A stretch of 64,000 bases of DNA, from assembly GCA_031255005.1 (NCBI GenBank), contig JAIRTH010000016.1, positions 5,859 to 69,858 on the forward strand, in the 5' to 3' direction. The position numbers and the translations under genes are program-made. This document shows, one piece after another, positions 1 through 64,000 of the stretch. The first letter of the stretch is position 1; each line of letters begins with the position of its first letter. The DNA is from Puniceicoccales bacterium. GTDB taxonomy: Bacteria; Verrucomicrobiota; Verrucomicrobiia; Opitutales; LL51. Below the pieces are notes generated by a model that saw only the letters and a program-made list of their open reading frames with translations, ran no database searches and had not been told where the DNA came from.

Positions 1-51
1 TAAAAATAAACGAAAAAACAGCACCCCATGAAGGTGAAGACACGGTTAAAT

Positions 52-127
<76 letters not shown>

Positions 128-211
128 AGCCCTACCGAGCAACCGAAAATCTGTGCACTCTTGTTAACTTTACAAGCACAATTTTATCTTTTTATTCAAA
201 TTTTAACTATT

Positions 212-988
212 ATGAACAGCCTCGATGGAAAAATTTCTCATTTAACAACCATCCTGGCCCATGGCGTAAAGCTAATACAATTCGATGCCAATGGGCTGGT
301 GGCCCTGGACAAACCTATCGGCATAATGGCTCATCCCAATGATAAATCCATCAAAAAAAAAGAAGAAGAAAAAAAAATTTCTTTATTGGCAGCACCCTAC
401 AATGCGAAATTAAAAAAATATTCTCTGGGTAACGGACTTGATTTTTTCCTCCTCAACAGGTTAGATTCCCCCACCTCCGGCGTAATAATCGGTTGTTTTG
501 ATCATGGCTTGGCCGAAGCAGTGATCACTAGTTTTAGCTTAAATAGAGTGCATAAAAAATACATCGCATTGACAAAATTCAGTCCCTGCCCAAAACAAGG
601 CCATTGGGAAAATTTTCTGCAAAAAACCATCGTAAATAACAAACTTCGATTAATAAAAACCACAGGTGAAAAATGTCTAACCGACTACAAAATTTTAAAA
701 ATCATCGATGCTCAAAGACTAACCTTGGCACTGCTAGCATTGAAACCCATCACAGGAAAAACCCATCAACTAAGGATTCAGTGTGCCATGCATAATCTAC
801 CGATCCTTGGCGATAAAACCTATGGCGATTTTCGGCTCAACAGATTATTTGCAAAAACAAATCAGCCCAGGATGTGCTTGCACTCCGAATCCATGGAAAT
901 AGCATATAATCTACAAAATAAGGAGTATAAATTTTATGCTACTAGTCATTGTCCATTTCAAAATACCGAAAATATCGAATTAATTTGA
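212..988 (+). CDS. RluA-family pseudouridine synthase
   Basis: ORF 161..988. Motifs LVALDKPIGIMAHP, RLDSPTSGVI (catalytic Asp) and GKTHQLRIQCA. The ATG at 212 (MNSLDGK) is preferred because the 161 start sits almost against the tRNA. Confidence 0.8.
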   Translation: MNSLDGKISHLTTILAHGVKLIQFDANGLVALDKPIGIMAHPNDKSIKKKEEEKKISLLAAPYNAKLKKYSLGNGLDFFLLNRLDSPTSGVIIGCFDHGLAEAVITSFSLNRVHKKYIALTKFSPCPKQGHWENFLQKTIVNNKLRLIKTTGEKCLTDYKILKIIDAQRLTLALLALKPITGKTHQLRIQCAMHNLPILGDKTYGDFRLNRLFAKTNQPRMCLHSESMEIAYNLQNKEYKFYATSHCPFQNTENIELI

Positions 989-1040
989 TTGCATTGATAA
1001 TCTTTATGAACATTATTAAATGAAATAATATTTTATAATT

Positions 1041-3146
1041 ATGAAAGATATGTTCGGTTTTTGTAAATTAGCTTTATTAATGATATTTTCTTTAGGAAGT
1101 GTGTCGCTTTACTCTGATACCATCTGGCCAATTGTTGAATCAGAATCCACTGAGCAGTCCTATGATGAAAGCCAGTCTTTGCCTATTTTGCCTATAAATG
1201 GCGATGAACCAGCAGCCATACCTGGCAATGCATTGCCAGAAAAGCCCAAAAATTTCACCGCTGATGACATCATTGTTTATGTAAAATTAGCAGATATTAG
1301 GTCCTTTGTTGCCAAAGCTTTGAAATTTGTAAATTCCTTCGATAGCACCAAATTGGTCGAGCCAATAATAGGTAGCATGCTATCCGAGTACGGTTATCCT
1401 GATTTTAAGGCCTTTGACAGCAACTATGGCATCACATGTTTTTTATGCGGCAATGATAATGATATATTGACTATGATAAAATTAAATAACGACACATCCA
1501 GCATTAAAAATTTTCTTAAAGCCAATGAATCAAGGGTGAAAATAGTAAACGGATGGATGTTTTTTTCACCATTTAATAATATTATAGAACGCGTAGTCGA
1601 CATAAGCCCTTTCGTAAAAATAGCTTCCGCCGCAGAGAAAAACGATGTGGAGTTTACATTTGTATCGGCCAGAGAATGCATTTATGAATTGCTAGATATA
1701 ATCTTTGGCATAGTTAAAAGTGAAAATAGCAATAATATTACTACCGCTGCGGTTCAATTGCTAAATATAATACAGGACATGCTGATGGCCTGTGCCGATG
1801 ATATTAACACAGCAAGTCTGTTATTCGGCGTGGCTGATAGCAATATTATTTTATCGGCTTCCATTGAAGCCATTCCGGGCACTCAGCTAGCCAATCTTTT
1901 GGATAATAAAAATTCCACCAATGCCATCTCTGCCTGGACAAATTTCATCGAATACGATGTGCTATCCCAACTCACCAGATTTAACCTGGGGCCTTGGCTG
2001 GACTATGCATTATATATATTGAAGTTGTTGAGCTCAAATCCACTGTTTGATTTCGCTAAAAACACAGAGCAATTATCAAAAATTGCGAATGTTATAAAAG
2101 CCAGCACCGATGGCACTTCCTGCCAAATAACCAGGCTAGGTGAATCCTATAAACAGATCATTGATTTTGTAAGCAATGAAAATGCATTTAAAAATGAACT
2201 TCTCATCTCTGCTCTGTCAAAAAACATTGGCGATTCCATTTCCGTGGCAGAATGTCTTTCATGGACCGGAACTCACAATGATTTTTTTACAATATACGAC
2301 TTTATCATTGAAAAAGTTGCCATTCCCATCATGAAGCAATGTTTATCGTTCGAAAAAAATGGCAATAAAACTGACGTAATTTACTCATCCTATGCTGCCG
2401 AAACCTATGATGGAGTGACCATCTATGAATATAAGCTTCTAAGCCAAACCACCATTAATAATATTTCGACCACAACCAATGCTCTATCACCCAATGAAGG
2501 TATTCTTCCGGAACAGACCACTTCCACATCGGAACTTTACAAAAAATACATTGCCATAGTCGATGGAGTTGTGATAAAAAGCAACAGAAGCGAGCACTTA
2601 AAGGAATTGATAACCGCAATTAAAAGCAAAAAAATTTCCCCCAAAGCTTTTGGCACCTACATGGGAACATTAAATCCAGGAGATATAGATGTGGCCAAAA
2701 TAGATTTAAGGTCCATAGTTGAGAATATTGTAAAAGCTTTGGGACTAAAAATAGGACCTAACTATGACGTAATAAATCCGATAGTAATTGATGTGACAGC
2801 CAAAAATAAAGAATTGGCCATATCGACCATCATAGATCAAAAAACTATCACAGAATTAGCATCCACCATCATTTCTGCCATAGTCCAGAAAGAAACCGAA
2901 AAAAATGCTAAAAAACTTAAACTCAATGGGGTAAAGAAAATAAAGGAACCGAAACCCAGCGATAAAAAGAAAAAAATAAAACCCGGACATCAATCATTGG
3001 TGGCACCTAAACTTGAGACTGTTTCAAAACTTTATATATTCAATGAGGAGAAGGAACAAGGCAACAGCGAGAAATTTATAATACCAATAAAAATGCCACT
3101 GTTACATAAAACCTACTCTAAAAATCGTGCTGAATTTAGAGCCTAA
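1041..3146 (+). CDS. hypothetical exported protein, 701 aa, with lysine-rich C-terminal tail
   Basis: Long uninterrupted ORF. N-terminal hydrophobic leader (FCKLALLMIFSLGSVSLYS). C-terminal polybasic stretch KKLKLNGVKKIKEPKPSDKKKKIKPG. No motif I recognise. Confidence 0.6.
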   Translation: MKDMFGFCKLALLMIFSLGSVSLYSDTIWPIVESESTEQSYDESQSLPILPINGDEPAAIPGNALPEKPKNFTADDIIVYVKLADIRSFVAKALKFVNSFDSTKLVEPIIGSMLSEYGYPDFKAFDSNYGITCFLCGNDNDILTMIKLNNDTSSIKNFLKANESRVKIVNGWMFFSPFNNIIERVVDISPFVKIASAAEKNDVEFTFVSARECIYELLDIIFGIVKSENSNNITTAAVQLLNIIQDMLMACADDINTASLLFGVADSNIILSASIEAIPGTQLANLLDNKNSTNAISAWTNFIEYDVLSQLTRFNLGPWLDYALYILKLLSSNPLFDFAKNTEQLSKIANVIKASTDGTSCQITRLGESYKQIIDFVSNENAFKNELLISALSKNIGDSISVAECLSWTGTHNDFFTIYDFIIEKVAIPIMKQCLSFEKNGNKTDVIYSSYAAETYDGVTIYEYKLLSQTTINNISTTTNALSPNEGILPEQTTSTSELYKKYIAIVDGVVIKSNRSEHLKELITAIKSKKISPKAFGTYMGTLNPGDIDVAKIDLRSIVENIVKALGLKIGPNYDVINPIVIDVTAKNKELAISTIIDQKTITELASTIISAIVQKETEKNAKKLKLNGVKKIKEPKPSDKKKKIKPGHQSLVAPKLETVSKLYIFNEEKEQGNSEKFIIPIKMPLLHKTYSKNRAEFRA

Positions 3147-3160
3147 AGGTGTCATTGAAA

Positions 3161-4990
3161 ATGCCCATCGTAAGCCGTGAGTCCATAGAAGATATTCGGG
3201 AAAATGCTGACATCCTTGATGTAATATCAGGCTATGTCAGTCTTCGGCGTTCTGGCAGTAGTTGGAAGGGACTTAGTCCATTTTCCGACGAAAAGACACC
3301 TTCGTTTTATGTACTTCCGGATAAAAAATTTTTCAAATGCTTTAGCACCGGTCTAGCAGGAGACGTTTTTCGATTTTTGCAGCTAAAAGAAAATTTTTCG
3401 TTCATTGAATCGGTGGAATGGCTAGCCAAAAGATATTCAATGACAGTGAAATACGAAACAACCCAGTCATCATCCATGGGCTCGGTGAAGAATGAGCTGT
3501 TTGAGATACATAAAATCGCCTCCGAATATTATCAAAGTGCATTTTTCTCGTCGACCAAAGATGCTCAGGCCATCCGAGAATACTGGGTAGATCAAAGAAA
3601 ATTTTCATTGGATGTGGCGAAAAAATACGGCATTGGATTCTCACCCAACGGAGATAATTCCCTAACCACCCTTTTGCTTGGCAAAAAATTTTCATCGGAA
3701 GCGCTGAGACAGTCTGGGTTATTTGTATTTAATGATCAAGGTGATATTAAAAATCCGAAACTCCGGTTTCATGGTCGGCTCATGATTCCAATTAAAAATA
3801 TTCAAGGTGATGTGGTTGCATTCTCCGCAAGAAAAATCGATGGCATAACCTCCGGACTGTCGGATTCGAAGTACATAAATTCACCGGAGACACCAATATT
3901 TCACAAGGGGAGCTTGCTGTTTGGCCTAGATCTAGCCAGAAAATATATCCAGAACACAGGAACATTCTATGTAGTTGAAGGCCAACTAGATGTAATTAGA
4001 TGCATGGAGGCTGGATTTACCACCGCCGTGGCACCCCAAGGCACAGGAATCACCGAGGCTCAATTGAACACCCTTCGGAGATATGCAATAAAAATTCATT
4101 GTCTAACGGATGGTGATGAAGCCGGCCTGAAGTGCGCCCAAAGGATCGCAGAACTATCCTTCAAAGCCAACATTGATGCCATTATTTTGAAATTGCCCAG
4201 CGGCTATGATCCGGATTCATTTATCCTAGAAAAAGGCCAGTCTGGCATCGAAATGCTTATCACCGAAGGAATTACATCTCTGAGATTTTTATTGGATGTG
4301 CTGCTTCCCAAGGGCCACCGATCTACACCGATGGAAAAGGAACAGGCTTTGAAAAAAATATATGAGATATTAGTCCACTGTCCGTCGATCGTTGTCACCG
4401 AAGGATATTTGAGGGAAATTGCAGCGTACATCGATATAAATTATCTATCTGTACAGTGCGATTTTTCATCTTTCGCGAAAAATTCAAAACTTTCCATGGG
4501 CATACCCAAAAATTCCAAACCGGCCTCATCCAGCATAAAAGTAAGTTCGGTGGAAAGCGATATTTTATCGATAATAATTCACCACAACGACATTGGCGAA
4601 AAATTGGCGAACATCATTGATGATTCCATGATCAATGACTCAAGCACTGCTGGACAAGTACTTACTAAAATTTTATCCAGGTTAAAAGAAGGCATTTGGT
4701 CTGGCATTTCCGGTCTGGACGATGGCGATTGGACCGAATCTGAAATAAATGAAATATTTTCCATCGCCACGGATAGCGATAGATTCGATGCGCCAGAAGA
4801 TGCTGCCAACATATGTTTAGCAAAACTACATAGGGATTTTGTGAGAAAAAAACTTGACTTAATTCAAGAAAAAGAAAGAACGTCGATGTTTTTTACTAAA
4901 AGCAAAAATTTTATAGACAGTAAAATTGAAGGCCTTCAAGAAGAAAAGAGTCGTTTGCGTAGCACGCTAGCGACTCCACCTAGATTATAG
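3161..4990 (+). CDS. dnaG: DNA primase DnaG (zinc-ribbon ligands degenerate)
   Basis: EKTPSFYV primase N-terminal motif, TOPRIM region (YVVEGQLDVIRC, LTDGDEAG) and C-terminal helicase-interaction-type domain. ATG 3161 (MPIVSRESIEDI) is preferred; an alternative GTG lies at 3149. Confidence 0.9.
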   Translation: MPIVSRESIEDIRENADILDVISGYVSLRRSGSSWKGLSPFSDEKTPSFYVLPDKKFFKCFSTGLAGDVFRFLQLKENFSFIESVEWLAKRYSMTVKYETTQSSSMGSVKNELFEIHKIASEYYQSAFFSSTKDAQAIREYWVDQRKFSLDVAKKYGIGFSPNGDNSLTTLLLGKKFSSEALRQSGLFVFNDQGDIKNPKLRFHGRLMIPIKNIQGDVVAFSARKIDGITSGLSDSKYINSPETPIFHKGSLLFGLDLARKYIQNTGTFYVVEGQLDVIRCMEAGFTTAVAPQGTGITEAQLNTLRRYAIKIHCLTDGDEAGLKCAQRIAELSFKANIDAIILKLPSGYDPDSFILEKGQSGIEMLITEGITSLRFLLDVLLPKGHRSTPMEKEQALKKIYEILVHCPSIVVTEGYLREIAAYIDINYLSVQCDFSSFAKNSKLSMGIPKNSKPASSSIKVSSVESDILSIIIHHNDIGEKLANIIDDSMINDSSTAGQVLTKILSRLKEGIWSGISGLDDGDWTESEINEIFSIATDSDRFDAPEDAANICLAKLHRDFVRKKLDLIQEKERTSMFFTKSKNFIDSKIEGLQEEKSRLRSTLATPPRL

Positions 4991-5014
4991 TCACACAAAT
5001 TTTTACATTTTAAT

Positions 5015-6727
5015 ATGGCAACTAGTAAATCGTCATCAGATACAGGTGCTGTGAACGGTATGGATGTTCGTGTACGCGAACTGATCCGCTTCGCAAAGGA
5101 ACAGGGATATCTAACTCTGCAGGATATCAGTGAATATCTGCCGGAAAGCATAGAAAATCCCGAGGATGTCGAGAACATGATGAATATTCTCGATAATCTT
5201 GAAATAGAGATCGTTGACACCAATGATGTCGAAAGGTATGTGAAGCAACGTGAGGCCGGCAACCTCGAAGATGCTCCAACGGAGGATGTGGCAGAAGATC
5301 CTGTCCGAATGTACCTTAGGCAAATGGGACAGGTTCCTCTCCTGACGAGAGATGAAGAAATCTCCATCTCCAAAAGGATAGAAAAAGCTGAACTTCAGGC
5401 CCAGGATGAATTGTTTTCTGTTCACCTGACTGCTGACTTCCAAATCAATCTGGCAGAACGACTTCTACAACGCGAAGAAAGATTTGATCGCATTGTCCTC
5501 GATAAAAAGATCGAAAGTCGAGAGGTATATTATAGAATTCTCGAGCGCTCCATACAAGATAGTAAGCTCCTACTGGAACGTATCCATGACATTTGGAACC
5601 GCTTACAGTCCGTCGAAGGTAATAGAGAAATCGAACAGAAACGATTAAAACAATTTCAGGCTCAGCTAAAAACGGTCATGAAACGCTTCTGTTTCAAAAT
5701 GAAAATTTTTGAAGATTTTCTACAAAGACTAAGGCCAGATCTGAAACAAATAGAGCAACTTGTTCATGAATCACAACGAGTTGCATCTCTCTCTACCCGA
5801 AGAAGTATTGACACCACTGACATGGCCAATCGAATAAAAAAGGCCATGAAAAAATTAGAACTGAAACATCAGGTCGATCCAGTCAGACTCTTGGAAATAG
5901 TGAAAAAATTTCGAGAATATATGCGCGAGGCTCATAAGGCCAAAACTGAGATGGTTGAGGCAAATCTGAGGCTCGTCATCAGCATAGCTAAAAAATATAC
6001 AAACCGCGGACTGACATTCTTAGATCTTATCCAAGAAGGAAATATGGGATTGATGAAGGCTGTCGAAAAATTTGAATACCGCCGTGGTTACAAATTTTCA
6101 ACCTATGCCACCTGGTGGATAAGACAGGCCATAACCCGGTCCATTGCCGATCAAGCTAGGACCATTCGAATTCCGGTCCATATGATAGAAGTCCTCAATC
6201 GAGTCATGCAGATACAACGTCAACTACAGCAAGAACTTGGTCACGAACCTTCCGCCGAAGAGGTGGCCAGCGAAATGAGCTTACCGCTGGACAGAGTCAA
6301 GGCCATAATGAAGATGGCCCAGCAACCAATTTCGTTGCAAAGCCCGGTGGGCGATAATGAAGATTCTAGTTTTGGCGATTTTATCGAGGACAAAAGCGCG
6401 GACAACCCATACGACATGACTGCTTACAGCTTGCTGCGCGAAAAGATAGATGACGTGCTGATCAGTCTAACCGAAAGAGAACGAGATGTTTTGATGTTGC
6501 GCTTCGGTCTCAAAGATGGCTATAGCAGAACACTGGAAGAAGTCGGCCAAACGTTCAATGTCACCCGCGAAAGGATTCGTCAGATCGAAGCCAAGGCGCT
6601 GAGAAAAATGCGCCACCCCACAAGAATCCGCCAATTGCATGGATTTTTCGAAGGGGATTTTGATACAGAAGGCCCTGGATTTGAGGATTTTGTGCAACAA
6701 CAGCAACAGCAGCAACAACATAATTAA
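5015..6727 (+). CDS. rpoD: primary sigma factor RpoD (sigma-70 family) with C-terminal poly-Q tail
   Basis: [66 protein letters not shown], and region 4 [21 protein letters not shown]. Confidence 0.97.
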
Positions 6728-7895
6728 TTTCAATCGAGATATATCACAACCGGCGGATGGTAAATACGGAATCAGTGGCAAGCTATTGATTTTGTATGCC
6801 ATTGCCTATTGTTTGCTGGTCCATGGCAGCGTATACCAAGATTCTCATCCTTGGCGAATTTTGGTCTATGGAATTTTTGCCGCTTCGGTTTTTTTCAAAT
6901 ACCTGAAATCACCAATTAATTGCGGCATAACGCATTACATCAGCATAGCCCTAATATTTTACGGCATCACCATTGGTTTAATAAATTTTCATAGATCATT
7001 TTTTTCTTGGTACAGTCTACTATCTGACCTCATAGCGCTGTCTGGATTTTTAATCGGAACAATGCTCTGCGCAACAAAAAGTAACATGATGATCATGAAG
7101 ATATTAACAAACTGCTTTCATTATCTATTTCTGCTGGCAATCATTGGCACGCTATGGTCTATCCATAGCACGACCTCACATCAAAGATTGGCCAATATGT
7201 CGATCATAACAGCCGTAGATTACTGCATAAGACTGTTTCCTATTGCCTTATACTACAAGCGCTTATGCCGAGACAACTCCATCAAACTCCTAGGTTCGTG
7301 GTTGTTAATCCTCGTTATCATAGCCATAATTGGCAGTCGTGGCAGCCTACTCCTATATGTGGCTTGCAGTCTATTGGTCATTTTTTCTAGCACAAACAAG
7401 ATAACTCTTTCTCTGATAACAACATCCTTATCAGCCATTGTAATATTTTCTGCATTTTATTTGGTAGATATAGACATATTTAGTCATTTAAAAAATCGCA
7501 TTACTTCCACGAAACTATGCGAAGAAAACAGATTTTACGAAATGATGAATCTGGTAAAAGATGCCAACATTGAGCTGCTATGCGGCCGAGGTCTGGGCGC
7601 TAGAAACCACAACCACAACAACTTCAAGTTTTCGGAATCATTTTGCACCATGCCTCACATCACTGCCCTAGGCTTCATGTATAAATGCGGAATTCTTGGT
7701 TTTCTATTTTTCTGGCTATTCCCTCTCATCCACGCAATCCGACTGATCTTTTCCCGCTACAAAATGGCTATAGCCTTCGCCACATCACTAATTATATTTA
7801 AACTAGGTGATTGCATCGGAGGAACTTGGGATTCAATCGGCCTATTATTTTTTTCCATTGTCTTATTTCTAAATCTTCAGTGGAAAACCTACTAA
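6639..7895 (+). CDS. polytopic membrane protein, possibly O-antigen ligase/Wzy-like
   Basis: About 10 hydrophobic segments and a GSRGSLLLY motif as seen in Wzy_C/WaaL-type proteins. The start is uncertain. The annotated ATG overlaps rpoD by 89 nt, and no other in-frame ATG precedes the first TM segment (an in-frame TTG lies at 6786). Confidence 0.45.
6695..6718 (+). repeat. CAA/CAG codon run encoding Q8 at the rpoD C-terminus
   Basis: caacaacagcaacagcagcaacaa read in the rpoD frame, followed by cat aat taa. Confidence 0.9.
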
Positions 7896-7914
7896 ACGCC
7901 AGAGTCACTGATAG

Positions 7915-9234
7915 CTAGATTCTTTCGCCATACAAGGTGGTGACGGCAGACGATGTTATCCTAACATCCACAAACTCACCGACATCCGAATCATTTCCCT
8001 GGAATAACACCTTTCGATGATTGTTCGCCCGGCCCTGAAACATATTTTCACCACGTCGAGCTCTACCCTCGACGAGCACCCTTTGCTGTGAATTTAACAT
8101 CTTATCGTTGTAGGCCTTAGAATACATCGTCAATTTTTTAAGCAGCACATCATTCCGCTGCTCCTTGACCTCCTGTGGCACCGGATCCGACATCGTCGCC
8201 GCCACCGTACCTCGACGACTGCTATACTTAAATATGAATGCCATGTCAAACCTCGCTTCATCAAAAAGCGAACACGTCTCCAAAAAATCCTCATCATTTT
8301 CGCCTGGAAATCCCACAATAAGATCAGTTGAAATAGACAGATCAGAAATCATATCTCTCAGAGCCAGAACGATTTTCATAAAACCATCTCGATTATATGC
8401 CCTTCGCATAGCCCGCAATATTTTATCCGATCCGCTCTGCGCTGGCAAATGTACCTGTGGACATAATTTTGGAAGATTTTTATAGCAATCGATGAGGTCC
8501 TGCCGAAATCCAACTGGATGGGGTGAGGTAAACCTAATTCTTTGTATACCAGAAACTTTGTGAATTTCTTCCAACAGCTGAACAAAGGCACTTTTGCCAT
8601 TCTTTGCAGCTATTTGGCGAAAACCATAGCGATTGACTATCTGGCCAAGCAATGTCACCTCTTTAACACCTCTATCAGCTAACGTATTGATTTCCAAAAG
8701 GATATCTTTCATCGGCCTGTAACGCTCTGGCCCTCTGGTTTTCGGAACAATACAATAGCTACATCGCATGTTACAACCGGCCATTATTGAAACAAAAGCA
8801 CTTGACTGTCTATGCCTTAGGTCATGTATCGAATCCATAATCCATTCATTTTCAATCTTGGCTGGCTCCACATCAATGATAAAAGTCTCTTTTTTGGAAA
8901 TTACGGCCTCCAGATGATCGCCAATTTTGCTGTAATTCTCCGGCCCAAGGATTATATTTACCGCCGGCACGCGTTTTTTGATCTCCTCGGCCAAATTTTT
9001 TGCCATGCATCCCAGCACACACAGAATGATATCGCGCCTAGATAAATAGCCCAACTTGCCAAAAACTTTCAGCTCAGCAAGTTCTCTAACACTACAGGTA
9101 TTCAATATGATAATATCCGCAGACATTTCATTATCAACCATATGATAATCCCGGGATCGGAGCAGTGCCTGGATAGCCTCCGAATCCCGTTCATTCATCT
9201 GACAACCATAGGTCTTGATGAAAACTTTCCTCAT
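7915..9234 (-). CDS. miaB: tRNA-i6A37 methylthiotransferase MiaB (radical SAM)
   Basis: KVFIKTYGCQMNERDSE N-terminus, radical-SAM box GCNMRCSYCIVP, TRGPERYR, and a C-terminal TRAM-like end. Confidence 0.9.
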   Translation of the reverse strand: MRKVFIKTYGCQMNERDSEAIQALLRSRDYHMVDNEMSADIIILNTCSVRELAELKVFGKLGYLSRRDIILCVLGCMAKNLAEEIKKRVPAVNIILGPENYSKIGDHLEAVISKKETFIIDVEPAKIENEWIMDSIHDLRHRQSSAFVSIMAGCNMRCSYCIVPKTRGPERYRPMKDILLEINTLADRGVKEVTLLGQIVNRYGFRQIAAKNGKSAFVQLLEEIHKVSGIQRIRFTSPHPVGFRQDLIDCYKNLPKLCPQVHLPAQSGSDKILRAMRRAYNRDGFMKIVLALRDMISDLSISTDLIVGFPGENDEDFLETCSLFDEARFDMAFIFKYSSRRGTVAATMSDPVPQEVKEQRNDVLLKKLTMYSKAYNDKMLNSQQRVLVEGRARRGENMFQGRANNHRKVLFQGNDSDVGEFVDVRITSSAVTTLYGERI

Positions 9235-9237
9235 CTA

Positions 9238-10695
9238 TCAGTTAGCCAACGGCTTAAGTGTAGGATACAAAATCGTATCCCGAATATTATCTGCTTCGGT
9301 GAGCAAAATCACCAAGCGATCTATGCCAATGCCCATACCTCCGGCCGGAGGCATAGCATACTCAAGCGCCAGAAGAAATTCATTATCAAGGTTTTGTATC
9401 TCCTCTCCCACCTGAGCTTCAAACATTTCCCTCTGAATAAATGGATCATTCTGCTCGGAATAGGACGGCGCAATTTCTTGGCCATTGATACATAACTCAA
9501 ATACATCCAAGACCTTTTGATTTTTTTGGTTTAACTTAGCCAATGGACATAGTTCCTTTGGCAATTCCAAAACAAAAGTTGGCTGTATCAAATTCGGCTC
9601 CACCAGCTTTCCGAAAACATCATCGGTAATTTCATAGTCCTCTTGATCTGGATTTACTTCCACACCTAACTCCTTGCAGGCCTTGAGCTTCTCTTCCTTT
9701 GTCCTGGAAAACCAATGATCATCACCGCTAGCCTCCATAACCAAATTGCTATAGGTTTCTTCCCGCCATTTTCCTGACAATTCAATCTCTTTGCCATCGT
9801 AACGAGTCAACCTAGTCTTGCCCAGCACCACCTTGCACAAGTGTTGAATCAAATCATAGATCAGCGACATCATGCCCCGATGGTCCGAATAGGCCTGGTA
9901 AAGCTCTATCATCGTAAACTCAGGATTATGCTTCCGCGAAAGCCCCTCGTTGCGAAACACTCGCCCCAGTTCAAAAACCCGGTCAAAACCAGCAACCAGC
10001 ATCCGCTTCAAAAATAATTCTAACGATATTCTGAGATAAAAATCATGATCTAACGCATTCATATGGGTTATGAACGGCTTCGCCGCCGCCCCACCGGGAA
10101 TATGCTGAAGCATCGGCGTCTCAACCTCGGTAAACTCCCTACTCCACAAAAACTTACGGATCTCTTTCAAAATTTCTGTTCTTTTAAAGGCCCTATCTCT
10201 AGATCCCTGATTTACAATTAAATCCAAATATCTCTGCCGATAAATCTGCTCATCATCTGTAAGCCCATGCCATTTTTCCGGCAATGGCCGCAAAGATTTC
10301 GCCAAAAGACTAAACTCGTCCACTCTAACGGTTATCTCTCCAGTCTTGGTTTTGAACAACTTACCTCTCGCACCGATGATATCACCAATGTCTAGTTTTT
10401 TAAAATCTTTGTACCTATTTTCACCAATATCATCCTGGGCCACATACAATTGAATATGGCCATCTCGATCTAGCAAATTTATAAAACTTGCCTTACCCAT
10501 GAGCCGATAAGCCACAATTCTTCCTGCCACAGAAACACTTACAGCCTCACCATCATGGATAAATAATCCTTTGGCCTGGGCCGATGTATGTTTCTGATCC
10601 CAATTCTGCCTAAACGGATCAAAACCAGCCCCCCGCATTTCTTCTAATTTATTTCGCCGAACAACAATTAATTCATTATTTTCACTTTCCTGCAT
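9238..10695 (-). CDS. lysS: lysyl-tRNA synthetase, class II
   Basis: OB-fold N-terminus. Class II motifs FREVETPML-like (FTEVETPMLQHIPGGAAAKPF), RVFRNEG and GMGIGIDRLVILLT. Confidence 0.95.
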   Translation of the reverse strand: MQESENNELIVVRRNKLEEMRGAGFDPFRQNWDQKHTSAQAKGLFIHDGEAVSVSVAGRIVAYRLMGKASFINLLDRDGHIQLYVAQDDIGENRYKDFKKLDIGDIIGARGKLFKTKTGEITVRVDEFSLLAKSLRPLPEKWHGLTDDEQIYRQRYLDLIVNQGSRDRAFKRTEILKEIRKFLWSREFTEVETPMLQHIPGGAAAKPFITHMNALDHDFYLRISLELFLKRMLVAGFDRVFELGRVFRNEGLSRKHNPEFTMIELYQAYSDHRGMMSLIYDLIQHLCKVVLGKTRLTRYDGKEIELSGKWREETYSNLVMEASGDDHWFSRTKEEKLKACKELGVEVNPDQEDYEITDDVFGKLVEPNLIQPTFVLELPKELCPLAKLNQKNQKVLDVFELCINGQEIAPSYSEQNDPFIQREMFEAQVGEEIQNLDNEFLLALEYAMPPAGGMGIGIDRLVILLTEADNIRDTILYPTLKPLAN

Positions 10696-10776
10696 TTAAC
10701 AAGTCTCCTTTAAAACGCTCAAAAATCCGCACCACATGTAAATAATAAAAAAATGCCTTTGGTTAATAAAATATAT

Positions 10777-13700
10777 CTATATGAGATGTAAGTAGTTATG
10801 CAACGCACCCATGGTCCCGTTGGAGCCATGGTCGCGGCATTGATTTGAAAAACTTGCCACCGGAGGAGCACTGGGTTTCAATTCACAAATGGATTTTATA
10901 CCGCTTTCCCAACAACGAATATACATGGCAGAAATTTCCTCCATATCACTGCAGCCCAAATATAATCTAACCGCCAATCCCTGGTCTACCCATTGTTGAA
11001 GATTTTTATACATTTTTATCAACTTCTCGGTATCGATGGAATAAGCTGTCCTAAATTTTGCCTTGATATCCGACGGAATTTCATTTATGGCAGCCACTTC
11101 GCCATCAAAATAGCATATCTGCTCAAAAATGTCATCGGTCCAAATATTCTCTTGTTTTAAGGTCTTTACCATGGCTGGGTTAACAAACACGATCACCTCG
11201 CTACCATCATAGGATTTCTTGAATATATTTCGCGTCACCGGATAGACTCCAGGGAAACATCCCATCAATTTCGATAGGCGCTCTTCGGTGGAATAGGCTA
11301 GCAAAAAACAATTCCTCAGACCAGAACTATCCATCGACGCCCTAATGCCATCAATAATTTTCATATCTTCGACATCAAATTTACCTAACATATCATCATC
11401 CTTGGCCAAATCAAAGGGCAATCTATGGCTTCCCCAATGAGAATTTTGGAATTTCATAAATTTTTCTTTTTCCTTGGCTAACTGGCAGGACGCATCAAGA
11501 GAAAAAAGCATCATTTTTCGCGCACATAACGATGCAAACTCTATGGCCTCATCGGAATCGAATTCATAGTTCAACTTGTATAAAGCGTTCTGCAACCCAG
11601 TCATGCCCAATCCCACAGGTCTGTAGGCTCTGGTTCTATTGGCCGAATTTTCCGTGGGAAAGTAATTTGCATCTATCATAGCATCCATCGCCCGAATGCC
11701 CAAGGCCACATCTTCGCGAAGTTTTTTAAGATTCATATTTCCATCATCATCAATGTACCGAGATATCACTATCGCTCCAGAACTGCAGGCAATTGACTCG
11801 TCATCACCGGAAGGCAAAAGCACCGAATGCCCCGGACCAACGCTGTTGATACAGCCATCCATCGCCATCATAGCCGACCGATTGCATCGATCCTTAAATA
11901 ATATCATTGGATTTCCAGTTTCAAATACATTTCGAAGAAGCGAAGACCATAAATCGTTGGCTTTTACGGTGTTGCTCCAAATTTTATTTTCCTTCGCCAA
12001 GCATTCTAGCTTCTCATATTCGGTTTCAAATTCCAATCCATGGGTTTTTATAAGCGCTTTGGCATCATCGACTTTAAACAATGTCCAGCATTTCTGATCC
12101 TTCACTCTCTGCATAAACAGATCCGGAATCAATAGCGACGTGCTCAAACTACCACCATTCGAAGGTCTTGATTTTTCCCTGCCAAACCCAATGAAATCGA
12201 ACACATCCGAATGCCAAATTTCGCAGCTAACGCAACCTGATCCTACCAGCGCACCGGCCCCACTGGTCATGATCGAAAGCTGATGTTTGTGCAACTGCAT
12301 GAAGGGAATAACACCATTGGTAATGCCACGCGTCCCTTTAATTCGACTGCCCTTGCCTCTTATCGCCGTCCAGGAACCACCCAAATTACCACCCAACCTA
12401 GAAATCAGCGCACTTTCTATGACACATTTGTTCAAAATACTCTCAATGTCATCGTTAACCGAATATATATAATCTGACATCAACTGCGAATTCCTAGTAC
12501 CGGCAAAATACAACGCCTGCTCTGAAACACAAAATATTCTCTCTTTGAAAAGATTATACAACGATATGACCCTGTCATCCCGACCATCCTCTTCCTTCAA
12601 AAAAATACCCATGGCAACGCGCATCCATAAAATCTGTGGAGTCTCAAGCAACAAGCCAGCAACTGGATCTCTAAGAAGATAATTGTCCATCAATGCCATG
12701 GTTGCAACTATATCAAAATCCAGATCGGCACCAATGGAAAGGCAATCTGCCAACCTAGATAGATCATATTTCAGCATATCGCCATCCAATAGCCCCAAAT
12801 CCACAGCTCTGGGAATATATTTTATAAAATAGTCGCGATGTAATCTGCGTAAGCCATTGATATCCTTATCTAATGGATTCCAGCCCAAGACATGCTGATA
12901 CAAATAGGACAGGGACAATCTGGATGCAAATATGGAAAAATTCGGATCCTTCCTTACCAATTTACAAGCGTTGGTCAAAATATGTTTTTCCAACTCTGCC
13001 TCGGATAATTCGCCGGGTATATTATCCCGGAGAGCCGTCATTATTTCCTCAAATCCGATCGCAAAATCCAATCCAATCCTAGCAAAGCTAATCCTCTCTC
13101 GCAGATCACTGCCATCCCAAAAGGAAACCGATCCATCGGCCATTTTTATCAAAATCATCGCCCTTTGCAATGCATCTTGACTGGCAACGTTTATGGTTTC
13201 TTTACTGTTATCATTGCGCAACTTAGCTCTTTCCGCCCGGTATAAAATATAGGCCTCGGCAATCTTAAAGTTGCCACTCTTCATCAATTCCTCTTGGACC
13301 AAATCCTGAACCTGTTCGATGTGAATAAATTTTACACCGGAAGAAACTACTCGTTCGGTAACATTTTCTGATATAAGTTTAGATGGCACCGGATCCGAAC
13401 GCTGAGACAGAAATGCTCTACGCACTGCCTGTTCCACCTTCGCCCTGCTCCAAGGAACAATCTTACCATTTCGCCTTATAAGTTTTACTTCAACAGCGGC
13501 AGAACCGCCATCGGATGCCCTGTCATTGGCATAGGCACACTTCATCAAAAAACATCTGGCGATATCATGTAAAGAATTTCGCACCAACACATCGGAAATG
13601 ACATCTGTAATCTCATGGCCATCAGAAACTTCAGCACATACCTGGCGCACCACATCCACCAACATCGATTTATTTTTTTCGGAAAAAATTTCATCATCAC

Positions 13701-13890
13701 TTGTGGCCAACATCAAATCGGTTATCGCAGTGCCAATCATGGTGGCCACATTTCCGGCCAACTCCTGATCAACACATAAACCATCGCCACGTACCACCGA
13801 TGCCCAATCGAAATTCGGCTTCCTGTCACCAGGCATAGCAACAAAATTCTTTATAGCCAAATCCTCACACAATCTATCTCTAACAACCAT
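10777..13890 (-). CDS. ribonucleotide reductase large-subunit homolog (1037 aa) lacking the canonical active-site Cys/Asn/Glu; possibly non-catalytic
   Basis: ATP-cone-like segment VEVKLIRRNGKIVPWSRAKVEQAVRRAF, then GGNLGGSWTAIRGKGSRIKG, VIPFM, EIWHSDVFDF and YRPVGLGMTGL. The finger-loop position reads INSVGPGHSVLLP instead of SNLCxE / TNPCGEQ. Confidence 0.75.
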   Translation of the reverse strand: MVVRDRLCEDLAIKNFVAMPGDRKPNFDWASVVRGDGLCVDQELAGNVATMIGTAITDLMLATSDDEIFSEKNKSMLVDVVRQVCAEVSDGHEITDVISDVLVRNSLHDIARCFLMKCAYANDRASDGGSAAVEVKLIRRNGKIVPWSRAKVEQAVRRAFLSQRSDPVPSKLISENVTERVVSSGVKFIHIEQVQDLVQEELMKSGNFKIAEAYILYRAERAKLRNDNSKETINVASQDALQRAMILIKMADGSVSFWDGSDLRERISFARIGLDFAIGFEEIMTALRDNIPGELSEAELEKHILTNACKLVRKDPNFSIFASRLSLSYLYQHVLGWNPLDKDINGLRRLHRDYFIKYIPRAVDLGLLDGDMLKYDLSRLADCLSIGADLDFDIVATMALMDNYLLRDPVAGLLLETPQILWMRVAMGIFLKEEDGRDDRVISLYNLFKERIFCVSEQALYFAGTRNSQLMSDYIYSVNDDIESILNKCVIESALISRLGGNLGGSWTAIRGKGSRIKGTRGITNGVIPFMQLHKHQLSIMTSGAGALVGSGCVSCEIWHSDVFDFIGFGREKSRPSNGGSLSTSLLIPDLFMQRVKDQKCWTLFKVDDAKALIKTHGLEFETEYEKLECLAKENKIWSNTVKANDLWSSLLRNVFETGNPMILFKDRCNRSAMMAMDGCINSVGPGHSVLLPSGDDESIACSSGAIVISRYIDDDGNMNLKKLREDVALGIRAMDAMIDANYFPTENSANRTRAYRPVGLGMTGLQNALYKLNYEFDSDEAIEFASLCARKMMLFSLDASCQLAKEKEKFMKFQNSHWGSHRLPFDLAKDDDMLGKFDVEDMKIIDGIRASMDSSGLRNCFLLAYSTEERLSKLMGCFPGVYPVTRNIFKKSYDGSEVIVFVNPAMVKTLKQENIWTDDIFEQICYFDGEVAAINEIPSDIKAKFRTAYSIDTEKLIKMYKNLQQWVDQGLAVRLYLGCSDMEEISAMYIRCWESGIKSICELKPSAPPVASFSNQCRDHGSNGTMGALHNYLHLI

Positions 13891-14054
13891 AACTCTTTAC
13901 GATACTCAATAATAATCAGCTCAGGACAATTAAATTTTCACCTAATCCAACAAAGCCAGAAATTTTCAACGCAATAAAAAATGAAATTCAATGACAGCTC
14001 AACGAATTTTATTTACCTTTCCTCTAATAAGTAAAGTATTCTAAAAAATTTGTA

Positions 14055-14225
14055 ATGAAAATTCAAAAAATCACCAATCGAATATTTTGGATCCTAAATT
14101 TTATCGATAAAGTTATGGTACGATTTCTATTCATCGGGTTCCCCATATTTATCGTTTGCACCGGTCTGAGATTAATTGCAAATAGCTTGGCAAAAAACGC
14201 GAAAAGTATAAAAGGCGCAAAGTAA
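14055..14225 (+). CDS. possible small membrane protein (56 aa)
   Basis: Hand-translated ATG..TAA: MKIQKITNRIFWILNFIDKVMVRFLFIGFPIFIVCTGLRLIANSLAKNAKSIKGAK. One hydrophobic helix. Below the ORF-track size cutoff and without other support. Confidence 0.25.
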   Translation: MKIQKITNRIFWILNFIDKVMVRFLFIGFPIFIVCTGLRLIANSLAKNAKSIKGAK

Positions 14226-14248
14226 GTAATCTTACTATCAAAGTGGTC

Positions 14249-14276
14249 TTGACTCCAGGCAATTTTTACATATGTT
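14249..14276 (+). promoter_or_regulatory. putative sigma-70-type promoter for 14302 gene
   Basis: TTGACT (14249-14254), 16-nt spacer, TATGTT (14271-14276), 25 nt upstream of the ATG. Confidence 0.3.
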
Positions 14277-14301
14277 TTATTACGTTATTTAAATAGATAT
14301 T

Positions 14302-14613
14302 ATGAAAGATGGGATCTTATTAATTTGGTTAGGGGCCATGCTTGGAATTGGACAGCTTAATGCTGCACATAATGCAAACAATTATGGCCATGAATATGCA
14401 TTGGAAAATATAACTGATGAAGACGAATTCGGCACCGATAAAAACGTTGCTGATAACATTGCTAAATTGGTTGAAACAGAAGTCAAAAAGCAGGAACTTC
14501 TTAAAGAACTAGATGAAAATGTGAAAAATGCCGAAGATATCGTAGATGAAATCGACGAAATAGAAATTGATCAACAAGAAATCAAAGATGATATCAATGA
14601 TAGCATTCTTTAA
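14302..14613 (+). CDS. small secreted acidic protein (103 aa), orphan
   Basis: Signal-like leader ILLIWLGAMLGIGQLNAA followed by a D/E-rich helical sequence (DEIDEIEIDQQEIKDDIND). Confidence 0.6.
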   Translation: MKDGILLIWLGAMLGIGQLNAAHNANNYGHEYALENITDEDEFGTDKNVADNIAKLVETEVKKQELLKELDENVKNAEDIVDEIDEIEIDQQEIKDDINDSIL

Positions 14614-14812
14614 TAAACAGAAAATATTCATTGATTATTGATTCTCACAATAGAAATTTATAATAGAGCAGTTTTTCCATAAAATTGAAAGTACAAATGC
14701 GCCGAAATTACTATAAATTTAGGTGCATTTCTTGTTAGAATTTGCTATAAATATGGAAATAAATAAAAAACCTAATTGATAAACCTGATATATTAAATAG
14801 GACTGCGTCGGA

Positions 14813-15484
14813 ATGAAAATTCATAATCCATTTTACAAAAAATTGATATGTATTTTATGGTTAATACTGGCCTATTCCTTTATGGGTACCTTCTCAGCCC
14901 TAGCACTTAAAAATGGGCCCAATGAAAAGCAACTTGCAGCCATCTATGTACTTGCGAATAATGCAATCATTGAGAATAATTGCGAGGAGATAGACATTCA
15001 ACAACCTAGCAGAGAAGAAGTTAATCATGCTACCAAAGTACTCCGCCCTTATCTACCCCAGGAATGTGTCTATGAAATCGTGACCAATCTTAATGATCCA
15101 TTGCCGGATGATGTCGTACGCTTAGCCGTCGATGTTTTTAAAGAAAATTTAATAAAAAGAAGAATTTATTGTCGTGAATGGAAAAAAAAATATATAGCAA
15201 GCCTTACGCCAGAACAACTTGAATATAGTAAACATATACACTGTGAAGCGGTCAAAAAATCCATGAAAAAGAAACTGGCAAACTTTACACAAGAAGAACT
15301 TGAAAAGTATAAACGTAAACGCCATGAATCGGCCAAGAAAGCCATAAAAAAGAGACTGGCAAATTTTACGCCAGAACAACTTGAAGAATATAAGCGCAAA
15401 CGTCGTGAATCACGCAAAAAATGTGAGGCAAAGAAACGAGCAGAATACATTGCAAAAAACTTCAGGCCAAAGTTTAATGAATAA
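14813..15484 (+). CDS. secreted orphan protein, paralog A (223 aa), three 27-aa basic repeats at C-terminus
   Basis: Leader KKLICILWLILAYSFMGTFSALA. Clear homology to the ORF at 15650. C-terminal repeats of the type LANFTPEQLEEYKRKRRESRKK. Confidence 0.75.
   Translation: MKIHNPFYKKLICILWLILAYSFMGTFSALALKNGPNEKQLAAIYVLANNAIIENNCEEIDIQQPSREEVNHATKVLRPYLPQECVYEIVTNLNDPLPDDVVRLAVDVFKENLIKRRIYCREWKKKYIASLTPEQLEYSKHIHCEAVKKSMKKKLANFTQEELEKYKRKRHESAKKAIKKRLANFTPEQLEEYKRKRRESRKKCEAKKRAEYIAKNFRPKFNE
15194..15436 (+). repeat. 3 x 81-bp in-frame tandem repeat (27-aa units) inside paralog A
   Basis: Units start at 15194, 15275 and 15356. They encode IASLTPEQLEYSKHIHCEAVKKSMKKK, LANFTQEELEKYKRKRHESAKKAIKKR and LANFTPEQLEEYKRKRRESRKKCEAKK. 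Paralog B has one unit. Confidence 0.85.
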
Positions 15485-15649
15485 AATGAAATCTCAAGAA
15501 ATTTAAACCTCAAAAAACTCGAATCTGAATATTCAAAGTTCAGGCTCGATGATTATGAAATATTATAAGTAATACTGACAACAATGTTATCAAATTTTGG
15601 AAGAAACACTCCTTGACAAATCTGGTATATCAAACAGGACTACATCGGA

Positions 15650-16153
15650 ATGAAAATCTATAATCCATTTGCCAAAAGGTTGGTTTGCACTTTATGGCTA
15701 ATGTTAATCTATTGCGCCATGAGCACTTTCTCTTCCTTAGCACTTAAAAATGGGCCCAATGAAAAGGAGCTTGCAGCCATCTATGTACTTGTGAGTAATG
15801 CAATTATTAAAAATAATTCTATGAGGATAGACATTCTACAGCCTGACAAAGCAAAGATTAACAATGCTACTAAAGCACTTCACCCTTACCTAAGCAAGAA
15901 GCGTATCAATGAAATCGTGATCAACCTTGGTAATCCATCGATGGATAATGCCGTGAACCAGACTATCAACGTTTTCAAAGAAAGTTTAATAAAAAAAAGA
16001 AACTATCGTCGTGAAATGTTGTATAACTTTAAGTCAAGCCTTACGCCAGAAGAACTTGAAGATCGCAAACGTAAGCATTGTGAAGCATCCAAGAAATACA
16101 TGGCAAAAAAACGAGCAGAACGCACTGCCAAAAAACTTCAGGTCGAAGTTTAA
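15650..16153 (+). CDS. secreted orphan protein, paralog B (167 aa)
   Basis: MKIYNPFAKRLVCTLWLMLIYCAMSTFSSLALKNGPNEKELAAIYVL aligns residue-for-residue with paralog A. It has a single basic repeat, SLTPEELEDRKRKHCEASKKYMAKKRAE. Confidence 0.75.
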   Translation: MKIYNPFAKRLVCTLWLMLIYCAMSTFSSLALKNGPNEKELAAIYVLVSNAIIKNNSMRIDILQPDKAKINNATKALHPYLSKKRINEIVINLGNPSMDNAVNQTINVFKESLIKKRNYRREMLYNFKSSLTPEELEDRKRKHCEASKKYMAKKRAERTAKKLQVEV

Positions 16154-16535
16154 TGAATAAAATGAAATCTCAAGAAATTTAAACCTCAAAAAACTCGAAT
16201 CTGAATATTCAGAGTTCAGGCTTGACGATTATGAAATATTATAATGATCTTGACCATGTGGAAAATTATAACAAATTTAATATAGAAGAAAGTTACAATG
16301 ATCTAAACGACAAGGCTATCTAGTTTTTTTCTAGACTATAAATAACCTGTTGGTTAATCCAAATGATTTCAAAATCAAGCTGTAAAAATTTTTCCACATT
16401 GAAACTAAAAAATGCTCCAAGATTCTGTGGTACATCAACAACAAGATCAGGCATTTCTAGTTCATTGCTTCCTTTAACCTATTTGGTAAATTTTATGATT
16501 GTCATAGAGACAATTTACCTATCTATTTTATGAAA

Positions 16536-16563
16536 TTGAAATGCTAAATCCAAAAATTATTAT
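16536..16563 (+). promoter_or_regulatory. putative sigma-70-type promoter for the MBL-hydrolase/rarA pair
   Basis: TTGAAA (16536-16541), 16-nt spacer, TATTAT (16558-16563). AGGTGA lies just upstream of the ATG at 16581. Confidence 0.35.
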
Positions 16564-16580
16564 TATGGTATAGGTGACTT

Positions 16581-17240
16581 ATGGAATTATTTTCTGATGA
16601 CAAATTTTTAATTGAAACCATTGGCCTAGGCCCACTAAAGACCAACGTTGGAATCATTTATAATAAAATAATCGGCGAAGCAATGGCCATCGATGTGCCA
16701 CCGAATGCAGCAGAAATCATTGATTCCTTAGTGACGGATAAAAAATTCAAATTAACACATGTCCTTATTACTCATGGACATTGGGATCATTGCGGTGAAG
16801 CTGCTGCACTCCAACAAAAAGGTGCCATCGTCCTAGCCCATTCTGGCGATGCTCTATGGATAGAAGATCCAAGCACTATACCATTTTTTTTCGAACCTAA
16901 CATCACTCTACTCCCGTGCAAAATTGACCAATATGTCGATGATATCAAACAACTTAACTTATGTGGCTTGAAAATCGGCATCGAACATATCCCAGGCCAT
17001 TCCAGGGGCAGTGTAGGATATTTTTTTGAAGATTTTCATATTGCTTTCACCGGCGATGTTCTATTTTGCGAAACCGTTGGCCGATCTGATTTTCCAGGAG
17101 GAGATAAGCACTTGCTATTCAAAAGCATACGTGAAGGCATATATGGCCATAATAAGGAAACAACAATAGTTCCGGGCCACGGATGGATCACAACCATTGG
17201 CCATGAAATAGCAAATAACCCCTATGTGCGATTGAGATGA
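16581..17240 (+). CDS. MBL-fold metallo-hydrolase (glyoxalase II-like)
   Basis: THGHWDHCG (HxHxDH) motif, later PGHSRGS and GD..F motifs. Stop overlaps the rarA start (ATGA). Confidence 0.8.
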   Translation: MELFSDDKFLIETIGLGPLKTNVGIIYNKIIGEAMAIDVPPNAAEIIDSLVTDKKFKLTHVLITHGHWDHCGEAAALQQKGAIVLAHSGDALWIEDPSTIPFFFEPNITLLPCKIDQYVDDIKQLNLCGLKIGIEHIPGHSRGSVGYFFEDFHIAFTGDVLFCETVGRSDFPGGDKHLLFKSIREGIYGHNKETTIVPGHGWITTIGHEIANNPYVRLR

Positions 17241-18550
17241 CCGATGATCAGAAAACACTTGATCTGCTGGGAGATGAAGAACATACCAAGGTTCATATTC
17301 CACTGGCAGCCAGGATGAGACCAAAAACTTTGGATGACATTGTTGGCCAAAGTCATATTTTTGGTGAAAATTGCTCATTGCCGAACCTGATAAAAAATAA
17401 TACTTTTGGTAACTTGTTGTTCTATGGTCCACCTGGCTGTGGAAAAACAACCGTTGCCGAAATAATTTCCCACAGCGTGAATTGTAAGTTCGTCAAAATC
17501 AATGCTATTTTGTCAAATGTATCAGAATTAAGAGAGATTATTAATAGAATAAAGTACACAAATTCCATACTTTTTATCGATGAAATTCATAGGTTTAATA
17601 AGGCTCAACAGGATCTATTGCTGCCGGATATGGAAAGCGGTGCCATTCGATTGATTGGAGCAACTACTCATAACCCAGGATTTTACGTGATAAATCCACT
17701 ATTAAGTCGAAGTCAGTTGGTAAAATTCGAACCCATAGGCCATGATTCCATTGTTTTCATATTGCAAAAAGCTCTGGCCGACGGAATCCACGGATTGAAA
17801 GCCACCGGCTGCTCAGTGGAAACATCTGTGTTGAATAAAGTCGCAAACATTTCCGAGGGAGATCTCCGCCAAGCATTGAACCGATTGGAAACCATCGTAA
17901 TGAGTGTCCCTTCTGGCACGATGATTGATAAGAGTGTCTTTGATAAAACATTAAAGAACACTTATAGCAAATATGATGCCAACGAAGATGAACATTACGA
18001 TACAATTTCTGCATTTATAAAAAGCATACGCGGCTGCGATCCAGATGCTGCAATTTATTGGCTCGCTAAAATGTTAGTTGGTGGCGAAGATCCAAGATTT
18101 ATCGCCCGAAGGTTGATAATTTCTGCCTCTGAAGATATTGGATTGGCCGATTCCAGAGCATTGCCTCTGGCGGTGGCATGTTTTGACGCCTGCGAAAAAG
18201 TTGGACTACCGGAATGCCGAATAAATCTTGCCCAAGTAACAATATTTTTGGCCACTGCCCCAAAGAGCAACTCTGCTTACCTAGCCATAGACAAAGCCAT
18301 TGATTCCATCAAAAAGAATGGAGCTCAACTGGTACCGCTATGGCTACGAGATTCTCATGGCCCTGTGTCTAAAGGACTTGGCAACAGCAATGATTATCTA
18401 TATAGCCATGATTTTTCGAACAACATTTCCGGTCAGGAATACATGATAGCACCTGAACAATTTTATTTTCCCAAAAAATCCGGTTCAGAACAAGCCATCG
18501 GCGAACGACTGGATGAACTAAAATCGTTAAAACGAAATAGCCACCCATAA
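17237..18550 (+). CDS. rarA: replication-associated recombination protein A (RarA/MgsA AAA+ ATPase)
   Basis: ARMRPKTLDDIVGQ, Walker A GPPGCGKTT, Walker B FIDEIHRFNKAQQD, and C-terminal MgsA-type YWLAKML..GEDPRFIARRL. Confidence 0.9.
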   Translation: MTDDQKTLDLLGDEEHTKVHIPLAARMRPKTLDDIVGQSHIFGENCSLPNLIKNNTFGNLLFYGPPGCGKTTVAEIISHSVNCKFVKINAILSNVSELREIINRIKYTNSILFIDEIHRFNKAQQDLLLPDMESGAIRLIGATTHNPGFYVINPLLSRSQLVKFEPIGHDSIVFILQKALADGIHGLKATGCSVETSVLNKVANISEGDLRQALNRLETIVMSVPSGTMIDKSVFDKTLKNTYSKYDANEDEHYDTISAFIKSIRGCDPDAAIYWLAKMLVGGEDPRFIARRLIISASEDIGLADSRALPLAVACFDACEKVGLPECRINLAQVTIFLATAPKSNSAYLAIDKAIDSIKKNGAQLVPLWLRDSHGPVSKGLGNSNDYLYSHDFSNNISGQEYMIAPEQFYFPKKSGSEQAIGERLDELKSLKRNSHP

Positions 18551-18653
18551 ATAACACACAAGAAATCGTCATTCGCCATAAAACATGTATATTTTATTGT
18601 AATATAAATAACATATTATATAAAACCATCGCTATCTATCTTTTTGATAAAAA

Positions 18654-19247
18654 CTAGAAAATACGCTGCCTCGACACGACTTTCATTATCGCCTTTTGTG
18701 CATCCTGCACTTCTTTCACCAATTTGACAAGATCATTAGGTCTTTCATTAATATGCTGAAATAAGCTAGTCAAATAATCGCATGTAAATTTATCACAGCT
18801 CTTTTCATTCATTAATCTATTAGAATAACATACACAAGCTATACAAAACGTCTTCAAAGTCTTTAACTCAATGCGTTTAGAAATATCATTGGCTTGAGAT
18901 ATCATCAATTTGTTTATTGTAATATTTTTTTTCAGATAATTAATCAGCATCATTAACTTATTCATCGGAATAGCTTTTAACACTTCTACTACGAAATTGT
19001 ATACGACTTCAGATCGATTTTTTATACAAGAATGCCCGTCATCACTTATATAAACACCATGAGGGATCGAACAACATCTGCAAATAAGCTCACCTAATTC
19101 AGATATTTTACCATCTTCTGCTAAACATTCGGCTTCTGCAACAGTATAGCCACTCACAGCTATCTTACCAGCATTTGCCAATGATATGCCGAAAAACAAT
19201 GTCACACTCAGCGACAGCAACAATAATTTAGATTTATTAATTTTCAC
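18654..19247 (-). CDS. secreted Cys-rich orphan protein (197 aa)
   Basis: GTG start. Leader KLLLLSLSVTLFFGISLANA. 11 Cys including CRCC and CIACVC clusters. No recognised motif. Confidence 0.6.
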   Translation of the reverse strand: MKINKSKLLLLSLSVTLFFGISLANAGKIAVSGYTVAEAECLAEDGKISELGELICRCCSIPHGVYISDDGHSCIKNRSEVVYNFVVEVLKAIPMNKLMMLINYLKKNITINKLMISQANDISKRIELKTLKTFCIACVCYSNRLMNEKSCDKFTCDYLTSLFQHINERPNDLVKLVKEVQDAQKAIMKVVSRQRIF

Positions 19248-19383
19248 AACTCAATGATATTCGCACACCAAAATTCGAATGTCAAGCGAAAAATAAAATA
19301 AATTTCATAGACCAACCACATTCAAGGGAAGCTAAACTTTCCTTGACAACGGCCAGGCAGTGCATTGCATATGGTACACATTT

Positions 19384-19458
19384 GCCAGAGTAGCTCAGGG
19401 GTAGAGCAGAGGACTCATAAGCCTTTGGCCGGCGGTTCAAATCCGCCCTCTGGCACCA
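19384..19458 (+). tRNA. tRNA-Met (CAU), elongator type
   Basis: GCCAGAG acceptor pairing with CTCTGGC, then A-CCA. D arm GCTC/GAGC, anticodon loop CTCATAA, T arm GGCGG-TTCAAAT-CCGCC. A paired G1:C72 argues against an initiator. A4:T69/G5:C68 differ from the Ile2-like tRNA. Confidence 0.9.
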
Positions 19459-19534
19459 TAGTCGTAATAAAATATCAAAAATTTCTAATTTTTTTATTGA
19501 CATCTTAATTTTTTGATGAAAGGATAAGTTCATT

Positions 19535-21058
19535 ATGAAAATAAAATATATAGTAATGTTATTGTCGTTCATGTTGATTAATGAAGCTGCACTTACCAAT
19601 ATGACTAGTGCCGCTAATATCAAAAGAAGTAGAAATACTAGAAGAGGTAAGAGAGGTAAGATTAATGCGAGAAAAGGTAGAACCAGTAAAAGGAAAACCA
19701 ATCGCGGTAATAATAGAAATAATAACAATAAATACAAAAATAAAGTCAGTAGATACAAAAGCAAAATCAGTAAATACAAAAATAAAGCTCGTAGATATAA
19801 AGATATGCTTAATGAAGACGAAGATATGTCATATGTTTCATATATCCCAAGCGATAATGCATTTAGCACATTTCCGTATTTTCCACCTACACCTATAGTT
19901 CCATCGACACCTGCAATTCCACCGGTATTAACAAGTTCATATACGCCTACGACTTCAATAAGTTTACCTACACCTGATAATCATAAGACTTCAATTAAAA
20001 AGAAGGCAAATCAGATGGAAAAAGACATAATCAGCCAAAGAGAAATTGTTCATAACGTAGTTGATGCAACTGTTATGGTATTTAATATCATTCCGAAGTA
20101 TTCAAAAATAATCTTTAGTGAATTAATGGTACATGTTTGCAAAATTATCCTTGAAGAACATAAAAATGATTCACATGAAGCATTAAAACAAAATATGCGC
20201 AATTATATTAACAAAATTAAGATTCTTGGTGATGAATTTATTATGACTTCATTAGACTTTCTTAAAAATGAAAACGTAGGAATTCTGAATTGCTTTATAA
20301 CAATGAAAGACAAACTCGAGACATCAAAAAAGAAAATAGATCATGATGATATGATTGATGGAGAATATAATTATGATAATGCGATACTAGGTATTACGAT
20401 AAGACATACCGACATTGATATTAAAACCGAATTGAGAAAAATTCAAACTAGTAAAGAGGAGATGATCAATAAGATAATAGATAATATAAATCAAATCATT
20501 GGTAGCGCAATCTCACATGATTACGACAGTAACAGCATGAATACATTGAGGAAGGCTCTTAATGATACTGAAACTTATACTACATTATATGGCACTCCAG
20601 AAGAAATAAAAAGTCACATATTTAAAGGAATAACTAATAGTTATAATAATGCCAATAGAAAGACAATGAAAGGTAGGATTAAACTGGAAATTGAAGAAAG
20701 TAAGATAAATTCAAGTATCAAAAAAATATTTACACAATACTCTAGCAATTCCCACGATGAAGACGTGCATGAAATATTAAAAAATGAAATGAATAGAATT
20801 GTCCCTGCATATAAGCAAGTTATTAATAATTTTACCCAGGGCATGGACAAAATAATGAAGGAAAGTAAAACTAAAGCTAAATATTTAGATCTTCTTGCCA
20901 TTAAAAATAATCATACAAAACAAAAACCAAATCTTCCTCTAAAAAACGAAATAAATCCGATTGCAATTGAAGATCATTCTTTAGATTCCGAAAAATCAAA
21001 TGGACAAAAGATAATAGTCGAAGAGCCTAACGAAAACCCATATCATATTTCCTTATAA
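19535..21058 (+). CDS. secreted orphan protein (507 aa): signal leader, about 70-aa polybasic tract, Pro-rich linker, helical domain
   Basis: Leader IVMLLSFMLINEAALT, then RRGKRGKINARKGRTSKRKTNRGNNRNNNNKYKNKVSRYKSKISKYKNKARRYK, then PYFPPTPIVPSTPAIPPVL. Very AT-rich by eye. Confidence 0.7.
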   Translation: MKIKYIVMLLSFMLINEAALTNMTSAANIKRSRNTRRGKRGKINARKGRTSKRKTNRGNNRNNNNKYKNKVSRYKSKISKYKNKARRYKDMLNEDEDMSYVSYIPSDNAFSTFPYFPPTPIVPSTPAIPPVLTSSYTPTTSISLPTPDNHKTSIKKKANQMEKDIISQREIVHNVVDATVMVFNIIPKYSKIIFSELMVHVCKIILEEHKNDSHEALKQNMRNYINKIKILGDEFIMTSLDFLKNENVGILNCFITMKDKLETSKKKIDHDDMIDGEYNYDNAILGITIRHTDIDIKTELRKIQTSKEEMINKIIDNINQIIGSAISHDYDSNSMNTLRKALNDTETYTTLYGTPEEIKSHIFKGITNSYNNANRKTMKGRIKLEIEESKINSSIKKIFTQYSSNSHDEDVHEILKNEMNRIVPAYKQVINNFTQGMDKIMKESKTKAKYLDLLAIKNNHTKQKPNLPLKNEINPIAIEDHSLDSEKSNGQKIIVEEPNENPYHISL

Positions 21059-21118
21059 TAGTTAAACGATAGGGTTTAGGCCTAGTAAATACCTCCGATA
21101 GTTTTATCAGAAACATCT

Positions 21119-21155
21119 AAAGCACAACGATTTCATGTCGTTGTGCTTTTAATTT
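21119..21155 (+). terminator. rho-independent terminator
   Basis: Perfect 12-bp stem aaagcacaacga / tcgttgtgcttt with 7-nt loop tttcatg, running into a T/A-rich tail. Lies 60 nt after the stop at 21058. Confidence 0.75.
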
Positions 21156-21196
21156 GAAAACTGATCTAAATGTAATTATAATTATCATCACTGATA

Positions 21197-22966
21197 ATGA
21201 AAAGACATAGATTATTTTGTGTACTATTGTGGTTTTTCTTTGCGATAATTAACATAATGCCAATTAAAATTAGCGCAAAACATCGAGGATCAAACACTTT
21301 TTGGTATAAAAAATCACAAAAAAAACGCCTTATAAATACAAAAACCGTAAAATTTAAGAAAAAACATTTAGCCACTATTCGCCGGAATAAAAAAACAAAA
21401 AAAACCAGAGAAAATATACATAAATTCTGGCGAAAAAGCCGTACCAAGCGACGTAATTTCTTAGATCAAAACTCCTATATATACCTCTACCCTATTCCAG
21501 CATATTACTCGCAACCCTCTATACCTCATATCTATACGCAACAAAACGAAACTTCAAATATCATAAACTCTCCTCATGTCGATACAGAATCTGTTGCTAG
21601 ACAAGCCCCATCGCATCAAAATCATATCCGTTATACCTATCAAAACCATGATGATTTCCATGGCAATGATAGCTTTACGCAACTGCCAGACGCTCAATAT
21701 CTTATTGATATAATGAAAGCTACATCACTAAGCCTATCATCTATCAATGATCCCTTCGCTATGATCGATGTGCTGAAAGAAAATATCGTTCAATTCGAAA
21801 ATTATTTCAATCAACTATATCACGAAAAAAAATTCCACACATTACCAGAAGATGGCAAAATAGTTTTAGCAGAACTAGCCAAAGTTAAAGAAAAATTAAT
21901 AGATATCGAGGCCTCTACCACCAAAGGTGTAAAAATAAAAAAAATCCTAAAAAATAAACCCTATAGCAACCTGATTTCTAATTTCAGCCAAAATAATTCC
22001 TTTGATATACTGGAAAATGAAATAATAAGCTCTTTCTACACTCTAGATCAGGATATTTTGCAAAGCATCATCAACAATACCAATGCTTTAATTAATGATA
22101 ATAGTATTTTTTATTTTCATCAATCCACCTCCATAGATGGCCTTCTCCATAACAATTTTTTCAAAAAAATATCCGAAGGCAAAGGAGGTCAAAATCCTAA
22201 TAATTTGGCCATGATGTCTCATCTAAGCCATTTCCTTTCCAATGCAACCAATGATATAAAGGAAAAATTACTAAAAAAAATCGCCGAATATATGAATCAT
22301 TGTATAGATCAAGCCGTTACTGGACTGCAACTTACAGGTTGTTTAGCCATAGCTTATGCCAGCACCGAAAAAGATAATAATTCCATAGAAAAAAATATCA
22401 TAGCCGTGCTGGTGGACATATACAAAAAGGAAATGCTAAATCGAATCCTTGTCAAAAGAGGCGCTGAAGAGCTAGAGGGCCTGGCCTATTTGACTGAATA
22501 CCTCGGCCATATTGTATTTCCATCCATTACAATGCCGCCATTCTCATTCACAGAATTTGGCATAGCATATATAGAAAATGAATGTGACCCTATAAAAAAT
22601 CTTGACAAAATTCTAAATAAAATAGCCGATAGCGAGGCCCTGGTGAAATTTATTCACAACGGAATTTACGATGGTGTGCCGATCGGGGAAATGCTATTCG
22701 AGGAAATAATAAAAAATGATACAAAATATCGGGAGCTAAAAAAAATCTGCGAAGGAACAGACTTCATCATTGAACCACCTAAAGATTCCGAGGGCAATTA
22801 TACAAATTTCATCAGCGATGATGCCAAAATTTATTGGATGATAACCAATGAAAATGAAGCAGATAAGTTTCAGCAAACTATATTGGAATCAAGACAAAAT
22901 ATCCTCTACAATTATAAAAAAGAGAAGACCGAGGAATTACTCAAGAAATACGGATATTTATATTAG
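21197..22966 (+). CDS. secreted orphan protein (589 aa): signal leader, polybasic tract, Tyr/Pro-rich linker, C-terminal domain with CxD motif
   Basis: Leader LFCVLLWFFFAIINIMPIKISA, then KKSQKKRLINTKTVKFKKKHLATIRRNKKTKKTRENIHKFWRKSRTKRRNF, then YIYLYPIPAYYSQPSIPHIY. HCIDQ is at residue 369. Confidence 0.7.
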   Translation: MKRHRLFCVLLWFFFAIINIMPIKISAKHRGSNTFWYKKSQKKRLINTKTVKFKKKHLATIRRNKKTKKTRENIHKFWRKSRTKRRNFLDQNSYIYLYPIPAYYSQPSIPHIYTQQNETSNIINSPHVDTESVARQAPSHQNHIRYTYQNHDDFHGNDSFTQLPDAQYLIDIMKATSLSLSSINDPFAMIDVLKENIVQFENYFNQLYHEKKFHTLPEDGKIVLAELAKVKEKLIDIEASTTKGVKIKKILKNKPYSNLISNFSQNNSFDILENEIISSFYTLDQDILQSIINNTNALINDNSIFYFHQSTSIDGLLHNNFFKKISEGKGGQNPNNLAMMSHLSHFLSNATNDIKEKLLKKIAEYMNHCIDQAVTGLQLTGCLAIAYASTEKDNNSIEKNIIAVLVDIYKKEMLNRILVKRGAEELEGLAYLTEYLGHIVFPSITMPPFSFTEFGIAYIENECDPIKNLDKILNKIADSEALVKFIHNGIYDGVPIGEMLFEEIIKNDTKYRELKKICEGTDFIIEPPKDSEGNYTNFISDDAKIYWMITNENEADKFQQTILESRQNILYNYKKEKTEELLKKYGYLY

Positions 22967-22973
22967 CATAAAT

Positions 22974-23948
22974 TCATAAATACCTAGATTTCATTTTGTT
23001 ATAAATCCAAGCATAGGTTTTTTCCAGACCAATTTTCAGAGAAACAGAGGGCTCCCAGTGTAAAAGATCTCTAATCATCTCATTATCACTATTTCGCCCT
23101 CTAACTCCTTTGGCCTCATTGGGTAAATAAATTCTCTTAAATTTCAAGCCGGCAATATCTTCAACCATGTCCACCAATTGATCGACCGCAACCAATTCGG
23201 TACTACCAAGGTTAAGTGGTTCAAGCACATTGCTTTTCATCAACCTGATCATGCCTTCAATACAATCATCTATATACATGAACGATCTAGTCTGCTTCCC
23301 ATCGCCCCAAATTTCAATGCTATCTTCGCCAGAAAGTTTAGCAGCCAAAACTTTTCTACAGATCGCAGCAGGAGCTTTCTCTCGGCCACCTTCGAAGGAA
23401 CCAAATGGGCCATAGACATTATGCAACCTAAATACCTTAGTATCAATGCCAAATTCTTCATAAAAATGGTGACACATCCTCTCACTAAACAATTTTTCCC
23501 AACCATAGCCATCCTCAGGCATGGCCGGATAGGCATCAGATTCTTTCAATCCAGGATTGGCGCAATCAGACTGTTTCGACTGGTTATAAACGCAGGCAGA
23601 TGAGGCAAAAAAATAACTTTTTACACCGTTATCTCTCGCTGCCAGAAGGAGATGTGTATTTATCAACACATTCAACATGCAATCGGCCCTGTGAGTTTCA
23701 ATAAACCCAATACCACCCATATCGGCCGCAAGATTATAAACCAAATCAACGTCACTCATGGCCGAATAGCAATTTCCTTTGTCACTCAAATCTAACACAA
23801 TGTTTTCCACATCGTCACAAATCTGATGCCATAGGTTAAGTGGTTTTATATCAATGGCTTTTAACTTTACTTCTTTTAAACTATTTAATCTTTTGACCAA
23901 ATGACCGCCAATAAAACCGCCAGCACCGGCAATCAAAACATACCCCAT
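22974..23948 (-). CDS. GDP-mannose 3,5-epimerase-like NAD-dependent epimerase (SDR)
   Basis: GAGGFIGGH Rossmann motif, NLAADMGGIGFI, ASSACVY, YGWEKL, HNVYGPFGSFEGGREKAPAAICRK, WGDGKQTRSF and GVRGRNSDN. These closely match my recollection of plant GME. Confidence 0.8.
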   Translation of the reverse strand: MGYVLIAGAGGFIGGHLVKRLNSLKEVKLKAIDIKPLNLWHQICDDVENIVLDLSDKGNCYSAMSDVDLVYNLAADMGGIGFIETHRADCMLNVLINTHLLLAARDNGVKSYFFASSACVYNQSKQSDCANPGLKESDAYPAMPEDGYGWEKLFSERMCHHFYEEFGIDTKVFRLHNVYGPFGSFEGGREKAPAAICRKVLAAKLSGEDSIEIWGDGKQTRSFMYIDDCIEGMIRLMKSNVLEPLNLGSTELVAVDQLVDMVEDIAGLKFKRIYLPNEAKGVRGRNSDNEMIRDLLHWEPSVSLKIGLEKTYAWIYNKMKSRYL

Positions 23949-23994
23949 ACCAACCTCTAATTTGCAAAAAAATGACCAAAAGTCAAATGCTGAT

Positions 23995-25134
23995 TCATGG
24001 ATTTATTTCGGAAGAAATCAACGCAACCAGTTCATTGACAGCATCTTTCTCATCTATTGAACGCTTTACACATTGCCCAGATTTGTACAAATCTATCTTA
24101 CCCGGCAATCCTCCCACATAACCGAAATCCGCATCACCCATCTCTCCAATGCCATTCACTATACACCCCATCACAGCAATTTTCAAACCAGAAAACCTTG
24201 CCGTAGCCAGCTTTATGGCACAAAGAGTTTTTGCTAAATCGAACTGCGTGCGACCGCAGGAGGGACAGGCCACGTACTCGACCATCGTTTTTCGAACACC
24301 ACAGGCCTGCAGAATTTCATAGGCAACGCCTATCTCGTCGACCGGATCACCGGTTAAAGAAACTCGCATTGTGTCACCTATCCCCTTCAACAACAACGAT
24401 CCTATTCCAATGGCGCTCTTAACTCTGGCCATAGAACCGTCACCAGCTTCGGTCACACCCACATGCATCGGAAAATCGAATCCAATTTTATTAAATCTTT
24501 GACAGGCAAGCTCATAGGTCTCAACCATCGTGGACACACAACTGGATTTGAATGAAAAAACCATATCTTGGAATCCGCGATCAATGGCCACAGTCGCAAA
24601 CTCGATGGCGCTCTCAACCAACCCCGCCGGCCCATTCCCAAAATTTTCTATTATATGGCCATCCAATGACCCTTGATTTACACCAATTCGAATGCTTTTC
24701 CCCGCATTCTTGGCCGCTATCACAAACGCACCAAAGGAGTTAGCAATATTTTCAGCTCTGTTCTTTAGCAACGAATTTCGATCCGAATGTAAAAAATTCC
24801 CAGGATTTATCCTGACCTTATCTGCATATTTCAGTGCCTCGAAGGCGATTTTTTTTGAAAAATGAACATCGGCCACCAATGGCACAATCAACCCATAGGC
24901 TTTCAATTTGCTGCGGATATCACCCAAAGCTGCACAGGAACGTGTTGACGTAACCGCAAGCCTAACTATCTCACAACCAACATGATAAAGCTTCTTTATC
25001 TGGGAAATGGAAGCCTCTATCGCTTCGGTTTTCGTATTCGTCATGGATTGAACTCTTATTGGATTATTTCCGCCAAGACCCATATTTCCCAAAAAAACCT
25101 CCCTACTCTTCCGTCGATGCATCACAGCCACCAA
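23995..25134 (-). CDS. ispG: 4-hydroxy-3-methylbut-2-enyl diphosphate synthase IspG (GcpE)
   Basis: NPIRVQSMTNT, VRINPGN, and Fe-S ligand region YVACPSCGRT and GCIVNGIGEMGDADFG. Confidence 0.93.
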   Translation of the reverse strand: MVAVMHRRKSREVFLGNMGLGGNNPIRVQSMTNTKTEAIEASISQIKKLYHVGCEIVRLAVTSTRSCAALGDIRSKLKAYGLIVPLVADVHFSKKIAFEALKYADKVRINPGNFLHSDRNSLLKNRAENIANSFGAFVIAAKNAGKSIRIGVNQGSLDGHIIENFGNGPAGLVESAIEFATVAIDRGFQDMVFSFKSSCVSTMVETYELACQRFNKIGFDFPMHVGVTEAGDGSMARVKSAIGIGSLLLKGIGDTMRVSLTGDPVDEIGVAYEILQACGVRKTMVEYVACPSCGRTQFDLAKTLCAIKLATARFSGLKIAVMGCIVNGIGEMGDADFGYVGGLPGKIDLYKSGQCVKRSIDEKDAVNELVALISSEINP

Positions 25135-25182
25135 TCAACAGATTGCATATATTATCAATACCATCCGCCTTGCCAGAAAATT

Positions 25183-25209
25183 TTGACTTTTTAACAAAAA
25201 TGCTATAGC
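25183..25209 (+). promoter_or_regulatory. putative promoter for sufCB (extended -10)
   Basis: TTGACT (25183-25188), short 15-nt spacer, TGcTATAGC (25201-25209). Ends 10 nt before the ATG at 25220. Confidence 0.3.
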
Positions 25210-25219
25210 TCATGTAAAC

Positions 25220-25963
25220 ATGGCCGCCATCGATCTTAAAAATTTAGCCGTGGAAACGCACAATAAGTTGCTAATCCATAACCTCTCAATGCTAATACCA
25301 AAGGGTGAAGTGCATGGACTCATGGGCCCCAATGGCGCCGGCAAAAGCTCGCTGGCAAAGGCCATTTCCGGCCATCCGGATTATAAAATCACCGCTGGCA
25401 ACCTTACCATCGATGGAATAAATATCATAGGCCTCAAACCAGATGAAATTGCTCGCCAAGGATTATTTTTGGCCTTTCAATATCCAGTTGAAATAGAAGG
25501 AGTTACGGTTGCAAATTTAATAAGAACATCCCTCCATTCCATGGCCATCGATAAAAAAATCAGCGTTCAGGAATTTTATAAAAACCTCTACAGCTGCATG
25601 GATAAACTCGAACTGAACCGATCGCTTTCGGCAAGGCAGCTGAACATGGGTTTTTCCGGCGGCGAAAAAAAACGCTGCGAAATCCTGCAATTGATGATGT
25701 TAAAACCAAAAGTTGCTATCCTGGATGAGCCCGACAGTGGCCTCGACATGGATGCGATAAAAATCATGACAAACGGCATTAACTCTATGAGAGATAACGA
25801 CTTCAGTGCACTTATCATAACCCATTATCCGAAACTTTTAGACAGCATAAATCCGGATAAAATCCATATCATGGCCCAGGGAAAAATAATTCATTCCGGC
25901 GATAAATCCATCCTAAAAGAGCTGGAAGCCCACGGCTATCATTGGCTGGACAAAGACGCATAA
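25220..25963 (+). CDS. sufC: Fe-S cluster assembly ATPase SufC
   Basis: Walker [13 protein letters not shown] signature FSGGEKKR, Walker [11 protein letters not shown], and the C-terminal SufC-type H-loop ITHY. Confidence 0.93.
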
Positions 25964-25964
25964 G

Positions 25965-27356
25965 ATGAATATCAGCAACAATTTAGAGGAATTATCAGAC
26001 CATGGCGATTTTCACTATAATACAAGCTACGAATACGATGCTGGCCTTGGACTGTCCGAAAAAACCATAGAATACATATCTAAGACAAAATCCGAAGACG
26101 ACTGGCTGCTGGCATTCAGAAAAAAAGCCTATGAAATCTTTAAAACACTGGCCCTGCCCACAGCTCTGAAAAAAGATAATATCGACTTTAACAACATAAG
26201 ATACTATCTATCAAAAGGTAATGAATCAAAAAGATCCTGGGATGAGGTACCCACCGAAATCAAGAAAACCTTCGATCGATTGGGCATTCCTGAAAAAGAA
26301 AAAAAATATCTCGCCGGCGTCGAAGCGCAATTCGACAGCGAATCCGCCTACTCGCGAATAAAAGATACCCTGGCAAAGGACGGAGTAATATTCGTCGACT
26401 CCACCATCGGCCTGAAAAATTATCCTGAAATTTTCAAAAAATTTTTCGGCACCGTCGTCCCAGCGGCAGACAACAAATTCAGCGCGCTGAACAGTGCAGT
26501 TTTCAGCGGCGGCAGTTTTATTTACGTCCCACCTGGCGTCAAAGTCAAACAGCCGCTCCAAGCATATTTTAGAATAAATGCCAAAAACTTCGGCCAATTC
26601 GAACGCACCTTAATCGTTGTGGATGAAGGGGCTGAGTTGACATACATGGAAGGTTGTACTGCTCCGAAATTCGAAACAACAGCCCTACATGCCGCCGTCG
26701 TCGAAATAATCGCCAAAAAAAATTCCAAACTGCAATATATCACTGCACAAAATTGGTCGAATAATGTATATAACCTTGTCACTAAGAGAGGCTTAGCTTA
26801 CGAAAACGCAGAAATAAAATGGATCGATTGCAACATAGGATCCAAAAAAACCATGAAGTATCCATGCATAATTCTATCCGAAGAGCGAGCCAAAGGGGAA
26901 ATACTATCGGTGGCCATCGCGTCCCATAACCAATTGCAAGACACCGGCGCCAAGATCATACACCAAGCCAGCTCAACCACTTCAAATATTTTATCCAAAT
27001 CCATATCCATCGGCACAGGCCTGGCATCCTATAAAGGCCTTGTAAATATCTGCGAAAATGCATCAAATTGCCGCAACAATACACGCTGCGATGCCCTTCT
27101 AATAAATCAAAATAGCCGCACTGAAACCTATCCAATCATTACCGTATGCGGCGGCAGAAAGAATTACCTGCAACATGAAGCAAGCATCTCTAAAATAGAC
27201 GATGAAAAATTGTACTACCTGCAACAAAGAGGCATTCGAGAAAAGCAAGCTATCAGCCTGATAATCAATGGGTTTGTCAATGATCTCATCAATGAATTTC
27301 CACTGGAATATGGCATTGAAATCAAAAGACTGATAGAATTGGAAATCGATTCCTAA
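25965..27356 (+). CDS. sufB: Fe-S cluster assembly scaffold SufB
   Basis: Typical SufB length and motifs ([48 protein letters not shown]). No sufD or sufS follows. Confidence 0.9.
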
Positions 27357-27538
27357 AAATTGTCAACATAATTTCTTTAAATTTCCAAATAATAAAAATC
27401 TCCTATCATTATCATTGATAAGCCTCATAACAAAATGGGGTAAAGTGTCTGATTGAACGCCTTATAAAACAACTTCGTTTCCGCCATAGTTCTTTTTTTA
27501 ATCTTAATTTAAGCTAAAAGTGACACTATCAATGACAT

Positions 27539-29548
27539 CTAGCTCCTCGATTCAGCATCTTTGGCGCCACAATCATTGCCAGATTTTCCATCACTACTTT
27601 TCGAATTATCACCCTTTGGAAGTTCGGTTTTCTTTTTGGTCGACCTGCGATTAGACACAATTCTAGATCTGAATTCACCATGTTTAATCAACTCATAAAC
27701 CAAACGACCATCGACGGTTTCATAGCGAAGCAACGCCTCGGCAAGTTTTTTCAAGCAATCGCGTTTTTCGGTGAGAATTTTTTTAGCCCTCAAATACTCT
27801 TCATCTATTATCTTGAAAATTTCGCTATCTATTTGCTGGGCAGTCTTTTCGCTATAGTTTTGGGTCCTGGTTATCTCGCGGCCAAGGAAAATATGATCCT
27901 GATTTTCACCGTAGGCCACCGGCCCCAATGGACTCATCCCCCAATCGCAAACCATATGGCGCGCAACTTTCGTCGCTGATTTTATGTCCGCAGCGGCACC
28001 ACTGGTAATCTCAGAAAACTCCAATTCTTCAGCCACACGACCGCCCATTAAACAGCAAATTCGGCTCAATGAACTTGATCTCGAGTAATTCAAAATGTCT
28101 TTTTTTGGTATAAACATCGTACTGCCAAGGCTTTGTCCTCGAGGAATAATCGTGACCTTATGGACTGGTAAATTGCCGTCGTCAACTAGCACCTGGACAA
28201 CGGCATGGCCAGCTTCGTGATAGGCAGTGATAATCTTGTCCTTCTTGTCCATCAACTTCTTGCGTTCACGTCCAAAGGAAATTTTATCCCTGGCTTCATC
28301 CACATCGATCCGCTCAATTTCCTTCTTATCGAACCTAGCGGCCAACAATGCCGATTCATTAAGCAAATTCTCCAAATCTGCACCGGAAAAACCTGAAGTC
28401 CCCCGAGCAATTTCCGCCAAGCTGACATTTTTTGCTAACTTCACTTTCGCGGCATGCACCTTCAGAATTTCGAGACGACCATTCAAGTCTGGCAGATCTA
28501 TAACTATTTGGCGATCAAATCTTCCGGGGCGCAACAATGCCGCATCAAGCACATCGGGACGATTGGTCGCAGCAATGATTATCACCCCATCACGGCCATC
28601 GAAACCATCCATTTCAACCAATATGGAATTCAGCGTCTGTTCCCGTTCATCGTTGCCACCGCCAAGTCCCGCACCACGATGGCGCCCAACGGCATCGATC
28701 TCATCTATGAACACTATGCACGGAGCATTTTTCCTACCCTGCTCGAACATATCTCTGACCCTAGCCGCACCCACACCGACAAACATTTCGACGAAATCCG
28801 AACCACTTATGCTAAAAAATGGCACATCTGCTTCTCCGGCAATGGCTTGAGCCAATAGTGTTTTACCGGTTCCCGGCGGCCCAACCATCAAACACCCCTT
28901 CGGTATACGCCCTCCAATATCCTGGAATTTTTTCGGATTTTTTAGGAAATCAACAATTCCAGCCATCTCCTCTTTGGCCTCATCGCAACCAGCAACGTCA
29001 GCAAAAGTCTTCTTATTCTCGGACTTAACCAACAATTTAGCCTTGCTTTTGCCAAAACTCATGGCACTTTTCCCGGCGGTGCGCATTTGTCTGGCAAACA
29101 AAAGATAGAATATAAATAGCACAATCAGGAACGGTAACACACTCAGCAGTAAATCAGTAAGAAGCGTACTGCTAGGCTTTTCATGCCAATTGGACGATGA
29201 ATCTATGAGCCTATTGAATCGAGCACTGGTCAGACGACCTTGGGCTTCAAAGTCCACGAAATCAACGATTTTGCCATTGAGCAACCTGATTGGCGCCTCG
29301 GATTTTGCTTTGCCATACAATCGATACCAATGTTCGCCTTTGGAAGGATCCTGTTGTATCAAACCAAACACAATTTTACCATCTTCCGAAGCCTCCATGG
29401 CCTGATTTATGGACCATGAAACCTTCACGCTGTCATGCTGTGAGAAACTTGACCACAACGTAAATATAATGGCAATCAACAACATCCAGATTATAATGGA
29501 TCGAAATTGTGAGACCCCAAATTTTGGATTTTTCTTATTTTTGGTCAT
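27539..29548 (-). CDS. ftsH: ATP-dependent zinc metalloprotease FtsH
   Basis: N-terminal TM pair, Walker [12 protein letters not shown], Walker [30 protein letters not shown], and zinc motif HEAGHAV. Confidence 0.97.
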
Positions 29549-29573
29549 AGAGCCTATATTTAATTAACCCTCG

Positions 29574-31037
29574 TTATCGGCTGAAGAATGTCAACTCTAG
29601 AGCCATCATATCATTAGATTTTATCCTAGGACCATTCCCAATTGGCAGGCCAGGTACCCATAAAATTTCACCACTTGCATCGACCACCACCGGCAGTATT
29701 TTTCGCATACTTACTGGGATTTTTCGCTCACAGAAACATTTTTTTAGCTTTTTACAACCATCTAAACCGAACGGCACATAGGCATCTCCCGGTAACCAAC
29801 TTCTCACCATCAACTCTGCATCGGATCTCAATGCCAATCTTACTAACGAACTATCATCCGTAAATAGCTCACTAATAGAATCTAACCGAACTCCTCTTCG
29901 CCTCAAAACCCCCGAAGGTAAATAAAGATCGCCATAAACCCAATGGCAAAATTTAAATCCATCATATGTTTCTGCCTCATTGACTTGTGTAATAATTATG
30001 CGATCGCGCTTCACCACCATCGTCTTGGCCGTAGTACAGCTCAGAATTTTTTCATCCTCATTTATGATATAGCCCATAATGGCATCTAAGTGCTTACGCC
30101 TAGCCATATTAACAAGATTATTGTTCTCTAACCAGGTAATCAAAATGCGCCTAATGATGGCTCTGGGCATTGACCTTAGCTCTGTCAGATCAAGTTCTTC
30201 AGCCTCAACAGAAACCGGAACCATCGATGCGATCTGGTCCAATGCCTCCGAATCTTCGGCCATCAATTGTCTGGCCATGGCAAAGCCATTTCGCCAATCT
30301 CTAACCCGAAAAAGCCTATCAAAATCCTTTCGAATACAACATCTTAGGCGATTGCGCAAATACAAATCGCAATGGTTGCTGGGATCCTCTCTCCATGGAA
30401 TTTCAGCAGTTTTCAGCGATTGCTCGATGAAACTTCTTTTTATATTAATCATCGGTCTAACGCGCATATGATCCGCAAACCTTTGCAGCGCAAATGGTGA
30501 TGCCAAAGCTTTTAGGCCATAGCCTTTCGCTAATCTCATAAGCATCGACTCGATCATGTCGTCCAGATGATGGCCAAGAATTAGGCAATTACAACCAATT
30601 GAACGCATTAGGTTCAAAAAGAAGCCATATCGATCCCGCCGCAAAGCTTCTTCGGAATTGACATTGGATTTTTTTCTTTTTTCAGAAAAAACCCTTAGGC
30701 CAAGCGAAAAGGCAATATTTGTGACAAATAGTTCATCGGCATCGGTTTCTTCGGCGCGGGTATTGTGATTATAATGCAAAACGATCACCTCATTACTTTG
30801 GCCAAAGTAGCCATAGATCAGCAGCAACAAACAAACCGAATCCATTCCACCGGAACAACCTACGCCCAAGGAATGGCTAGATTTCAAGAAATTAATCGCA
30901 GACCATTCCAATCTATTCCTAGGGATCAAATGGCACAATTTCTGTGCATAGCGACTCCAATCATGATTGCTAACTTCTTCCATAGCAACATACTTATTCA
31001 CAGATATTTTTTTCGATATTTTTTGTAACAAAATCAA
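29574..31037 (-). CDS. tilS: tRNA(Ile)-lysidine synthase TilS
   Basis: PP-loop GVGCSGGMDS plus HHLDD and REDPSN motifs. The longest ORF overlaps the LOG gene by 44 nt. The internal ATG at 30983 (MEEVSNHDW) would remove the overlap. Confidence 0.88.
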   Translation of the reverse strand: MILLQKISKKISVNKYVAMEEVSNHDWSRYAQKLCHLIPRNRLEWSAINFLKSSHSLGVGCSGGMDSVCLLLLIYGYFGQSNEVIVLHYNHNTRAEETDADELFVTNIAFSLGLRVFSEKRKKSNVNSEEALRRDRYGFFLNLMRSIGCNCLILGHHLDDMIESMLMRLAKGYGLKALASPFALQRFADHMRVRPMINIKRSFIEQSLKTAEIPWREDPSNHCDLYLRNRLRCCIRKDFDRLFRVRDWRNGFAMARQLMAEDSEALDQIASMVPVSVEAEELDLTELRSMPRAIIRRILITWLENNNLVNMARRKHLDAIMGYIINEDEKILSCTTAKTMVVKRDRIIITQVNEAETYDGFKFCHWVYGDLYLPSGVLRRRGVRLDSISELFTDDSSLVRLALRSDAELMVRSWLPGDAYVPFGLDGCKKLKKCFCERKIPVSMRKILPVVVDASGEILWVPGLPIGNGPRIKSNDMMALELTFFSR

Positions 31038-31767
31038 AAGAATCCGCCACTGTGTCGGAAAAATGCAAACTGTTCATCGCTTCTGGTTCAACCAAGCCGG
31101 AATCGCAGAGCAAATCAAAATTTATGAGGTTTTTCCAAAATTGCGATCCAAAAAGCACCAAGGGCAATTTGGTTCTTTGACGACCGGTCTGAATGAGCAC
31201 CAAAGCCTCAAAGGTCTCGTCCAATGTGCCAAACCCTCCGGGGAAAATAATTATCGCTTTGGCCAGATACATGAACCAGAACTTCCTCGGCATGAAGTAC
31301 TCAAATTCCATGCTCAGTCCATCACTAACATAGGGATTGATCTTTTGTTCCGACGGAATTTTTATGTTTAACCCAATGGTTTCGCAACCGGCCAGAGCTG
31401 CCCCGGTGTTAGCCGCAGCCATAATTCCACCTCCTCCACCAGAACAAATTACGCAACGATTTGCCTTATCAAAGGACGAATCACACCATTTTGCCAGCTT
31501 AAATGACAATTCTTCTGCATATTTATAATACTTGGACATATCGGCCACTTTCTGCATAGCATCGCCATTGATCGCCTTATCAGTCAACATCTTAGCGGCT
31601 TCTTCCGGACTAGGAATCCTTGCTGAACCCCAGAACACTATGGCACCACTAATGCCTTTGTTCTTAATATGCTCAATTGGCCTAACCATATCCCTGCCAA
31701 CAGCTTCAACTCTATCACGCATAAACTTCACCATGACCAAAAAATTTTTAGATAAACCATACAACAC
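30994..31767 (-). CDS. LOG-family (TIGR00730) nucleotide phosphoribohydrolase
   Basis: CSGGGGGIMAAAN and PGGFGTLDETFE signature motifs. Confidence 0.85.
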   Translation of the reverse strand: MLYGLSKNFLVMVKFMRDRVEAVGRDMVRPIEHIKNKGISGAIVFWGSARIPSPEEAAKMLTDKAINGDAMQKVADMSKYYKYAEELSFKLAKWCDSSFDKANRCVICSGGGGGIMAAANTGAALAGCETIGLNIKIPSEQKINPYVSDGLSMEFEYFMPRKFWFMYLAKAIIIFPGGFGTLDETFEALVLIQTGRQRTKLPLVLFGSQFWKNLINFDLLCDSGLVEPEAMNSLHFSDTVADSFDFVTKNIEKNICE

Positions 31768-31870
31768 ATGGCTAACATATTAGATTAAAGGCCTTTCAAG
31801 GCAAACATTTATATTTTATGCATCTATTTTACTTGAAATATAAGGCGCTATCCTAAGCATTCTTCCCTCA

Positions 31871-31945
31871 GTCCCCGTAGTTAAATGGATAGAACCGCGG
31901 TTTCCTAAACCGTTAATCCCAGTTCGAGTCTGGGCGGGGGCGCCA
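31871..31945 (+). tRNA. tRNA-Arg (CCU)
   Basis: GTCCCCG acceptor pairing with CGGGGGC (one G:U), then G-CCA. Anticodon arm GCGGT-TTCCTAA-ACCGT, T arm CCCAG-TTCGAGT-CTGGG. Confidence 0.9.
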
Positions 31946-32319
31946 TATTAATGGAGTGCCATGTCATCAGAGATATTACGCTAGTGGTTGGATTGCACTA
32001 ATTTATGACTCATATCCGTGGATATGCATTGTTGGGTTGTGTGTCATATTAATGGTCTGCGCTGTGAACTGATGCTTTACTATCGTATATTATTAGTGGA
32101 GTGTCATACCTCAGTGACGTTATGTTAATGACTGGATTGCACTAATTTATGACTCATGTCCGTGGATATGCACCGTTGGGTTGTGTGTCATATTAATGGT
32201 CTGCGCTGTGAACTAATGCTTTACTATCATATATTATTAGTGGAGTGTCATACCTCAGTGGCGTTACGTTAATGACTGGATTGCACCAACTTGCGAGTCA
32301 TATCCGTGGATATGCATTG
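31946..32319 (+). repeat. 144-bp tandem repeat, about 2.6 copies, starting at the 3' end of tRNA-Arg
   Basis: Full copies at 31990-32133 and 32134-32277 are identical at 137/144 positions, counted by hand; all 7 differences are transitions. A diverged partial copy lies on each side. Each unit carries the palindrome CATATCC-GT-GGATATG (32011, 32155 with one mismatch, 32299). Confidence 0.9.
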
Positions 32320-32509
32320 CCGATAAAAACACCATGGCTATGCAAAACCATATTAACAGAAAATATCATACTAAATTTAGCATTCATGGGCATGAATATT
32401 CCATCCCTGAAATACAACAAATTGACGATCCGTAAGTTGTTGATTATCAACATGATATAAATAATTTATCATAATTTTTTCACATAATTGTAAAAATTTT
32501 ATTGCATCC

Positions 32510-33748
32510 ATGGCTAGCAAAAGCCACTTTATATCTCAGGAACTTGGTATTATGTCTGATTCTTTGATAGGAAATTTACTTATTATCCAACACGGATGCA
32601 ATTCAGTTGTAAGCAATGCTATTTTATCTGGCATCGTAACTGAAGCGCTTAATAGTGAGTGCATTCAAGAAATTCTTGGAAGCATAAATGGTATCCAAGG
32701 TTTAACTTTGGGAAATTTTATAGATCTGGCATCCGAACAACAGCAAACCATGCTCGACCTGCAACATTCTGCCGGAGCGATACTTGGCACTCACATCCAT
32801 GGAGCGATATCTACCAATGACCTGGAAAATATGCTGAATCAGATAGAAAAGAATAATATTCGGTTCATTTTCAATATCGGCGCCCAGGAAGCTCAGACTT
32901 TTTCTGAACAAATTGCCCTGCTTGCCACAGAAAATAACTACGAACTAAGGGTAATTGGCCTGCCAGAAACCATAGAAAATAACCTGCCCATCACCGACCA
33001 TTGTCTTGGCTATGGCAGCGCAATAAAATTACTGGCTACAGCACTGCAAGAGTCATCTAATGTACTGCAATCAAGTGGGTTACGCAACGCTGTAGAGATC
33101 TTTGAAATCGGAGGTCATGACCCATCCTGGCTGGTGGCTGGAAGTGTATTGGCACGCAAAGTATCTCAACGAAATGCTCCCCATCTGATATATTTACCCA
33201 CCACCACACTCAACAATGATGTTCTGTTGGATCAGGTTAGCGATCTACTGAAATCGAGTAATTTTTGCACCATCGTAACGGCAAGCCGTCTAACCGATGA
33301 TAATGGCAATCCCATCGCCACCAATGCCGCCAGCGCTGCCGATGCCATAAAAAACGCTATAATTGAAGAACTTGACGTACATGCAACCATCGTAAAACTC
33401 GAAACACTTCTAAGAGGATTTTCCGTCCTCACATCCGCCATAGACCTAAAAGAGGCCATAGAAGCCGGTAGCAAAGCTGTAGAATTTTCCCTAAATGGAG
33501 CCAACAAAAAAATGCTTACTCTGCTCAGAGCAGATGCGAGCAAATATTCCGTAGAATATGGCCTGGCCGATCTAAGCAACATTGTCGGACGAGATAAACC
33601 AATACCGCCCAACTGGTTATCTGAAAATCACGAACCTACAACTAGCTTCATAAAATACGCCTCTCAATTAATCCAAGGAGAAAGCGCACAACCATTTGTC
33701 AGTGGTCTACCTAAATCCATATCTCTAAAAAAAATAGAATTCCCATAA
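32510..33748 (+). CDS. phosphofructokinase-family protein with degenerate catalytic motifs
   Basis: Collinear with PFK: LLIIQHGCNSVVSNAILSGIV (vs GGDAPGxN), NIGAQEA (vs GGDGS), GLPETIENNL (vs PGTIDNDI / PKTIDGD), EIFEIGGH (vs VEVMGR). The start may be the ATG at 32552 (MSDSLIG). Confidence 0.6.
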   Translation: MASKSHFISQELGIMSDSLIGNLLIIQHGCNSVVSNAILSGIVTEALNSECIQEILGSINGIQGLTLGNFIDLASEQQQTMLDLQHSAGAILGTHIHGAISTNDLENMLNQIEKNNIRFIFNIGAQEAQTFSEQIALLATENNYELRVIGLPETIENNLPITDHCLGYGSAIKLLATALQESSNVLQSSGLRNAVEIFEIGGHDPSWLVAGSVLARKVSQRNAPHLIYLPTTTLNNDVLLDQVSDLLKSSNFCTIVTASRLTDDNGNPIATNAASAADAIKNAIIEELDVHATIVKLETLLRGFSVLTSAIDLKEAIEAGSKAVEFSLNGANKKMLTLLRADASKYSVEYGLADLSNIVGRDKPIPPNWLSENHEPTTSFIKYASQLIQGESAQPFVSGLPKSISLKKIEFP

Positions 33749-33757
33749 ACCATCAAA

Positions 33758-34147
33758 TCACTTCAACTTACATAAAATCGCCATCTTTGTCATTCCGCCA
33801 ACGGTTCTGTCAACCTGTTTTCCATCCTTAAAAAATACCAACGTCGGTATCCTCGTCACATTAAACTTTTCAGCCAACTTAGCCTCTTCTTCGATATTCA
33901 CTTTACAAACAACAATATCATCATTTTCTTCGGCAATTGAATCCAAAATCGGCCCCAGGGCTCGACAAGGGCCACACCACGGCGCCCAAAAATCTATCAC
34001 CATTGGTTTGGCCGACAAATCAACCATAGCCTCAAAATTTTCATTCGTTAAATTAATAATTCTTTCGGACTTCACTGCCACAGGATCAAATAAAAAAATA
34101 CCGCTAGTCAACACGCATATATAAAAAAACAAAAAAGATCCAGCCAA
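33758..34147 (-). CDS. membrane-anchored/exported thioredoxin
   Basis: WAPWCGPC active site and a thioredoxin-fold length, preceded by an N-terminal hydrophobic segment FLFFYICVLTSGIFLF. Confidence 0.88.
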   Translation of the reverse strand: MAGSFLFFYICVLTSGIFLFDPVAVKSERIINLTNENFEAMVDLSAKPMVIDFWAPWCGPCRALGPILDSIAEENDDIVVCKVNIEEEAKLAEKFNVTRIPTLVFFKDGKQVDRTVGGMTKMAILCKLK

Positions 34148-34159
34148 TTGTCACAAAAA

Positions 34160-35911
34160 TCAAATCTTAATCACCTGAGGACTCAGCCTGATGGACAATT
34201 TGTACGGCCTACCTGCCTGCATAATCATAAAATTATCCCTAGCCAACGTCTGTAAATAGTGAATTTTCCCAGAAAAAGTACGATATAACGGATCATCGGA
34301 AACCACCGCCACATCTTTCCAGTTAACCAGAAAATCATCATCCTTGATTTCAATTTTCAGGCCCTCTTCACCAAGCGCTAAGTTATTTATGCCCAAGGCC
34401 GTATGAGGCGATGATATGGCAACCACATAGCGTAATCCGTCGATTCTAAGTTTGGTCTTAGGAGTGAAAATAAACTCAGATAAAACCCTATTCTCCCAAA
34501 ATGTCCACTGGACCCTAAAGGAAGCAAGTCCTGGAACTATCTCTTCATCAACGGTTATAAGATCTGGCTGTTCATAGGAAAATGTCATCGAACCACCACT
34601 ACCCATGCCAGAAACACATTTTTTTCCGTAAAACGATGGCAAAAATCTCTTCCTATCAATGGTAATTTCCGGCTGCAAAATCGGAAGATACACATCCACA
34701 GGCCAATCAAACACACCGGGACAATGGGGAAAAGCCAAAGCGTCGCTGGACTTTGAGCCGCCACCAGAAATTAGCGGCAACTGAAAATTAACACCGGTCT
34801 TCTGATTTCTATAGATAAATAACCCCTGTTCTTTTTTCAATGTCTTATCAAAACTCACATAGCGGCAAATATTTTTTAACTCCCCGGTATCGGACTGCTC
34901 AAAGGTCAAATTGGTCTTCTTCGCCAGCCCCGCCCATTGACATAAATATCTAACCGCGTCAAAGTTAGCGTTCCTTGTCGTCTGCCAAGCCGGTGAATTA
35001 CGCTCCCCATCCCGAACAACCACAAAACCATTTTCCTGATCTATATAGTGCAGAAAAAAATTATAAAAAAGGCTTCGTAGCATCAGCACAGAACTGCTCT
35101 GCTTCTCCTGGGGAATCCAGCCATCGCGCAGCGCCTGCATAACCATATTCACACAATACATCTGAGTATAGGCACCCACCGCTGAACCAAAACTCCAACA
35201 TACTCCGTCACAGCGTATCAGATCTGGCAACAGCTTCAAATACTTGTCCGCATAGGACCTCAAACTTGGCAGCTTCTTGCCCAACACTGAAAAATCCGTA
35301 TGCATATGCAACACCTGTCTTATAAAGGAAAAGACAAATAGGCCATTCACATCAAAGCAACCACCAAGCCCTTGCCCATTAGCATTGTCAAAAAACTTAC
35401 CCGTTGTCGAAGACAAATTTTCCAAAAATCTATCCACCAGCTTCCCGGTATCATCTCTTTTGGTCATCCCCAAGCTATACTTAGCCACTGCCACAGCCAA
35501 ACTAAATGCCGTGGAATTGCCGCCATTATCCCTCCTAGTTAACAAGGCCTTACATATCACATTCTGAACTTCTTCTGGCAGCTTCTCCCAGACAGGATTA
35601 CGGCTCCGCACAGACCCAAAGGATAGCAGAGCAATGCCAAGATAGCCAAGGGACCTGGTGGACATCTCTCCGGCCATAACCACAAAAGAAATACATTTCG
35701 CAGCCAATTCAATCAAATGGAACCCATTAAAAACTTTTTCCTGGGTCAATCTATAATACTCACCCAGAGCTAAAGCTGCTATAACTTGCTCATCTACAAC
35801 ATTCGACTCATCTCCATAGGGTAAAATCTTTCCATCTTCGGAGATAGCTCCAAGATTGTGATTTAAAATGGAACGCGCCAAATCCAAACATTGCTCGGAA
35901 AAATTCTGCAT
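34160..35911 (-). CDS. hypothetical protein (583 aa), function unknown
   Basis: Long clean ORF without a signal peptide. The composition suggests a helical N-terminal half and a beta-rich C-terminal half, which is a guess. No motif I can name. Confidence 0.6.
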   Translation of the reverse strand: MQNFSEQCLDLARSILNHNLGAISEDGKILPYGDESNVVDEQVIAALALGEYYRLTQEKVFNGFHLIELAAKCISFVVMAGEMSTRSLGYLGIALLSFGSVRSRNPVWEKLPEEVQNVICKALLTRRDNGGNSTAFSLAVAVAKYSLGMTKRDDTGKLVDRFLENLSSTTGKFFDNANGQGLGGCFDVNGLFVFSFIRQVLHMHTDFSVLGKKLPSLRSYADKYLKLLPDLIRCDGVCWSFGSAVGAYTQMYCVNMVMQALRDGWIPQEKQSSSVLMLRSLFYNFFLHYIDQENGFVVVRDGERNSPAWQTTRNANFDAVRYLCQWAGLAKKTNLTFEQSDTGELKNICRYVSFDKTLKKEQGLFIYRNQKTGVNFQLPLISGGGSKSSDALAFPHCPGVFDWPVDVYLPILQPEITIDRKRFLPSFYGKKCVSGMGSGGSMTFSYEQPDLITVDEEIVPGLASFRVQWTFWENRVLSEFIFTPKTKLRIDGLRYVVAISSPHTALGINNLALGEEGLKIEIKDDDFLVNWKDVAVVSDDPLYRTFSGKIHYLQTLARDNFMIMQAGRPYKLSIRLSPQVIKI

Positions 35912-35939
35912 TATTTTATCTTATATGAATTTTACTTCA

Positions 35940-37118
35940 TCATCGATCTAGTGCGCTTTTCAACAAAATCAAGAATTCTTTGTTATTTTTTGTTTTTTTC
36001 ATTCTATTTATAAGTGCATCGATGGCCTCATCGGATTTTAATCCGCTAAGAGCTTTCCTGAGCGACGAAATTTTTCCCAAAACCTCGCCGGGCAGCAACA
36101 GCTCCTCCTTTCTGGTACCAGACGAATTTATATCTATGGCCGGATATAATCGCATATCGGCAATTTTCCTATCCAATACCACTTCCATATTCCCAGTACC
36201 TTTAAATTCTTGGAAGATAAGATCATCCATTTTGCTACCAGTTCCGACCAGTGCCGTAGCAATCAACGTCAAACTTCCTCCATTTTCCACATTACGTGCC
36301 GCTGAAAATAACTGCCTGGGCCTTTCCAAAGCTCGCACATCCACTCCACCAGACATGGTTCTGCCGCTGGACTGTATGGCATTATAAGCCCTTGCCAGCC
36401 TTGTAATTGAATCCAATAAAATCACCACATCTTTGCCAACCTCTACCAACCTTTTTGCTCTTTCAATGGCCAGCTCAGCCACCATAATCTGCCTGTACCT
36501 ATCCTCATCATTCGACGAAGCATAGAGCTCAGCCTGGACACTGCGTTGAAAATCCGTAACCTCCTCTGGCCGTTCATCTACCAATGCAATAATCAGATGA
36601 CAATCTCTGTGATTTTCTTTAATGCCTCGGGCTATGTTTTGTAATAAAGTTGTCTTACCAGTTCGAGGCGGCGCCACCACTAATCCACGCTGCCCTTTGC
36701 CAATGGGACAAAAAAAATCAATCATTCGATTGCTTAATTCACCATCTTCCACCTCAAGATTCAGCCATTCATTTGGAGCAATGATGGTCAAATCTTCAAA
36801 GCGCCGCATTGCACTACGTTTACCACTGGGCAAGCCATCTATACTGACCACCTGCACAACTTTCGGATTGGGAAAATCCACACGCGGCAAAACAAATGCT
36901 TCCAATTCCATACCCTTCTTAAGCCTAAACCTCGTGATGGAATCCTTCCCTATATAGGGATACTCCAAACGCTGTTTGCCGTTGGCATTCAATGGAATAA
37001 GCTGACCATATCGTCCACCGGGCTCCATATCTACAATCCCTGAAAATTGCCTCAAATTATCCACAGGGCAATCCTTCACTAAAATTTCTTCCATATATTC
37101 ATGCCGCATCAATGTCAC
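35940..37118 (-). CDS. rho: transcription termination factor Rho (short N-terminus)
   Basis: PIGKGQRGLVVAPPRTGKTTLLQNIA, LVDERPEEVTDF, and Q/R-loop regions. The N-terminal segment before the OB/CSD-like domain is about 25 aa shorter than in E. coli Rho. Confidence 0.93.
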   Translation of the reverse strand: MTLMRHEYMEEILVKDCPVDNLRQFSGIVDMEPGGRYGQLIPLNANGKQRLEYPYIGKDSITRFRLKKGMELEAFVLPRVDFPNPKVVQVVSIDGLPSGKRSAMRRFEDLTIIAPNEWLNLEVEDGELSNRMIDFFCPIGKGQRGLVVAPPRTGKTTLLQNIARGIKENHRDCHLIIALVDERPEEVTDFQRSVQAELYASSNDEDRYRQIMVAELAIERAKRLVEVGKDVVILLDSITRLARAYNAIQSSGRTMSGGVDVRALERPRQLFSAARNVENGGSLTLIATALVGTGSKMDDLIFQEFKGTGNMEVVLDRKIADMRLYPAIDINSSGTRKEELLLPGEVLGKISSLRKALSGLKSDEAIDALINRMKKTKNNKEFLILLKSALDR

Positions 37119-37273
37119 GCGAAATAAATTAAAATTACCATATCAACATCTAGGCCATAGATTAAAAACAAACACATGCCGCCCCTTATAAGCACTAAAT
37201 ATAATACTTAATTACTATCTAAAATTGTAATATTTGATTGTCAACCACAACTTTTAAAGAAAATAATAACATT

Positions 37274-37864
37274 TCATCTCAATGCTAACCTAATCAATTG
37301 CTCCGTTGACAGCTCGGCATTTTTGGCCACCAGAGAGCTGACCATTTTTTCTGCCTCATTACGTCGAATTCCCAGCGATACTAATGCCAAAATTGCATCC
37401 ATCTCGCCGCTTGTACGATTAGATTCTATCATAAACCCACCAGCTTTGTCAACGGATTCCTGCATCAACCTTTCACTAAGTTCAATAACCATTCTTTCGG
37501 CTGTCTTTTTTCCAATGCCAATTATGCTGGAAAGTCTAGGTATATCTTTGGCTCTAATGGCCAATTTTAGATCCTGTGCCCGGAATTTACTCAACATGGC
37601 CAAAGCGATCTTTGGGCCAACACCAGATACCCTCTCCACTAAAACTTTGAAAAAATCTCTTTCACTTTTATCTAAAAATCCGTACAATGCCTGGCTATCT
37701 TCTCTGTACACAGCATAGATGAACAATTTCACCAATGAACCAATGGCCGGAAGATTTTCCGTAACAGACAGCGGCACATTGACTTCGTAGCCCATGCCGC
37801 CGCAATTTACCACACAGGCCACCGGCCCTACCTCCTCGAGTTTACCTTCTACAGAAACTATCAC
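37274..37864 (-). CDS. ruvA: Holliday junction DNA helicase subunit RuvA
   Basis: MIVSVEGKLEEVGP..GMGYEV N-terminus, HhH motifs (VSGVGPKIALAMLS, IIGIGKKTAERM), and a C-terminal domain III. Confidence 0.93.
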   Translation of the reverse strand: MIVSVEGKLEEVGPVACVVNCGGMGYEVNVPLSVTENLPAIGSLVKLFIYAVYREDSQALYGFLDKSERDFFKVLVERVSGVGPKIALAMLSKFRAQDLKLAIRAKDIPRLSSIIGIGKKTAERMVIELSERLMQESVDKAGGFMIESNRTSGEMDAILALVSLGIRRNEAEKMVSSLVAKNAELSTEQLIRLALR

Positions 37865-37911
37865 ACTCTATTATTTTGAAATATGATTGCGCCAGTCAAG
37901 TCTTCGCATCT

Positions 37912-38994
37912 TCATGGCTTTGGATAGTCTGTCGTCATGCGGATAGGATATTCATTGACAAATTCATCTGTTAATCTTTTAGCTTGATCCGAAGCAAAGC
38001 AGCTCACCACCAATTCATGAGAAAACGACTTTACCATTGTCTCATCAGAATTACCACTGGCTGGCAAAATGATCTCAGCACTGGCTGAATATATGGGCAT
38101 CCCAGCTTTCAGCATAGCTTCTGATGATCTGCCAATTTTGCTAGAACCAGCTACGAAACTGCAATTAAGCTTAATACTATAATTGCCATCGTTATTTTTA
38201 GAGATTTCAAAGCCATGATTTAATTGATAAAAACCCTGATCCATAATACTTATAATCAAAGGAAAAACTTCTTTACAAATTGTTGCAAATGTTCCCTGTT
38301 GCATAATTTTACTGGCTGCCAAACATAGCTCATCATTAAAATTTCCATTCTCATCGGTGAATAATTTGGTCATTTGGTCTCTCCAATTGCTCGCATTGGT
38401 AGGCTCTCCACCGATACTTTTCATAATATTTCGGTTGGCGTCCGGGATAAATGCTCCACAAAACACAGACTCGGTTTCTTTTAATGATGAAATATCCTCA
38501 ATATCATTTCTAATTTCACTTTGCAACGAATTCGACAGTTTTACGCGATTATCTTCGCCGTTTGTCTGTGAATTTTTATTTATTTTGGCGATTTCATCTT
38601 TTCGATTGGCTATCTTTTTTTCCTTTTCTTTCTCAGTGTCAATGGCCTTCATTATGAATGAAACATCTTCACAGGTTAATGTCTTAGGAAATTTCGACTT
38701 ATCAGTTGACGAAGCGCTGAGTTCCAAAAGATTTTTATTAGCCATACGAGCATACTCAGGACCATAATTCGAATCGCTGGCAATGGCCTGAATAAAGCTG
38801 CCCAATGCCGCACTATTTTCATTATATTTTCTTCGGCTTGGTTTTATTTTAGAATGAAAAAATGAAGCTATTTTACCAAAAATTCCATTGCCGTGGGTTC
38901 TAATTTTCCCATCTTTCGAAGACAAGGATATGGTTCCATAGCCTTTGGATGCAGCATCCGTAAATTGACTCAGATTAACCATAATGAAACTCAT
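37912..38994 (-). CDS. hypothetical protein (360 aa), orphan, no signal peptide
   Basis: Clean ORF between ruvA and ffh. Ser/Gly/Lys-rich N-terminus (MSFIMVNLSQFTDAASKGYGTISLSSKDGKIRTHGNG). No recognised motif. Confidence 0.55.
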   Translation of the reverse strand: MSFIMVNLSQFTDAASKGYGTISLSSKDGKIRTHGNGIFGKIASFFHSKIKPSRRKYNENSAALGSFIQAIASDSNYGPEYARMANKNLLELSASSTDKSKFPKTLTCEDVSFIMKAIDTEKEKEKKIANRKDEIAKINKNSQTNGEDNRVKLSNSLQSEIRNDIEDISSLKETESVFCGAFIPDANRNIMKSIGGEPTNASNWRDQMTKLFTDENGNFNDELCLAASKIMQQGTFATICKEVFPLIISIMDQGFYQLNHGFEISKNNDGNYSIKLNCSFVAGSSKIGRSSEAMLKAGMPIYSASAEIILPASGNSDETMVKSFSHELVVSCFASDQAKRLTDEFVNEYPIRMTTDYPKP

Positions 38995-39086
38995 TATGTT
39001 GATTATTTAAATATCTGCAACATTTCGCCTACTTTAATCAAAATAGCATTGCTGAATTCAGTTAAAAATTTAGACATACATGCCAT

Positions 39087-40400
39087 ATGTTCGAAAATCT
39101 CACAGACAGGATGAGCGATGCGCTGCGCAAACTGCGAGGCATCGACAAGATTTCTGAAAAAAATATCGGCGAAGCTCTGCTAAGCGTAAAAGAGGCTCTG
39201 CTTACTTCGGATGTTAATTTCAAGGTGGTGACAAATTTTTTGGAGCGCGTCAGGACTGAATCCATCGGCCATGAAGTGACCCGAGGTGTTATGCCAGGAC
39301 AACAGATTATAAAAATCATCTACGATGAATTGATTACCACTCTGGGCAAAACCACTAGCCAGCTATCCTGTCAAAAACCACTGATAATAATGCTTGCCGG
39401 CTTACATGGCTCTGGTAAAACCACCACCAGTGTGAAATTGGCCAGGTTACTTAAAAAATCCGGGCACAAACCAGTGGTAATTGGTTGCGACGTCTACCGT
39501 CCAGCCGCCAATGATCAACTCGAAACATTGGCCAATTCCGAAGAAATAGCATGCCACATCGACAGATCTTCCAAAAATGCCGTCACCATAGCAAAGGCCG
39601 GATTGCAATGGGCCAATGACCTTGGCCACGATGCAATAATATTCGACACCGCCGGCCGCCTACAAATAGATACAGACCTCATCGAAGAGATTCGCCACAT
39701 CAAAAAAGCAATAAATCCAAACGAAATTTTGCTGGTGGCCGATGGAGCCATTGGCCAGGAAGCCGTCGACATAGCTAAACATTTCAACGATGCCCTCGAT
39801 CTCACCGGCATAATCTTAACAAAACTCGACGGAGATACCCATGGTGGAGCAGCTCTATCCATGACCTCCATCACCAACCTGCCAATAAAATTCATCGGTG
39901 TCGGCGAAAAAATGGACGCCCTGGATATCTTCCACCCCGAACGCATCGCCCAGCGAATCCTAGGCATGGGTGATATTGTTTCGCTGGTGGAAAAAGCCGA
40001 AGAACACATAGATGATCAGGAAGTTAAAAAGCTTGAAGAAAAATTGAAAAAATCAAAATTCGACTTGGACGATTTTCTCTCCCAAATACGCAATATAAAA
40101 AAAATGGGATCCCTCGAATCTTTGATCAATAATCTCCCCGGTGCCCATAAATTAGATCATGTGGATGGCGCCAACGAAAAATTAAAAATAACCGAATCCA
40201 TAATTTTATCCATGACCAAGGCCGAACGAAAAAATCCAAAAATTCTAGATGGTTCCAGGCGAAAACGAATCGCAAATGGCTCTGGTAGAACTGTGCAAGA
40301 TGTGAATATTTTACTGAAACAATTCACCAAAATGCAGGATATGATGAAAAAATTTAAAAACACCAGCGGTAGATCAAAATTTAGGTCCATGTTCGGTTAA
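39087..40400 (+). CDS. ffh: signal recognition particle protein Ffh (SRP54)
   Basis: MFENLTDRMSDALRKLRG N-domain, G-domain GLHGSGKTTT, DTAGR, TKLDGD, and an M-domain with a Met-rich end. Confidence 0.96.
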   Translation: MFENLTDRMSDALRKLRGIDKISEKNIGEALLSVKEALLTSDVNFKVVTNFLERVRTESIGHEVTRGVMPGQQIIKIIYDELITTLGKTTSQLSCQKPLIIMLAGLHGSGKTTTSVKLARLLKKSGHKPVVIGCDVYRPAANDQLETLANSEEIACHIDRSSKNAVTIAKAGLQWANDLGHDAIIFDTAGRLQIDTDLIEEIRHIKKAINPNEILLVADGAIGQEAVDIAKHFNDALDLTGIILTKLDGDTHGGAALSMTSITNLPIKFIGVGEKMDALDIFHPERIAQRILGMGDIVSLVEKAEEHIDDQEVKKLEEKLKKSKFDLDDFLSQIRNIKKMGSLESLINNLPGAHKLDHVDGANEKLKITESIILSMTKAERKNPKILDGSRRKRIANGSGRTVQDVNILLKQFTKMQDMMKKFKNTSGRSKFRSMFG

Positions 40401-40461
40401 TTTTGATTTTAGCGCTTTGATCTTGCTAAAATACAGCAATTGAGATCATAGTAAGCGATAG

Positions 40462-42891
40462 ATGAAAAGATTTTTTACACGCATGGCCGTAATATTTTGC
40501 TTAGCTATAAGTGCTTGCGCCATAACAACTTCCAATCAGGTCCAGGAAATATCCATAGCCAATCAGCAGTCATCAGAAGTATCAACAGCCAAACCAGTGT
40601 CACAGCCTGTGGCCTTATCGCCGGAGGAAAAAGTATTACCAAGCAAATTTTCCTTCGAAGATCTGAAATTCAAGCCATTGGAACCAACCATTGCCCATAT
40701 GTCTGAAACACTATTCATGGTAAAATGTCTAGAAGAAATCCACTACCTACACAAAAAACTCTCCATGATAAATTCCAAGGAAGTCATCAAAGATTTTCTA
40801 TCAAGTCTGGACTCCGCAAAAATGTATATGCTTCAATCTGAAGTGGATAACTACATGGATAGATTTTCTCTGACCCTGGATATTTTTCTAAGAGCTGGCA
40901 GTCTCAACCCAGCATTTACCATATTTGAAACCTTCAGAAACAAGTTGGTAAATAGAATAAAATCAATCCTTGATAATCTGGAAACCAAAGAATTTTCACT
41001 GGCCGAAAGCGATGCATTTTGTATAGATAGAGAAAAAGAACCATGGCCAAAGAATGAGATCGAAGCCGATTCGCTCTGGGATAAACGCCTGCGCTTTGAA
41101 CTTACAACCGAAATCCTTGCCCAGGAATTGAAAACCAAGAAAAAAATAGAGGATAGGGAAAATAAAGAAAAAGATGAAAAAAAAGCAGAAAAAACAGAGA
41201 AACAGCCCAAAACCATTGAACAAAAAGTCGCCAAGGCAAAAAAAAATATGAAGCAACGCTATGAAAATATACTGAAAATGTTCTCGGATATAGAACCATG
41301 GATAATCCAAGAATATTTTTTAAATAGCCTGGCAAAGAGATATGATCCTCATTCCAGCTTTTTGTCCAGTGACACCATGGAAGACATGAACACATCGCTC
41401 CATAACTCATTTGTGGGCATAGGCGCCCATCTCATCGATGACAATGGTTACTGCACTGTGCAGGAACTTATACCAGGTGGTCCCGCGGCCAAAAGTGGCC
41501 ACATCCATCCAGGAGATAAGATAGTTGCCATTGCCCAGGGCGATGAAAAATCTGTAAATATCATTGGCATGATGCTCCATAAAGTTGTAAAACTGCTAAA
41601 AGGAAAAAAAGACACCGTCGTAAAAATAACCATTCAGCCCAAGGAATCTGATCTGGAAGATCAAAATGTGGTAACTCTGATACGCGACGAAATCGAATTG
41701 ACCGCAAGTAGGGCTTCAGGAAGGCTATATAGCATCGGTGATCAAAGCCACAAAATTGGATACATAAAATTGCCCGGATTCTATGGCCACAATGACAAGG
41801 AGCCTAAAAATTCCAACAGCACTCACGATGTGCTAGAACTATTGAAAAAACTGAAATCAAACCATATCTCTGGCTTGATACTTGACCTACGAGATAATGG
41901 CGGCGGATTACTGGATGAGTCAGTTTCTCTGGCTGGCTTGTTCATAGATAAGGGTCCAGTGGTGCAAATACATGGTCAATTTGGCAATACCGAATGCCTG
42001 TGGAGCGAAAAAAATACCATCCAATGGCAAGGCCCCATGATAGTGTTGGTCTCAAAATTCAGTGCATCCGCCGCCGAAATATTACCCGGTGCCCTCAAGG
42101 ATCATCATCGGATCATAGTAATCGGCGAAGAAGCAACCCACGGAAAAGGATCTGTACAGGCACTGATCCCCATAGATAATTTTATAAAATTGGTAAAAGA
42201 TAATAAACTTGGTGCTGCCAAAATAACGCTGCAAAAATGGTATCTACCCAGCGGTAACTCCACTCAAATAAAAGGAGTTGAAGCTCACATTCCACTCAGT
42301 TCGTTCGATTCACTAGTCCCACTTGGCGAATCTTCTCTGCCCAACGCACTGCCCTGGGATTCGATAGCAGCAGCCAAGTATGATTACGTAGCCAATGCCA
42401 AACACTTTGGATTTTTTGTCGATGAAAAAACCATAGATACTCTGGCAACTAAAAGTAAAACCAGACAAAATTCGCTGCCGGAATTCAAGCTACTCACCGA
42501 ACGCATAGCCAATGCTAAGGAAAAATTGGACAATAAACAAATATCTCTAAACCTAGATAAACGCCGCCGAGAAAAAGAAAGCGAAGAAAATTTTAAGGAA
42601 AAGATTGAAAAGGAATTCGAAAAACTCGAAGCATCAGATTATAAGTACGCCGAAATCGTCCTCGATGCAGTCGAAAAGCAAAGCAAAGAAAAAGACAATA
42701 AAAAAGAACCAAAAAAATATAGACCGGATACCCATCTACGAGAAGCAATTAGGGTAATGATTGACTGGCTCAATCTCTCGGAATTACCAAAACCTGACCA
42801 ACTTTTAAGCTATCTGGAGCCTTTAATTTATCGCCATTGGCCGCAAAAATTACATTCCATTTCTCCGAAGATCCATATACCTTTTGGCTGA
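40462..42891 (+). CDS. tail-specific / C-terminal processing protease (S41 family, Prc-like) with K/E-rich insertion
   Basis: Signal leader, PDZ region (GIGAHLIDDNGYCTVQELIPGGPAAKSGHIHPGDKIVAI), S41 catalytic region (LDLRDNGGGLL, SASAAEI, THGKGSVQ), and a lysine/glutamate-rich insert around residues 220-260. Confidence 0.85.
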   Translation: MKRFFTRMAVIFCLAISACAITTSNQVQEISIANQQSSEVSTAKPVSQPVALSPEEKVLPSKFSFEDLKFKPLEPTIAHMSETLFMVKCLEEIHYLHKKLSMINSKEVIKDFLSSLDSAKMYMLQSEVDNYMDRFSLTLDIFLRAGSLNPAFTIFETFRNKLVNRIKSILDNLETKEFSLAESDAFCIDREKEPWPKNEIEADSLWDKRLRFELTTEILAQELKTKKKIEDRENKEKDEKKAEKTEKQPKTIEQKVAKAKKNMKQRYENILKMFSDIEPWIIQEYFLNSLAKRYDPHSSFLSSDTMEDMNTSLHNSFVGIGAHLIDDNGYCTVQELIPGGPAAKSGHIHPGDKIVAIAQGDEKSVNIIGMMLHKVVKLLKGKKDTVVKITIQPKESDLEDQNVVTLIRDEIELTASRASGRLYSIGDQSHKIGYIKLPGFYGHNDKEPKNSNSTHDVLELLKKLKSNHISGLILDLRDNGGGLLDESVSLAGLFIDKGPVVQIHGQFGNTECLWSEKNTIQWQGPMIVLVSKFSASAAEILPGALKDHHRIIVIGEEATHGKGSVQALIPIDNFIKLVKDNKLGAAKITLQKWYLPSGNSTQIKGVEAHIPLSSFDSLVPLGESSLPNALPWDSIAAAKYDYVANAKHFGFFVDEKTIDTLATKSKTRQNSLPEFKLLTERIANAKEKLDNKQISLNLDKRRREKESEENFKEKIEKEFEKLEASDYKYAEIVLDAVEKQSKEKDNKKEPKKYRPDTHLREAIRVMIDWLNLSELPKPDQLLSYLEPLIYRHWPQKLHSISPKIHIPFG

Positions 42892-43528
42892 TGCTCGAAA
42901 GCGTATCACCGGCCAAAACTGTATAGCTATTCAGCGAACCTTGCAGCTGTCGATTTTCAGAAAAATAGATATCTTTTTCACTGATATTTTCTGCTTTCCT
43001 TAGCTCATCCAGCTGTCTTTTCAGCGAAATATTCTCTTCTCGTAGCCGCTTCAACAAAACCAGAAAATTCTGATTATCATAGCCTTCTGCACTTTTGCCG
43101 AGCAATTTTTGCACAAAGCGTTTTTGAGCAGTCTCGACCATTTGTGTCACCAAATTATCCTCCAGCGTGGATGAAGATTTCAACAAAAACTGACGAAAAT
43201 GATAGATGGCCATCACCGGATCATCATATTTTTCCAAATAAATTTTACCGGCCTCCAAATGAGATCTGGGTGCACTTTTCCTTTCATCAATGACGGCAAG
43301 AAATTTATCCATGGCATCCACATCTCTACCTTCTCTTTGCAACCTTTGTCCGGCGACAAACCTTTTATCATCAACTTCTTCTGTACTCAATTCATTGCCA
43401 GATTTACAGCAACCACTCACCGTGGCTAGACAACCTAAAACAATAATCTTTCTCCGTATAGAAAAGTCCATACACCCAGATGATTTTAATCTACAACATA
43501 AAAATATTTTTGAAATAAAAATTTTCAT
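42770..43528 (-). CDS. LysM-domain lipoprotein-like protein
   Basis: Lipobox-like LGCLATVSGC. C-terminal LysM domain YTVLAGDTLSSISQKVYGSSEKWNVIFAANGDKLKAPDSLKVGQVLVIP. Its 3' end overlaps the convergent protease ORF by 122 nt. Confidence 0.8.
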   Translation of the reverse strand: MKIFISKIFLCCRLKSSGCMDFSIRRKIIVLGCLATVSGCCKSGNELSTEEVDDKRFVAGQRLQREGRDVDAMDKFLAVIDERKSAPRSHLEAGKIYLEKYDDPVMAIYHFRQFLLKSSSTLEDNLVTQMVETAQKRFVQKLLGKSAEGYDNQNFLVLLKRLREENISLKRQLDELRKAENISEKDIYFSENRQLQGSLNSYTVLAGDTLSSISQKVYGSSEKWNVIFAANGDKLKAPDSLKVGQVLVIPRD

Positions 43529-43562
43529 TTACGGCAATTCTGTAATTGCATTCTTTAGCTCT

Positions 43563-44330
43563 GTGCCAACAAAAAATTTCTTAAGTTTCCGAGAATTGGT
43601 TTTGCTAGATAAACCAACAAAAATAGATATAATTCATAATTGCAATGATTTTATCGCACTAAATAAACCAAATTTCATCGAACTGGACGATTCGGCTCAA
43701 CAGCATGGTAAAAATATAGTGACCGCCCTCCGAGGAAAAAAGCCAGAGGCGTTTTACAGATCCGTGTACCCACTGGATTGCCATATCAGCGGCTGCGCGA
43801 TCATCGCCACCCATCGCAAAGCTTCGGAATTACTTAGAAATGCCTATGGATCCGAGATCCTGCTATTCAGGTTCACGATGCTTTGTAAAAACACAGAACA
43901 TGTTGAATCTGAGATTATTTGCGAGCTGCCATTGGCCAAGCATTTTTCAAAGCCCATGGCCATCATTTCTCGGAACACTGGAAAAAAATCTCGGACAAAA
44001 TTTAAATTAATGGAACAAATAGGCGATTTTTCCATCTATGAAGCTTCCTGCCATTACCTACGATATCATCAACTTCGCATCCATGGAGCCACTTGTGGCC
44101 TAAAGCTATTGGGCGAAGATATCTACAATGATGTGCCCATTCCAAGTCTCAGGTATTTTAAAAAAATTCATTTCGAAAAAAAACCATCCACAGCTCTGTT
44201 CCACAGTCAATGTATTCATCTTAGTCAGGTCATTTTGCATTCATCCATCTATGGCCATGAAATAACTCTGGAAGCTAAGCCACCGAAAAACTTTGAAATT
44301 TTATTGAAAATCATCAGAAAATTTTCATGA
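43563..44330 (+). CDS. RluA-family pseudouridine synthase-like protein (second copy)
   Basis: FIALNKPNF, PLDCHISGCAII (Asp retained; RLD becomes PLD) and YHQLRIH. The ORF-track start at 43290 is antisense to the LysM gene. The first plausible in-frame start after it is the GTG at 43563, so the start is uncertain. Confidence 0.65.
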   Translation: MPTKNFLSFRELVLLDKPTKIDIIHNCNDFIALNKPNFIELDDSAQQHGKNIVTALRGKKPEAFYRSVYPLDCHISGCAIIATHRKASELLRNAYGSEILLFRFTMLCKNTEHVESEIICELPLAKHFSKPMAIISRNTGKKSRTKFKLMEQIGDFSIYEASCHYLRYHQLRIHGATCGLKLLGEDIYNDVPIPSLRYFKKIHFEKKPSTALFHSQCIHLSQVILHSSIYGHEITLEAKPPKNFEILLKIIRKFS

Positions 44331-44806
44331 GAATTGGCATTGGTTTTGATGTTCATCGACTGGTTTTTGGCCGAGATCTGATACTTGGTGGCATAAAAAT
44401 ACCTAATGACAAAGGACTTCTTGGACATTCCGATGCGGATTGTCTATGCCATGCTTTGGCGGATGCCATCCTCGGAGCCTTGGCTTTACCAAATATAGGG
44501 CAGCTATTTCCCGACGATGATGAAGGCAATCGCGGATTAGTATCACTAAAAATCCTGACCAAAGCCACACTAATGGCCATGGAGCGAGGTTATCGCATTG
44601 TAAATATCGATGCTATATTGAGGGCCGAGCGACCGCAACTGGCACCTTTTATATCGAAGATGCAAGAAACCTTGGCTGCTGCCATGGATATAAATTCTTC
44701 GCAGATTGGCATTAAAGCGACAACCAATGAAGGTCTTGATGCCATCGGAAGTGGCGACGCCATAGCCTGCCACGCCATATGTCTACTGAACGAAATCAAT
44801 AAATAG
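44327..44806 (+). CDS. ispF: 2-C-methyl-D-erythritol 2,4-cyclodiphosphate synthase IspF
   Basis: MRIGIGFDVHRL, GHSDADCLCHAL and KATTNEGL motifs. Start overlaps the upstream stop (ATGA). Confidence 0.95.
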   Translation: MRIGIGFDVHRLVFGRDLILGGIKIPNDKGLLGHSDADCLCHALADAILGALALPNIGQLFPDDDEGNRGLVSLKILTKATLMAMERGYRIVNIDAILRAERPQLAPFISKMQETLAAAMDINSSQIGIKATTNEGLDAIGSGDAIACHAICLLNEINK

Positions 44807-44834
44807 GCCGATGGATAAAGTTCTCTATCGGCCT
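44805..44834. terminator. hairpin between convergent ispF and groEL (possible bidirectional terminator)
   Basis: 8-bp GC-rich stem AGGCCGAT / ATCGGCCT with a 14-nt loop. Overlaps the ispF stop. The minus-strand side is followed by an A/T-rich run. Confidence 0.4.
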
Positions 44835-44872
44835 AGCATTCAAATGGATAGTAATCCTTTTCTTTGGCTAAA

Positions 44873-46531
<1,659 letters not shown>

Positions 46532-46831
46532 TTATTTAAGTATAGCCAATAGATCATCACTCCTGACCAACGAATAGGTTTCATCACCAAGTTTGACCTC
46601 GGTACCGCCGTATTTGCTGACCAAAACCCGGTCACCGACCTTAACATCAAACTCAATTCTTTCACCATCTTCGTCGCGTTTACCCGTCCCAAGGGCCACA
46701 ATGGTAGCCTCCTGAGATTTTTCCTTCGCCGAATCAGGTATGATTATTCCACCTTTTACTTGCTCCTTCTCCTCGGACTGTTTAACGAGGATTCGATCAC
46801 CTAATGGTTGTATATTTTCTTTCATATTCAT
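46532..46831 (-). CDS. groS: co-chaperonin GroES
   Basis: [29 protein letters not shown]... The ORF-track N-terminal extension to 46885 overlaps dnaK, so the ATG at 46831 (or 46825) is preferred. Confidence 0.93.
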
Positions 46832-46868
46832 AATATTTTCCAATGCAAAATTGTTCATCCATTGTCCA

Positions 46869-48788
46869 CTAATTTTTACCATCATCTATCACCTCAAAAT
46901 CCGCATCCACCACCCCTTCGGGTTTTTTCTGTGAAGCTTCCTCGGCCGCACCATTGCTTTCCTCCTTAGGCTGGACATTTTTATATAATTCCTGGGCCAT
47001 GTTCTGGAAAACCCTTGTTAGTGCTTCTTGGGCAGATTTCAATTCTTCCACCGACGCTCCATTGTTTTCAAAGACTTTTTTTGCCTCATTTACCGCAGTT
47101 TCAAGTTTATTCCTATCTTCTTCGGAAAGTTTATCCGCTGTATCTTTTATCTGTTTTTCAGTCTGATAGATAAACGAATCCAAATGATTTCTAACTTCCA
47201 CCTTTTCCTTTTCTTTTTTATCCGCTTCGGCGAATTTTTCAGCTTCTTTTCTCAACTTTTCCACCTCCTCCTCGGATAATCCTGAGGCTCCGGAAATGGT
47301 TATGTGCTGATTTTTGCCACTGCCCAAATCTTTGGCCGACACGTTCAAAATGCCGCTGGCATCTATATCGAAGGTAACCTCTATTTGTGGAAGACCTCTT
47401 TGGGCGATGGGAATGCCATCTAATCTAAAGATACCCAACATCTTATTGTCTTTTGCCATGGGGCGTTCACCTTGGAGAATCTTTATGTCCACCGCAGTCT
47501 GATTATCAGCGTAGGTGGAAAACACCTGAGTCTTTTTCGTTGGAATCGTCGTATTGCGTTCGATCATCGGCGTCGACACACTGCCGGCAGTTTCTATGCC
47601 AAGGGTCAATGGAGTCACGTCAAGCAGAAGCACATCAGTGACTTCGCCCTTCAAAACACCACCTTGAATTGCAGCCCCTACGGCAACCACTTCATCGGGA
47701 TTAACACCCTGATGAGGTTCTTTCCCAGCTATTTGCTTGGCCGTCTCGACAACCTTTGGAGATCGGGTCATGCCACCGACCAAAACCAATTCATTTATAT
47801 CCGAAGCACTAAAACCAGCATCCTTCAGACAATTTCTGCAGGGAGCTATGGTTCTTTGATAGAGATCATCGCAGATTTGCTCAAGCTGTGGCCGACTTAA
47901 TGTAACATTAAGATGCTTCGGGCCATTGGCATCGGCGGTAACGAATGGCAGATTTATGTCGGTTTGTTGGGCCGATGATAGAGCAATTTTTGCCTTCTCA
48001 GCCTCTTCCTTAAGTCGTTGATGAGCAACCGGATCATTTCTTAAATCTATGCCATTTTCTTTTTTAAAATCATCGGCCAACCAGTTGATGACCGCACTAT
48101 CCCAATCATCGCCACCAAGATGAGTATCTCCATTGGTTGCTTTGACTTCAAACACACCATCGCCTATTTCTAAAATCGATATGTCGAAGGTGCCACCACC
48201 CAGGTCATAGATCGCAATTTTCTTTTCACCTTTTTTATCCAGGCCATAGGCCAAAGAAGCGGCTGTGGGTTCATTTATAATGCGCAAAACCTCCAACCCT
48301 GCGATTGTACCGGCATCCTTGGTGGCCTGGCGCTGAGCATCATTGAAATAGGCCGGTACAGTTATAACTGCCTGGGTAACTTTCTCTCCTAGATAGGTTT
48401 CCGCATCAGCTTTTAGCTTTGCCAAAATCATAGATGATATCTGTTCCGGCGAAAATATTTCGGTTTTATCGCCAACTTTGCATTGAATACAAGCAGCACC
48501 ATTCTTACCAGCCACCACCTTATAGGGCAGCGAATCGGCCAATTCTTTAATTTCATCGTATTTGTGCCCAATCAATCGTTTCGCCGAAAAAATAGTGTTT
48601 TGTGGATTCGTAATTGCCTGTCGTTTAGCTGCTTGCCCCACAAGCCTATGACCAGACTTTGCAAAAGCGACCACCGATGGCGTGGTTCTTGCTCCCTCGG
48701 AATTTGGAATGACCACTGCTTCGCCGCCCTCCATAACGGCCATACATGAATTGGTTGTCCCAAGATCTATACCTAAAATTTTTGCCAT
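46869..48788 (-). CDS. dnaK: chaperone DnaK (Hsp70)
   Basis: [23 protein letters not shown] and VGGMTR motifs, with an acidic C-terminal tail. AGGAG lies 10 nt upstream of the ATG. Confidence 0.98.
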
Positions 48789-48973
48789 AATTTATTAACT
48801 CCTATCTGCAAAAATATATAGCAATTTTTGTTCCCAAAAGGCAAAAAAATAAAAAAAATAATCTAAATTTTTTTACAGAAATTAAAAATTACCGAATTTA
48901 TTGACTAAACACAAAGCACTCTCTATAGTATAATTTAATCTTTAATTCAAACTCCATTAAGAAGATAAAGTGT

Positions 48974-49918
48974 TTGATATTTAAAAAAATTGGTACATTT
49001 TTTAGAAAATTCATTTCCATGTTTAAATTCATACTATGGCCATTTAGAATTTTATTCACCACTGCATCCATTGGCAAAAAATTACTATCGATGCTATTAA
49101 TTACGCTTTTCTCCTCTCTTGTACTTCTGCTATTGGCGGCACTAACCATCAATTTTTGGCTGCCAACGGCCATCAAAATTTACTCCAAGCATAAATTTGG
49201 GTTTACGATAATTGTGCGTGAATCTCGCTGCAACGTCTTTAATGGCATCATAGATTTTCGAGACCTAATCATCCAAAACCCCAAAGGGCAATTTGAGTGC
49301 ATTGATCTCGCGAAATTCGACATCATATCTGGAAAGCTTGCCCTAACAGAGATGGTAAAAAAATCCATGACCATTGATAATATCGTATTAAACCTCCGTG
49401 AGTTATGGATTTCACGGCCACCGATCTCTGTCAGCAACATAGAGATACTAATCGACAGATTCACCAAAAGTGGCCATAAAGCAGAAACCAATGAAAACAC
49501 AGGTGATAGCTGCCATTTCATTGCGAAAACTGTCACCGTCAAAATTGGCATAGTTAACTTCCTAAATTTCAATCTAGGTAAAAAAAGAGGCAAAAAACTC
49601 CGGATAAATTATTCAAAAGATTTTTATAATGTGTCTAATTGGGAATATATTGCAAAACAGTTATGTGTAGACTTTTTCAAATATGACAATGATCATTTAA
49701 TTTCCTCTTTCTTTTCTTCAATGACAGAAATACCTGAGCTAAACATGGTAACTACTGCAATAAAATCCATCAACAGCTTTTTTAAAAAAACCATCAATAA
49801 TTTAGGCAGAGTCACCGATGACAACGCTCCAACACCAACAACAAATCCACCAAGCCAACGGAAAAAATATCGACGTAATTCAACCCGGAGGCCAGGCCAA
49901 CGGTCGACCAGCCAGTAG
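48974..49918 (+). CDS. membrane-anchored hypothetical protein (314 aa), possibly AsmA/DUF748-like; basic C-terminal tail
   Basis: TTG start (an alternative ATG lies at 19 codons in, 49019). One long hydrophobic anchor LLSMLLITLFSSLVLLLLAALTINFWL. The pattern FRDLIIQNPKG...KLALTEM is reminiscent of AsmA-type N-termini, which is tentative. The tail reads QRKKYRRNSTRRPGQRSTSQ. Confidence 0.5.
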   Translation: MIFKKIGTFFRKFISMFKFILWPFRILFTTASIGKKLLSMLLITLFSSLVLLLLAALTINFWLPTAIKIYSKHKFGFTIIVRESRCNVFNGIIDFRDLIIQNPKGQFECIDLAKFDIISGKLALTEMVKKSMTIDNIVLNLRELWISRPPISVSNIEILIDRFTKSGHKAETNENTGDSCHFIAKTVTVKIGIVNFLNFNLGKKRGKKLRINYSKDFYNVSNWEYIAKQLCVDFFKYDNDHLISSFFSSMTEIPELNMVTTAIKSINSFFKKTINNLGRVTDDNAPTPTTNPPSQRKKYRRNSTRRPGQRSTSQ

Positions 49919-50242
49919 ATGAACATGTAAATGCGGAACTGTCTCGCCGGCCATCAACCCATTGTTTATTACCAGCCTAAAACCAGTTTCCAGAGACTTT
50001 TTCTGAGCAAAATCACTGGCAGCTCTCAGTAAATTTCCAAGAATATTAATATCCACATCTGTGACCTCTGAAATTCTAGGAATGTATTTTTTTGGAATGA
50101 TCAACACATGGATTGGCGCCTGGGGATTTATATCATTTATTATGATGCAAAATTCATCCTCGAATAATATCTCGCTCTTGACCTCTCCATCGATGATTTT
50201 CTGAAATATTGTATTATTTTCCACGATTTTAACTCTAAGCAA
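49880..50242 (-). CDS. HIT-family (histidine triad) nucleotide hydrolase
   Basis: FQKIIDGE..., HVLIIPKK, and the triad motif VPHLHVHLL. Confidence 0.9.
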   Translation of the reverse strand: MLRVKIVENNTIFQKIIDGEVKSEILFEDEFCIIINDINPQAPIHVLIIPKKYIPRISEVTDVDINILGNLLRAASDFAQKKSLETGFRLVINNGLMAGETVPHLHVHLLAGRPLAWPPG

Positions 50243-50244
50243 AG

Positions 50245-53200
50245 TTAGAAAATTTGTACAGCTTTTCTTGAAATTACCGGCACCACTGTGACCATATCCA
50301 CATCCATGGGATCTTTCATCAGGCGACTAAGGTCAGCCATTGAGGCGCAACAGCTCAACGACAGTGGTAATTTTACCGGAAAAGTTTGACCGTTTTTAAA
50401 TCTAAAGCTCAAAATCACTTCGATCGAACCAGGATTATTCTGCAAATAGGAATTTATTTCCATCAATGCATTTTTTATACATTTTTCGGCACAATCGATT
50501 CTAAACACAATTTTTTTCACAATTTTTCGCAGCGAATCCTGCATTGCATCTACAGAAGAAACATTGTATCTGATTTCATCGTTATTTTTCCGGATCGTTC
50601 CGGTAACCACCATCACCCGAGATTCCATCAAGCTGGCACCAACGGTTTCATAGGCATCGGGAAAACAATTAAAAGAAAACTGCTTGGTCATCGTCTCCAA
50701 AGAAAAAGTGGCCCAGAGGCGATTATCCTTCTTTGTAATTCTTTTTTCGATGGAATTTACCACGCCGCAGATCCGGAACACCGCTCCATCTTCCATCGCC
50801 TCCACATCACCGGCCGGATAATCTATCCTAGGAATCCAATGGCTAAACTCGTCCAAAGGATGGCCACTCACATAAAATCCAAGCAATGCCTTTTCGTGTC
50901 TAAGCTTCTCCGAACGAGGCATTAACGGACCAGAAGTATTGATAGATACTGTACCATCCACAGACTCATCGAACATGTCAAATAAATTTATTTGACCAAT
51001 GGCCCGATCCTTTTGCAACAAAAGAGCTTCGGTAATAACACTTTCGGCTGATTCCATCAGATGTTTTCTATCGACACCGAAAGAATCAAAGGCTCCGCTC
51101 AACAGAAGACATTCCAGTACGCGCCTATTGATCAGGCGCAGATCGACTCGATGCACAAAATCCACAAAATCCACGAAGTCAGCGTGTTTCTGCCGCTCGG
51201 CGATTATATTTTCCGCCGCAGCATCACCCACGCCTTTTATGGCACCCAAACCAAATCTAATGCATCCATCCTGCCATTGAGGCGTAAAGCTACCCAATGA
51301 ACTATTTATATCCGGACCAAGGACTGGAATCTTCATTCTGGCACATTCACCGATGTAATAGGCCACCTTGTCTGCATTGCCAAGTTCCGAAGATAACATG
51401 GCCGCCATGTACTCTAACGGATAGTTAGCCTTCAGATATCCTGTTTGATAAGATATTATCCCGTAAGCAATTGAATGCGATTTATTAAAGCCATAGCCAG
51501 CGAATTTTTCCAGTATAGAAAATATTTCTTCGGCCTTTTCCTGGCTTATATGATTGTGTTTTTTTGCCCCGGCTATGAAATTAGCTTTCTGGGCATTCAT
51601 CACATCTATCTTCTTCTTACCCATGGCTCTGCGTAAAATGTCCGCACCGGCAAGACTATAGCCAGCGATGACCTTGGCGGCCTCCATGACCTGCTCCTGA
51701 TAAACCATTATGCCATAGGTCTCTCGACAAATGTCTTTCAGCAGAGGATGAGGATATTTTATTTTTGATGGATCATTTTTTCCTGCAACATAATCATTAA
51801 TCCAGTCACTGGGACCGGGCCGATAGAGCGCACTGATGGCACTGACATCTTCTATACACCACATATTGAATCGCTTGCAGAGCGCCCTCATGCCCACAGA
51901 CTCGCCGAGTTGAAAAACCCCTATGGTTTCGCCACTATTCAGTAAATCGTAGGTTTTTTTATCATCCAATGGAATGTCTTCTATGCGAAAATTTTCCAGG
52001 CCATCGCGCCGCCTGATCCAATTCTGTGCATCATCTATCACTGTGAGCGTTTTCAGACCAAGAAAATCCATTTTTAACAACCCCAAAGCTTCAACTGGAT
52101 CTTTTGAAAATTGGGTGGTGAGAATACCATCCTGCAATGTCACCGGGATCATTTCCGCCACAGGCTGTTCTGTAATTATGACACCGGCAGCATGGGTGCC
52201 TATATTCCGCACAGTACCTTCGATGATCCGGCCCTCATCTAAAATTTTTGCAATATTTGGCCGATTTTTCACTTCCAAAGCAAGCTCTTTGGATTTTTCC
52301 AGGGCCAAATCTATGGTCATATGAAGTTCATCTGGCACCATCTTGGCAAGCCTATCTGCTTCAGCATAAGGGATATCATGAACGCGGCACAGATCGCGAA
52401 TCACCATTTTTGTGCCAAAGGTACCAAAGGTTATTATATTTGCCACGTGGCCCTCACCATATTTTCTTCGCACATAGTCAATCACTTCGCCGCGCCGACG
52501 CATACAAAAATCTATGTCAAAATCTGGCGGAGAAATACGCTCAGGATTGAGAAAACGTTCAAATAGCAAACCAAATTTCATTGGATCCACATCGGTTATT
52601 TTTAGCAGATAGGCCAGCACACAGCCGGCCCCAGAACCACGACCAGGTCCCACCGATATGTGATTCCTTCGGCTCCAATTTACAAAATCCCAAACAATCA
52701 GGAAATAATCTACGAAGCCAGTCTTCTCTAAAACACTCAGTTCATAGTTTAGCCGCAGGATGATTTCCCTTCGCCGAATATCATCTTCGTTGGTTCCATC
52801 GATGCTATTCGGATCCTGGTAATCCATCTGGTATCTTTCTCTGAGGCCATTACAACATAATGACTTGAGATAACTAGCATTGCTTTCAAAGTTCAGCTCA
52901 ATCGGCCGATGGAACACCGGATAATGATTCTCGCCATACCTTAGAGAAAAATCACACATATCCATGACCAACAGCGTATTATCCAGACAATCTGGCCGCT
53001 CACCAAACACTAATTCCATCTCTTCTCGCGACTTGATGTATAGCTGCCGGGTTTGCATCCGCATTCGCTTTTCATCGGACAGCTTGGCTCCGGTCTGGAT
53101 ACACAGCAACGCATCATGGGCTTCCCAATCTTGCTGATCCACGTAATGCGAGTCATTTGTCGCCACGACCTTTAGGCCGAATTCATCCCCAAGTTCAAAC

Positions 53201-53766
53201 AATTTTTTTGAATAATATTCCTGTTCCTGGGTTCCGTGGTTTTGCACTTCGATGAATAGGCGTTCTTTGCCGAAGATGTCCATCAGTTGGGTCAATCCGG
53301 CTTTGGCCGCTGGCAGATCATCCTTTAGGATCATTGAAGCCAGATACCCTTGATAGCAACCGGTTAGGCAGATTAGGTCGGCCGAATATTCGGCGATGGT
53401 CTGCCAATTGATCCTGGGCTTATAATAAAACCCTTTCAGCTGCGATATCGATACCAGTTTCGATAAATTTTTAAACCCATTCTCATTTCTAGCAATGAGT
53501 CCCATATGATACAGTGGAAATTTTTCTTTGGTCCTAAAGTCATCGGCATATAGCGTATATAGCTCGCAACCAATCAATGGCTTAATGTTAAATTGTTTGC
53601 ATTTTTCTAAAAAATCCGGCACACCAAAGACGTTGCCATGATCAGTCATTGCCACGGCAGGCATCCCAATTTTGCTGATCTTGGCACACAACCTATCGCA
53701 ACGACAGGAGCCATCCAGCAGGCTGTAGTCTGTGTGCACATGGAGATGTACGAAATTGTTCTTCAT
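50245..53766 (-). CDS. dnaE: DNA polymerase III alpha subunit DnaE
   Basis: PHP domain [15 protein letters not shown], palm motifs [16 protein letters not shown] and FNKSHS, and a C-terminal OB region. Confidence 0.97.
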
Positions 53767-53828
53767 TGCTATATTTTATTTTCTTAAACATCCATCATTA
53801 AGTCAACGAGAATGAAAATTCATTGGTT

Positions 53829-54317
53829 TTACATTTCGACCCTTTTGTAGTTAAAATTAGAAAAAACATGTTTCGGCGCATTGGCCCTGATTTTCAGAAA
53901 ATTTGCCGATGTGGCCATGGCCAATTTCACGGTACAATGATATAGTGTACAGGCACCATCCAGCGAATTTTTTATATCCTTTGCAAAGGTAATTACAAAG
54001 ATTTCGCCATCCTGGGCCAAGGGCAAATGAGCCATGTCTGCGCCAAGAATAGTTTTATAGATATTCTCGCCACCCACAACTTCTAAAACTCTCACCATAA
54101 ACATATCACCAGATTCAGCCAAGTCAAATACATCGCCGGAAGTGATGGCCAAAAAGTTTTTCTCGGCATTCAGCAATTTCATCATATTTACTCCTGTGTC
54201 CAAAGCCGTGATTTGGCTAATCCACAAAGTTATGAGACCCGGCATGGCTACGCCTACCAATCCCATGGCCAACAATACCTCTAGTAAAGAAAACCCAGCT
54301 CGTTTGTTGCCATACAT
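53829..54317 (-). CDS. prepilin-type N-terminal cleavage/methylation domain protein (pseudopilin/pilin-like)
   Basis: MYGNKRAGFSLLEVLLAMGLVGVAM is the class III signal (G/F-S-L-L-E). The ATG at 54317 is preferred over the ORF-track start at 54398, which would overlap the upstream gene. Confidence 0.75.
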   Translation of the reverse strand: MYGNKRAGFSLLEVLLAMGLVGVAMPGLITLWISQITALDTGVNMMKLLNAEKNFLAITSGDVFDLAESGDMFMVRVLEVVGGENIYKTILGADMAHLPLAQDGEIFVITFAKDIKNSLDGACTLYHCTVKLAMATSANFLKIRANAPKHVFSNFNYKRVEM

Positions 54318-54324
54318 ATATATT

Positions 54325-55017
54325 TTATTCAAGCAGTTTGATAATTTTATCCGCCGAGTCCAATGTAATGATGGTTCCGTTGGGCAGAAACACACCACCT
54401 TGAATCGGTGTATTTTTTAAAAACTTCACATGGAACTGATTAGAAGCATTTACATTGCAACTACCCAGTCCAACGGCATAGACAATGGGCTTTATCGAAG
54501 CAGATTCCGTGGGCCTGCCAATGGCATCGATATCCCGAAATGCCATGGCTAGGTTCTTATTACCTTCTTTAAATAAATAGCTGTCCCAAAAATACTTATC
54601 ACTTGGCACACCGGCCATAACATCCCCAATCGAATCCTTTGGTATAAAAAACACTGACTTTGGAAGCAAGATTTCCCTTTGCTTTTCCATAATCGGCTCT
54701 CCATTGCCACCGGTCTTTGGCATGACGACTAGAATTCTTCGATGGGAATACTCCGAATCAGCTGACACATCTACCATGATCCGAATTTTTGAATGATGAT
54801 ACAGCGCATGCAATTTGGCATAGTTCATTGTATTGAAAAAAATTTGCTCGGCTATGACCAAAGATTTTACTCCGTTGTCTGGTTGCAACAGCTTGATTCC
54901 GAAGCCTATTACTAAAATTAGAATCCCCAAGGCAGAAATTATTTCGATCAGAGTAAATGAAGCCGATCTATCTCGCTGCCAAATCATAAAACCTTGGTCA
55001 TTATTTTCCATAACCAT
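54325..55017 (-). CDS. prepilin-type N-terminal cleavage/methylation domain protein (pseudopilin/pilin-like)
   Basis: RSASFTLIEIISALGILILVIGF is the class III signal motif with Glu at +5. Confidence 0.75.
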   Translation of the reverse strand: MVMENNDQGFMIWQRDRSASFTLIEIISALGILILVIGFGIKLLQPDNGVKSLVIAEQIFFNTMNYAKLHALYHHSKIRIMVDVSADSEYSHRRILVVMPKTGGNGEPIMEKQREILLPKSVFFIPKDSIGDVMAGVPSDKYFWDSYLFKEGNKNLAMAFRDIDAIGRPTESASIKPIVYAVGLGSCNVNASNQFHVKFLKNTPIQGGVFLPNGTIITLDSADKIIKLLE

Positions 55018-55163
55018 AGCTTGGCAACCATATTATGAACCGGACAAGCCAGGACATATTGTGCTATAACAAGTTAATAGATAAGATTGTGACATAAATG
55101 TTATTTGTAAATTTCATGTAAAACATTGACATGCTTTGGCGAAAATATTAGGTTTGCATCACT

Positions 55164-56432
55164 ATGTGCTATAAAATGAAAAGACTTATGACGTTGTTTA
55201 CTATTTTATTGGTTCCTAACTTGATAAGTGCGATCAGCATCGATGATCCATTTATCAAGAATTTGATTGAAACTAAAAAAACTGAATTTGAAGATGCTTT
55301 TATGGACGAGGACAAAATCAATTTGCTCTTGGCCAGTGACAACCCAAAAGATCTATATAAAATTGTTAAAGATCGCACTAAATTTATTTTCCTTTATGCA
55401 ATTAAAATACTAACTGACGCCGTCATATACTATAAGGGAGATGGAAAAGATTATAAAGAAATTTGTCATAAAGAAATCGAGACTGGTGAGTCAATCCTTG
55501 AGCCATTGCTTCCTTATATGTTAAATGTTAACCTGATGACCAGTAACGAATTTTTTACTCAAGACTCTCAGCATGCCGATCTATACGAATGCCTGATACA
55601 TATCTTGTTAATGATATTTGAAGCAAGAGATCTGAACGAAGTAGCTCAAAATGTGCAAAAAACCATATATGAGCCACTGTACAACGCTGGTATGAAATTT
55701 TTTCAATTACCAATAGAAACAATTTTCAAAGAATATAGCGAGAAATCTTATCTTGGGCCTCGGTTTCATCCAGACGGAAATCGTTCTGATGATTGGTTAT
55801 GTTACAACCAAAGTTACGATTTATATACTCCCAGTAAATCACAAGATCAATGTGCTTCCGTTATGTATATGATTAGCTTTACCTGTTTTCTGCTAAAATT
55901 TCTTGGATTCGATGTATATAATTTGGAGCAAACAATTGATAAAGCAGGTCAAACTGTTGGAACTTACATAGAATCATATAATAAAGTTAATGAATTTTGT
56001 TATAAAAATGTAAATGATATTTTAAATGAAAATGATGGCCAATGTTATTCAGAAATTGATAACGCGATAGAAGATTTTGGCATAAAAGGATATAATTATT
56101 TAGCAAAAAAGCTCACCGAAAAGAAAATTGAAATCGAAAAATACGAAGAATATAAAAATGAAATTTGTAAAAATAGAGATTTACCCATCCAGCCTGAAGA
56201 TAACAGTAATGAAAAACCTATAGAAAAAATTACTCCATCAGAATCTATCCGAAGGTCTAAAAGTATGTCAGACCTAAATAGCTCGTTTAAGCAATCAAAT
56301 AAAATCAAAAATTTGAATAAATCTGACCCCATTGAAGAAAAAGAAGAAGAAGAAGAAGAAGAAAAAGAAGAAGAAGGAGGAGAAGAAGAAGAAGAAGAAA
56401 ATAATACGTGCTTCAACTGCAATCTCTTGTAA
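55164..56432 (+). CDS. orphan exported protein (422 aa) with poly-Glu tract and C-terminal CaaX-like box CNLL
   Basis: Leader RLMTLFTILLVPNLISA. C-terminus EEKEEEEEEEKEEEGGEEEEEENNTCFNCNLL*, read directly from the codons tgc ttc aac tgc aat ctc ttg taa. Confidence 0.7.
   Translation: MCYKMKRLMTLFTILLVPNLISAISIDDPFIKNLIETKKTEFEDAFMDEDKINLLLASDNPKDLYKIVKDRTKFIFLYAIKILTDAVIYYKGDGKDYKEICHKEIETGESILEPLLPYMLNVNLMTSNEFFTQDSQHADLYECLIHILLMIFEARDLNEVAQNVQKTIYEPLYNAGMKFFQLPIETIFKEYSEKSYLGPRFHPDGNRSDDWLCYNQSYDLYTPSKSQDQCASVMYMISFTCFLLKFLGFDVYNLEQTIDKAGQTVGTYIESYNKVNEFCYKNVNDILNENDGQCYSEIDNAIEDFGIKGYNYLAKKLTEKKIEIEKYEEYKNEICKNRDLPIQPEDNSNEKPIEKITPSESIRRSKSMSDLNSSFKQSNKIKNLNKSDPIEEKEEEEEEEKEEEGGEEEEEENNTCFNCNLL
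56334..56401 (+). repeat. 68-nt homopurine GAA/GAG-rich tract (poly-Glu coding)
   Basis: An uninterrupted purine run, gaagaaaaagaagaagaagaagaagaagaaaaagaagaagaaggaggagaagaagaagaagaagaaaa, inside the 55164 ORF. Confidence 0.9.
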
Positions 56433-56491
56433 TTTTACAAAAAATTTAAAAATATTAACGAATTTTGACAACCATATAAAATATATCTGCT

Positions 56492-57304
56492 ATGTATGAT
56501 CTAGTTAAAAAGTTTATGTCGACCATTATGTTCTTGGGAGCGATCAGCTTCATCAACGGTGATCAATTCAAAGATTGGGTAATTCAGCAAAGAAGCGTAT
56601 GCTACATAGAATATGTGGTAAATATCTGGCCCGGTGATGTTAATCGATGTCCCGCTAACGAAATTGGTATTTTTGGTAGCGAGTTTGGCAAATACGCCTC
56701 AAACTGTTTAGAAAACAACCAACCGACCTTTGAATCTAAAGGATTTACCTATAATGGATTATATGTAAGAGGTCTCGAATTTTTTAAACACCTAGAACAA
56801 TTTATGTACGGCGTAGCAAAATTTTTCGACTATGAAATCTCTGATAAAATAGAAAACATCATATATCTACCTGATTTGAGTAATGGCAGCGTAAGTAGTG
56901 ATTATCCAGAAGAAATACGAGAAAATTTAAATAAAGGACTATGCATTTTATTTGGTTGCAAGAAGGTAAAATCTGCCTGTAAAATTATATGTAAACATTT
57001 GTGCAAAAATATGAAAAAAGCTCTCTGGTTTGCCTGTACTATAGAAAATGAATTTAATGCAGAAGATTTGGAAGACTTTAAAAATGCTTTCAATAAACTA
57101 AAGCAAATTGGATGCAAGATGGAGTATTTGGAGCAATATGTAAATAAAAAAATAAATGACACCATTGAAAAACTTAATGGTGAGTCACATATAAACGTAA
57201 GTGATGACGATTCATATAACCATTACTTAGTTGAATTACCTAAAAGCCAAGAAACAGATGACTCCTCTTCGAAAGATAGAGGATCTTCCTGTATTTTCCT
57301 GTAA
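56492..57304 (+). CDS. orphan exported Cys-rich protein (270 aa) with C-terminal CaaX box CIFL
   Basis: Leader FMSTIMFLGAISFING. C-terminus DRGSSCIFL*, from codons tgt att ttc ctg taa. Contains a Cys/Lys-rich segment CILFGCKKVKSACKIICKHLCKNMKK. Confidence 0.7.
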   Translation: MYDLVKKFMSTIMFLGAISFINGDQFKDWVIQQRSVCYIEYVVNIWPGDVNRCPANEIGIFGSEFGKYASNCLENNQPTFESKGFTYNGLYVRGLEFFKHLEQFMYGVAKFFDYEISDKIENIIYLPDLSNGSVSSDYPEEIRENLNKGLCILFGCKKVKSACKIICKHLCKNMKKALWFACTIENEFNAEDLEDFKNAFNKLKQIGCKMEYLEQYVNKKINDTIEKLNGESHINVSDDDSYNHYLVELPKSQETDDSSSKDRGSSCIFL

Positions 57305-57341
57305 TGTACAGTAATTTAAAGACTTATGACTATAATAATAG

Positions 57342-57370
57342 AGAGGCCCATCTAGGCCTCTTCATTTTTT
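57342..57370 (+). terminator. rho-independent terminator for the 56492 gene, overlapping the clpP stop
   Basis: Stem AGAGGCC / GGCCTCT (7 bp) with 6-nt loop catcta, followed by tcatttttt. The loop contains the clpP stop codon on the other strand. Confidence 0.55.
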
Positions 57371-57972
57371 GGTTTGCTTTTTATCACTTCATCGACAATG
57401 CCATAGTCCTTTGCCTCTGAAGATATCATGAAATAGTTTCGATCGGAATCCTTTTCGATTTTCTCCAACGGTTGGTTAGTGCACTCGGACAATACCATAT
57501 TTAGAGTTTTTTTCCAACGAAGTAATTCTTTGGCGGCAATCGAAATATCCGAGGTTTGACCACCGGCACCACCCGAGGGCTGATGTATCATAACCCTACT
57601 GTTAGGCAGTGCGTAACGTTTCCCCTTGCTACCAGCAGCAAGCAACACCGTGGCCATGCTGGCTGCCTGCCCGACGCAGTAGGTAACCACATCGCAATTC
57701 ATGAATCTCATCGTATCATATATGGCCATGCCTGCGGTGATACTACCCCCCGGAGAATTAATATAGAGATGGACATCTTTTTTCGGATCTTCCATCTGCA
57801 AGAATAAAAATTGCGCAACGATGGCATTGGCAACGAAATCGTCTATGGAAGTGCCAAGAAAAATTATTCGGTCCTTTAACAGACGACTATATATATCCCA
57901 GGAACGTTCCTGTCTACCATCCCGTTCATAGACATAGGGTAATGGAAGATAATGTTCGTTAACTATTTTCAT
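57352..57972 (-). CDS. clpP: ATP-dependent Clp protease proteolytic subunit ClpP
   Basis: [23 protein letters not shown], the catalytic Ser context GQAASMA, and HQP. Confidence 0.96.
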
Positions 57973-59447
57973 TGTAATTCAGTTTTTTCTTTGAATGAAG
58001 TACTTTCTTCCTCAAATTCTTTGGTCTTGCTAGGCCTATTACCTTTGGTTGCTGCAGATTTTTTTCCACGCTTTGGCTTTAATTCAGCCACATTTTCTGG
58101 AAGTTCAGATTGAGATTTTTTTGAACGATCCTCGTCCAAGCTTGGATGATCATTTGTGTTCTCATTCACTAAGAAATCCAACGTTTTACTAAACAATGCC
58201 CGGCGCTGGATATCCTGAACTCTGGCCCTATCATTCTTAATTTCATCGATTAATTTATCCGGCGTTGTTCGCAGCACCGAAGCCTCTTGGATGATCATAC
58301 GACTGACTTCGTCGGAAGATACCGTGATCTTTTCCTCAATGGCGATGCGCTCCAGAATAAAACTAATTTTTGCTCTATCATGGGCCAGGGTCGAGCTGTC
58401 ACCATATAGTTCATCTTTATGCTTTTCCAGTTCATTTGGATGTACCCCCTCCCGAATCTGTTGCTCGAAAAACGTCCGCAGCACCTGAGCCCGCTCGTGT
58501 TCCACAGCACTTTCGGGCACATCAAAATCCACACTGGCAATTAACTTTCTAACCAATTGCTCCCGCTGCTCTAGCCGCCCTACCTGATGTTTACGTTTTT
58601 TTAAATCCTCTCGAATCTGAACACGTAACTCATCCAGTGTATTGGCATTGAGTTTTGCAAGCAGTTTATCATCAAACCCTGGCAGAACTTTTTCCCGCAC
58701 TTCAAAAACATGAACCATGTATTTGGCACTTTTACCAGCCAGAGGCTTTATATAAAAATCCTCCGGGAATGTGGTTTCAATCTCCCTATCCTCTTCGGCT
58801 TTCATGCCCACGATTCCATCTATAACTGCCTTAACACCAGGACTATCTTCTGCACCAGCTTCTTCCCAGGTATTTTTCTGTTCACCCCAAATAGGCAATG
58901 ATGCATCCAGCTTAGCAATTTCAGAACCATCGGCCAGAGTGCCTTGATAGGATAGCCGCACAAAATCCCCCTTTTTGGCATTGCGATCAACGGTAACATA
59001 GTCAGCATTGTAATTCCTCAATTGCTCTAATGCGCTATCCACCTCACCATCAGTAATTTCCGCATTTATTGGGGCCAAGTCAATATGCCTATAATCTATC
59101 AATTCAAAATCTGGTTTGGTATCTATGGTCACGATGAGCTCCTTTTCACCGCTCTCCTTGTCATTGAAATCGGCTTTTACCACCGAAAAAATTCTGGTTC
59201 CATGTTCTTTGGTCATGGTCTCCATCGCCCGAGAATAGAGCTGCTCATCTAGTTTAGCCTTCACATCTTTGGCAAACTTAACGCGGACAATCGCTTCTGG
59301 AACGTGCCCCTTTCTAAACCCAGGCATTTTTACGTCCCTTGAAATTGTCTTAACGAGCAAACTTTCCTCATTTTGCGCCTCATCTTTACTCACTGTCACA
59401 GTAAAAACCTTGCGCACATTGCTCACATCCTTTATTTCACTTTTCAC
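57969..59447 (-). CDS. tig: trigger factor (Tig) with basic C-terminal extension
   Basis: N-terminal ribosome-binding motif PGFRKGHVP, a central PPIase-like region, and a C-terminal arm. An extra tail reads [25 protein letters not shown]. The stop overlaps the clpP start. Confidence 0.9.
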
Positions 59448-59585
59448 TGATCAAAATATTAAATTATTACTTGATTGAGGTCTAAACAACGCAGAATTGC
59501 AGTCAATATTATAAAAAAATAAATTTGTATTATTCCGGAAAAAATGGAAAATTTTTACTATTTTTCATTATAACCCTAAAAAGAA

Positions 59586-60734
59586 ATGAAAAAAATGAAA
59601 GAAAAAATAATGCTTTTTGGCGCGACCGGGTCCATCGGAAGCAATGTCTTGGAAGAGCTTAGAGAACACAGACAGTATTTCGATTTGGTCGGCATCGCAG
59701 CCAGGGTCAATGTGGACAAACTTGCCGAAATATCTCGGGAATTTTCTGTAAAAACTGCAGCAGTGAACAGCAAAACTCGTATAGATACAGCAAAATTTTG
59801 TCCTGGTTGCAGAATTTTTCGCGGCGAACAGGCCATGGCCGAGGCGGTTTTGGCCACCGATTTTGACATTCTTTTGATGGCAACCAGCGGCATAGCTGGC
59901 ATTGCGGCAACGATGAATGCTATCTCATTGAAAAAGAAGATAATAATAGCTAGCAAAGAAATTCTAGTAACCAGTGGAAAATTCCTATGCCCATTGGCTA
60001 AAAAAAACAAAGTGGAACTTTTTCCTCTTGATAGTGAACATAATGCAATTTTTCAGTGCCTCAAAGGCGAAGATAGGAAGTCTGTGAGACAAATATGGCT
60101 AACGGCCTCCGGTGGGCCATTTCTGGATTATGACATGGACTCCTTGGAGCATGTAACTCCAGCCCAAGCACTTAAACACCCAACCTGGTCCATGGGAAAA
60201 AAAATAACCATAGATTCAGCAAGCCTTGCGAACAAAGGACTAGAGGTAATCGAAGCTCGATGGCTGTTTGATCTGGCGCCCCAGCAAATAAAAGTTACCA
60301 TTCATCGCCAGAGCTTAGTACATTCACTGGTAGAATTCATAGATGGGTCAATTCTTGCCCAAATTAGCGAAAAATCCATGAGATTTCCAATAAAAAATTG
60401 CCTTTTTTTCCCTTATAGACAGTACAGTGACCAGAAAACTGTTTCATTTTTAGAACCAATAAATTTCACTTTCCAGCCACCAGATGAGGGAAAATTTCCA
60501 TGTCTGGCTTTGGCCAAAGCTAGTTTGGAAGCCGGCGGCATAATGCCCACTGTCTTCAATGCGGCCAACGACGTGGCTGTTGATTTATTCCTAGATGGCA
60601 AAATAAAATTTACCCAAATCCCAACCATCATTGAGCAACGGATGCATGAAACAGAAAACTTTGAGCCAGAATCAGTTGATGAAATATTCGCCCTGGATGC
60701 CGAAGTAAAAAAAATTGCCAGAGCTTTTGAGTAA
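59586..60734 (+). CDS. dxr: 1-deoxy-D-xylulose 5-phosphate reductoisomerase Dxr
   Basis: LFGATGSIGSN, DSEHNAIFQCL, LTASGGPF, HPTWSMGKKITIDSA and NKGLEVIEA. Confidence 0.95.
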   Translation: MKKMKEKIMLFGATGSIGSNVLEELREHRQYFDLVGIAARVNVDKLAEISREFSVKTAAVNSKTRIDTAKFCPGCRIFRGEQAMAEAVLATDFDILLMATSGIAGIAATMNAISLKKKIIIASKEILVTSGKFLCPLAKKNKVELFPLDSEHNAIFQCLKGEDRKSVRQIWLTASGGPFLDYDMDSLEHVTPAQALKHPTWSMGKKITIDSASLANKGLEVIEARWLFDLAPQQIKVTIHRQSLVHSLVEFIDGSILAQISEKSMRFPIKNCLFFPYRQYSDQKTVSFLEPINFTFQPPDEGKFPCLALAKASLEAGGIMPTVFNAANDVAVDLFLDGKIKFTQIPTIIEQRMHETENFEPESVDEIFALDAEVKKIARAFE

Positions 60735-60790
60735 TTGGATATTTTGTGACATTTTCTTGCTTTAAAAAACCATCCCAATATAATTCACAA

Positions 60791-61216
60791 ATGGACGCGG
60801 TGAAAGTCGGATTGTTAGCGGTTATCCCCTCGATGAGTGTGACAACTTTACTCATTGGCAATGACGAAACGGTCTTTGACATACACATATCACCAGCTTC
60901 TGGCAAAGCAATCATCGATGCCATAAGTAAAGAAAAGCTAACCCGACCGTCTACCCATACATTACTTAGCAATATCACTGCCACGCTCGGCTATCAAATC
61001 TCATCGGTTATAATCCATTCCACAAAGGATTCAGTTTTCTTCGCGAAAATATTAATGAGCAACATCTCTAACGAAGGTAAATACATAGAGTTAGATTGTA
61101 GACCCAGCGACGCCATTACTCTATCCATTATCAACGATGCACCACTACTTGTGGCAGAAGAACTTTTCAATCTAGTTGGAAAACCAAAAAGCAATACTCT
61201 GCTGCAGAAAATATAA
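60791..61216 (+). CDS. bifunctional-nuclease (BFN/DUF151) domain protein
   Basis: DCRPSDAITLSIINDAPLLVAEELF is the signature of DUF151. The ATG at 60791 (MDAVKVGLL) is preferred; an alternative GTG lies at 60746. Confidence 0.75.
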   Translation: MDAVKVGLLAVIPSMSVTTLLIGNDETVFDIHISPASGKAIIDAISKEKLTRPSTHTLLSNITATLGYQISSVIIHSTKDSVFFAKILMSNISNEGKYIELDCRPSDAITLSIINDAPLLVAEELFNLVGKPKSNTLLQKI

Positions 61217-61220
61217 AACG

Positions 61221-61892
61221 CTAATCAATAAGAGCAGCAACCTGCTCTATCTGAACAGCTCGGCTTTGGAGCTTATCGGCCTTAGCACCGCTGACACCAT
61301 TTATAAGCAACTGCACACCTAAAGCTACCATGAATAAAGAAGACAATTTATAACCCAATTTTAATATGGTTGGATTTAACCACCGAGCACCGATGGTGGC
61401 AATTTTGAAAAACCCATAGATGCATAACATGACGCAGGTTACAGCCAACACACATCCAATTATTTGCATAATACCAGTGGCTCGGGTTCGCTCCTCAACG
61501 GAAATGGCAACCACCAAAGGACCGGCTATAATGGGAACTCCCAGCGGCGCTATCGCTATGTCAGGCTTGCCTCTCAATGCCTTATCTTTCACTCCTTCGG
61601 CAACTTTTTCCGTCGGATCTTGCCCCCGTAACATACCGAAACCGACCACAATAAATAGCAACCCACTGGCAATGCTGAACGAATTGACGCCTATGCCCAA
61701 TGCTTTAAAAACCCATTCACCAGTAATGGAAAAAAACATTAGCACAATCCAACCCACAAGACATCCAATCCGTGCCGTCATCATTTTTTCTTTCTCCGTA
61801 TAATGTGGAGTCATATTAATATACAACACGATGGCTGCTAACGGCCCACTGGCTACGAAAATTTTCTTAAACAACTCAATAAAAAACTCCAT
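61221..61892 (-). CDS. MarC-family (UPF0056) integral membrane protein
   Basis: About 6 TM segments. Length and pattern (GPLAAIVLYINMT, IAPLGVPIIAGP) are typical of MarC/UPF0056. Confidence 0.65.
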   Translation of the reverse strand: MEFFIELFKKIFVASGPLAAIVLYINMTPHYTEKEKMMTARIGCLVGWIVLMFFSITGEWVFKALGIGVNSFSIASGLLFIVVGFGMLRGQDPTEKVAEGVKDKALRGKPDIAIAPLGVPIIAGPLVVAISVEERTRATGIMQIIGCVLAVTCVMLCIYGFFKIATIGARWLNPTILKLGYKLSSLFMVALGVQLLINGVSGAKADKLQSRAVQIEQVAALID

Positions 61893-62053
61893 TTTTCAAT
61901 ATATATGCCAAATTATGACACCTATGGAACAAGTCAAGTAAATTATTATGCGCACTCCAAGCCATTCCACATCATAAATTTTAATCGCAATTACATCGAT
62001 ACAAAATTTATTTATTGCAAAATACATATAATTATTTGCGTCATTCATAGTCT

Positions 62054-62130
62054 CGGGGCGTAGCTCAGTCTGGCAGAGCGCATGTTTTGGGTACATGATG
62101 TCATCGGTTCGAACCCGGTCGCCCCGACCA
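62054..62130 (+). tRNA. tRNA-Pro (UGG)
   Basis: CGGGGCG acceptor pairing with CGCCCCG, then A-CCA. Anticodon arm CATGT-TTTGGGT-ACATG, T arm ATCGG-TTCGAAC-CCGGT. Confidence 0.9.
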
Positions 62131-62292
62131 AAGGATGATTTCAGTTTATTATTTAATTTATTAACAAATACAGTGGATTATAATCAGCAAAATACTTTTC
62201 GATCCATGATCAACCTAATCTTGCTTTGCATAGATTTAGTGAATAATCCGCCATTGCTTATATAAATTAAACGCCACCATGTTTTCCATGCA

Positions 62293-63117
62293 ATGAATAA
62301 CAAACTTCCGATCAGCATTGTGTTAATAGCTAGCAACGAAGAAAAAAACATAGCTCGTTGCCTGAAAAGCGTTTATACCTGGGTTGAGGAAATTATCGTT
62401 GTCGTAAACGATTGCACCGACCGCACCGTTGAAATTGCGGAAAGCTACGGGGCCACCGTGGTGGAGCATCCTTGGCAAAACTTTCGCGATCAAAAAAATT
62501 TCGCTAAACAACTCGCCACCAAGGAATGGATTCTATCCATTGATGCCGATGAAGTTGTGTCAGATGAACTTAGGTCATCCATATTAATGTTTGTGGTGAA
62601 CAACGATAGGCGCTACAATGGAGCTTTTTTCAAGAGATTGGTATTTTTTCTAGGAAAATGGATCCACCATGGAGATTGGTATCCCGATCACTGTCAACGA
62701 CTTTTCCGCAGAGATTGCGGCTATTGGAGCGGCGGCCTTGTCCATGAATATCTAAAGGTATCCGGCAATGTTAAGTCACTAAACGGCAACTTGCTACATT
62801 ACACATATGATTCAGTTAAAGAGCATGTGGAAGTGATGATAAAATATACAGATTTATTCATAGAAGATAACAAGGACAAACCAGTCAACCTTCTAACTGC
62901 TGCATTCCGCTCGGTTTGGAAATTTTTTCGCTGCTACATAATAAAACTCGGCTTCTTAGATGGCATCCAAGGTATATATATAGCCATGGCCCAAGGATTT
63001 TTCACACTATATAAGTACATCCATCTGACAGAATATCAAAACGCAAAAATTAAACAGCGCCTCATCAACCAACATTCTGATGATCAGCAAGATCCGAATC
63101 AGGATTCCATGAAATGA
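62293..63117 (+). CDS. family 2 glycosyltransferase (LPS core WaaE/KdtX-like)
   Basis: ISIVLIASNEEKNIARCL, SIDADE (DxD-type), and a C-terminal FLDGIQG helix typical of this GT2 subgroup. Confidence 0.8.
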   Translation: MNNKLPISIVLIASNEEKNIARCLKSVYTWVEEIIVVVNDCTDRTVEIAESYGATVVEHPWQNFRDQKNFAKQLATKEWILSIDADEVVSDELRSSILMFVVNNDRRYNGAFFKRLVFFLGKWIHHGDWYPDHCQRLFRRDCGYWSGGLVHEYLKVSGNVKSLNGNLLHYTYDSVKEHVEVMIKYTDLFIEDNKDKPVNLLTAAFRSVWKFFRCYIIKLGFLDGIQGIYIAMAQGFFTLYKYIHLTEYQNAKIKQRLINQHSDDQQDPNQDSMK

Positions 63118-64000
63118 GATGCCACTGGCGGAAAACCATTGAACCCCACCGATGCATAACTGGATGTATAGGCACCGGCAGTCAACCAATAAATCCGGTC
63201 GCCAATGTCTATGTGCCTCGGCAATGGATTCCTAAATGTCTCATACATAATATCTTGACTATCACAAGTAGGCCCTGCAATTATAAAATCCTCTACCAAA
63301 CGACCGGCACTCTCGCAAAACAACGGGTACTTAATACTCTCTTCCATCGTCTCCATCAAGCCATTAAATTTTCCAGCATCGGTATATAACCAAGTGTCGA
63401 CACCAAAGGAAGATTTTTTTGAAATAAGCACAACTTCAGTGACCAAAATGCCAGCATCGGCCACCAATGAACGTCCTGGTTCCAATATTATATGAGGCAA
63501 ATTTTCACCAAAATCCTCTGTCAGATAACGATTTACCTCACTTGCATAGGTCGACATCTCCGGAGTCCGAGAGATATAGGAAGCCGGAAATCCGCCCCCC
63601 ATGTTTATCAACGAAAGCGGAATTTTTTCGGTCTCAAGATAATCAAATATATACCTAACTCGACTTATGGACGAATCCCAGGCCCCAATCTCTCTTTGCT
63701 GAGATCCCACATGGAACGAAACACCTTTCGCCTTCAATCCCAATTTGTTAGCAAGCATAAGCAAATCTATGGCCATGTCCGGATGGCAACCAAATTTCTT
63801 CGATAACGGCCAATCAGCGGTGGAACTGTGCTCGGCAAGAATTCTCAAAAAAATATCTGAACCCGGCGCCACTGCTGCAAGATTTCTTATGTCCGCTTCG
63901 CTATCCGAAGCAAAAAGGCGTATCCCCTTGGCATAGGCATACTCCACATGAGCCTTCTTTTTAATGGTATTTCCATAGCTTATTCTATCTGGCGGAACAC
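63099..64000 (-). CDS. fold-type III PLP-dependent decarboxylase, ODC/L-ODC-like (5' end outside window)
   Basis: SFHVGSQQ, MGGGFP, GPTCDSQD and AGAYTSSYASVGFNGF. The reading frame stays open upstream of the GTG at 63947 to the window edge (…PPDRISYGNTIKKKAH…), so the gene is truncated by the window. Confidence 0.85.
   Translation of the reverse strand, partial: VPPDRISYGNTIKKKAHVEYAYAKGIRLFASDSEADIRNLAAVAPGSDIFLRILAEHSSTADWPLSKKFGCHPDMAIDLLMLANKLGLKAKGVSFHVGSQQREIGAWDSSISRVRYIFDYLETEKIPLSLINMGGGFPASYISRTPEMSTYASEVNRYLTEDFGENLPHIILEPGRSLVADAGILVTEVVLISKKSSFGVDTWLYTDAGKFNGLMETMEESIKYPLFCESAGRLVEDFIIAGPTCDSQDIMYETFRNPLPRHIDIGDRIYWLTAGAYTSSYASVGFNGFPPVASHFMES

Follow-up and report, generated by a model that had tools for sequence, protein, structure and literature searches.

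What is a full-length ribonucleotide reductase (RNR) large subunit for once the residues of its chemistry are gone? The question is raised by a 1037-residue protein encoded in a 64,000-nucleotide stretch of Puniceicoccales DNA, referred to here as the window. NCBI and JGI label this protein and ~35 related clusters "ribonucleoside-diphosphate reductase subunit alpha." An earlier note, made by reading the sequence, called it an RNR large-subunit homolog without the active-site Cys, Asn and Glu, and proposed either a repurposed pseudo-enzyme, such as a nucleotide sensor using its ATP-cone, or a very aberrant RNR. The protein scores 391.8 with TIGR02506, above the cut-off of 341, and this is why annotation pipelines call it NrdA. 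The class I equivalogs NF005544 and NF009029 are far below their cut-offs (565 versus 965 and 524 versus 1350). The class II (AdoCbl) NrdJ profile TIGR02504 gave 260.9, below its cut-off of 399.95, and the finger-loop triad is missing for this class as well. NCBIfam NF005401, "ribonucleotide reductase-like protein," gave 89.3 bits, with a cut-off of 906.

We then examined the architecture of the protein (Table 1). Pfam recognizes an ATP-cone, the all-alpha domain and the barrel, and the AF2 model (pLDDT 82) has the RNR alpha fold, with a TM of 0.9 versus human RRM1 and Pseudomonas aeruginosa NrdA (5im3) as its best fold match. The same P. aeruginosa protein also gives the top match in sequence (E 1e-134). 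Both the assignment as a large-subunit homolog and the proposed overlay of a predicted structure on a class I RNR thus hold. All of the motifs named from the sequence are in the protein: GGNLGGSWTAIRGKGSRIKG at residues 500-519, VIPFM at 527-531, TSGAGALVGSGCVSCEIWH at 542-560 and YRPVGLGMTGL at 756-766. The ATP-cone was rightly noticed, though its extent, given as residues 133-160, was too small; Pfam finds the larger domain listed in the table. It carries an intact hairpin, L137-I-R-R-N-G142, read directly in the sequence, followed by IHIEQVQDLV and AEAYILYRA, and these motifs resemble ATP-cone 1 of P. aeruginosa NrdA. That cone reportedly binds dATP and drives tetramerisation. The order of the domains is also that of P. 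aeruginosa NrdA and of the Chlamydia/Verrucomicrobia type covered by NF005544 and NF009029: N-terminal region, functional-type cone, degenerate cone, all-alpha domain and barrel. The N-terminal region is common to PVC-type NrdA and keeps the KPNFDW motif, with conserved P20, K24, P25 and W29. The second cone-like region aligns with ATP-cone 2 of the P. aeruginosa enzyme and occupies the place of the only cone in E. coli NrdA; its K9/R10 equivalents are lost already in canonical relatives. Over all 62 family and canonical sequences, invariant columns are most densely packed in the loop 1 region. It retains D480/D481, R498, R511, I517 and K518, which, going by class Ia structures, we take to be effector-contacting residues.

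Table 1. Features of the gene, whose product we call pseudo-NrdA, in window coordinates
Feature	Coordinates	Strand	Basis or remark
Pseudo-NrdA ORF, 1037 aa plus stop, complete	10777..13890	-	ORF reading, Pfam architecture, dN/dS versus two orthologs
N-terminal helical region, residues 1-130	13501..13890	-	Helix by AF2 model; omega 0.14-0.23
ATP-cone, residues 137-222	13225..13482	-	Pfam PF03477, 70.1 bits versus cut-off 25.8; omega 0.06-0.08
Degenerate second cone-like region and linker, residues 226-390	12721..13215	-	Alignments to 5im3, human RRM1, E. coli NrdA
Ribonuc_red_lgN all-alpha domain (PF00317), residues 391-467	12490..12720	-	Pfam, 51.9 bits
Ten-stranded alpha/beta barrel (PF02867), residues 472-1001, degenerate	10888..12477	-	Pfam, 371 bits
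D473 at redox Cys position (E. coli C225, human C218)	12472..12474	-	Alignments
Loop 1/specificity-site region, residues 480-538	12277..12453	-	Alignments to 5im3, human RRM1, E. coli NrdA
Loop 2, replaced by MTSGAGALVGSG	12235..12270	-	Q294 to S543, R298 to L548 (E. coli numbering)
Finger-loop region, residues 678-705, reads DGCINSVGPGHSVLLPSGDDESIACSSG	11776..11859	-	Alignments
Former diphosphate-binding loop, residues 867-873, APTATIS to STEERLS	11272..11292	-	Alignments
C1002-E1003 at Tyr-Tyr radical-transfer dyad (Y730/Y731)	10882..10887	-	Canonical TTYYLR versus SICELK
C-terminal tail, residues 1006-1037, without Cys pair	10780..10875	-	Omega 0.4-0.6 (relaxed constraint); pLDDT ~35

The replacements were read from alignments to P. 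aeruginosa NrdA (5im3), human RRM1 and E. coli NrdA; the positions of C462 and Y730/Y731 were taken from the alignments with human, P. aeruginosa and canonical verrucomicrobial sequences, not from the E. coli hmmalign. In all three alignments, the finger-loop triad reported as missing is indeed replaced: N437 by G685, the thiyl C439 by G687 and E441 by S689 (E. coli numbering). The downstream Cys thought to be retained is C702, which aligns with human C444 and is the equivalent of E. coli C462. Its redox partner C225 is an aspartate here, so the pair is incomplete, and of the columns N437, C439, E441, C225 and C462 singled out for inspection only the last keeps its residue. As had been said of the C-terminus, it holds neither Cys pair nor Tyr-Tyr: SICELK occupies the dyad, the CExCQ of canonical relatives is missing and the tail contains no CxxC. 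A glycyl-radical enzyme was considered and dropped, the tails of the family having no RVxGY-type motif. Judged from the alignments, all of the class I radical and redox residues are gone save one Cys. Loop 2 is replaced as well, in a part of the model where confidence is low (pLDDT <50 at residues 543-546). P621-T624 of E. coli NrdA become T-E-E-R (868-871) and T209 becomes E457; with three Glu, the substrate diphosphate pocket has become acidic. Set against P. aeruginosa-type NrdA, the window protein is thus without the thiyl Cys, Asn, Glu, C225, the Tyr dyad and the C-terminal Cys pair, and also without the loop-2 Gln/Arg, the phosphate loop and an nrdB neighbour. There are also gains in its clade, which we call clade A: C680 in the finger-loop region is new, clade specific and present in all three clade A proteins, and a C553-x-x-C556 motif is likewise conserved.

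Two syntenic orthologs from other metagenomes, with 80% and 76% identity, were available for an analysis of selection, one of the checks that had been proposed. Whole-gene omega versus these orthologs is 0.085-0.097 (~0.09), an approximate value because dS is near saturation (1.1-1.8), and indicates purifying selection. In these genome pairs, miaB and dnaG have the same omega. Across domains, the barrel included, omega is 0.04-0.15; the N-terminal region and the tail have the higher values given in Table 1. The finger loop of one ortholog (P0002) is the same as that of the window protein, with G, G and S, and the other (P0003) retains the Cys only. The canonical Cys is therefore missing from two of the three orthologs, with selection unchanged. 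Furthermore, the sequence of the loop could be rechecked in an independent metagenome assembly (L001/L008), which codes for the same GPGHS with synonymous differences, so the degeneracy of the loop does not stem from sequencing error. The locus keeps its synteny in three genomes, and three or four independent assemblies carry the ORF intact. Together with omega, this agrees with the earlier argument against a decaying pseudogene.

The nearest relatives that we found are all verrucomicrobial NrdA, and the protein does not stand alone among them: it closes a series of stepwise decay that runs through a family. Clade A, the protein P0044 and a second clade of ~21 clusters (clade B, P0004-P0024) are monophyletic and have 16 fixed derived residues in common. 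Those common to clades A and B include N>R521, D>H536, H>Y756, Y>T886 and N>R975. Identity between the clades is ~40%, and the wider family is old. By sequence comparison, the window protein is the most degenerate branch of this Puniceicoccales family. Clade B, a true relative, already lacks C225, the Tyr dyad, the C-terminal cysteines and nrdB and keeps the cone, as do other dead NrdA-like clusters. It differs in its finger loop, which retains the Cys and the Glu and adds an invariant His (CLEH), in the loop-2 Gln and Arg, in a basic SPTRKI phosphate loop, and in having nrdD ahead of the gene in one subclade; the window protein has lost all of these. The CLEH motif could indicate residual or new chemistry within the family. 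Metagenome scans for further clade A members returned none closer than 35% identity. Dead NrdA-like clusters number at least 12 more, with P0266, P0268, P0272, P0285, P0298 and others in Verrucomicrobiota. The gene is intact and conserved, a member of an undescribed family in Verrucomicrobia.

The decay has not fallen evenly on the protein. Of the residues invariant in canonical enzymes, the cone keeps 28 of 32 (88%) versus 126 of 303 (42%) for the barrel (Fisher p = 4e-7). Profile scores follow the same course. That of the barrel drops from 610 bits in canonical proteins to ~480 in clade B and 371 in the window protein; that of the ATP-cone is barely lower, 70.1 bits here versus 76.6 in a canonical relative. 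The cone is also above threshold in all 10 tested representatives of the other dead NrdA-like clusters. The suggestion of a nucleotide sensor built on the ATP-cone gains quantitative support from these comparisons, and from this conservation we infer that the retained cone senses ATP/dATP.

If the protein is no longer a reductase subunit, its locus should be read for partners. The note had seen no small-subunit gene or other nrd gene next to it; this extends to the entire 64-kb window, in which neither Pfam scans (of the 40 ORFs, among 52 with 150 aa or more, that no larger gene overlaps) nor tblastn with NrdB and NrdD probes found nrdB or nrdD. The neighbours lysS, miaB, rpoD and dnaG were called by Pfam on the syntenic orthologs. 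In the contigs and flanks of the loci, tblastn detects nrdB at 60 of 61 canonical loci versus none of 26 family loci (0/5 in clade A, the window included, and 0/21 in clade B). In six of the seven loci of the PNLCLEH subclade of clade B, the family gene directly follows nrdD on the same strand; the seventh (L019) begins at the family gene itself. Within clade A, to which the window belongs, the gene does not adjoin nrdD, and the NrdD link may not hold there. An intact NrdD (P0182) is nevertheless encoded in the clade A genome of P0003, 478 protein accessions away in the same sample, so a class III enzyme able to supply dNTPs is present in at least one sister genome. A search for its orthologs in the genomes of the window and of P0002 returned only P0182 itself; all else was at ≤72% identity, bar a partial protein with 81% coverage (P0185, 77%) that is nearer to clade B NrdD. 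In none of the 92 NrdD proteins examined from the Puniceicoccales lineage does the ATP-cone still have its nucleotide-binding hairpin. Matches to the NrdR box consensus (≤3 mismatches) in the window numbered 4, with 3.9 expected, and none lies upstream of the gene. A promoter and terminator scan gave matches at chance level, with no terminator-like site separating the gene from lysS. Upstream of the gene, the DNA of the three orthologs can be aligned.

The loss of catalytic residues, the acidic pocket, the lack of a linked beta gene and omega of ~0.09 strongly support a repurposed pseudo-enzyme. Its fold, ATP-cone and specificity-site residues are under purifying selection, and neither loop 2 nor the NDP-phosphate pocket survives. 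We lean, with some reserve, toward a noncatalytic nucleotide-binding pseudoenzyme, a sensor or regulator of the nucleotide pool that descends from a multicone (PVC/P. aeruginosa-type) class I RNR alpha. The setting would be an anaerobic lineage of the host-gut type that obtains its dNTPs from class III NrdD; there the beta subunit would have been lost and alpha retained for a role without radical chemistry. The cone would still bind ATP/dATP, and the dimer-interface site probably binds a dNTP. By analogy with dATP acting on P. aeruginosa NrdA tetramers and with NrdR, the nucleotide state could then alter oligomeric state or partner binding. NrdD would be the leading candidate for the output partner. 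The cones of NrdD lack the hairpin, the cone of pseudo-NrdA is full, and nrdD sits directly ahead in one subclade; these facts led us to consider pseudo-NrdA as a trans-acting allosteric subunit for NrdD, a specific version that we regard as speculative and rather unlikely.

Two known systems bear on a sensor role. NrdR is described as sensing ATP/dATP through nucleotide-dependent oligomerisation (PMC9110341). It resembles pseudo-NrdA in keeping an ATP-cone without linked catalysis, but pseudo-NrdA has no zinc-ribbon or DNA-binding domain, and its cone is still on a complete dead RNR body. The betaherpesvirus R1 homologs HCMV UL45, MCMV M45 and HHV-6B U28 are reported to be inactive and to act against host signalling (PMC5469499, PMC11772975). 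According to the abstracts of these papers, they too are full length, have lost catalytic residues and the small-subunit partner, and are conserved and functional. They differ in being viral and in targeting proteins of host innate immunity by means of extra N-terminal motifs, and the abstracts describe no ATP-cone role. Their origin is probably independent, the nearest relatives of pseudo-NrdA being verrucomicrobial NrdA. The likeness is a functional analogy only.

A purely cone-carrying protein would leave the constraint on the barrel unexplained, given that the barrel is as constrained as the cone. This favors a neofunctionalised enzyme, in which the remodelled pocket runs a non-RNR reaction or binds another ligand and the cone is an allosteric switch. 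Several of the 16 new residues fixed in clades A and B are polar and lie in active-site segments, C-L-E-H and SPTRKI are fixed in clade B, and clade A has its new conserved cysteines. However, the pocket residues of clade B (Cys, Glu, His and R870/K871) are replaced in clade A, so no one catalytic constellation is conserved family-wide. The finger loop and loop 2 are also the least confident parts of the model, and we found no cofactor-binding motif or conserved partner gene in the family proteins and loci. We consider this enzyme improbable, though it deserves to be kept in mind. A structural or moonlighting protein whose function is unrelated to nucleotides, such as a scaffold or a host-interaction factor, seems to us about equally doubtful. 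The viral R1 homologs are a precedent, and the organisms look host associated, with MAGs in low-GC regions and many lineage-specific small proteins. But the protein carries neither a signal peptide nor an added domain, the cone would not be expected to survive preferentially here and in the other dead homologs if nucleotide binding were irrelevant, and nrdD adjacency in one subclade points to dNTP metabolism.

It is far less probable that the protein is a still-active, very aberrant RNR using another Cys and an unidentified radical source. C680, 7 residues ahead of the canonical position, or the retained C702 could be that Cys, P0003 still has the canonical one, and the NrdD search for the window's genome found none that would supply its dNTPs. 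Such an enzyme would have to work without Asn, Glu, the C225 partner, the Tyr dyad, the C-terminal reductant cysteines and nrdB; with the loop-2 Gln/Arg lost and the phosphate pocket acidic, NDP would not bind, and loss of the Cys left selection unchanged. Finally, the many lost residues and the fast-evolving tail might suggest a pseudogene in decay, or an error of assembly or sequencing, but this has next to no chance of being right and is refuted by omega of ~0.09 with dS >1 and by the synonymous differences over the degenerate loop, as it is opposed by the intact ORF, the synteny and the age of the family.

A noncatalytic nucleotide-binding regulator therefore remains our preferred reading of pseudo-NrdA. 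A literature search found no description of a bacterial dead RNR alpha or of these MAG proteins; conserved catalytically dead RNR large subunits have so far been known from betaherpesviruses. Taken at its label, the protein would lead metabolic reconstructions of Puniceicoccales MAGs to infer wrongly an aerobic class I RNR. The family displays graded losses under purifying selection, from the canonical enzyme to loss of beta dependence and C225, then of Asn, then of Glu and loop 2, and at last of the radical Cys. The series is a natural experiment that may show what is left for an RNR alpha body and its ATP-cone to do without chemistry. If pseudo-NrdA does act on NrdD, the anaerobic RNR would owe its dATP/ATP feedback to a fossil subunit of an aerobic one, and this would be a new mode of regulating dNTP supply in anaerobes.

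The gene for the NrdA-like protein of the window, here called pseudo-NrdA, is intact, and every motif and coordinate that the earlier note had quoted for it was right when we rechecked the ORF. The protein is on public record as MDR0351359.1, from a Puniceicoccales MAG, under the label "ribonucleoside-diphosphate reductase subunit alpha". Its closest solved relative is P. aeruginosa NrdA, a class I double-cone enzyme (5im3; E 1e-134), followed by human and yeast R1. An AlphaFold model made from a 62-sequence alignment had a mean pLDDT of 81.9, with low confidence in the finger loop, loop 2, and the C-terminal tail, and matched R1 structures at a target-normalised TM of about 0.9. The full-length RNR large-subunit homolog that had been proposed from the sequence is confirmed.

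Features of pseudo-NrdA and residues corresponding to those of its relatives (E. coli numbering unless stated)
Feature	Location or residue in pseudo-NrdA	Strand	Remark
ORF	10777..13890	-	uninterrupted, 3114 nt, 1037 aa
ATP-cone	residues 137-222		Pfam, 70.1 bits
RNR all-alpha domain	residues 391-467		Pfam
RNR barrel	residues 472-1001		Pfam, 371 bits
N437	G685
C439	G687		thiyl
E441	S689
C225	D473
Q294	S543		loop 2
R298	L548		loop 2
T209	E457
P621-T624	868-871		T-E-E-R
Tyr-Tyr dyad, TTYYLR in canonical relatives			SICELK
C-terminal CExCQ of canonical relatives			absent
Human C444 (E. coli C462 equivalent)	C702		kept
Human D226, K243, R256, I262; E. coli D232, R262, I268, R269	D480/D481, R498, R511, I517, K518		kept

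Residue-by-residue alignments to solved and E. coli relatives, backed by family alignments, place two glycines and a serine where the finger loop should carry the radical Cys, Asn, and Glu. The earlier note had claimed this loss, together with a retained downstream Cys and a C terminus free of a Cys pair or Tyr-Tyr, and the alignments bear it out on each point. Pseudo-NrdA has neither the radical Cys nor the residues for general acid/base catalysis, and it keeps only one of the two reducing cysteines. The tyrosines for radical transfer, the re-reducing tail, the loop that recognises the substrate, and a phosphate pocket fit for use are gone as well. With no linked beta subunit either, it is very likely noncatalytic as an RNR, being neither a class I nor a class II reductase.

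Two orthologs from other metagenomes, P0002 (80% identity) and P0003 (76%), form clade A with pseudo-NrdA, and all three loci have the gene order RNR-like, lysS, miaB, hypothetical gene, rpoD, dnaG. Pairwise dN/dS within the clade is 0.085 to 0.097, indistinguishable from that of miaB (0.08 to 0.10) and dnaG (0.08 to 0.09) in the same genome pairs. By domain, omega is 0.04 to 0.23 everywhere but in the C-terminal tail (0.4 to 0.6); with dS at 1.1 to 1.8 the omega values are approximate, and the sign of selection is clear. The finger loop of P0002 reads GPGHS, as in pseudo-NrdA, with synonymous differences in the coding DNA. That of P0003 reads G-L-C-Q-S, with the Cys still there and Asn and Glu gone; the radical Cys was therefore lost last, and its loss left the selective regime unchanged. 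Pseudo-NrdA is maintained by selection despite its lost catalytic residues and, as the earlier note had argued, is not a decaying pseudogene. We reject an artefact or a pseudogene in view of the syntenic orthologs, an omega of about 0.09, and the shared GPGHS with its synonymous differences.

In 3/3 clade A genomes lysS starts 81 bp after the gene and is followed by miaB, both on the same strand as the gene. No terminator-like site was found in this interval (window 10696-10776 and its equivalents at the other two loci, L001 and L002), so co-transcription with these housekeeping genes is possible. The longest ORF of a Wzy_C-like membrane protein (6639-7895, +) shares 89 nt with the 3′ end of rpoD (5015-6727); its true start is probably downstream, because orthologs are called at 394 aa. 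An AT-rich stretch (14302-16153, +; GC 0.33) holds three small lineage-specific ORFs, which may encode secreted or host-interaction proteins. Two of them are paralogs (14813-15484 and 15650-16153, +) whose hydrophobic N termini, MKI(H/Y)NPF..L.C.LWL..Y, are almost identical; neither has a Pfam match, and the former has internal repeats, ANFT.E.LE.YKRKR.ES.KK. GC falls to its lowest in the window (0.30 to 0.36) at 18654-22966, perhaps an island of lineage-specific or acquired DNA; its large ORFs 19535-21058 (507 aa) and 21197-22966 (589 aa) have no Pfam match. GC skew is persistently negative on the plus strand over almost all of 1-64000 (cumulative, -4.15), consistent with a single replichore without an origin or terminus inside.

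The 120 best database matches split cleanly into canonical verrucomicrobial NrdA, clade B, and clade A. Canonical proteins carry SSCYLY, NLCTE, APTATIS, TTYYLR, and a C-terminal CExCQ. Clade B (21 clusters, P0004-P0024, 39 to 42% identical to pseudo-NrdA) has Ser at C225, the finger loop (N/G)LC(L/M/F)EH, the phosphate loop SPTRKI, x(D/E) for the Tyr dyad, and no C-terminal cysteines. In a neighbour-joining tree, clades A and B and another dead form, P0044 (SSVSSEH), make one clade on a long stem within canonical verrucomicrobial NrdA, and clades A and B have the same new residue at 16 canonical-invariant positions. When 1.84 billion representative proteins were searched with a profile, only three 50%-identity representatives of this family came up, along with at least 12 further dead NrdA-like clusters at 50% identity (P0266, P0268, P0270, P0272, P0281, P0285, P0289, P0297, P0298, P0304, P0309, and P0347), the named ones from Verrucomicrobia or Puniceicoccales MAGs. 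These lack the finger-loop Cys, Asn, or Glu, and also the Tyr dyad (loci L088 and L089). MAG isolate codes such as Gsp477_bin142 presumably denote a termite-gut batch. At the P0268 locus, a thymidine-phosphorylase gene is 3 kb away and a thymidylate-kinase gene 9 kb away. Upstream of the P0268 gene is a Na+/H+ antiporter-family gene (PF03553, opposite strand; L089); the GLCLEH subclade of clade B, to which P0268 is unrelated, also has such an upstream neighbour (PF07399, same strand; L004, L006).

Decay has been uneven along the protein. Where canonical relatives are invariant, clade A retains the residue at 28/32 positions of the ATP-cone versus 126/303 of the barrel (Fisher p = 4e-7), and clade B keeps 26/32 versus 152/303 (p = 7e-4). 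Pfam scores for cone and barrel are 76.6 and 610 bits in canonical proteins, 75 to 80 and about 480 in clade B, and 70 and 371 in clade A. Among other dead representatives the cone was above threshold in 10/10 tested (43 to 133 bits), with the barrel decayed. The cone of pseudo-NrdA retains the basic hairpin L-I-R-R-N-G and helix motifs that P. aeruginosa ATP-cone 1 also has, and the residues in the last row of the table, counterparts of the specificity-effector contacts in class Ia structures, are kept as well.

The most economical explanation, which we favour somewhat, is that pseudo-NrdA would be a sensory or regulatory pseudoenzyme in which the sites where nucleotides act allosterically on RNR alpha, chiefly the ATP-cone, are still in use. 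New chemistry or a new ligand in the remodelled barrel would fit its strong constraint and newly fixed polar residues, but no pocket constellation is common to clades A and B, and we consider it unlikely. Equally doubtful is a structural role independent of nucleotides, for which betaherpesvirus UL45 and M45 offer a parallel.

We scanned 80 loci from species-representative genomes as well as the other loci of this analysis. nrdB adjoins the canonical gene in 60/61 loci and the dead gene in 0/21 clade B and 0/5 clade A loci, the 64-kb window included, just as the earlier note had seen no adjacent small-subunit gene. Within clade B, the PNLCLEH subclade has nrdD, for class III anaerobic RNR, directly upstream on the same strand at six of its seven loci; the remaining locus has no DNA upstream of the gene. 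Another clade B gene shares a 271-kb contig with nrdD. In clade A, the MAG of P0003 encodes an NrdD, P0182, assigned to it because the accessions are 478 apart and from the same JGI sample, and intact since the glycyl-radical and zinc motifs are present. Our search found no NrdD ortholog for the genomes of the window or P0002, which could reflect incomplete assembly or real loss; other genes in the window are housekeeping only.

In 92/92 NrdD sequences of the Puniceicoccales type (P0122-P0216; L005, 7695-9845; L007, 9564-11684) the ATP-cone is without its (K/R)R(D/N)G hairpin, and cones of this type are below the Pfam threshold or undetected. The glycyl-radical motif SR(V/I)VGYLRP and zinc cysteines are intact. 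The next-closest Opitutales and Opitutaceae NrdD have the hairpin in 43/43. Its loss coincides with the lineage keeping a full-cone dead NrdA and, with the nrdD adjacency in one subclade, suggests a speculative and rather improbable role: pseudo-NrdA might give NrdD its ATP/dATP control in trans, an idea less well supported for clade A. Literature searches found no papers on catalytically dead RNR alpha proteins of bacteria, or on these proteins in particular. Dead homologs of R1 are already known in kind, and so are ATP-cones that act as sensors. What appears to be new is the bacterial family of dead NrdA, together with the graded way in which it has decayed and its association with class III RNR.

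Follow-up and report, generated by a model that had tools for sequence, protein, structure and literature searches.

The locus lies in a termite-gut Puniceicoccales MAG, within a 64-kb window, by which we mean the whole stretch of DNA analysed. It consists of two adjacent orphan genes in an AT-rich islet between pseudopilin genes and clpP, and its features are the following:

53829-54398, minus strand: pseudopilin gene, 189 aa, with a canonical GFxxxE prepilin motif (G/FSLLE)
54325-55017, minus strand: pseudopilin-like gene, 230 aa, divergent from gene 1, with a degenerate prepilin motif
55020-57340, no strand: AT-rich islet of 2.3 kb, with both orphan genes, bordered by the pseudopilin-like gene and clpP
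55164-56432, plus strand: orphan gene 1, 422 aa (NCBI MDR0351394.1, locus tag LBH49_01985)
55164-55232, plus strand: predicted Sec signal peptide of protein 1, (MCYK)MKRLMTLFTILLVPNLISA, followed by ISIDD
56172-56408, plus strand: hydrophilic Cys-free tail of protein 1 (aa 337-415), low-complexity, with a Glu tract
56409-56429, plus strand: C-terminal CFNCNLL of protein 1, read from codons and reproduced in Logan contig L005
56455-56482, plus strand: promoter-like site TTAACG-16-TAAAAT, 5' of gene 2 (weak evidence)
56492-57304, plus strand: orphan gene 2, 270 aa (NCBI MDR0351395.1, locus tag LBH49_01990)
56492-56560, plus strand: predicted Sec signal peptide of protein 2, MYDLVKKFMSTIMFLGAISFING, followed by DQ; it requires the first ATG
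57182-57289, plus strand: hydrophilic Cys-free tail of protein 2 (aa 231-266), acidic or Ser-rich
57290-57301, plus strand: CaaX box C267-I-F-L of protein 2, read from codons and reproduced in Logan contig L005
57341-57362, no strand: G+C-rich hairpin with T-runs on both strands, terminator-like and common to gene 2 and clpP
57352-57972, minus strand: clpP, convergent with gene 2

A preliminary description of this DNA had placed the two genes in an AT-richer islet with pseudopilin genes on one side and a convergent clpP on the other, and both points hold. GC content is 0.26-0.36 within the islet (~55020-57340) versus 0.39-0.50 in the flanks (about 0.42 in the overall comparison), and GC3 is 0.28 in gene 1 and 0.31 in gene 2 versus 0.42 for housekeeping genes. 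The flanking genes were recognized from prepilin motifs and Pfam/NCBIfam matches: the 189-aa pseudopilin matches Pfam N_methyl at 4.6e-5 as well as TIGR02532, and the N_methyl motif of the 230-aa protein is weak and below threshold (Pfam E = 0.049). The usual linkage of clpP and clpX is interrupted at the islet, clpX being absent directly after clpP. A 13-nt exact direct repeat brackets the islet at a frequency near chance expectation, and a search for mobile-element signatures here yielded short repeats only, near chance level, and no mobile-element genes. Promoter-like sites in the region are no more numerous than expected from shuffled sequence. The window has comparable islets of signal-peptide orphans at other places.

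The two orphan genes are real. The probability of a stop-free frame is 7e-17 for gene 1 (at its ORF length and the local base composition) and 5e-11 for gene 2, and a non-coding origin was rejected because these values lie below 1e-10. The JGI gene call starts gene 1 at Met5 and gene 2 at Met13, and the start of gene 2 is ambiguous. Read from the codons, protein 1 ends in EEKEEEEEEEKEEEGGEEEEEENNTCFNCNLL (last residues CFNCNLL) before the stop codon at 56430-56432. Its CaaX box, C419-N-L-L, occupies 56418-56429, and three residues ahead of the box lies another Cys, C416 (56409-56411). Protein 2 ends in SSKDRGSSCIFL (last residues SSCIFL). Cys at -4 and Leu as the last residue, reported earlier for both, were confirmed in this way. 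The Logan assembly of run SRR14710884 (L005), which is separate from the source contig, is 100% identical to window positions 56370-57445, a match that spans both C-termini and the junction with clpP and rules out an assembly artefact at the C-termini. The N-terminal hydrophobic leaders described before are also present in both proteins, that of protein 2 depending on the first ATG. By inspection and hydropathy, and with the same proviso for protein 2, each leader has the hallmarks of a Sec/signal peptidase I substrate, namely a basic n-region, an h-region of 10-15 hydrophobic residues, and small residues at -3 and -1. In protein 1, the n-region is basic by inspection, the hydrophobic core is 14 residues long, and the residues at -3 to -1 are I-S-A; the Kyte-Doolittle maximum is 2.06, and that of the protein 2 leader is 1.99. 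Lipoproteins were ruled out, as neither protein has a lipobox ([LVI][ASTVI][GAS]C) or any Cys in or just after its leader.

Both proteins follow a common plan: behind a Sec-type leader comes a helical body rich in Cys, then a hydrophilic tail devoid of Cys, and finally an abrupt C-x-hydrophobic-L end. With 8 and 10 Cys, each body has an even number, consistent with the formation of disulfides in the exported protein; the tails together hold 0 Cys in 115 residues. In single-sequence AF2 models of low confidence, the Cys-rich body of protein 1 is helical to residue 336 with coil beyond (pLDDT 36), and protein 2 has a Cys-rich helical body with a tail predicted to be disordered (pLDDT 35); the tails themselves are modelled as coil at a pLDDT of about 35. 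A Glu tract occupies aa 391-412 of the protein 1 tail (56334-56399, that is, positions -10 to -32), and the hydropathy of this linker, -2.46, is the second lowest among 50 proteins; that of the protein 2 linker is -1.64. Among 50 proteins, these two rank first and third for the rise in hydropathy between the hydrophilic linker and the three terminal residues, which are hydrophobic. The tails look designed, and the models weakly suggest that the CaaX boxes may be exposed on flexible, hydrophilic, predicted disordered linkers. No similarity was detectable between proteins 1 and 2, or to any other ORF in the window, so the shared ending is either independent or has been kept through complete sequence divergence. 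In other window orphans, too, an acidic tail precedes a terminal ...SIL or ...ISL.

Searches bore out the orphan status claimed for both proteins. A word-indexed search of 5.8 billion proteins, metagenomes and SRA assemblies included, returned self-hits only, as did a full HMMER scan of 1.84 billion representatives with the 422-aa protein, and comparison with Pfam, NCBIfam, PDB, PHROGs, and PADLOC produced no match above noise for either; no orthologue was recovered in any of these searches. When the 422-aa protein, its JGI version, the pseudopilin, and ClpP were looked up by exact sequence, none had a record, and a metagenome scan with a Tig alignment, the patterns of which were too short, produced one irrelevant match (L004, 34%). 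The only relative detected in a genome-contig scan with trigger factor was Gsp477_bin142, from the lower termite Glyptotermes in the MAG set of Mies et al., in which the N-terminal 40 aa of ClpP are identical. Its trigger-factor contig stops 120 bp into clpP, at one islet border, and its pseudopilin-dnaE contig begins inside the pseudopilin gene, at the other. The relative's contigs (L001 and L002) and contig L003 from JGI, in which the sequence upstream of the pseudopilin is only about 110 bp long, all break off at the borders of the islet.

The composition of the islet raises the question of whether it is recently acquired foreign DNA, possibly from an AT-rich protist host, or a decaying remnant, in which case the CaaX boxes would be relics of eukaryotic genes or functionless and the genes may be unexpressed. 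Besides the low GC3, this reading draws on the eukaryote-like look of the low-complexity tails (poly-Glu, Asn/Lys/Ser-rich), the 13-nt direct repeat at the islet edges, and the broken clpP-clpX linkage. It is weakened by the lack of a homologue of any origin in the protein searches, by the intact long ORFs, by bacterial-type Sec leaders that would not be expected on cytosolic eukaryotic CaaX proteins, by the absence of mobile-element genes, and by the near-chance expectation of the repeat itself. We regard a foreign or decaying islet as quite improbable.

How readily such endings arise by chance is central to their interpretation. The earlier statement that Cys at -4 is absent from every other orphan holds in the window, but a housekeeping protein does have one, the thioredoxin at 33758-34147 on the minus strand, which ends in CKLK. 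Cys at -4 was observed three times in the window versus 0.84 expected (P = 0.05), and C-x-[LIVFM]-L twice versus 0.028 expected among about 50 genes (P = 3.6e-4), with 1.4e-5 adjacent pairs of such endings expected per window. An empirical background, drawn from every stop-to-stop segment of 30 codons or more in the six frames of the window, gave 3% for Cys at -4 and about 0.2% for C-x-[LIVFM]-L (2/1037 non-target segments); at the latter rate, the adjacent-pair expectation rises to about 2e-4. The two C-x-[LIVFM]-L ends are nominally beyond chance, but the motif was selected post hoc, in a single window out of a larger scan.

Chance is a serious rival to host prenylation. The two could be ordinary lineage-specific periplasmic or surface proteins, with endings that are chance products of Cys-rich, AT-biased coding. 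Their Cys content is 3.2%, twice the window average of 1.6%, and a GC3 of about 0.3 favours Phe, Ile, Leu, Asn, and Lys; the chance rate is raised because both proteins are Cys-rich and AT-rich coding favours Cys, Phe, Ile, and Leu. The six-frame rates and the CKLK end of the thioredoxin illustrate this background, and, according to Price et al., housekeeping proteins of most bacteria bear chance CaaX ends (PMC2916131). The post hoc selection of the feature from a genome scan and the Sec leaders, which no proven CaaX effector is known to have, also speak for coincidence. What coincidence does not readily accommodate is the nominal P for two ends in 50 genes, the expectation of adjacent pairs (1e-5 to 2e-4), and the local composition of the tails, against which the endings are far less likely still. 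Moreover, both ends sit on adjacent orphans of like architecture, in a lineage suspected to live inside eukaryotic cells. We consider coincidence possible, if somewhat unlikely.

The boxes had been assigned to the class used by geranylgeranyltransferase I (GGTase-I), and published screens agree. The canonical GGTase-I profile is Cx[V/I/L][L/F/I/M/V], with a tolerant a1 position (PMC11304957), and the human enzyme modifies CNLI, CSFL, and CQLL in a yeast reporter (PMC11152559). Compared with these screens, CNLL fits the canonical profile through its a2X pair LL, and CIFL resembles the CSFL of Gγ5, a geranylgeranylated box in which the pair FL occurs; neither CNLL nor CIFL itself turned up in the papers and supplements searched. 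A search for literature on parabasalid GGTase-I found nothing usable. Like Gγ5 (CSFL) and Rap1B (CQLL), the orphans have a polar a1 followed by LL, or x-F-L, and their box comes, as in small GTPases, after a flexible 'hypervariable' linker. Unlike the orphans, Gγ5 and Rap1B are cytosolic eukaryotic proteins, and the Rap1B linker is polybasic, whereas those here are strongly acidic. Known prenylated proteins usually have a polybasic or palmitoylated second signal. The second Cys in CFNC was confirmed, but the Ras-type dual lipidation suggested for it is a resemblance only; the linkers of both proteins are acidic, not polybasic.

Host prenylation is exploited by the AnkB and Pel effectors of Legionella and by Salmonella SifA, which is also S-acylated (PMC2916131, PMC13081727, PMC4951486). 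Like AnkB and the Pel/CMP effectors of Legionella pneumophila, the orphan proteins carry a eukaryote-type CaaX box on an otherwise unrelated body and show low-complexity, eukaryote-like features, including a Glu-rich stretch near the C-terminus (the E-block in Dot/Icm substrates); their producer, too, is suspected to live inside protists. AnkB and Pel are, however, Dot/Icm (T4BSS) substrates without a Sec leader, whereas the orphans have Sec-type leaders and no T4SS in the window, and prenylation of the Legionella proteins, to which the orphans have no sequence similarity, has been experimentally shown (PMC2916131, PMC13081727), whereas that of the orphans is putative. Their common ground with SifA is a box of the GGTase-I type, in which CCFL and CIFL agree in having Phe at a2 and Leu at X, and a second Cys just upstream of the box (compare CFNCNLL); SifA undergoes both GGTase-I prenylation and S-acylation of a nearby Cys (PMC4951486). 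SifA differs from the orphans in that it is an effector of T3SS-2 whose fold and partner are known and which has neither a Sec leader nor a long acidic linker, and no homology of the orphans to SifA was found. The C-terminus of SifA reportedly reads CLCCFL (Reinicke et al. 2005). A further Salmonella protein in this comparison is GtgE.

The C-terminal module might instead serve the bacterium. As the body Cys are even in number (8 and 10), the tail Cys of protein 2 is left without a partner and the tail of protein 1 keeps a CxxC pair, and a free thiol or the CxxC (CFNC) could act in an intermolecular disulfide or in metal binding in the envelope. The window encodes an exported-looking thioredoxin (33758-34147) and also a Prc/Tsp tail-specific protease (40462-42891), and the apolar C-terminus could be read by a periplasmic protease of the latter kind, though this idea leaves the Cys unexplained. 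A third variant is that the acidic tail and hydrophobic end form a secretion signal of the Dot/Icm 'E-block' kind: a Glu-rich E-block near the C-terminus is known in Dot/Icm substrates (PMC13081727), and the ...SIL and ...ISL endings of the other window orphans favour a bacterial role as well. The lack of T4SS genes in the window argues against such a signal, and a Sec leader combined with a T4B signal on one protein would be unusual. We know of no bacterial sorting, anchoring, or modification signal of the form linker-C-x-Phi-L, and this mismatch also counts against a bacterial function, which we consider unlikely.

We tentatively take both proteins to be candidates for host-prenylated secreted proteins that are anchored in host membranes. 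The boxes, the orphan islet, and the Puniceicoccales MAG partly support the 'host-lipidated effector pair' of the preliminary description; on the other side, no T3SS or T4SS was seen in the window, and the linkers are acidic. The genomic setting, with low-GC orphans and similar signal-peptide orphan islets elsewhere in the window, is typically effector-like. The set of Mies et al. comprises small-genome Opitutales, confined to lower termites, that are putative flagellate endosymbionts, and these lower-termite Opitutales are related to the intranuclear Ca. Nucleococcus (PMC8204192). We infer an intracellular lifestyle for the source MAG. Both proteins would pass the inner membrane via Sec and might exit from the cell by a type II/pseudopilin-dependent apparatus, in vesicles, or through lysis. 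Their producer, a termite-gut Opitutales/Puniceicoccales symbiont, is thought to lie free in the cytoplasm or nucleus of a gut flagellate, and released proteins would, given that location, meet host cytosolic enzymes. Host geranylgeranyltransferase I could then lipidate Cys419 and Cys267, Cys416 of protein 1 might also be S-acylated, and the helical bodies would be tethered to a host membrane via the long flexible linker. That the host geranylgeranylates Sec-leader proteins of a verrucomicrobial symbiont free in flagellate cytoplasm or nucleus is a proposition that we put forward with some doubt.

If true, host prenylation of the orphan pair would be the first hijack of this machinery outside the T3SS/T4SS effectors of pathogens; neither Verrucomicrobiota nor any protist endosymbiont presumed to be mutualistic would have offered an earlier case. 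Such a finding would also show that CaaX mimicry can evolve de novo on orphan proteins and offer a first handle on the effector biology of the termite-gut flagellate symbiosis. The uncultured endosymbionts of these flagellates interact with their host cells in ways that are almost wholly obscure, and their secreted orphans are unreadable by homology. A CaaL box at the C-terminus is one of the few short motifs that predict a concrete host-dependent biochemistry, and it is cheap to test. If false, the case is a useful caution that orphan genes with Cys-rich, AT-biased coding produce CaaX-like ends by chance.

Delivery bears directly on the host-prenylation reading. No T3SS or T4SS genes (T4BSS included) were found in the 64-kb window; a candidate T3SS ATPase, the ATP-synt_ab ORF at 35940-37118, is Rho. 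To our knowledge, all known host-prenylated bacterial proteins are T3SS or T4SS substrates without a Sec leader, and we know of no T2SS substrate that is host-prenylated. A Sec leader can plausibly be reconciled with host delivery by two-step secretion from a symbiont lying free in the host cytoplasm or nucleus. The orphan proteins resemble type II secretion substrates of intracellular bacteria in their cleavable Sec leader, in a Cys-rich body that could fold in the periplasm, and in the adjacent pseudopilin genes, and T2SS substrates have no defining sequence signal. Unlike a complete T2SS, the window has no GspD, GspE, or GspF (secretin, ATPase, or platform) gene, only the two pseudopilin-like genes next to the islet. 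The 230-aa pseudopilin-like gene may be part of a type II secretion or type IV pilus-like apparatus, and it has orthologues in two other termite-gut assemblies, at 60-62% identity.

Two adjacent genes within an AT-rich islet end in sequences resembling eukaryotic prenylation boxes, CNLL at C419 of protein 1 and CIFL at C267 of protein 2. Codon reading reproduces both genes as the preliminary description had them, and the neighbourhood it outlined, with divergent pseudopilin-like genes to the left and a convergent clpP to the right, is likewise borne out:

dnaE: left side, beyond the two pseudopilin-like genes
pseudopilin-like gene, 230 aa: left of the islet, divergent, degenerate prepilin motif
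pseudopilin-like gene, 189 aa: left of the islet, divergent, canonical G/FSLLE prepilin motif
55164-56432(+): gene 1, 422 aa, C-terminus ...EEKEEEEEEEKEEEGGEEEEEENNTCFNCNLL followed by stop
56492-57304(+): gene 2, 270 aa, C-terminus ...SSKDRGSSCIFL followed by stop
between gene 2 and clpP: hairpin with T-runs on both strands
clpP: right of the islet, convergent with gene 2, preceded by tig

The islet is as AT-rich as had been stated, with a GC content of 0.26-0.36 over about 55020-57340 against 0.39-0.50 in the flanks, and GC3 is 0.28 in gene 1 and 0.31 in gene 2 compared with 0.42 in housekeeping genes. This stretch might represent foreign or decaying DNA, which we regard as very improbable. 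At the base composition of the islet, a stop is expected about every 12 codons, and the probability of a stop-free run is 7e-17 for the 422 codons of gene 1 and 5e-11 for the 270 codons of gene 2, runs so improbable that we take both genes to be real. The proteins are deposited as MDR0351394.1 (LBH49_01985) and MDR0351395.1 (LBH49_01990) on an 89,964-bp contig of the Puniceicoccales bacterium MAG. Over window positions 56370-57445, a stretch spanning both C-termini and the junction to clpP, the Logan assembly of run SRR14710884 agrees at 100% identity, which rules out an assembler artefact as the source of the endings. The Logan contig breaks within a (GAA)n-rich tract of gene 1 (56334-56399) encoding a 22-residue Glu/Lys/Gly run, whose length could vary through in-frame slippage. 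An exact 13-nt direct repeat, AAAGACTTATGAC, lies around the islet at 55180-55192, within the start of gene 1, and at 57318-57330, just past the gene 2 stop, with a longer match of 16/18; its frequency is near chance expectation, and its position is suggestive of a possible insertion scar. In the window, clpX is not next to clpP, and the orphan islet sits at that position.

Both proteins are strict orphans at the level of sequence. They retrieve only themselves among 5.8 billion proteins, a full HMMER scan of 1.84 billion cluster representatives with protein 1 likewise returned that protein alone, and neither matches a Pfam, NCBIfam, PDB, PHROG or PADLOC family. The sole relative found, Gsp477_bin142 (GCA_031268545.1), has 77% Tig identity and keeps the gene order of the window on either side of the islet. 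The tig-clpP segment is conserved (window 57352-59447; 5518-7096 of the relative's tig contig, L001), with the first 40 amino acids of ClpP identical. This contig (JAIRXD010000077) ends 120 bp into clpP, the relative's pseudopilin-dnaE contig (L002, JAIRXD010000044) begins within the pseudopilin gene, and a third contig, from JGI (L003), is as short as those of the relative. No orthologue of protein 1 or 2 was recovered, the relative's contigs ending at the islet borders. Across three independent assemblies of related organisms, the end of L001 and the starts of L002 and L003 fall at or near those borders, on one side within clpP and on the other at the pseudopilin gene's 5' end. A possible reason for the coinciding breaks is that the region varies between strains, or is AT-rich or of low complexity, and is hard to assemble in relatives as well.

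Judged by n/h/c-region and (-3,-1) rules, both proteins have predicted Sec-type leaders, in line with the earlier claim: MKRLMTLFTILLVPNLISA/IS in protein 1 and MYDLVKKFMSTIMFLGAISFING/DQ in protein 2, the latter present only with the first ATG and not with Met13, the start in the JGI gene call. Neither leader contains a lipobox. AlphaFold models built from single sequences are of low quality (pLDDT 36 and 35); both show a body made of helices only and, after it, a coil tail that spans residues 337-422 in protein 1 and 231-270 in protein 2. Cysteines number eight in the body of protein 1 and 10 in that of protein 2, none in either tail ahead of the terminal motif, and then C416 and C419 in protein 1 and C267 in protein 2. 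Few C-terminal linkers in the window are as hydrophilic as the 20 residues ahead of each box, and in the jump from hydrophilic linker to hydrophobic last three residues, protein 2 ranks first and protein 1 third of 50 proteins. There is no detectable sequence similarity between the two proteins or between either and other window ORFs. Their common plan of leader, Cys-rich helical body, flexible acidic tail and C-x-Phi-L is either convergent or kept through complete sequence divergence.

Coincidence is one rival account of the paired CaaL endings. Among about 50 gene-sized ORFs in the window, three have Cys at -4 where 0.84 would be expected (P = 0.05); besides proteins 1 and 2 they include a thioredoxin at 33758-34147(-) that ends in CKLK and is a clear chance instance. 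The ending C-x-[LIVFM]-L is seen twice in the same set against 0.028 expected (P = 3.6e-4), with 1.4e-5 adjacent pairs expected per window, or about 2e-4 from the empirical background of about 0.2% per segment in all six-frame stop-to-stop segments; these statistics are only nominal, since attention fell on the motif after the fact, in a single window taken from a larger scan. The post hoc choice favours coincidence, as does a Cys content twice the average in both proteins. Against the local tail composition, however, with no Cys in 115 residues, both endings are far more conspicuous, and on balance we consider coincidence somewhat unlikely. On the strength of in silico surveys, Price et al. 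proposed widespread CaaX mimicry and also pointed to housekeeping proteins bearing chance CaaX ends (PMC2916131).

In published screens, canonical GGTase-I targets follow Cx[V/I/L][L/F/I/M/V], a1 being tolerant (PMC11304957), and CNLL matches this profile. CIFL has Phe at a2, as in CSFL of Gγ5, a geranylgeranylated sequence. In a yeast reporter, human GGTase-I modified CSFL and CNLI, and CQLL to about 50% (PMC11152559). The exact tetrapeptides CNLL and CIFL were not found in the prenylation papers and supplements searched. The Salmonella SifA C-terminus reportedly reads CLCCFL, in a 2005 study by Reinicke et al. SifA is geranylgeranylated and S-acylated at a nearby Cys (PMC4951486), and its extra Cys beside the box is a loose parallel to CFNCNLL of protein 1.

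What the data establish is gene structure and motif; export, release, host contact and lipidation are inferred. In the best-supported reading, which we hold tentatively and with rather less than even confidence, proteins 1 and 2 would be exported via Sec and released by a symbiont lying free in host cytoplasm or nucleoplasm, whether through the adjoining pseudopilin-dependent apparatus, in vesicles or by lysis. Host GGTase-I would geranylgeranylate the terminal Cys, and the lipid would hold the proteins' helical bodies at a membrane of the host. If no vacuole surrounds the bacterium, products of two-step secretion would already be in the host cytosol, which would answer the worry over a Sec leader. 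The proposed mechanism is the one known for Legionella AnkB, for Pel effectors and for Salmonella SifA (PMC2916131, PMC13081727, PMC4951486). Proteins 1 and 2 share the motif, substrate type and linker features of this host-prenylated class, in which their membership is not established. To our knowledge, all proven class members lack a Sec leader, whereas both proteins here have one of predicted Sec type. If real, the new elements would be Sec-leader proteins, acidic linkers and a verrucomicrobial protist symbiont, in a kind of system already known. The observation in the preliminary description therefore stands and its host-prenylation interpretation is supported in part, leaving the two proteins as reasonable, cheaply testable candidates and not a demonstrated finding.

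Gsp477 denotes a sample from Glyptotermes, a lower termite, and the relative's accession, JAIRXD, falls within the accession range covered by the MAGs of Mies et al. 2024 (PMC11707648, PMC11257099). That study describes small-genome Opitutales restricted to lower termites, to which the present MAG may or may not belong, with genomes < 1.5 Mb, lowered GC and nucleotide transporters, and its authors interpret them as relatives of the intranuclear Ca. Nucleococcus and putative endosymbionts of flagellates. The 'Nucleococcus cluster' includes nuclear and cytoplasmic protist endosymbionts alike (PMC8204192). No rRNA occurs in the 64-kb window, where housekeeping genes alternate with AT-rich islets of signal-peptide orphans, a pattern compatible with, but no proof of, a host-associated lifestyle. 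MEP-pathway genes are kept at 23995-25134, 44327-44806 and 59586-60734 (ispG/gcpE by Pfam, ispF and dxr by inspection), which means that the bacterium synthesises its isoprenoid precursors itself; the window holds no gene resembling a protein prenyltransferase.

Alternatively, the terminal module may have a bacterial role, as a disulfide or metal site, a Prc/Tsp degron or an E-block-like secretion signal, which we think unlikely. Among the genes of the window are those for a thioredoxin that looks exported and for a Prc/Tsp protease, and E-block signals have been described for Dot/Icm substrates (PMC13081727). The thioredoxin-domain protein at 33758-34147(-) has an N-terminal hydrophobic segment and may be an exported thiol-disulfide oxidoreductase, a candidate to service Cys-rich exported orphans. 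The tail-specific protease at 40462-42891(+) carries S41, PDZ and TSP_NTD domains and a signal peptide. Enzymes of the Prc/Tsp family recognise periplasmic proteins by an apolar C-terminus, a specificity with possible bearing on endings such as NLL and IFL.

A second, larger AT-rich stretch at 14000-23000 (GC 0.28-0.37) holds six signal-peptide orphans without a family match, interrupted by two housekeeping genes and a tRNA:

14302-14613: signal-peptide orphan
14813-15484: signal-peptide orphan
15650-16153: signal-peptide orphan
16581-18550: two housekeeping genes
18654-19247(-): signal-peptide orphan
19384-19458: tRNA-Met
19535-21058: signal-peptide orphan
21197-22966: signal-peptide orphan

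The orphans starting at 14813 and 15650 are paralogues with 57% identity. Those at 14302-14613 and 19535-21058 have an acidic tail and then a hydrophobic end, ...SIL and ...ISL, without Cys, and a C-terminal signal common to the orphans is possible.
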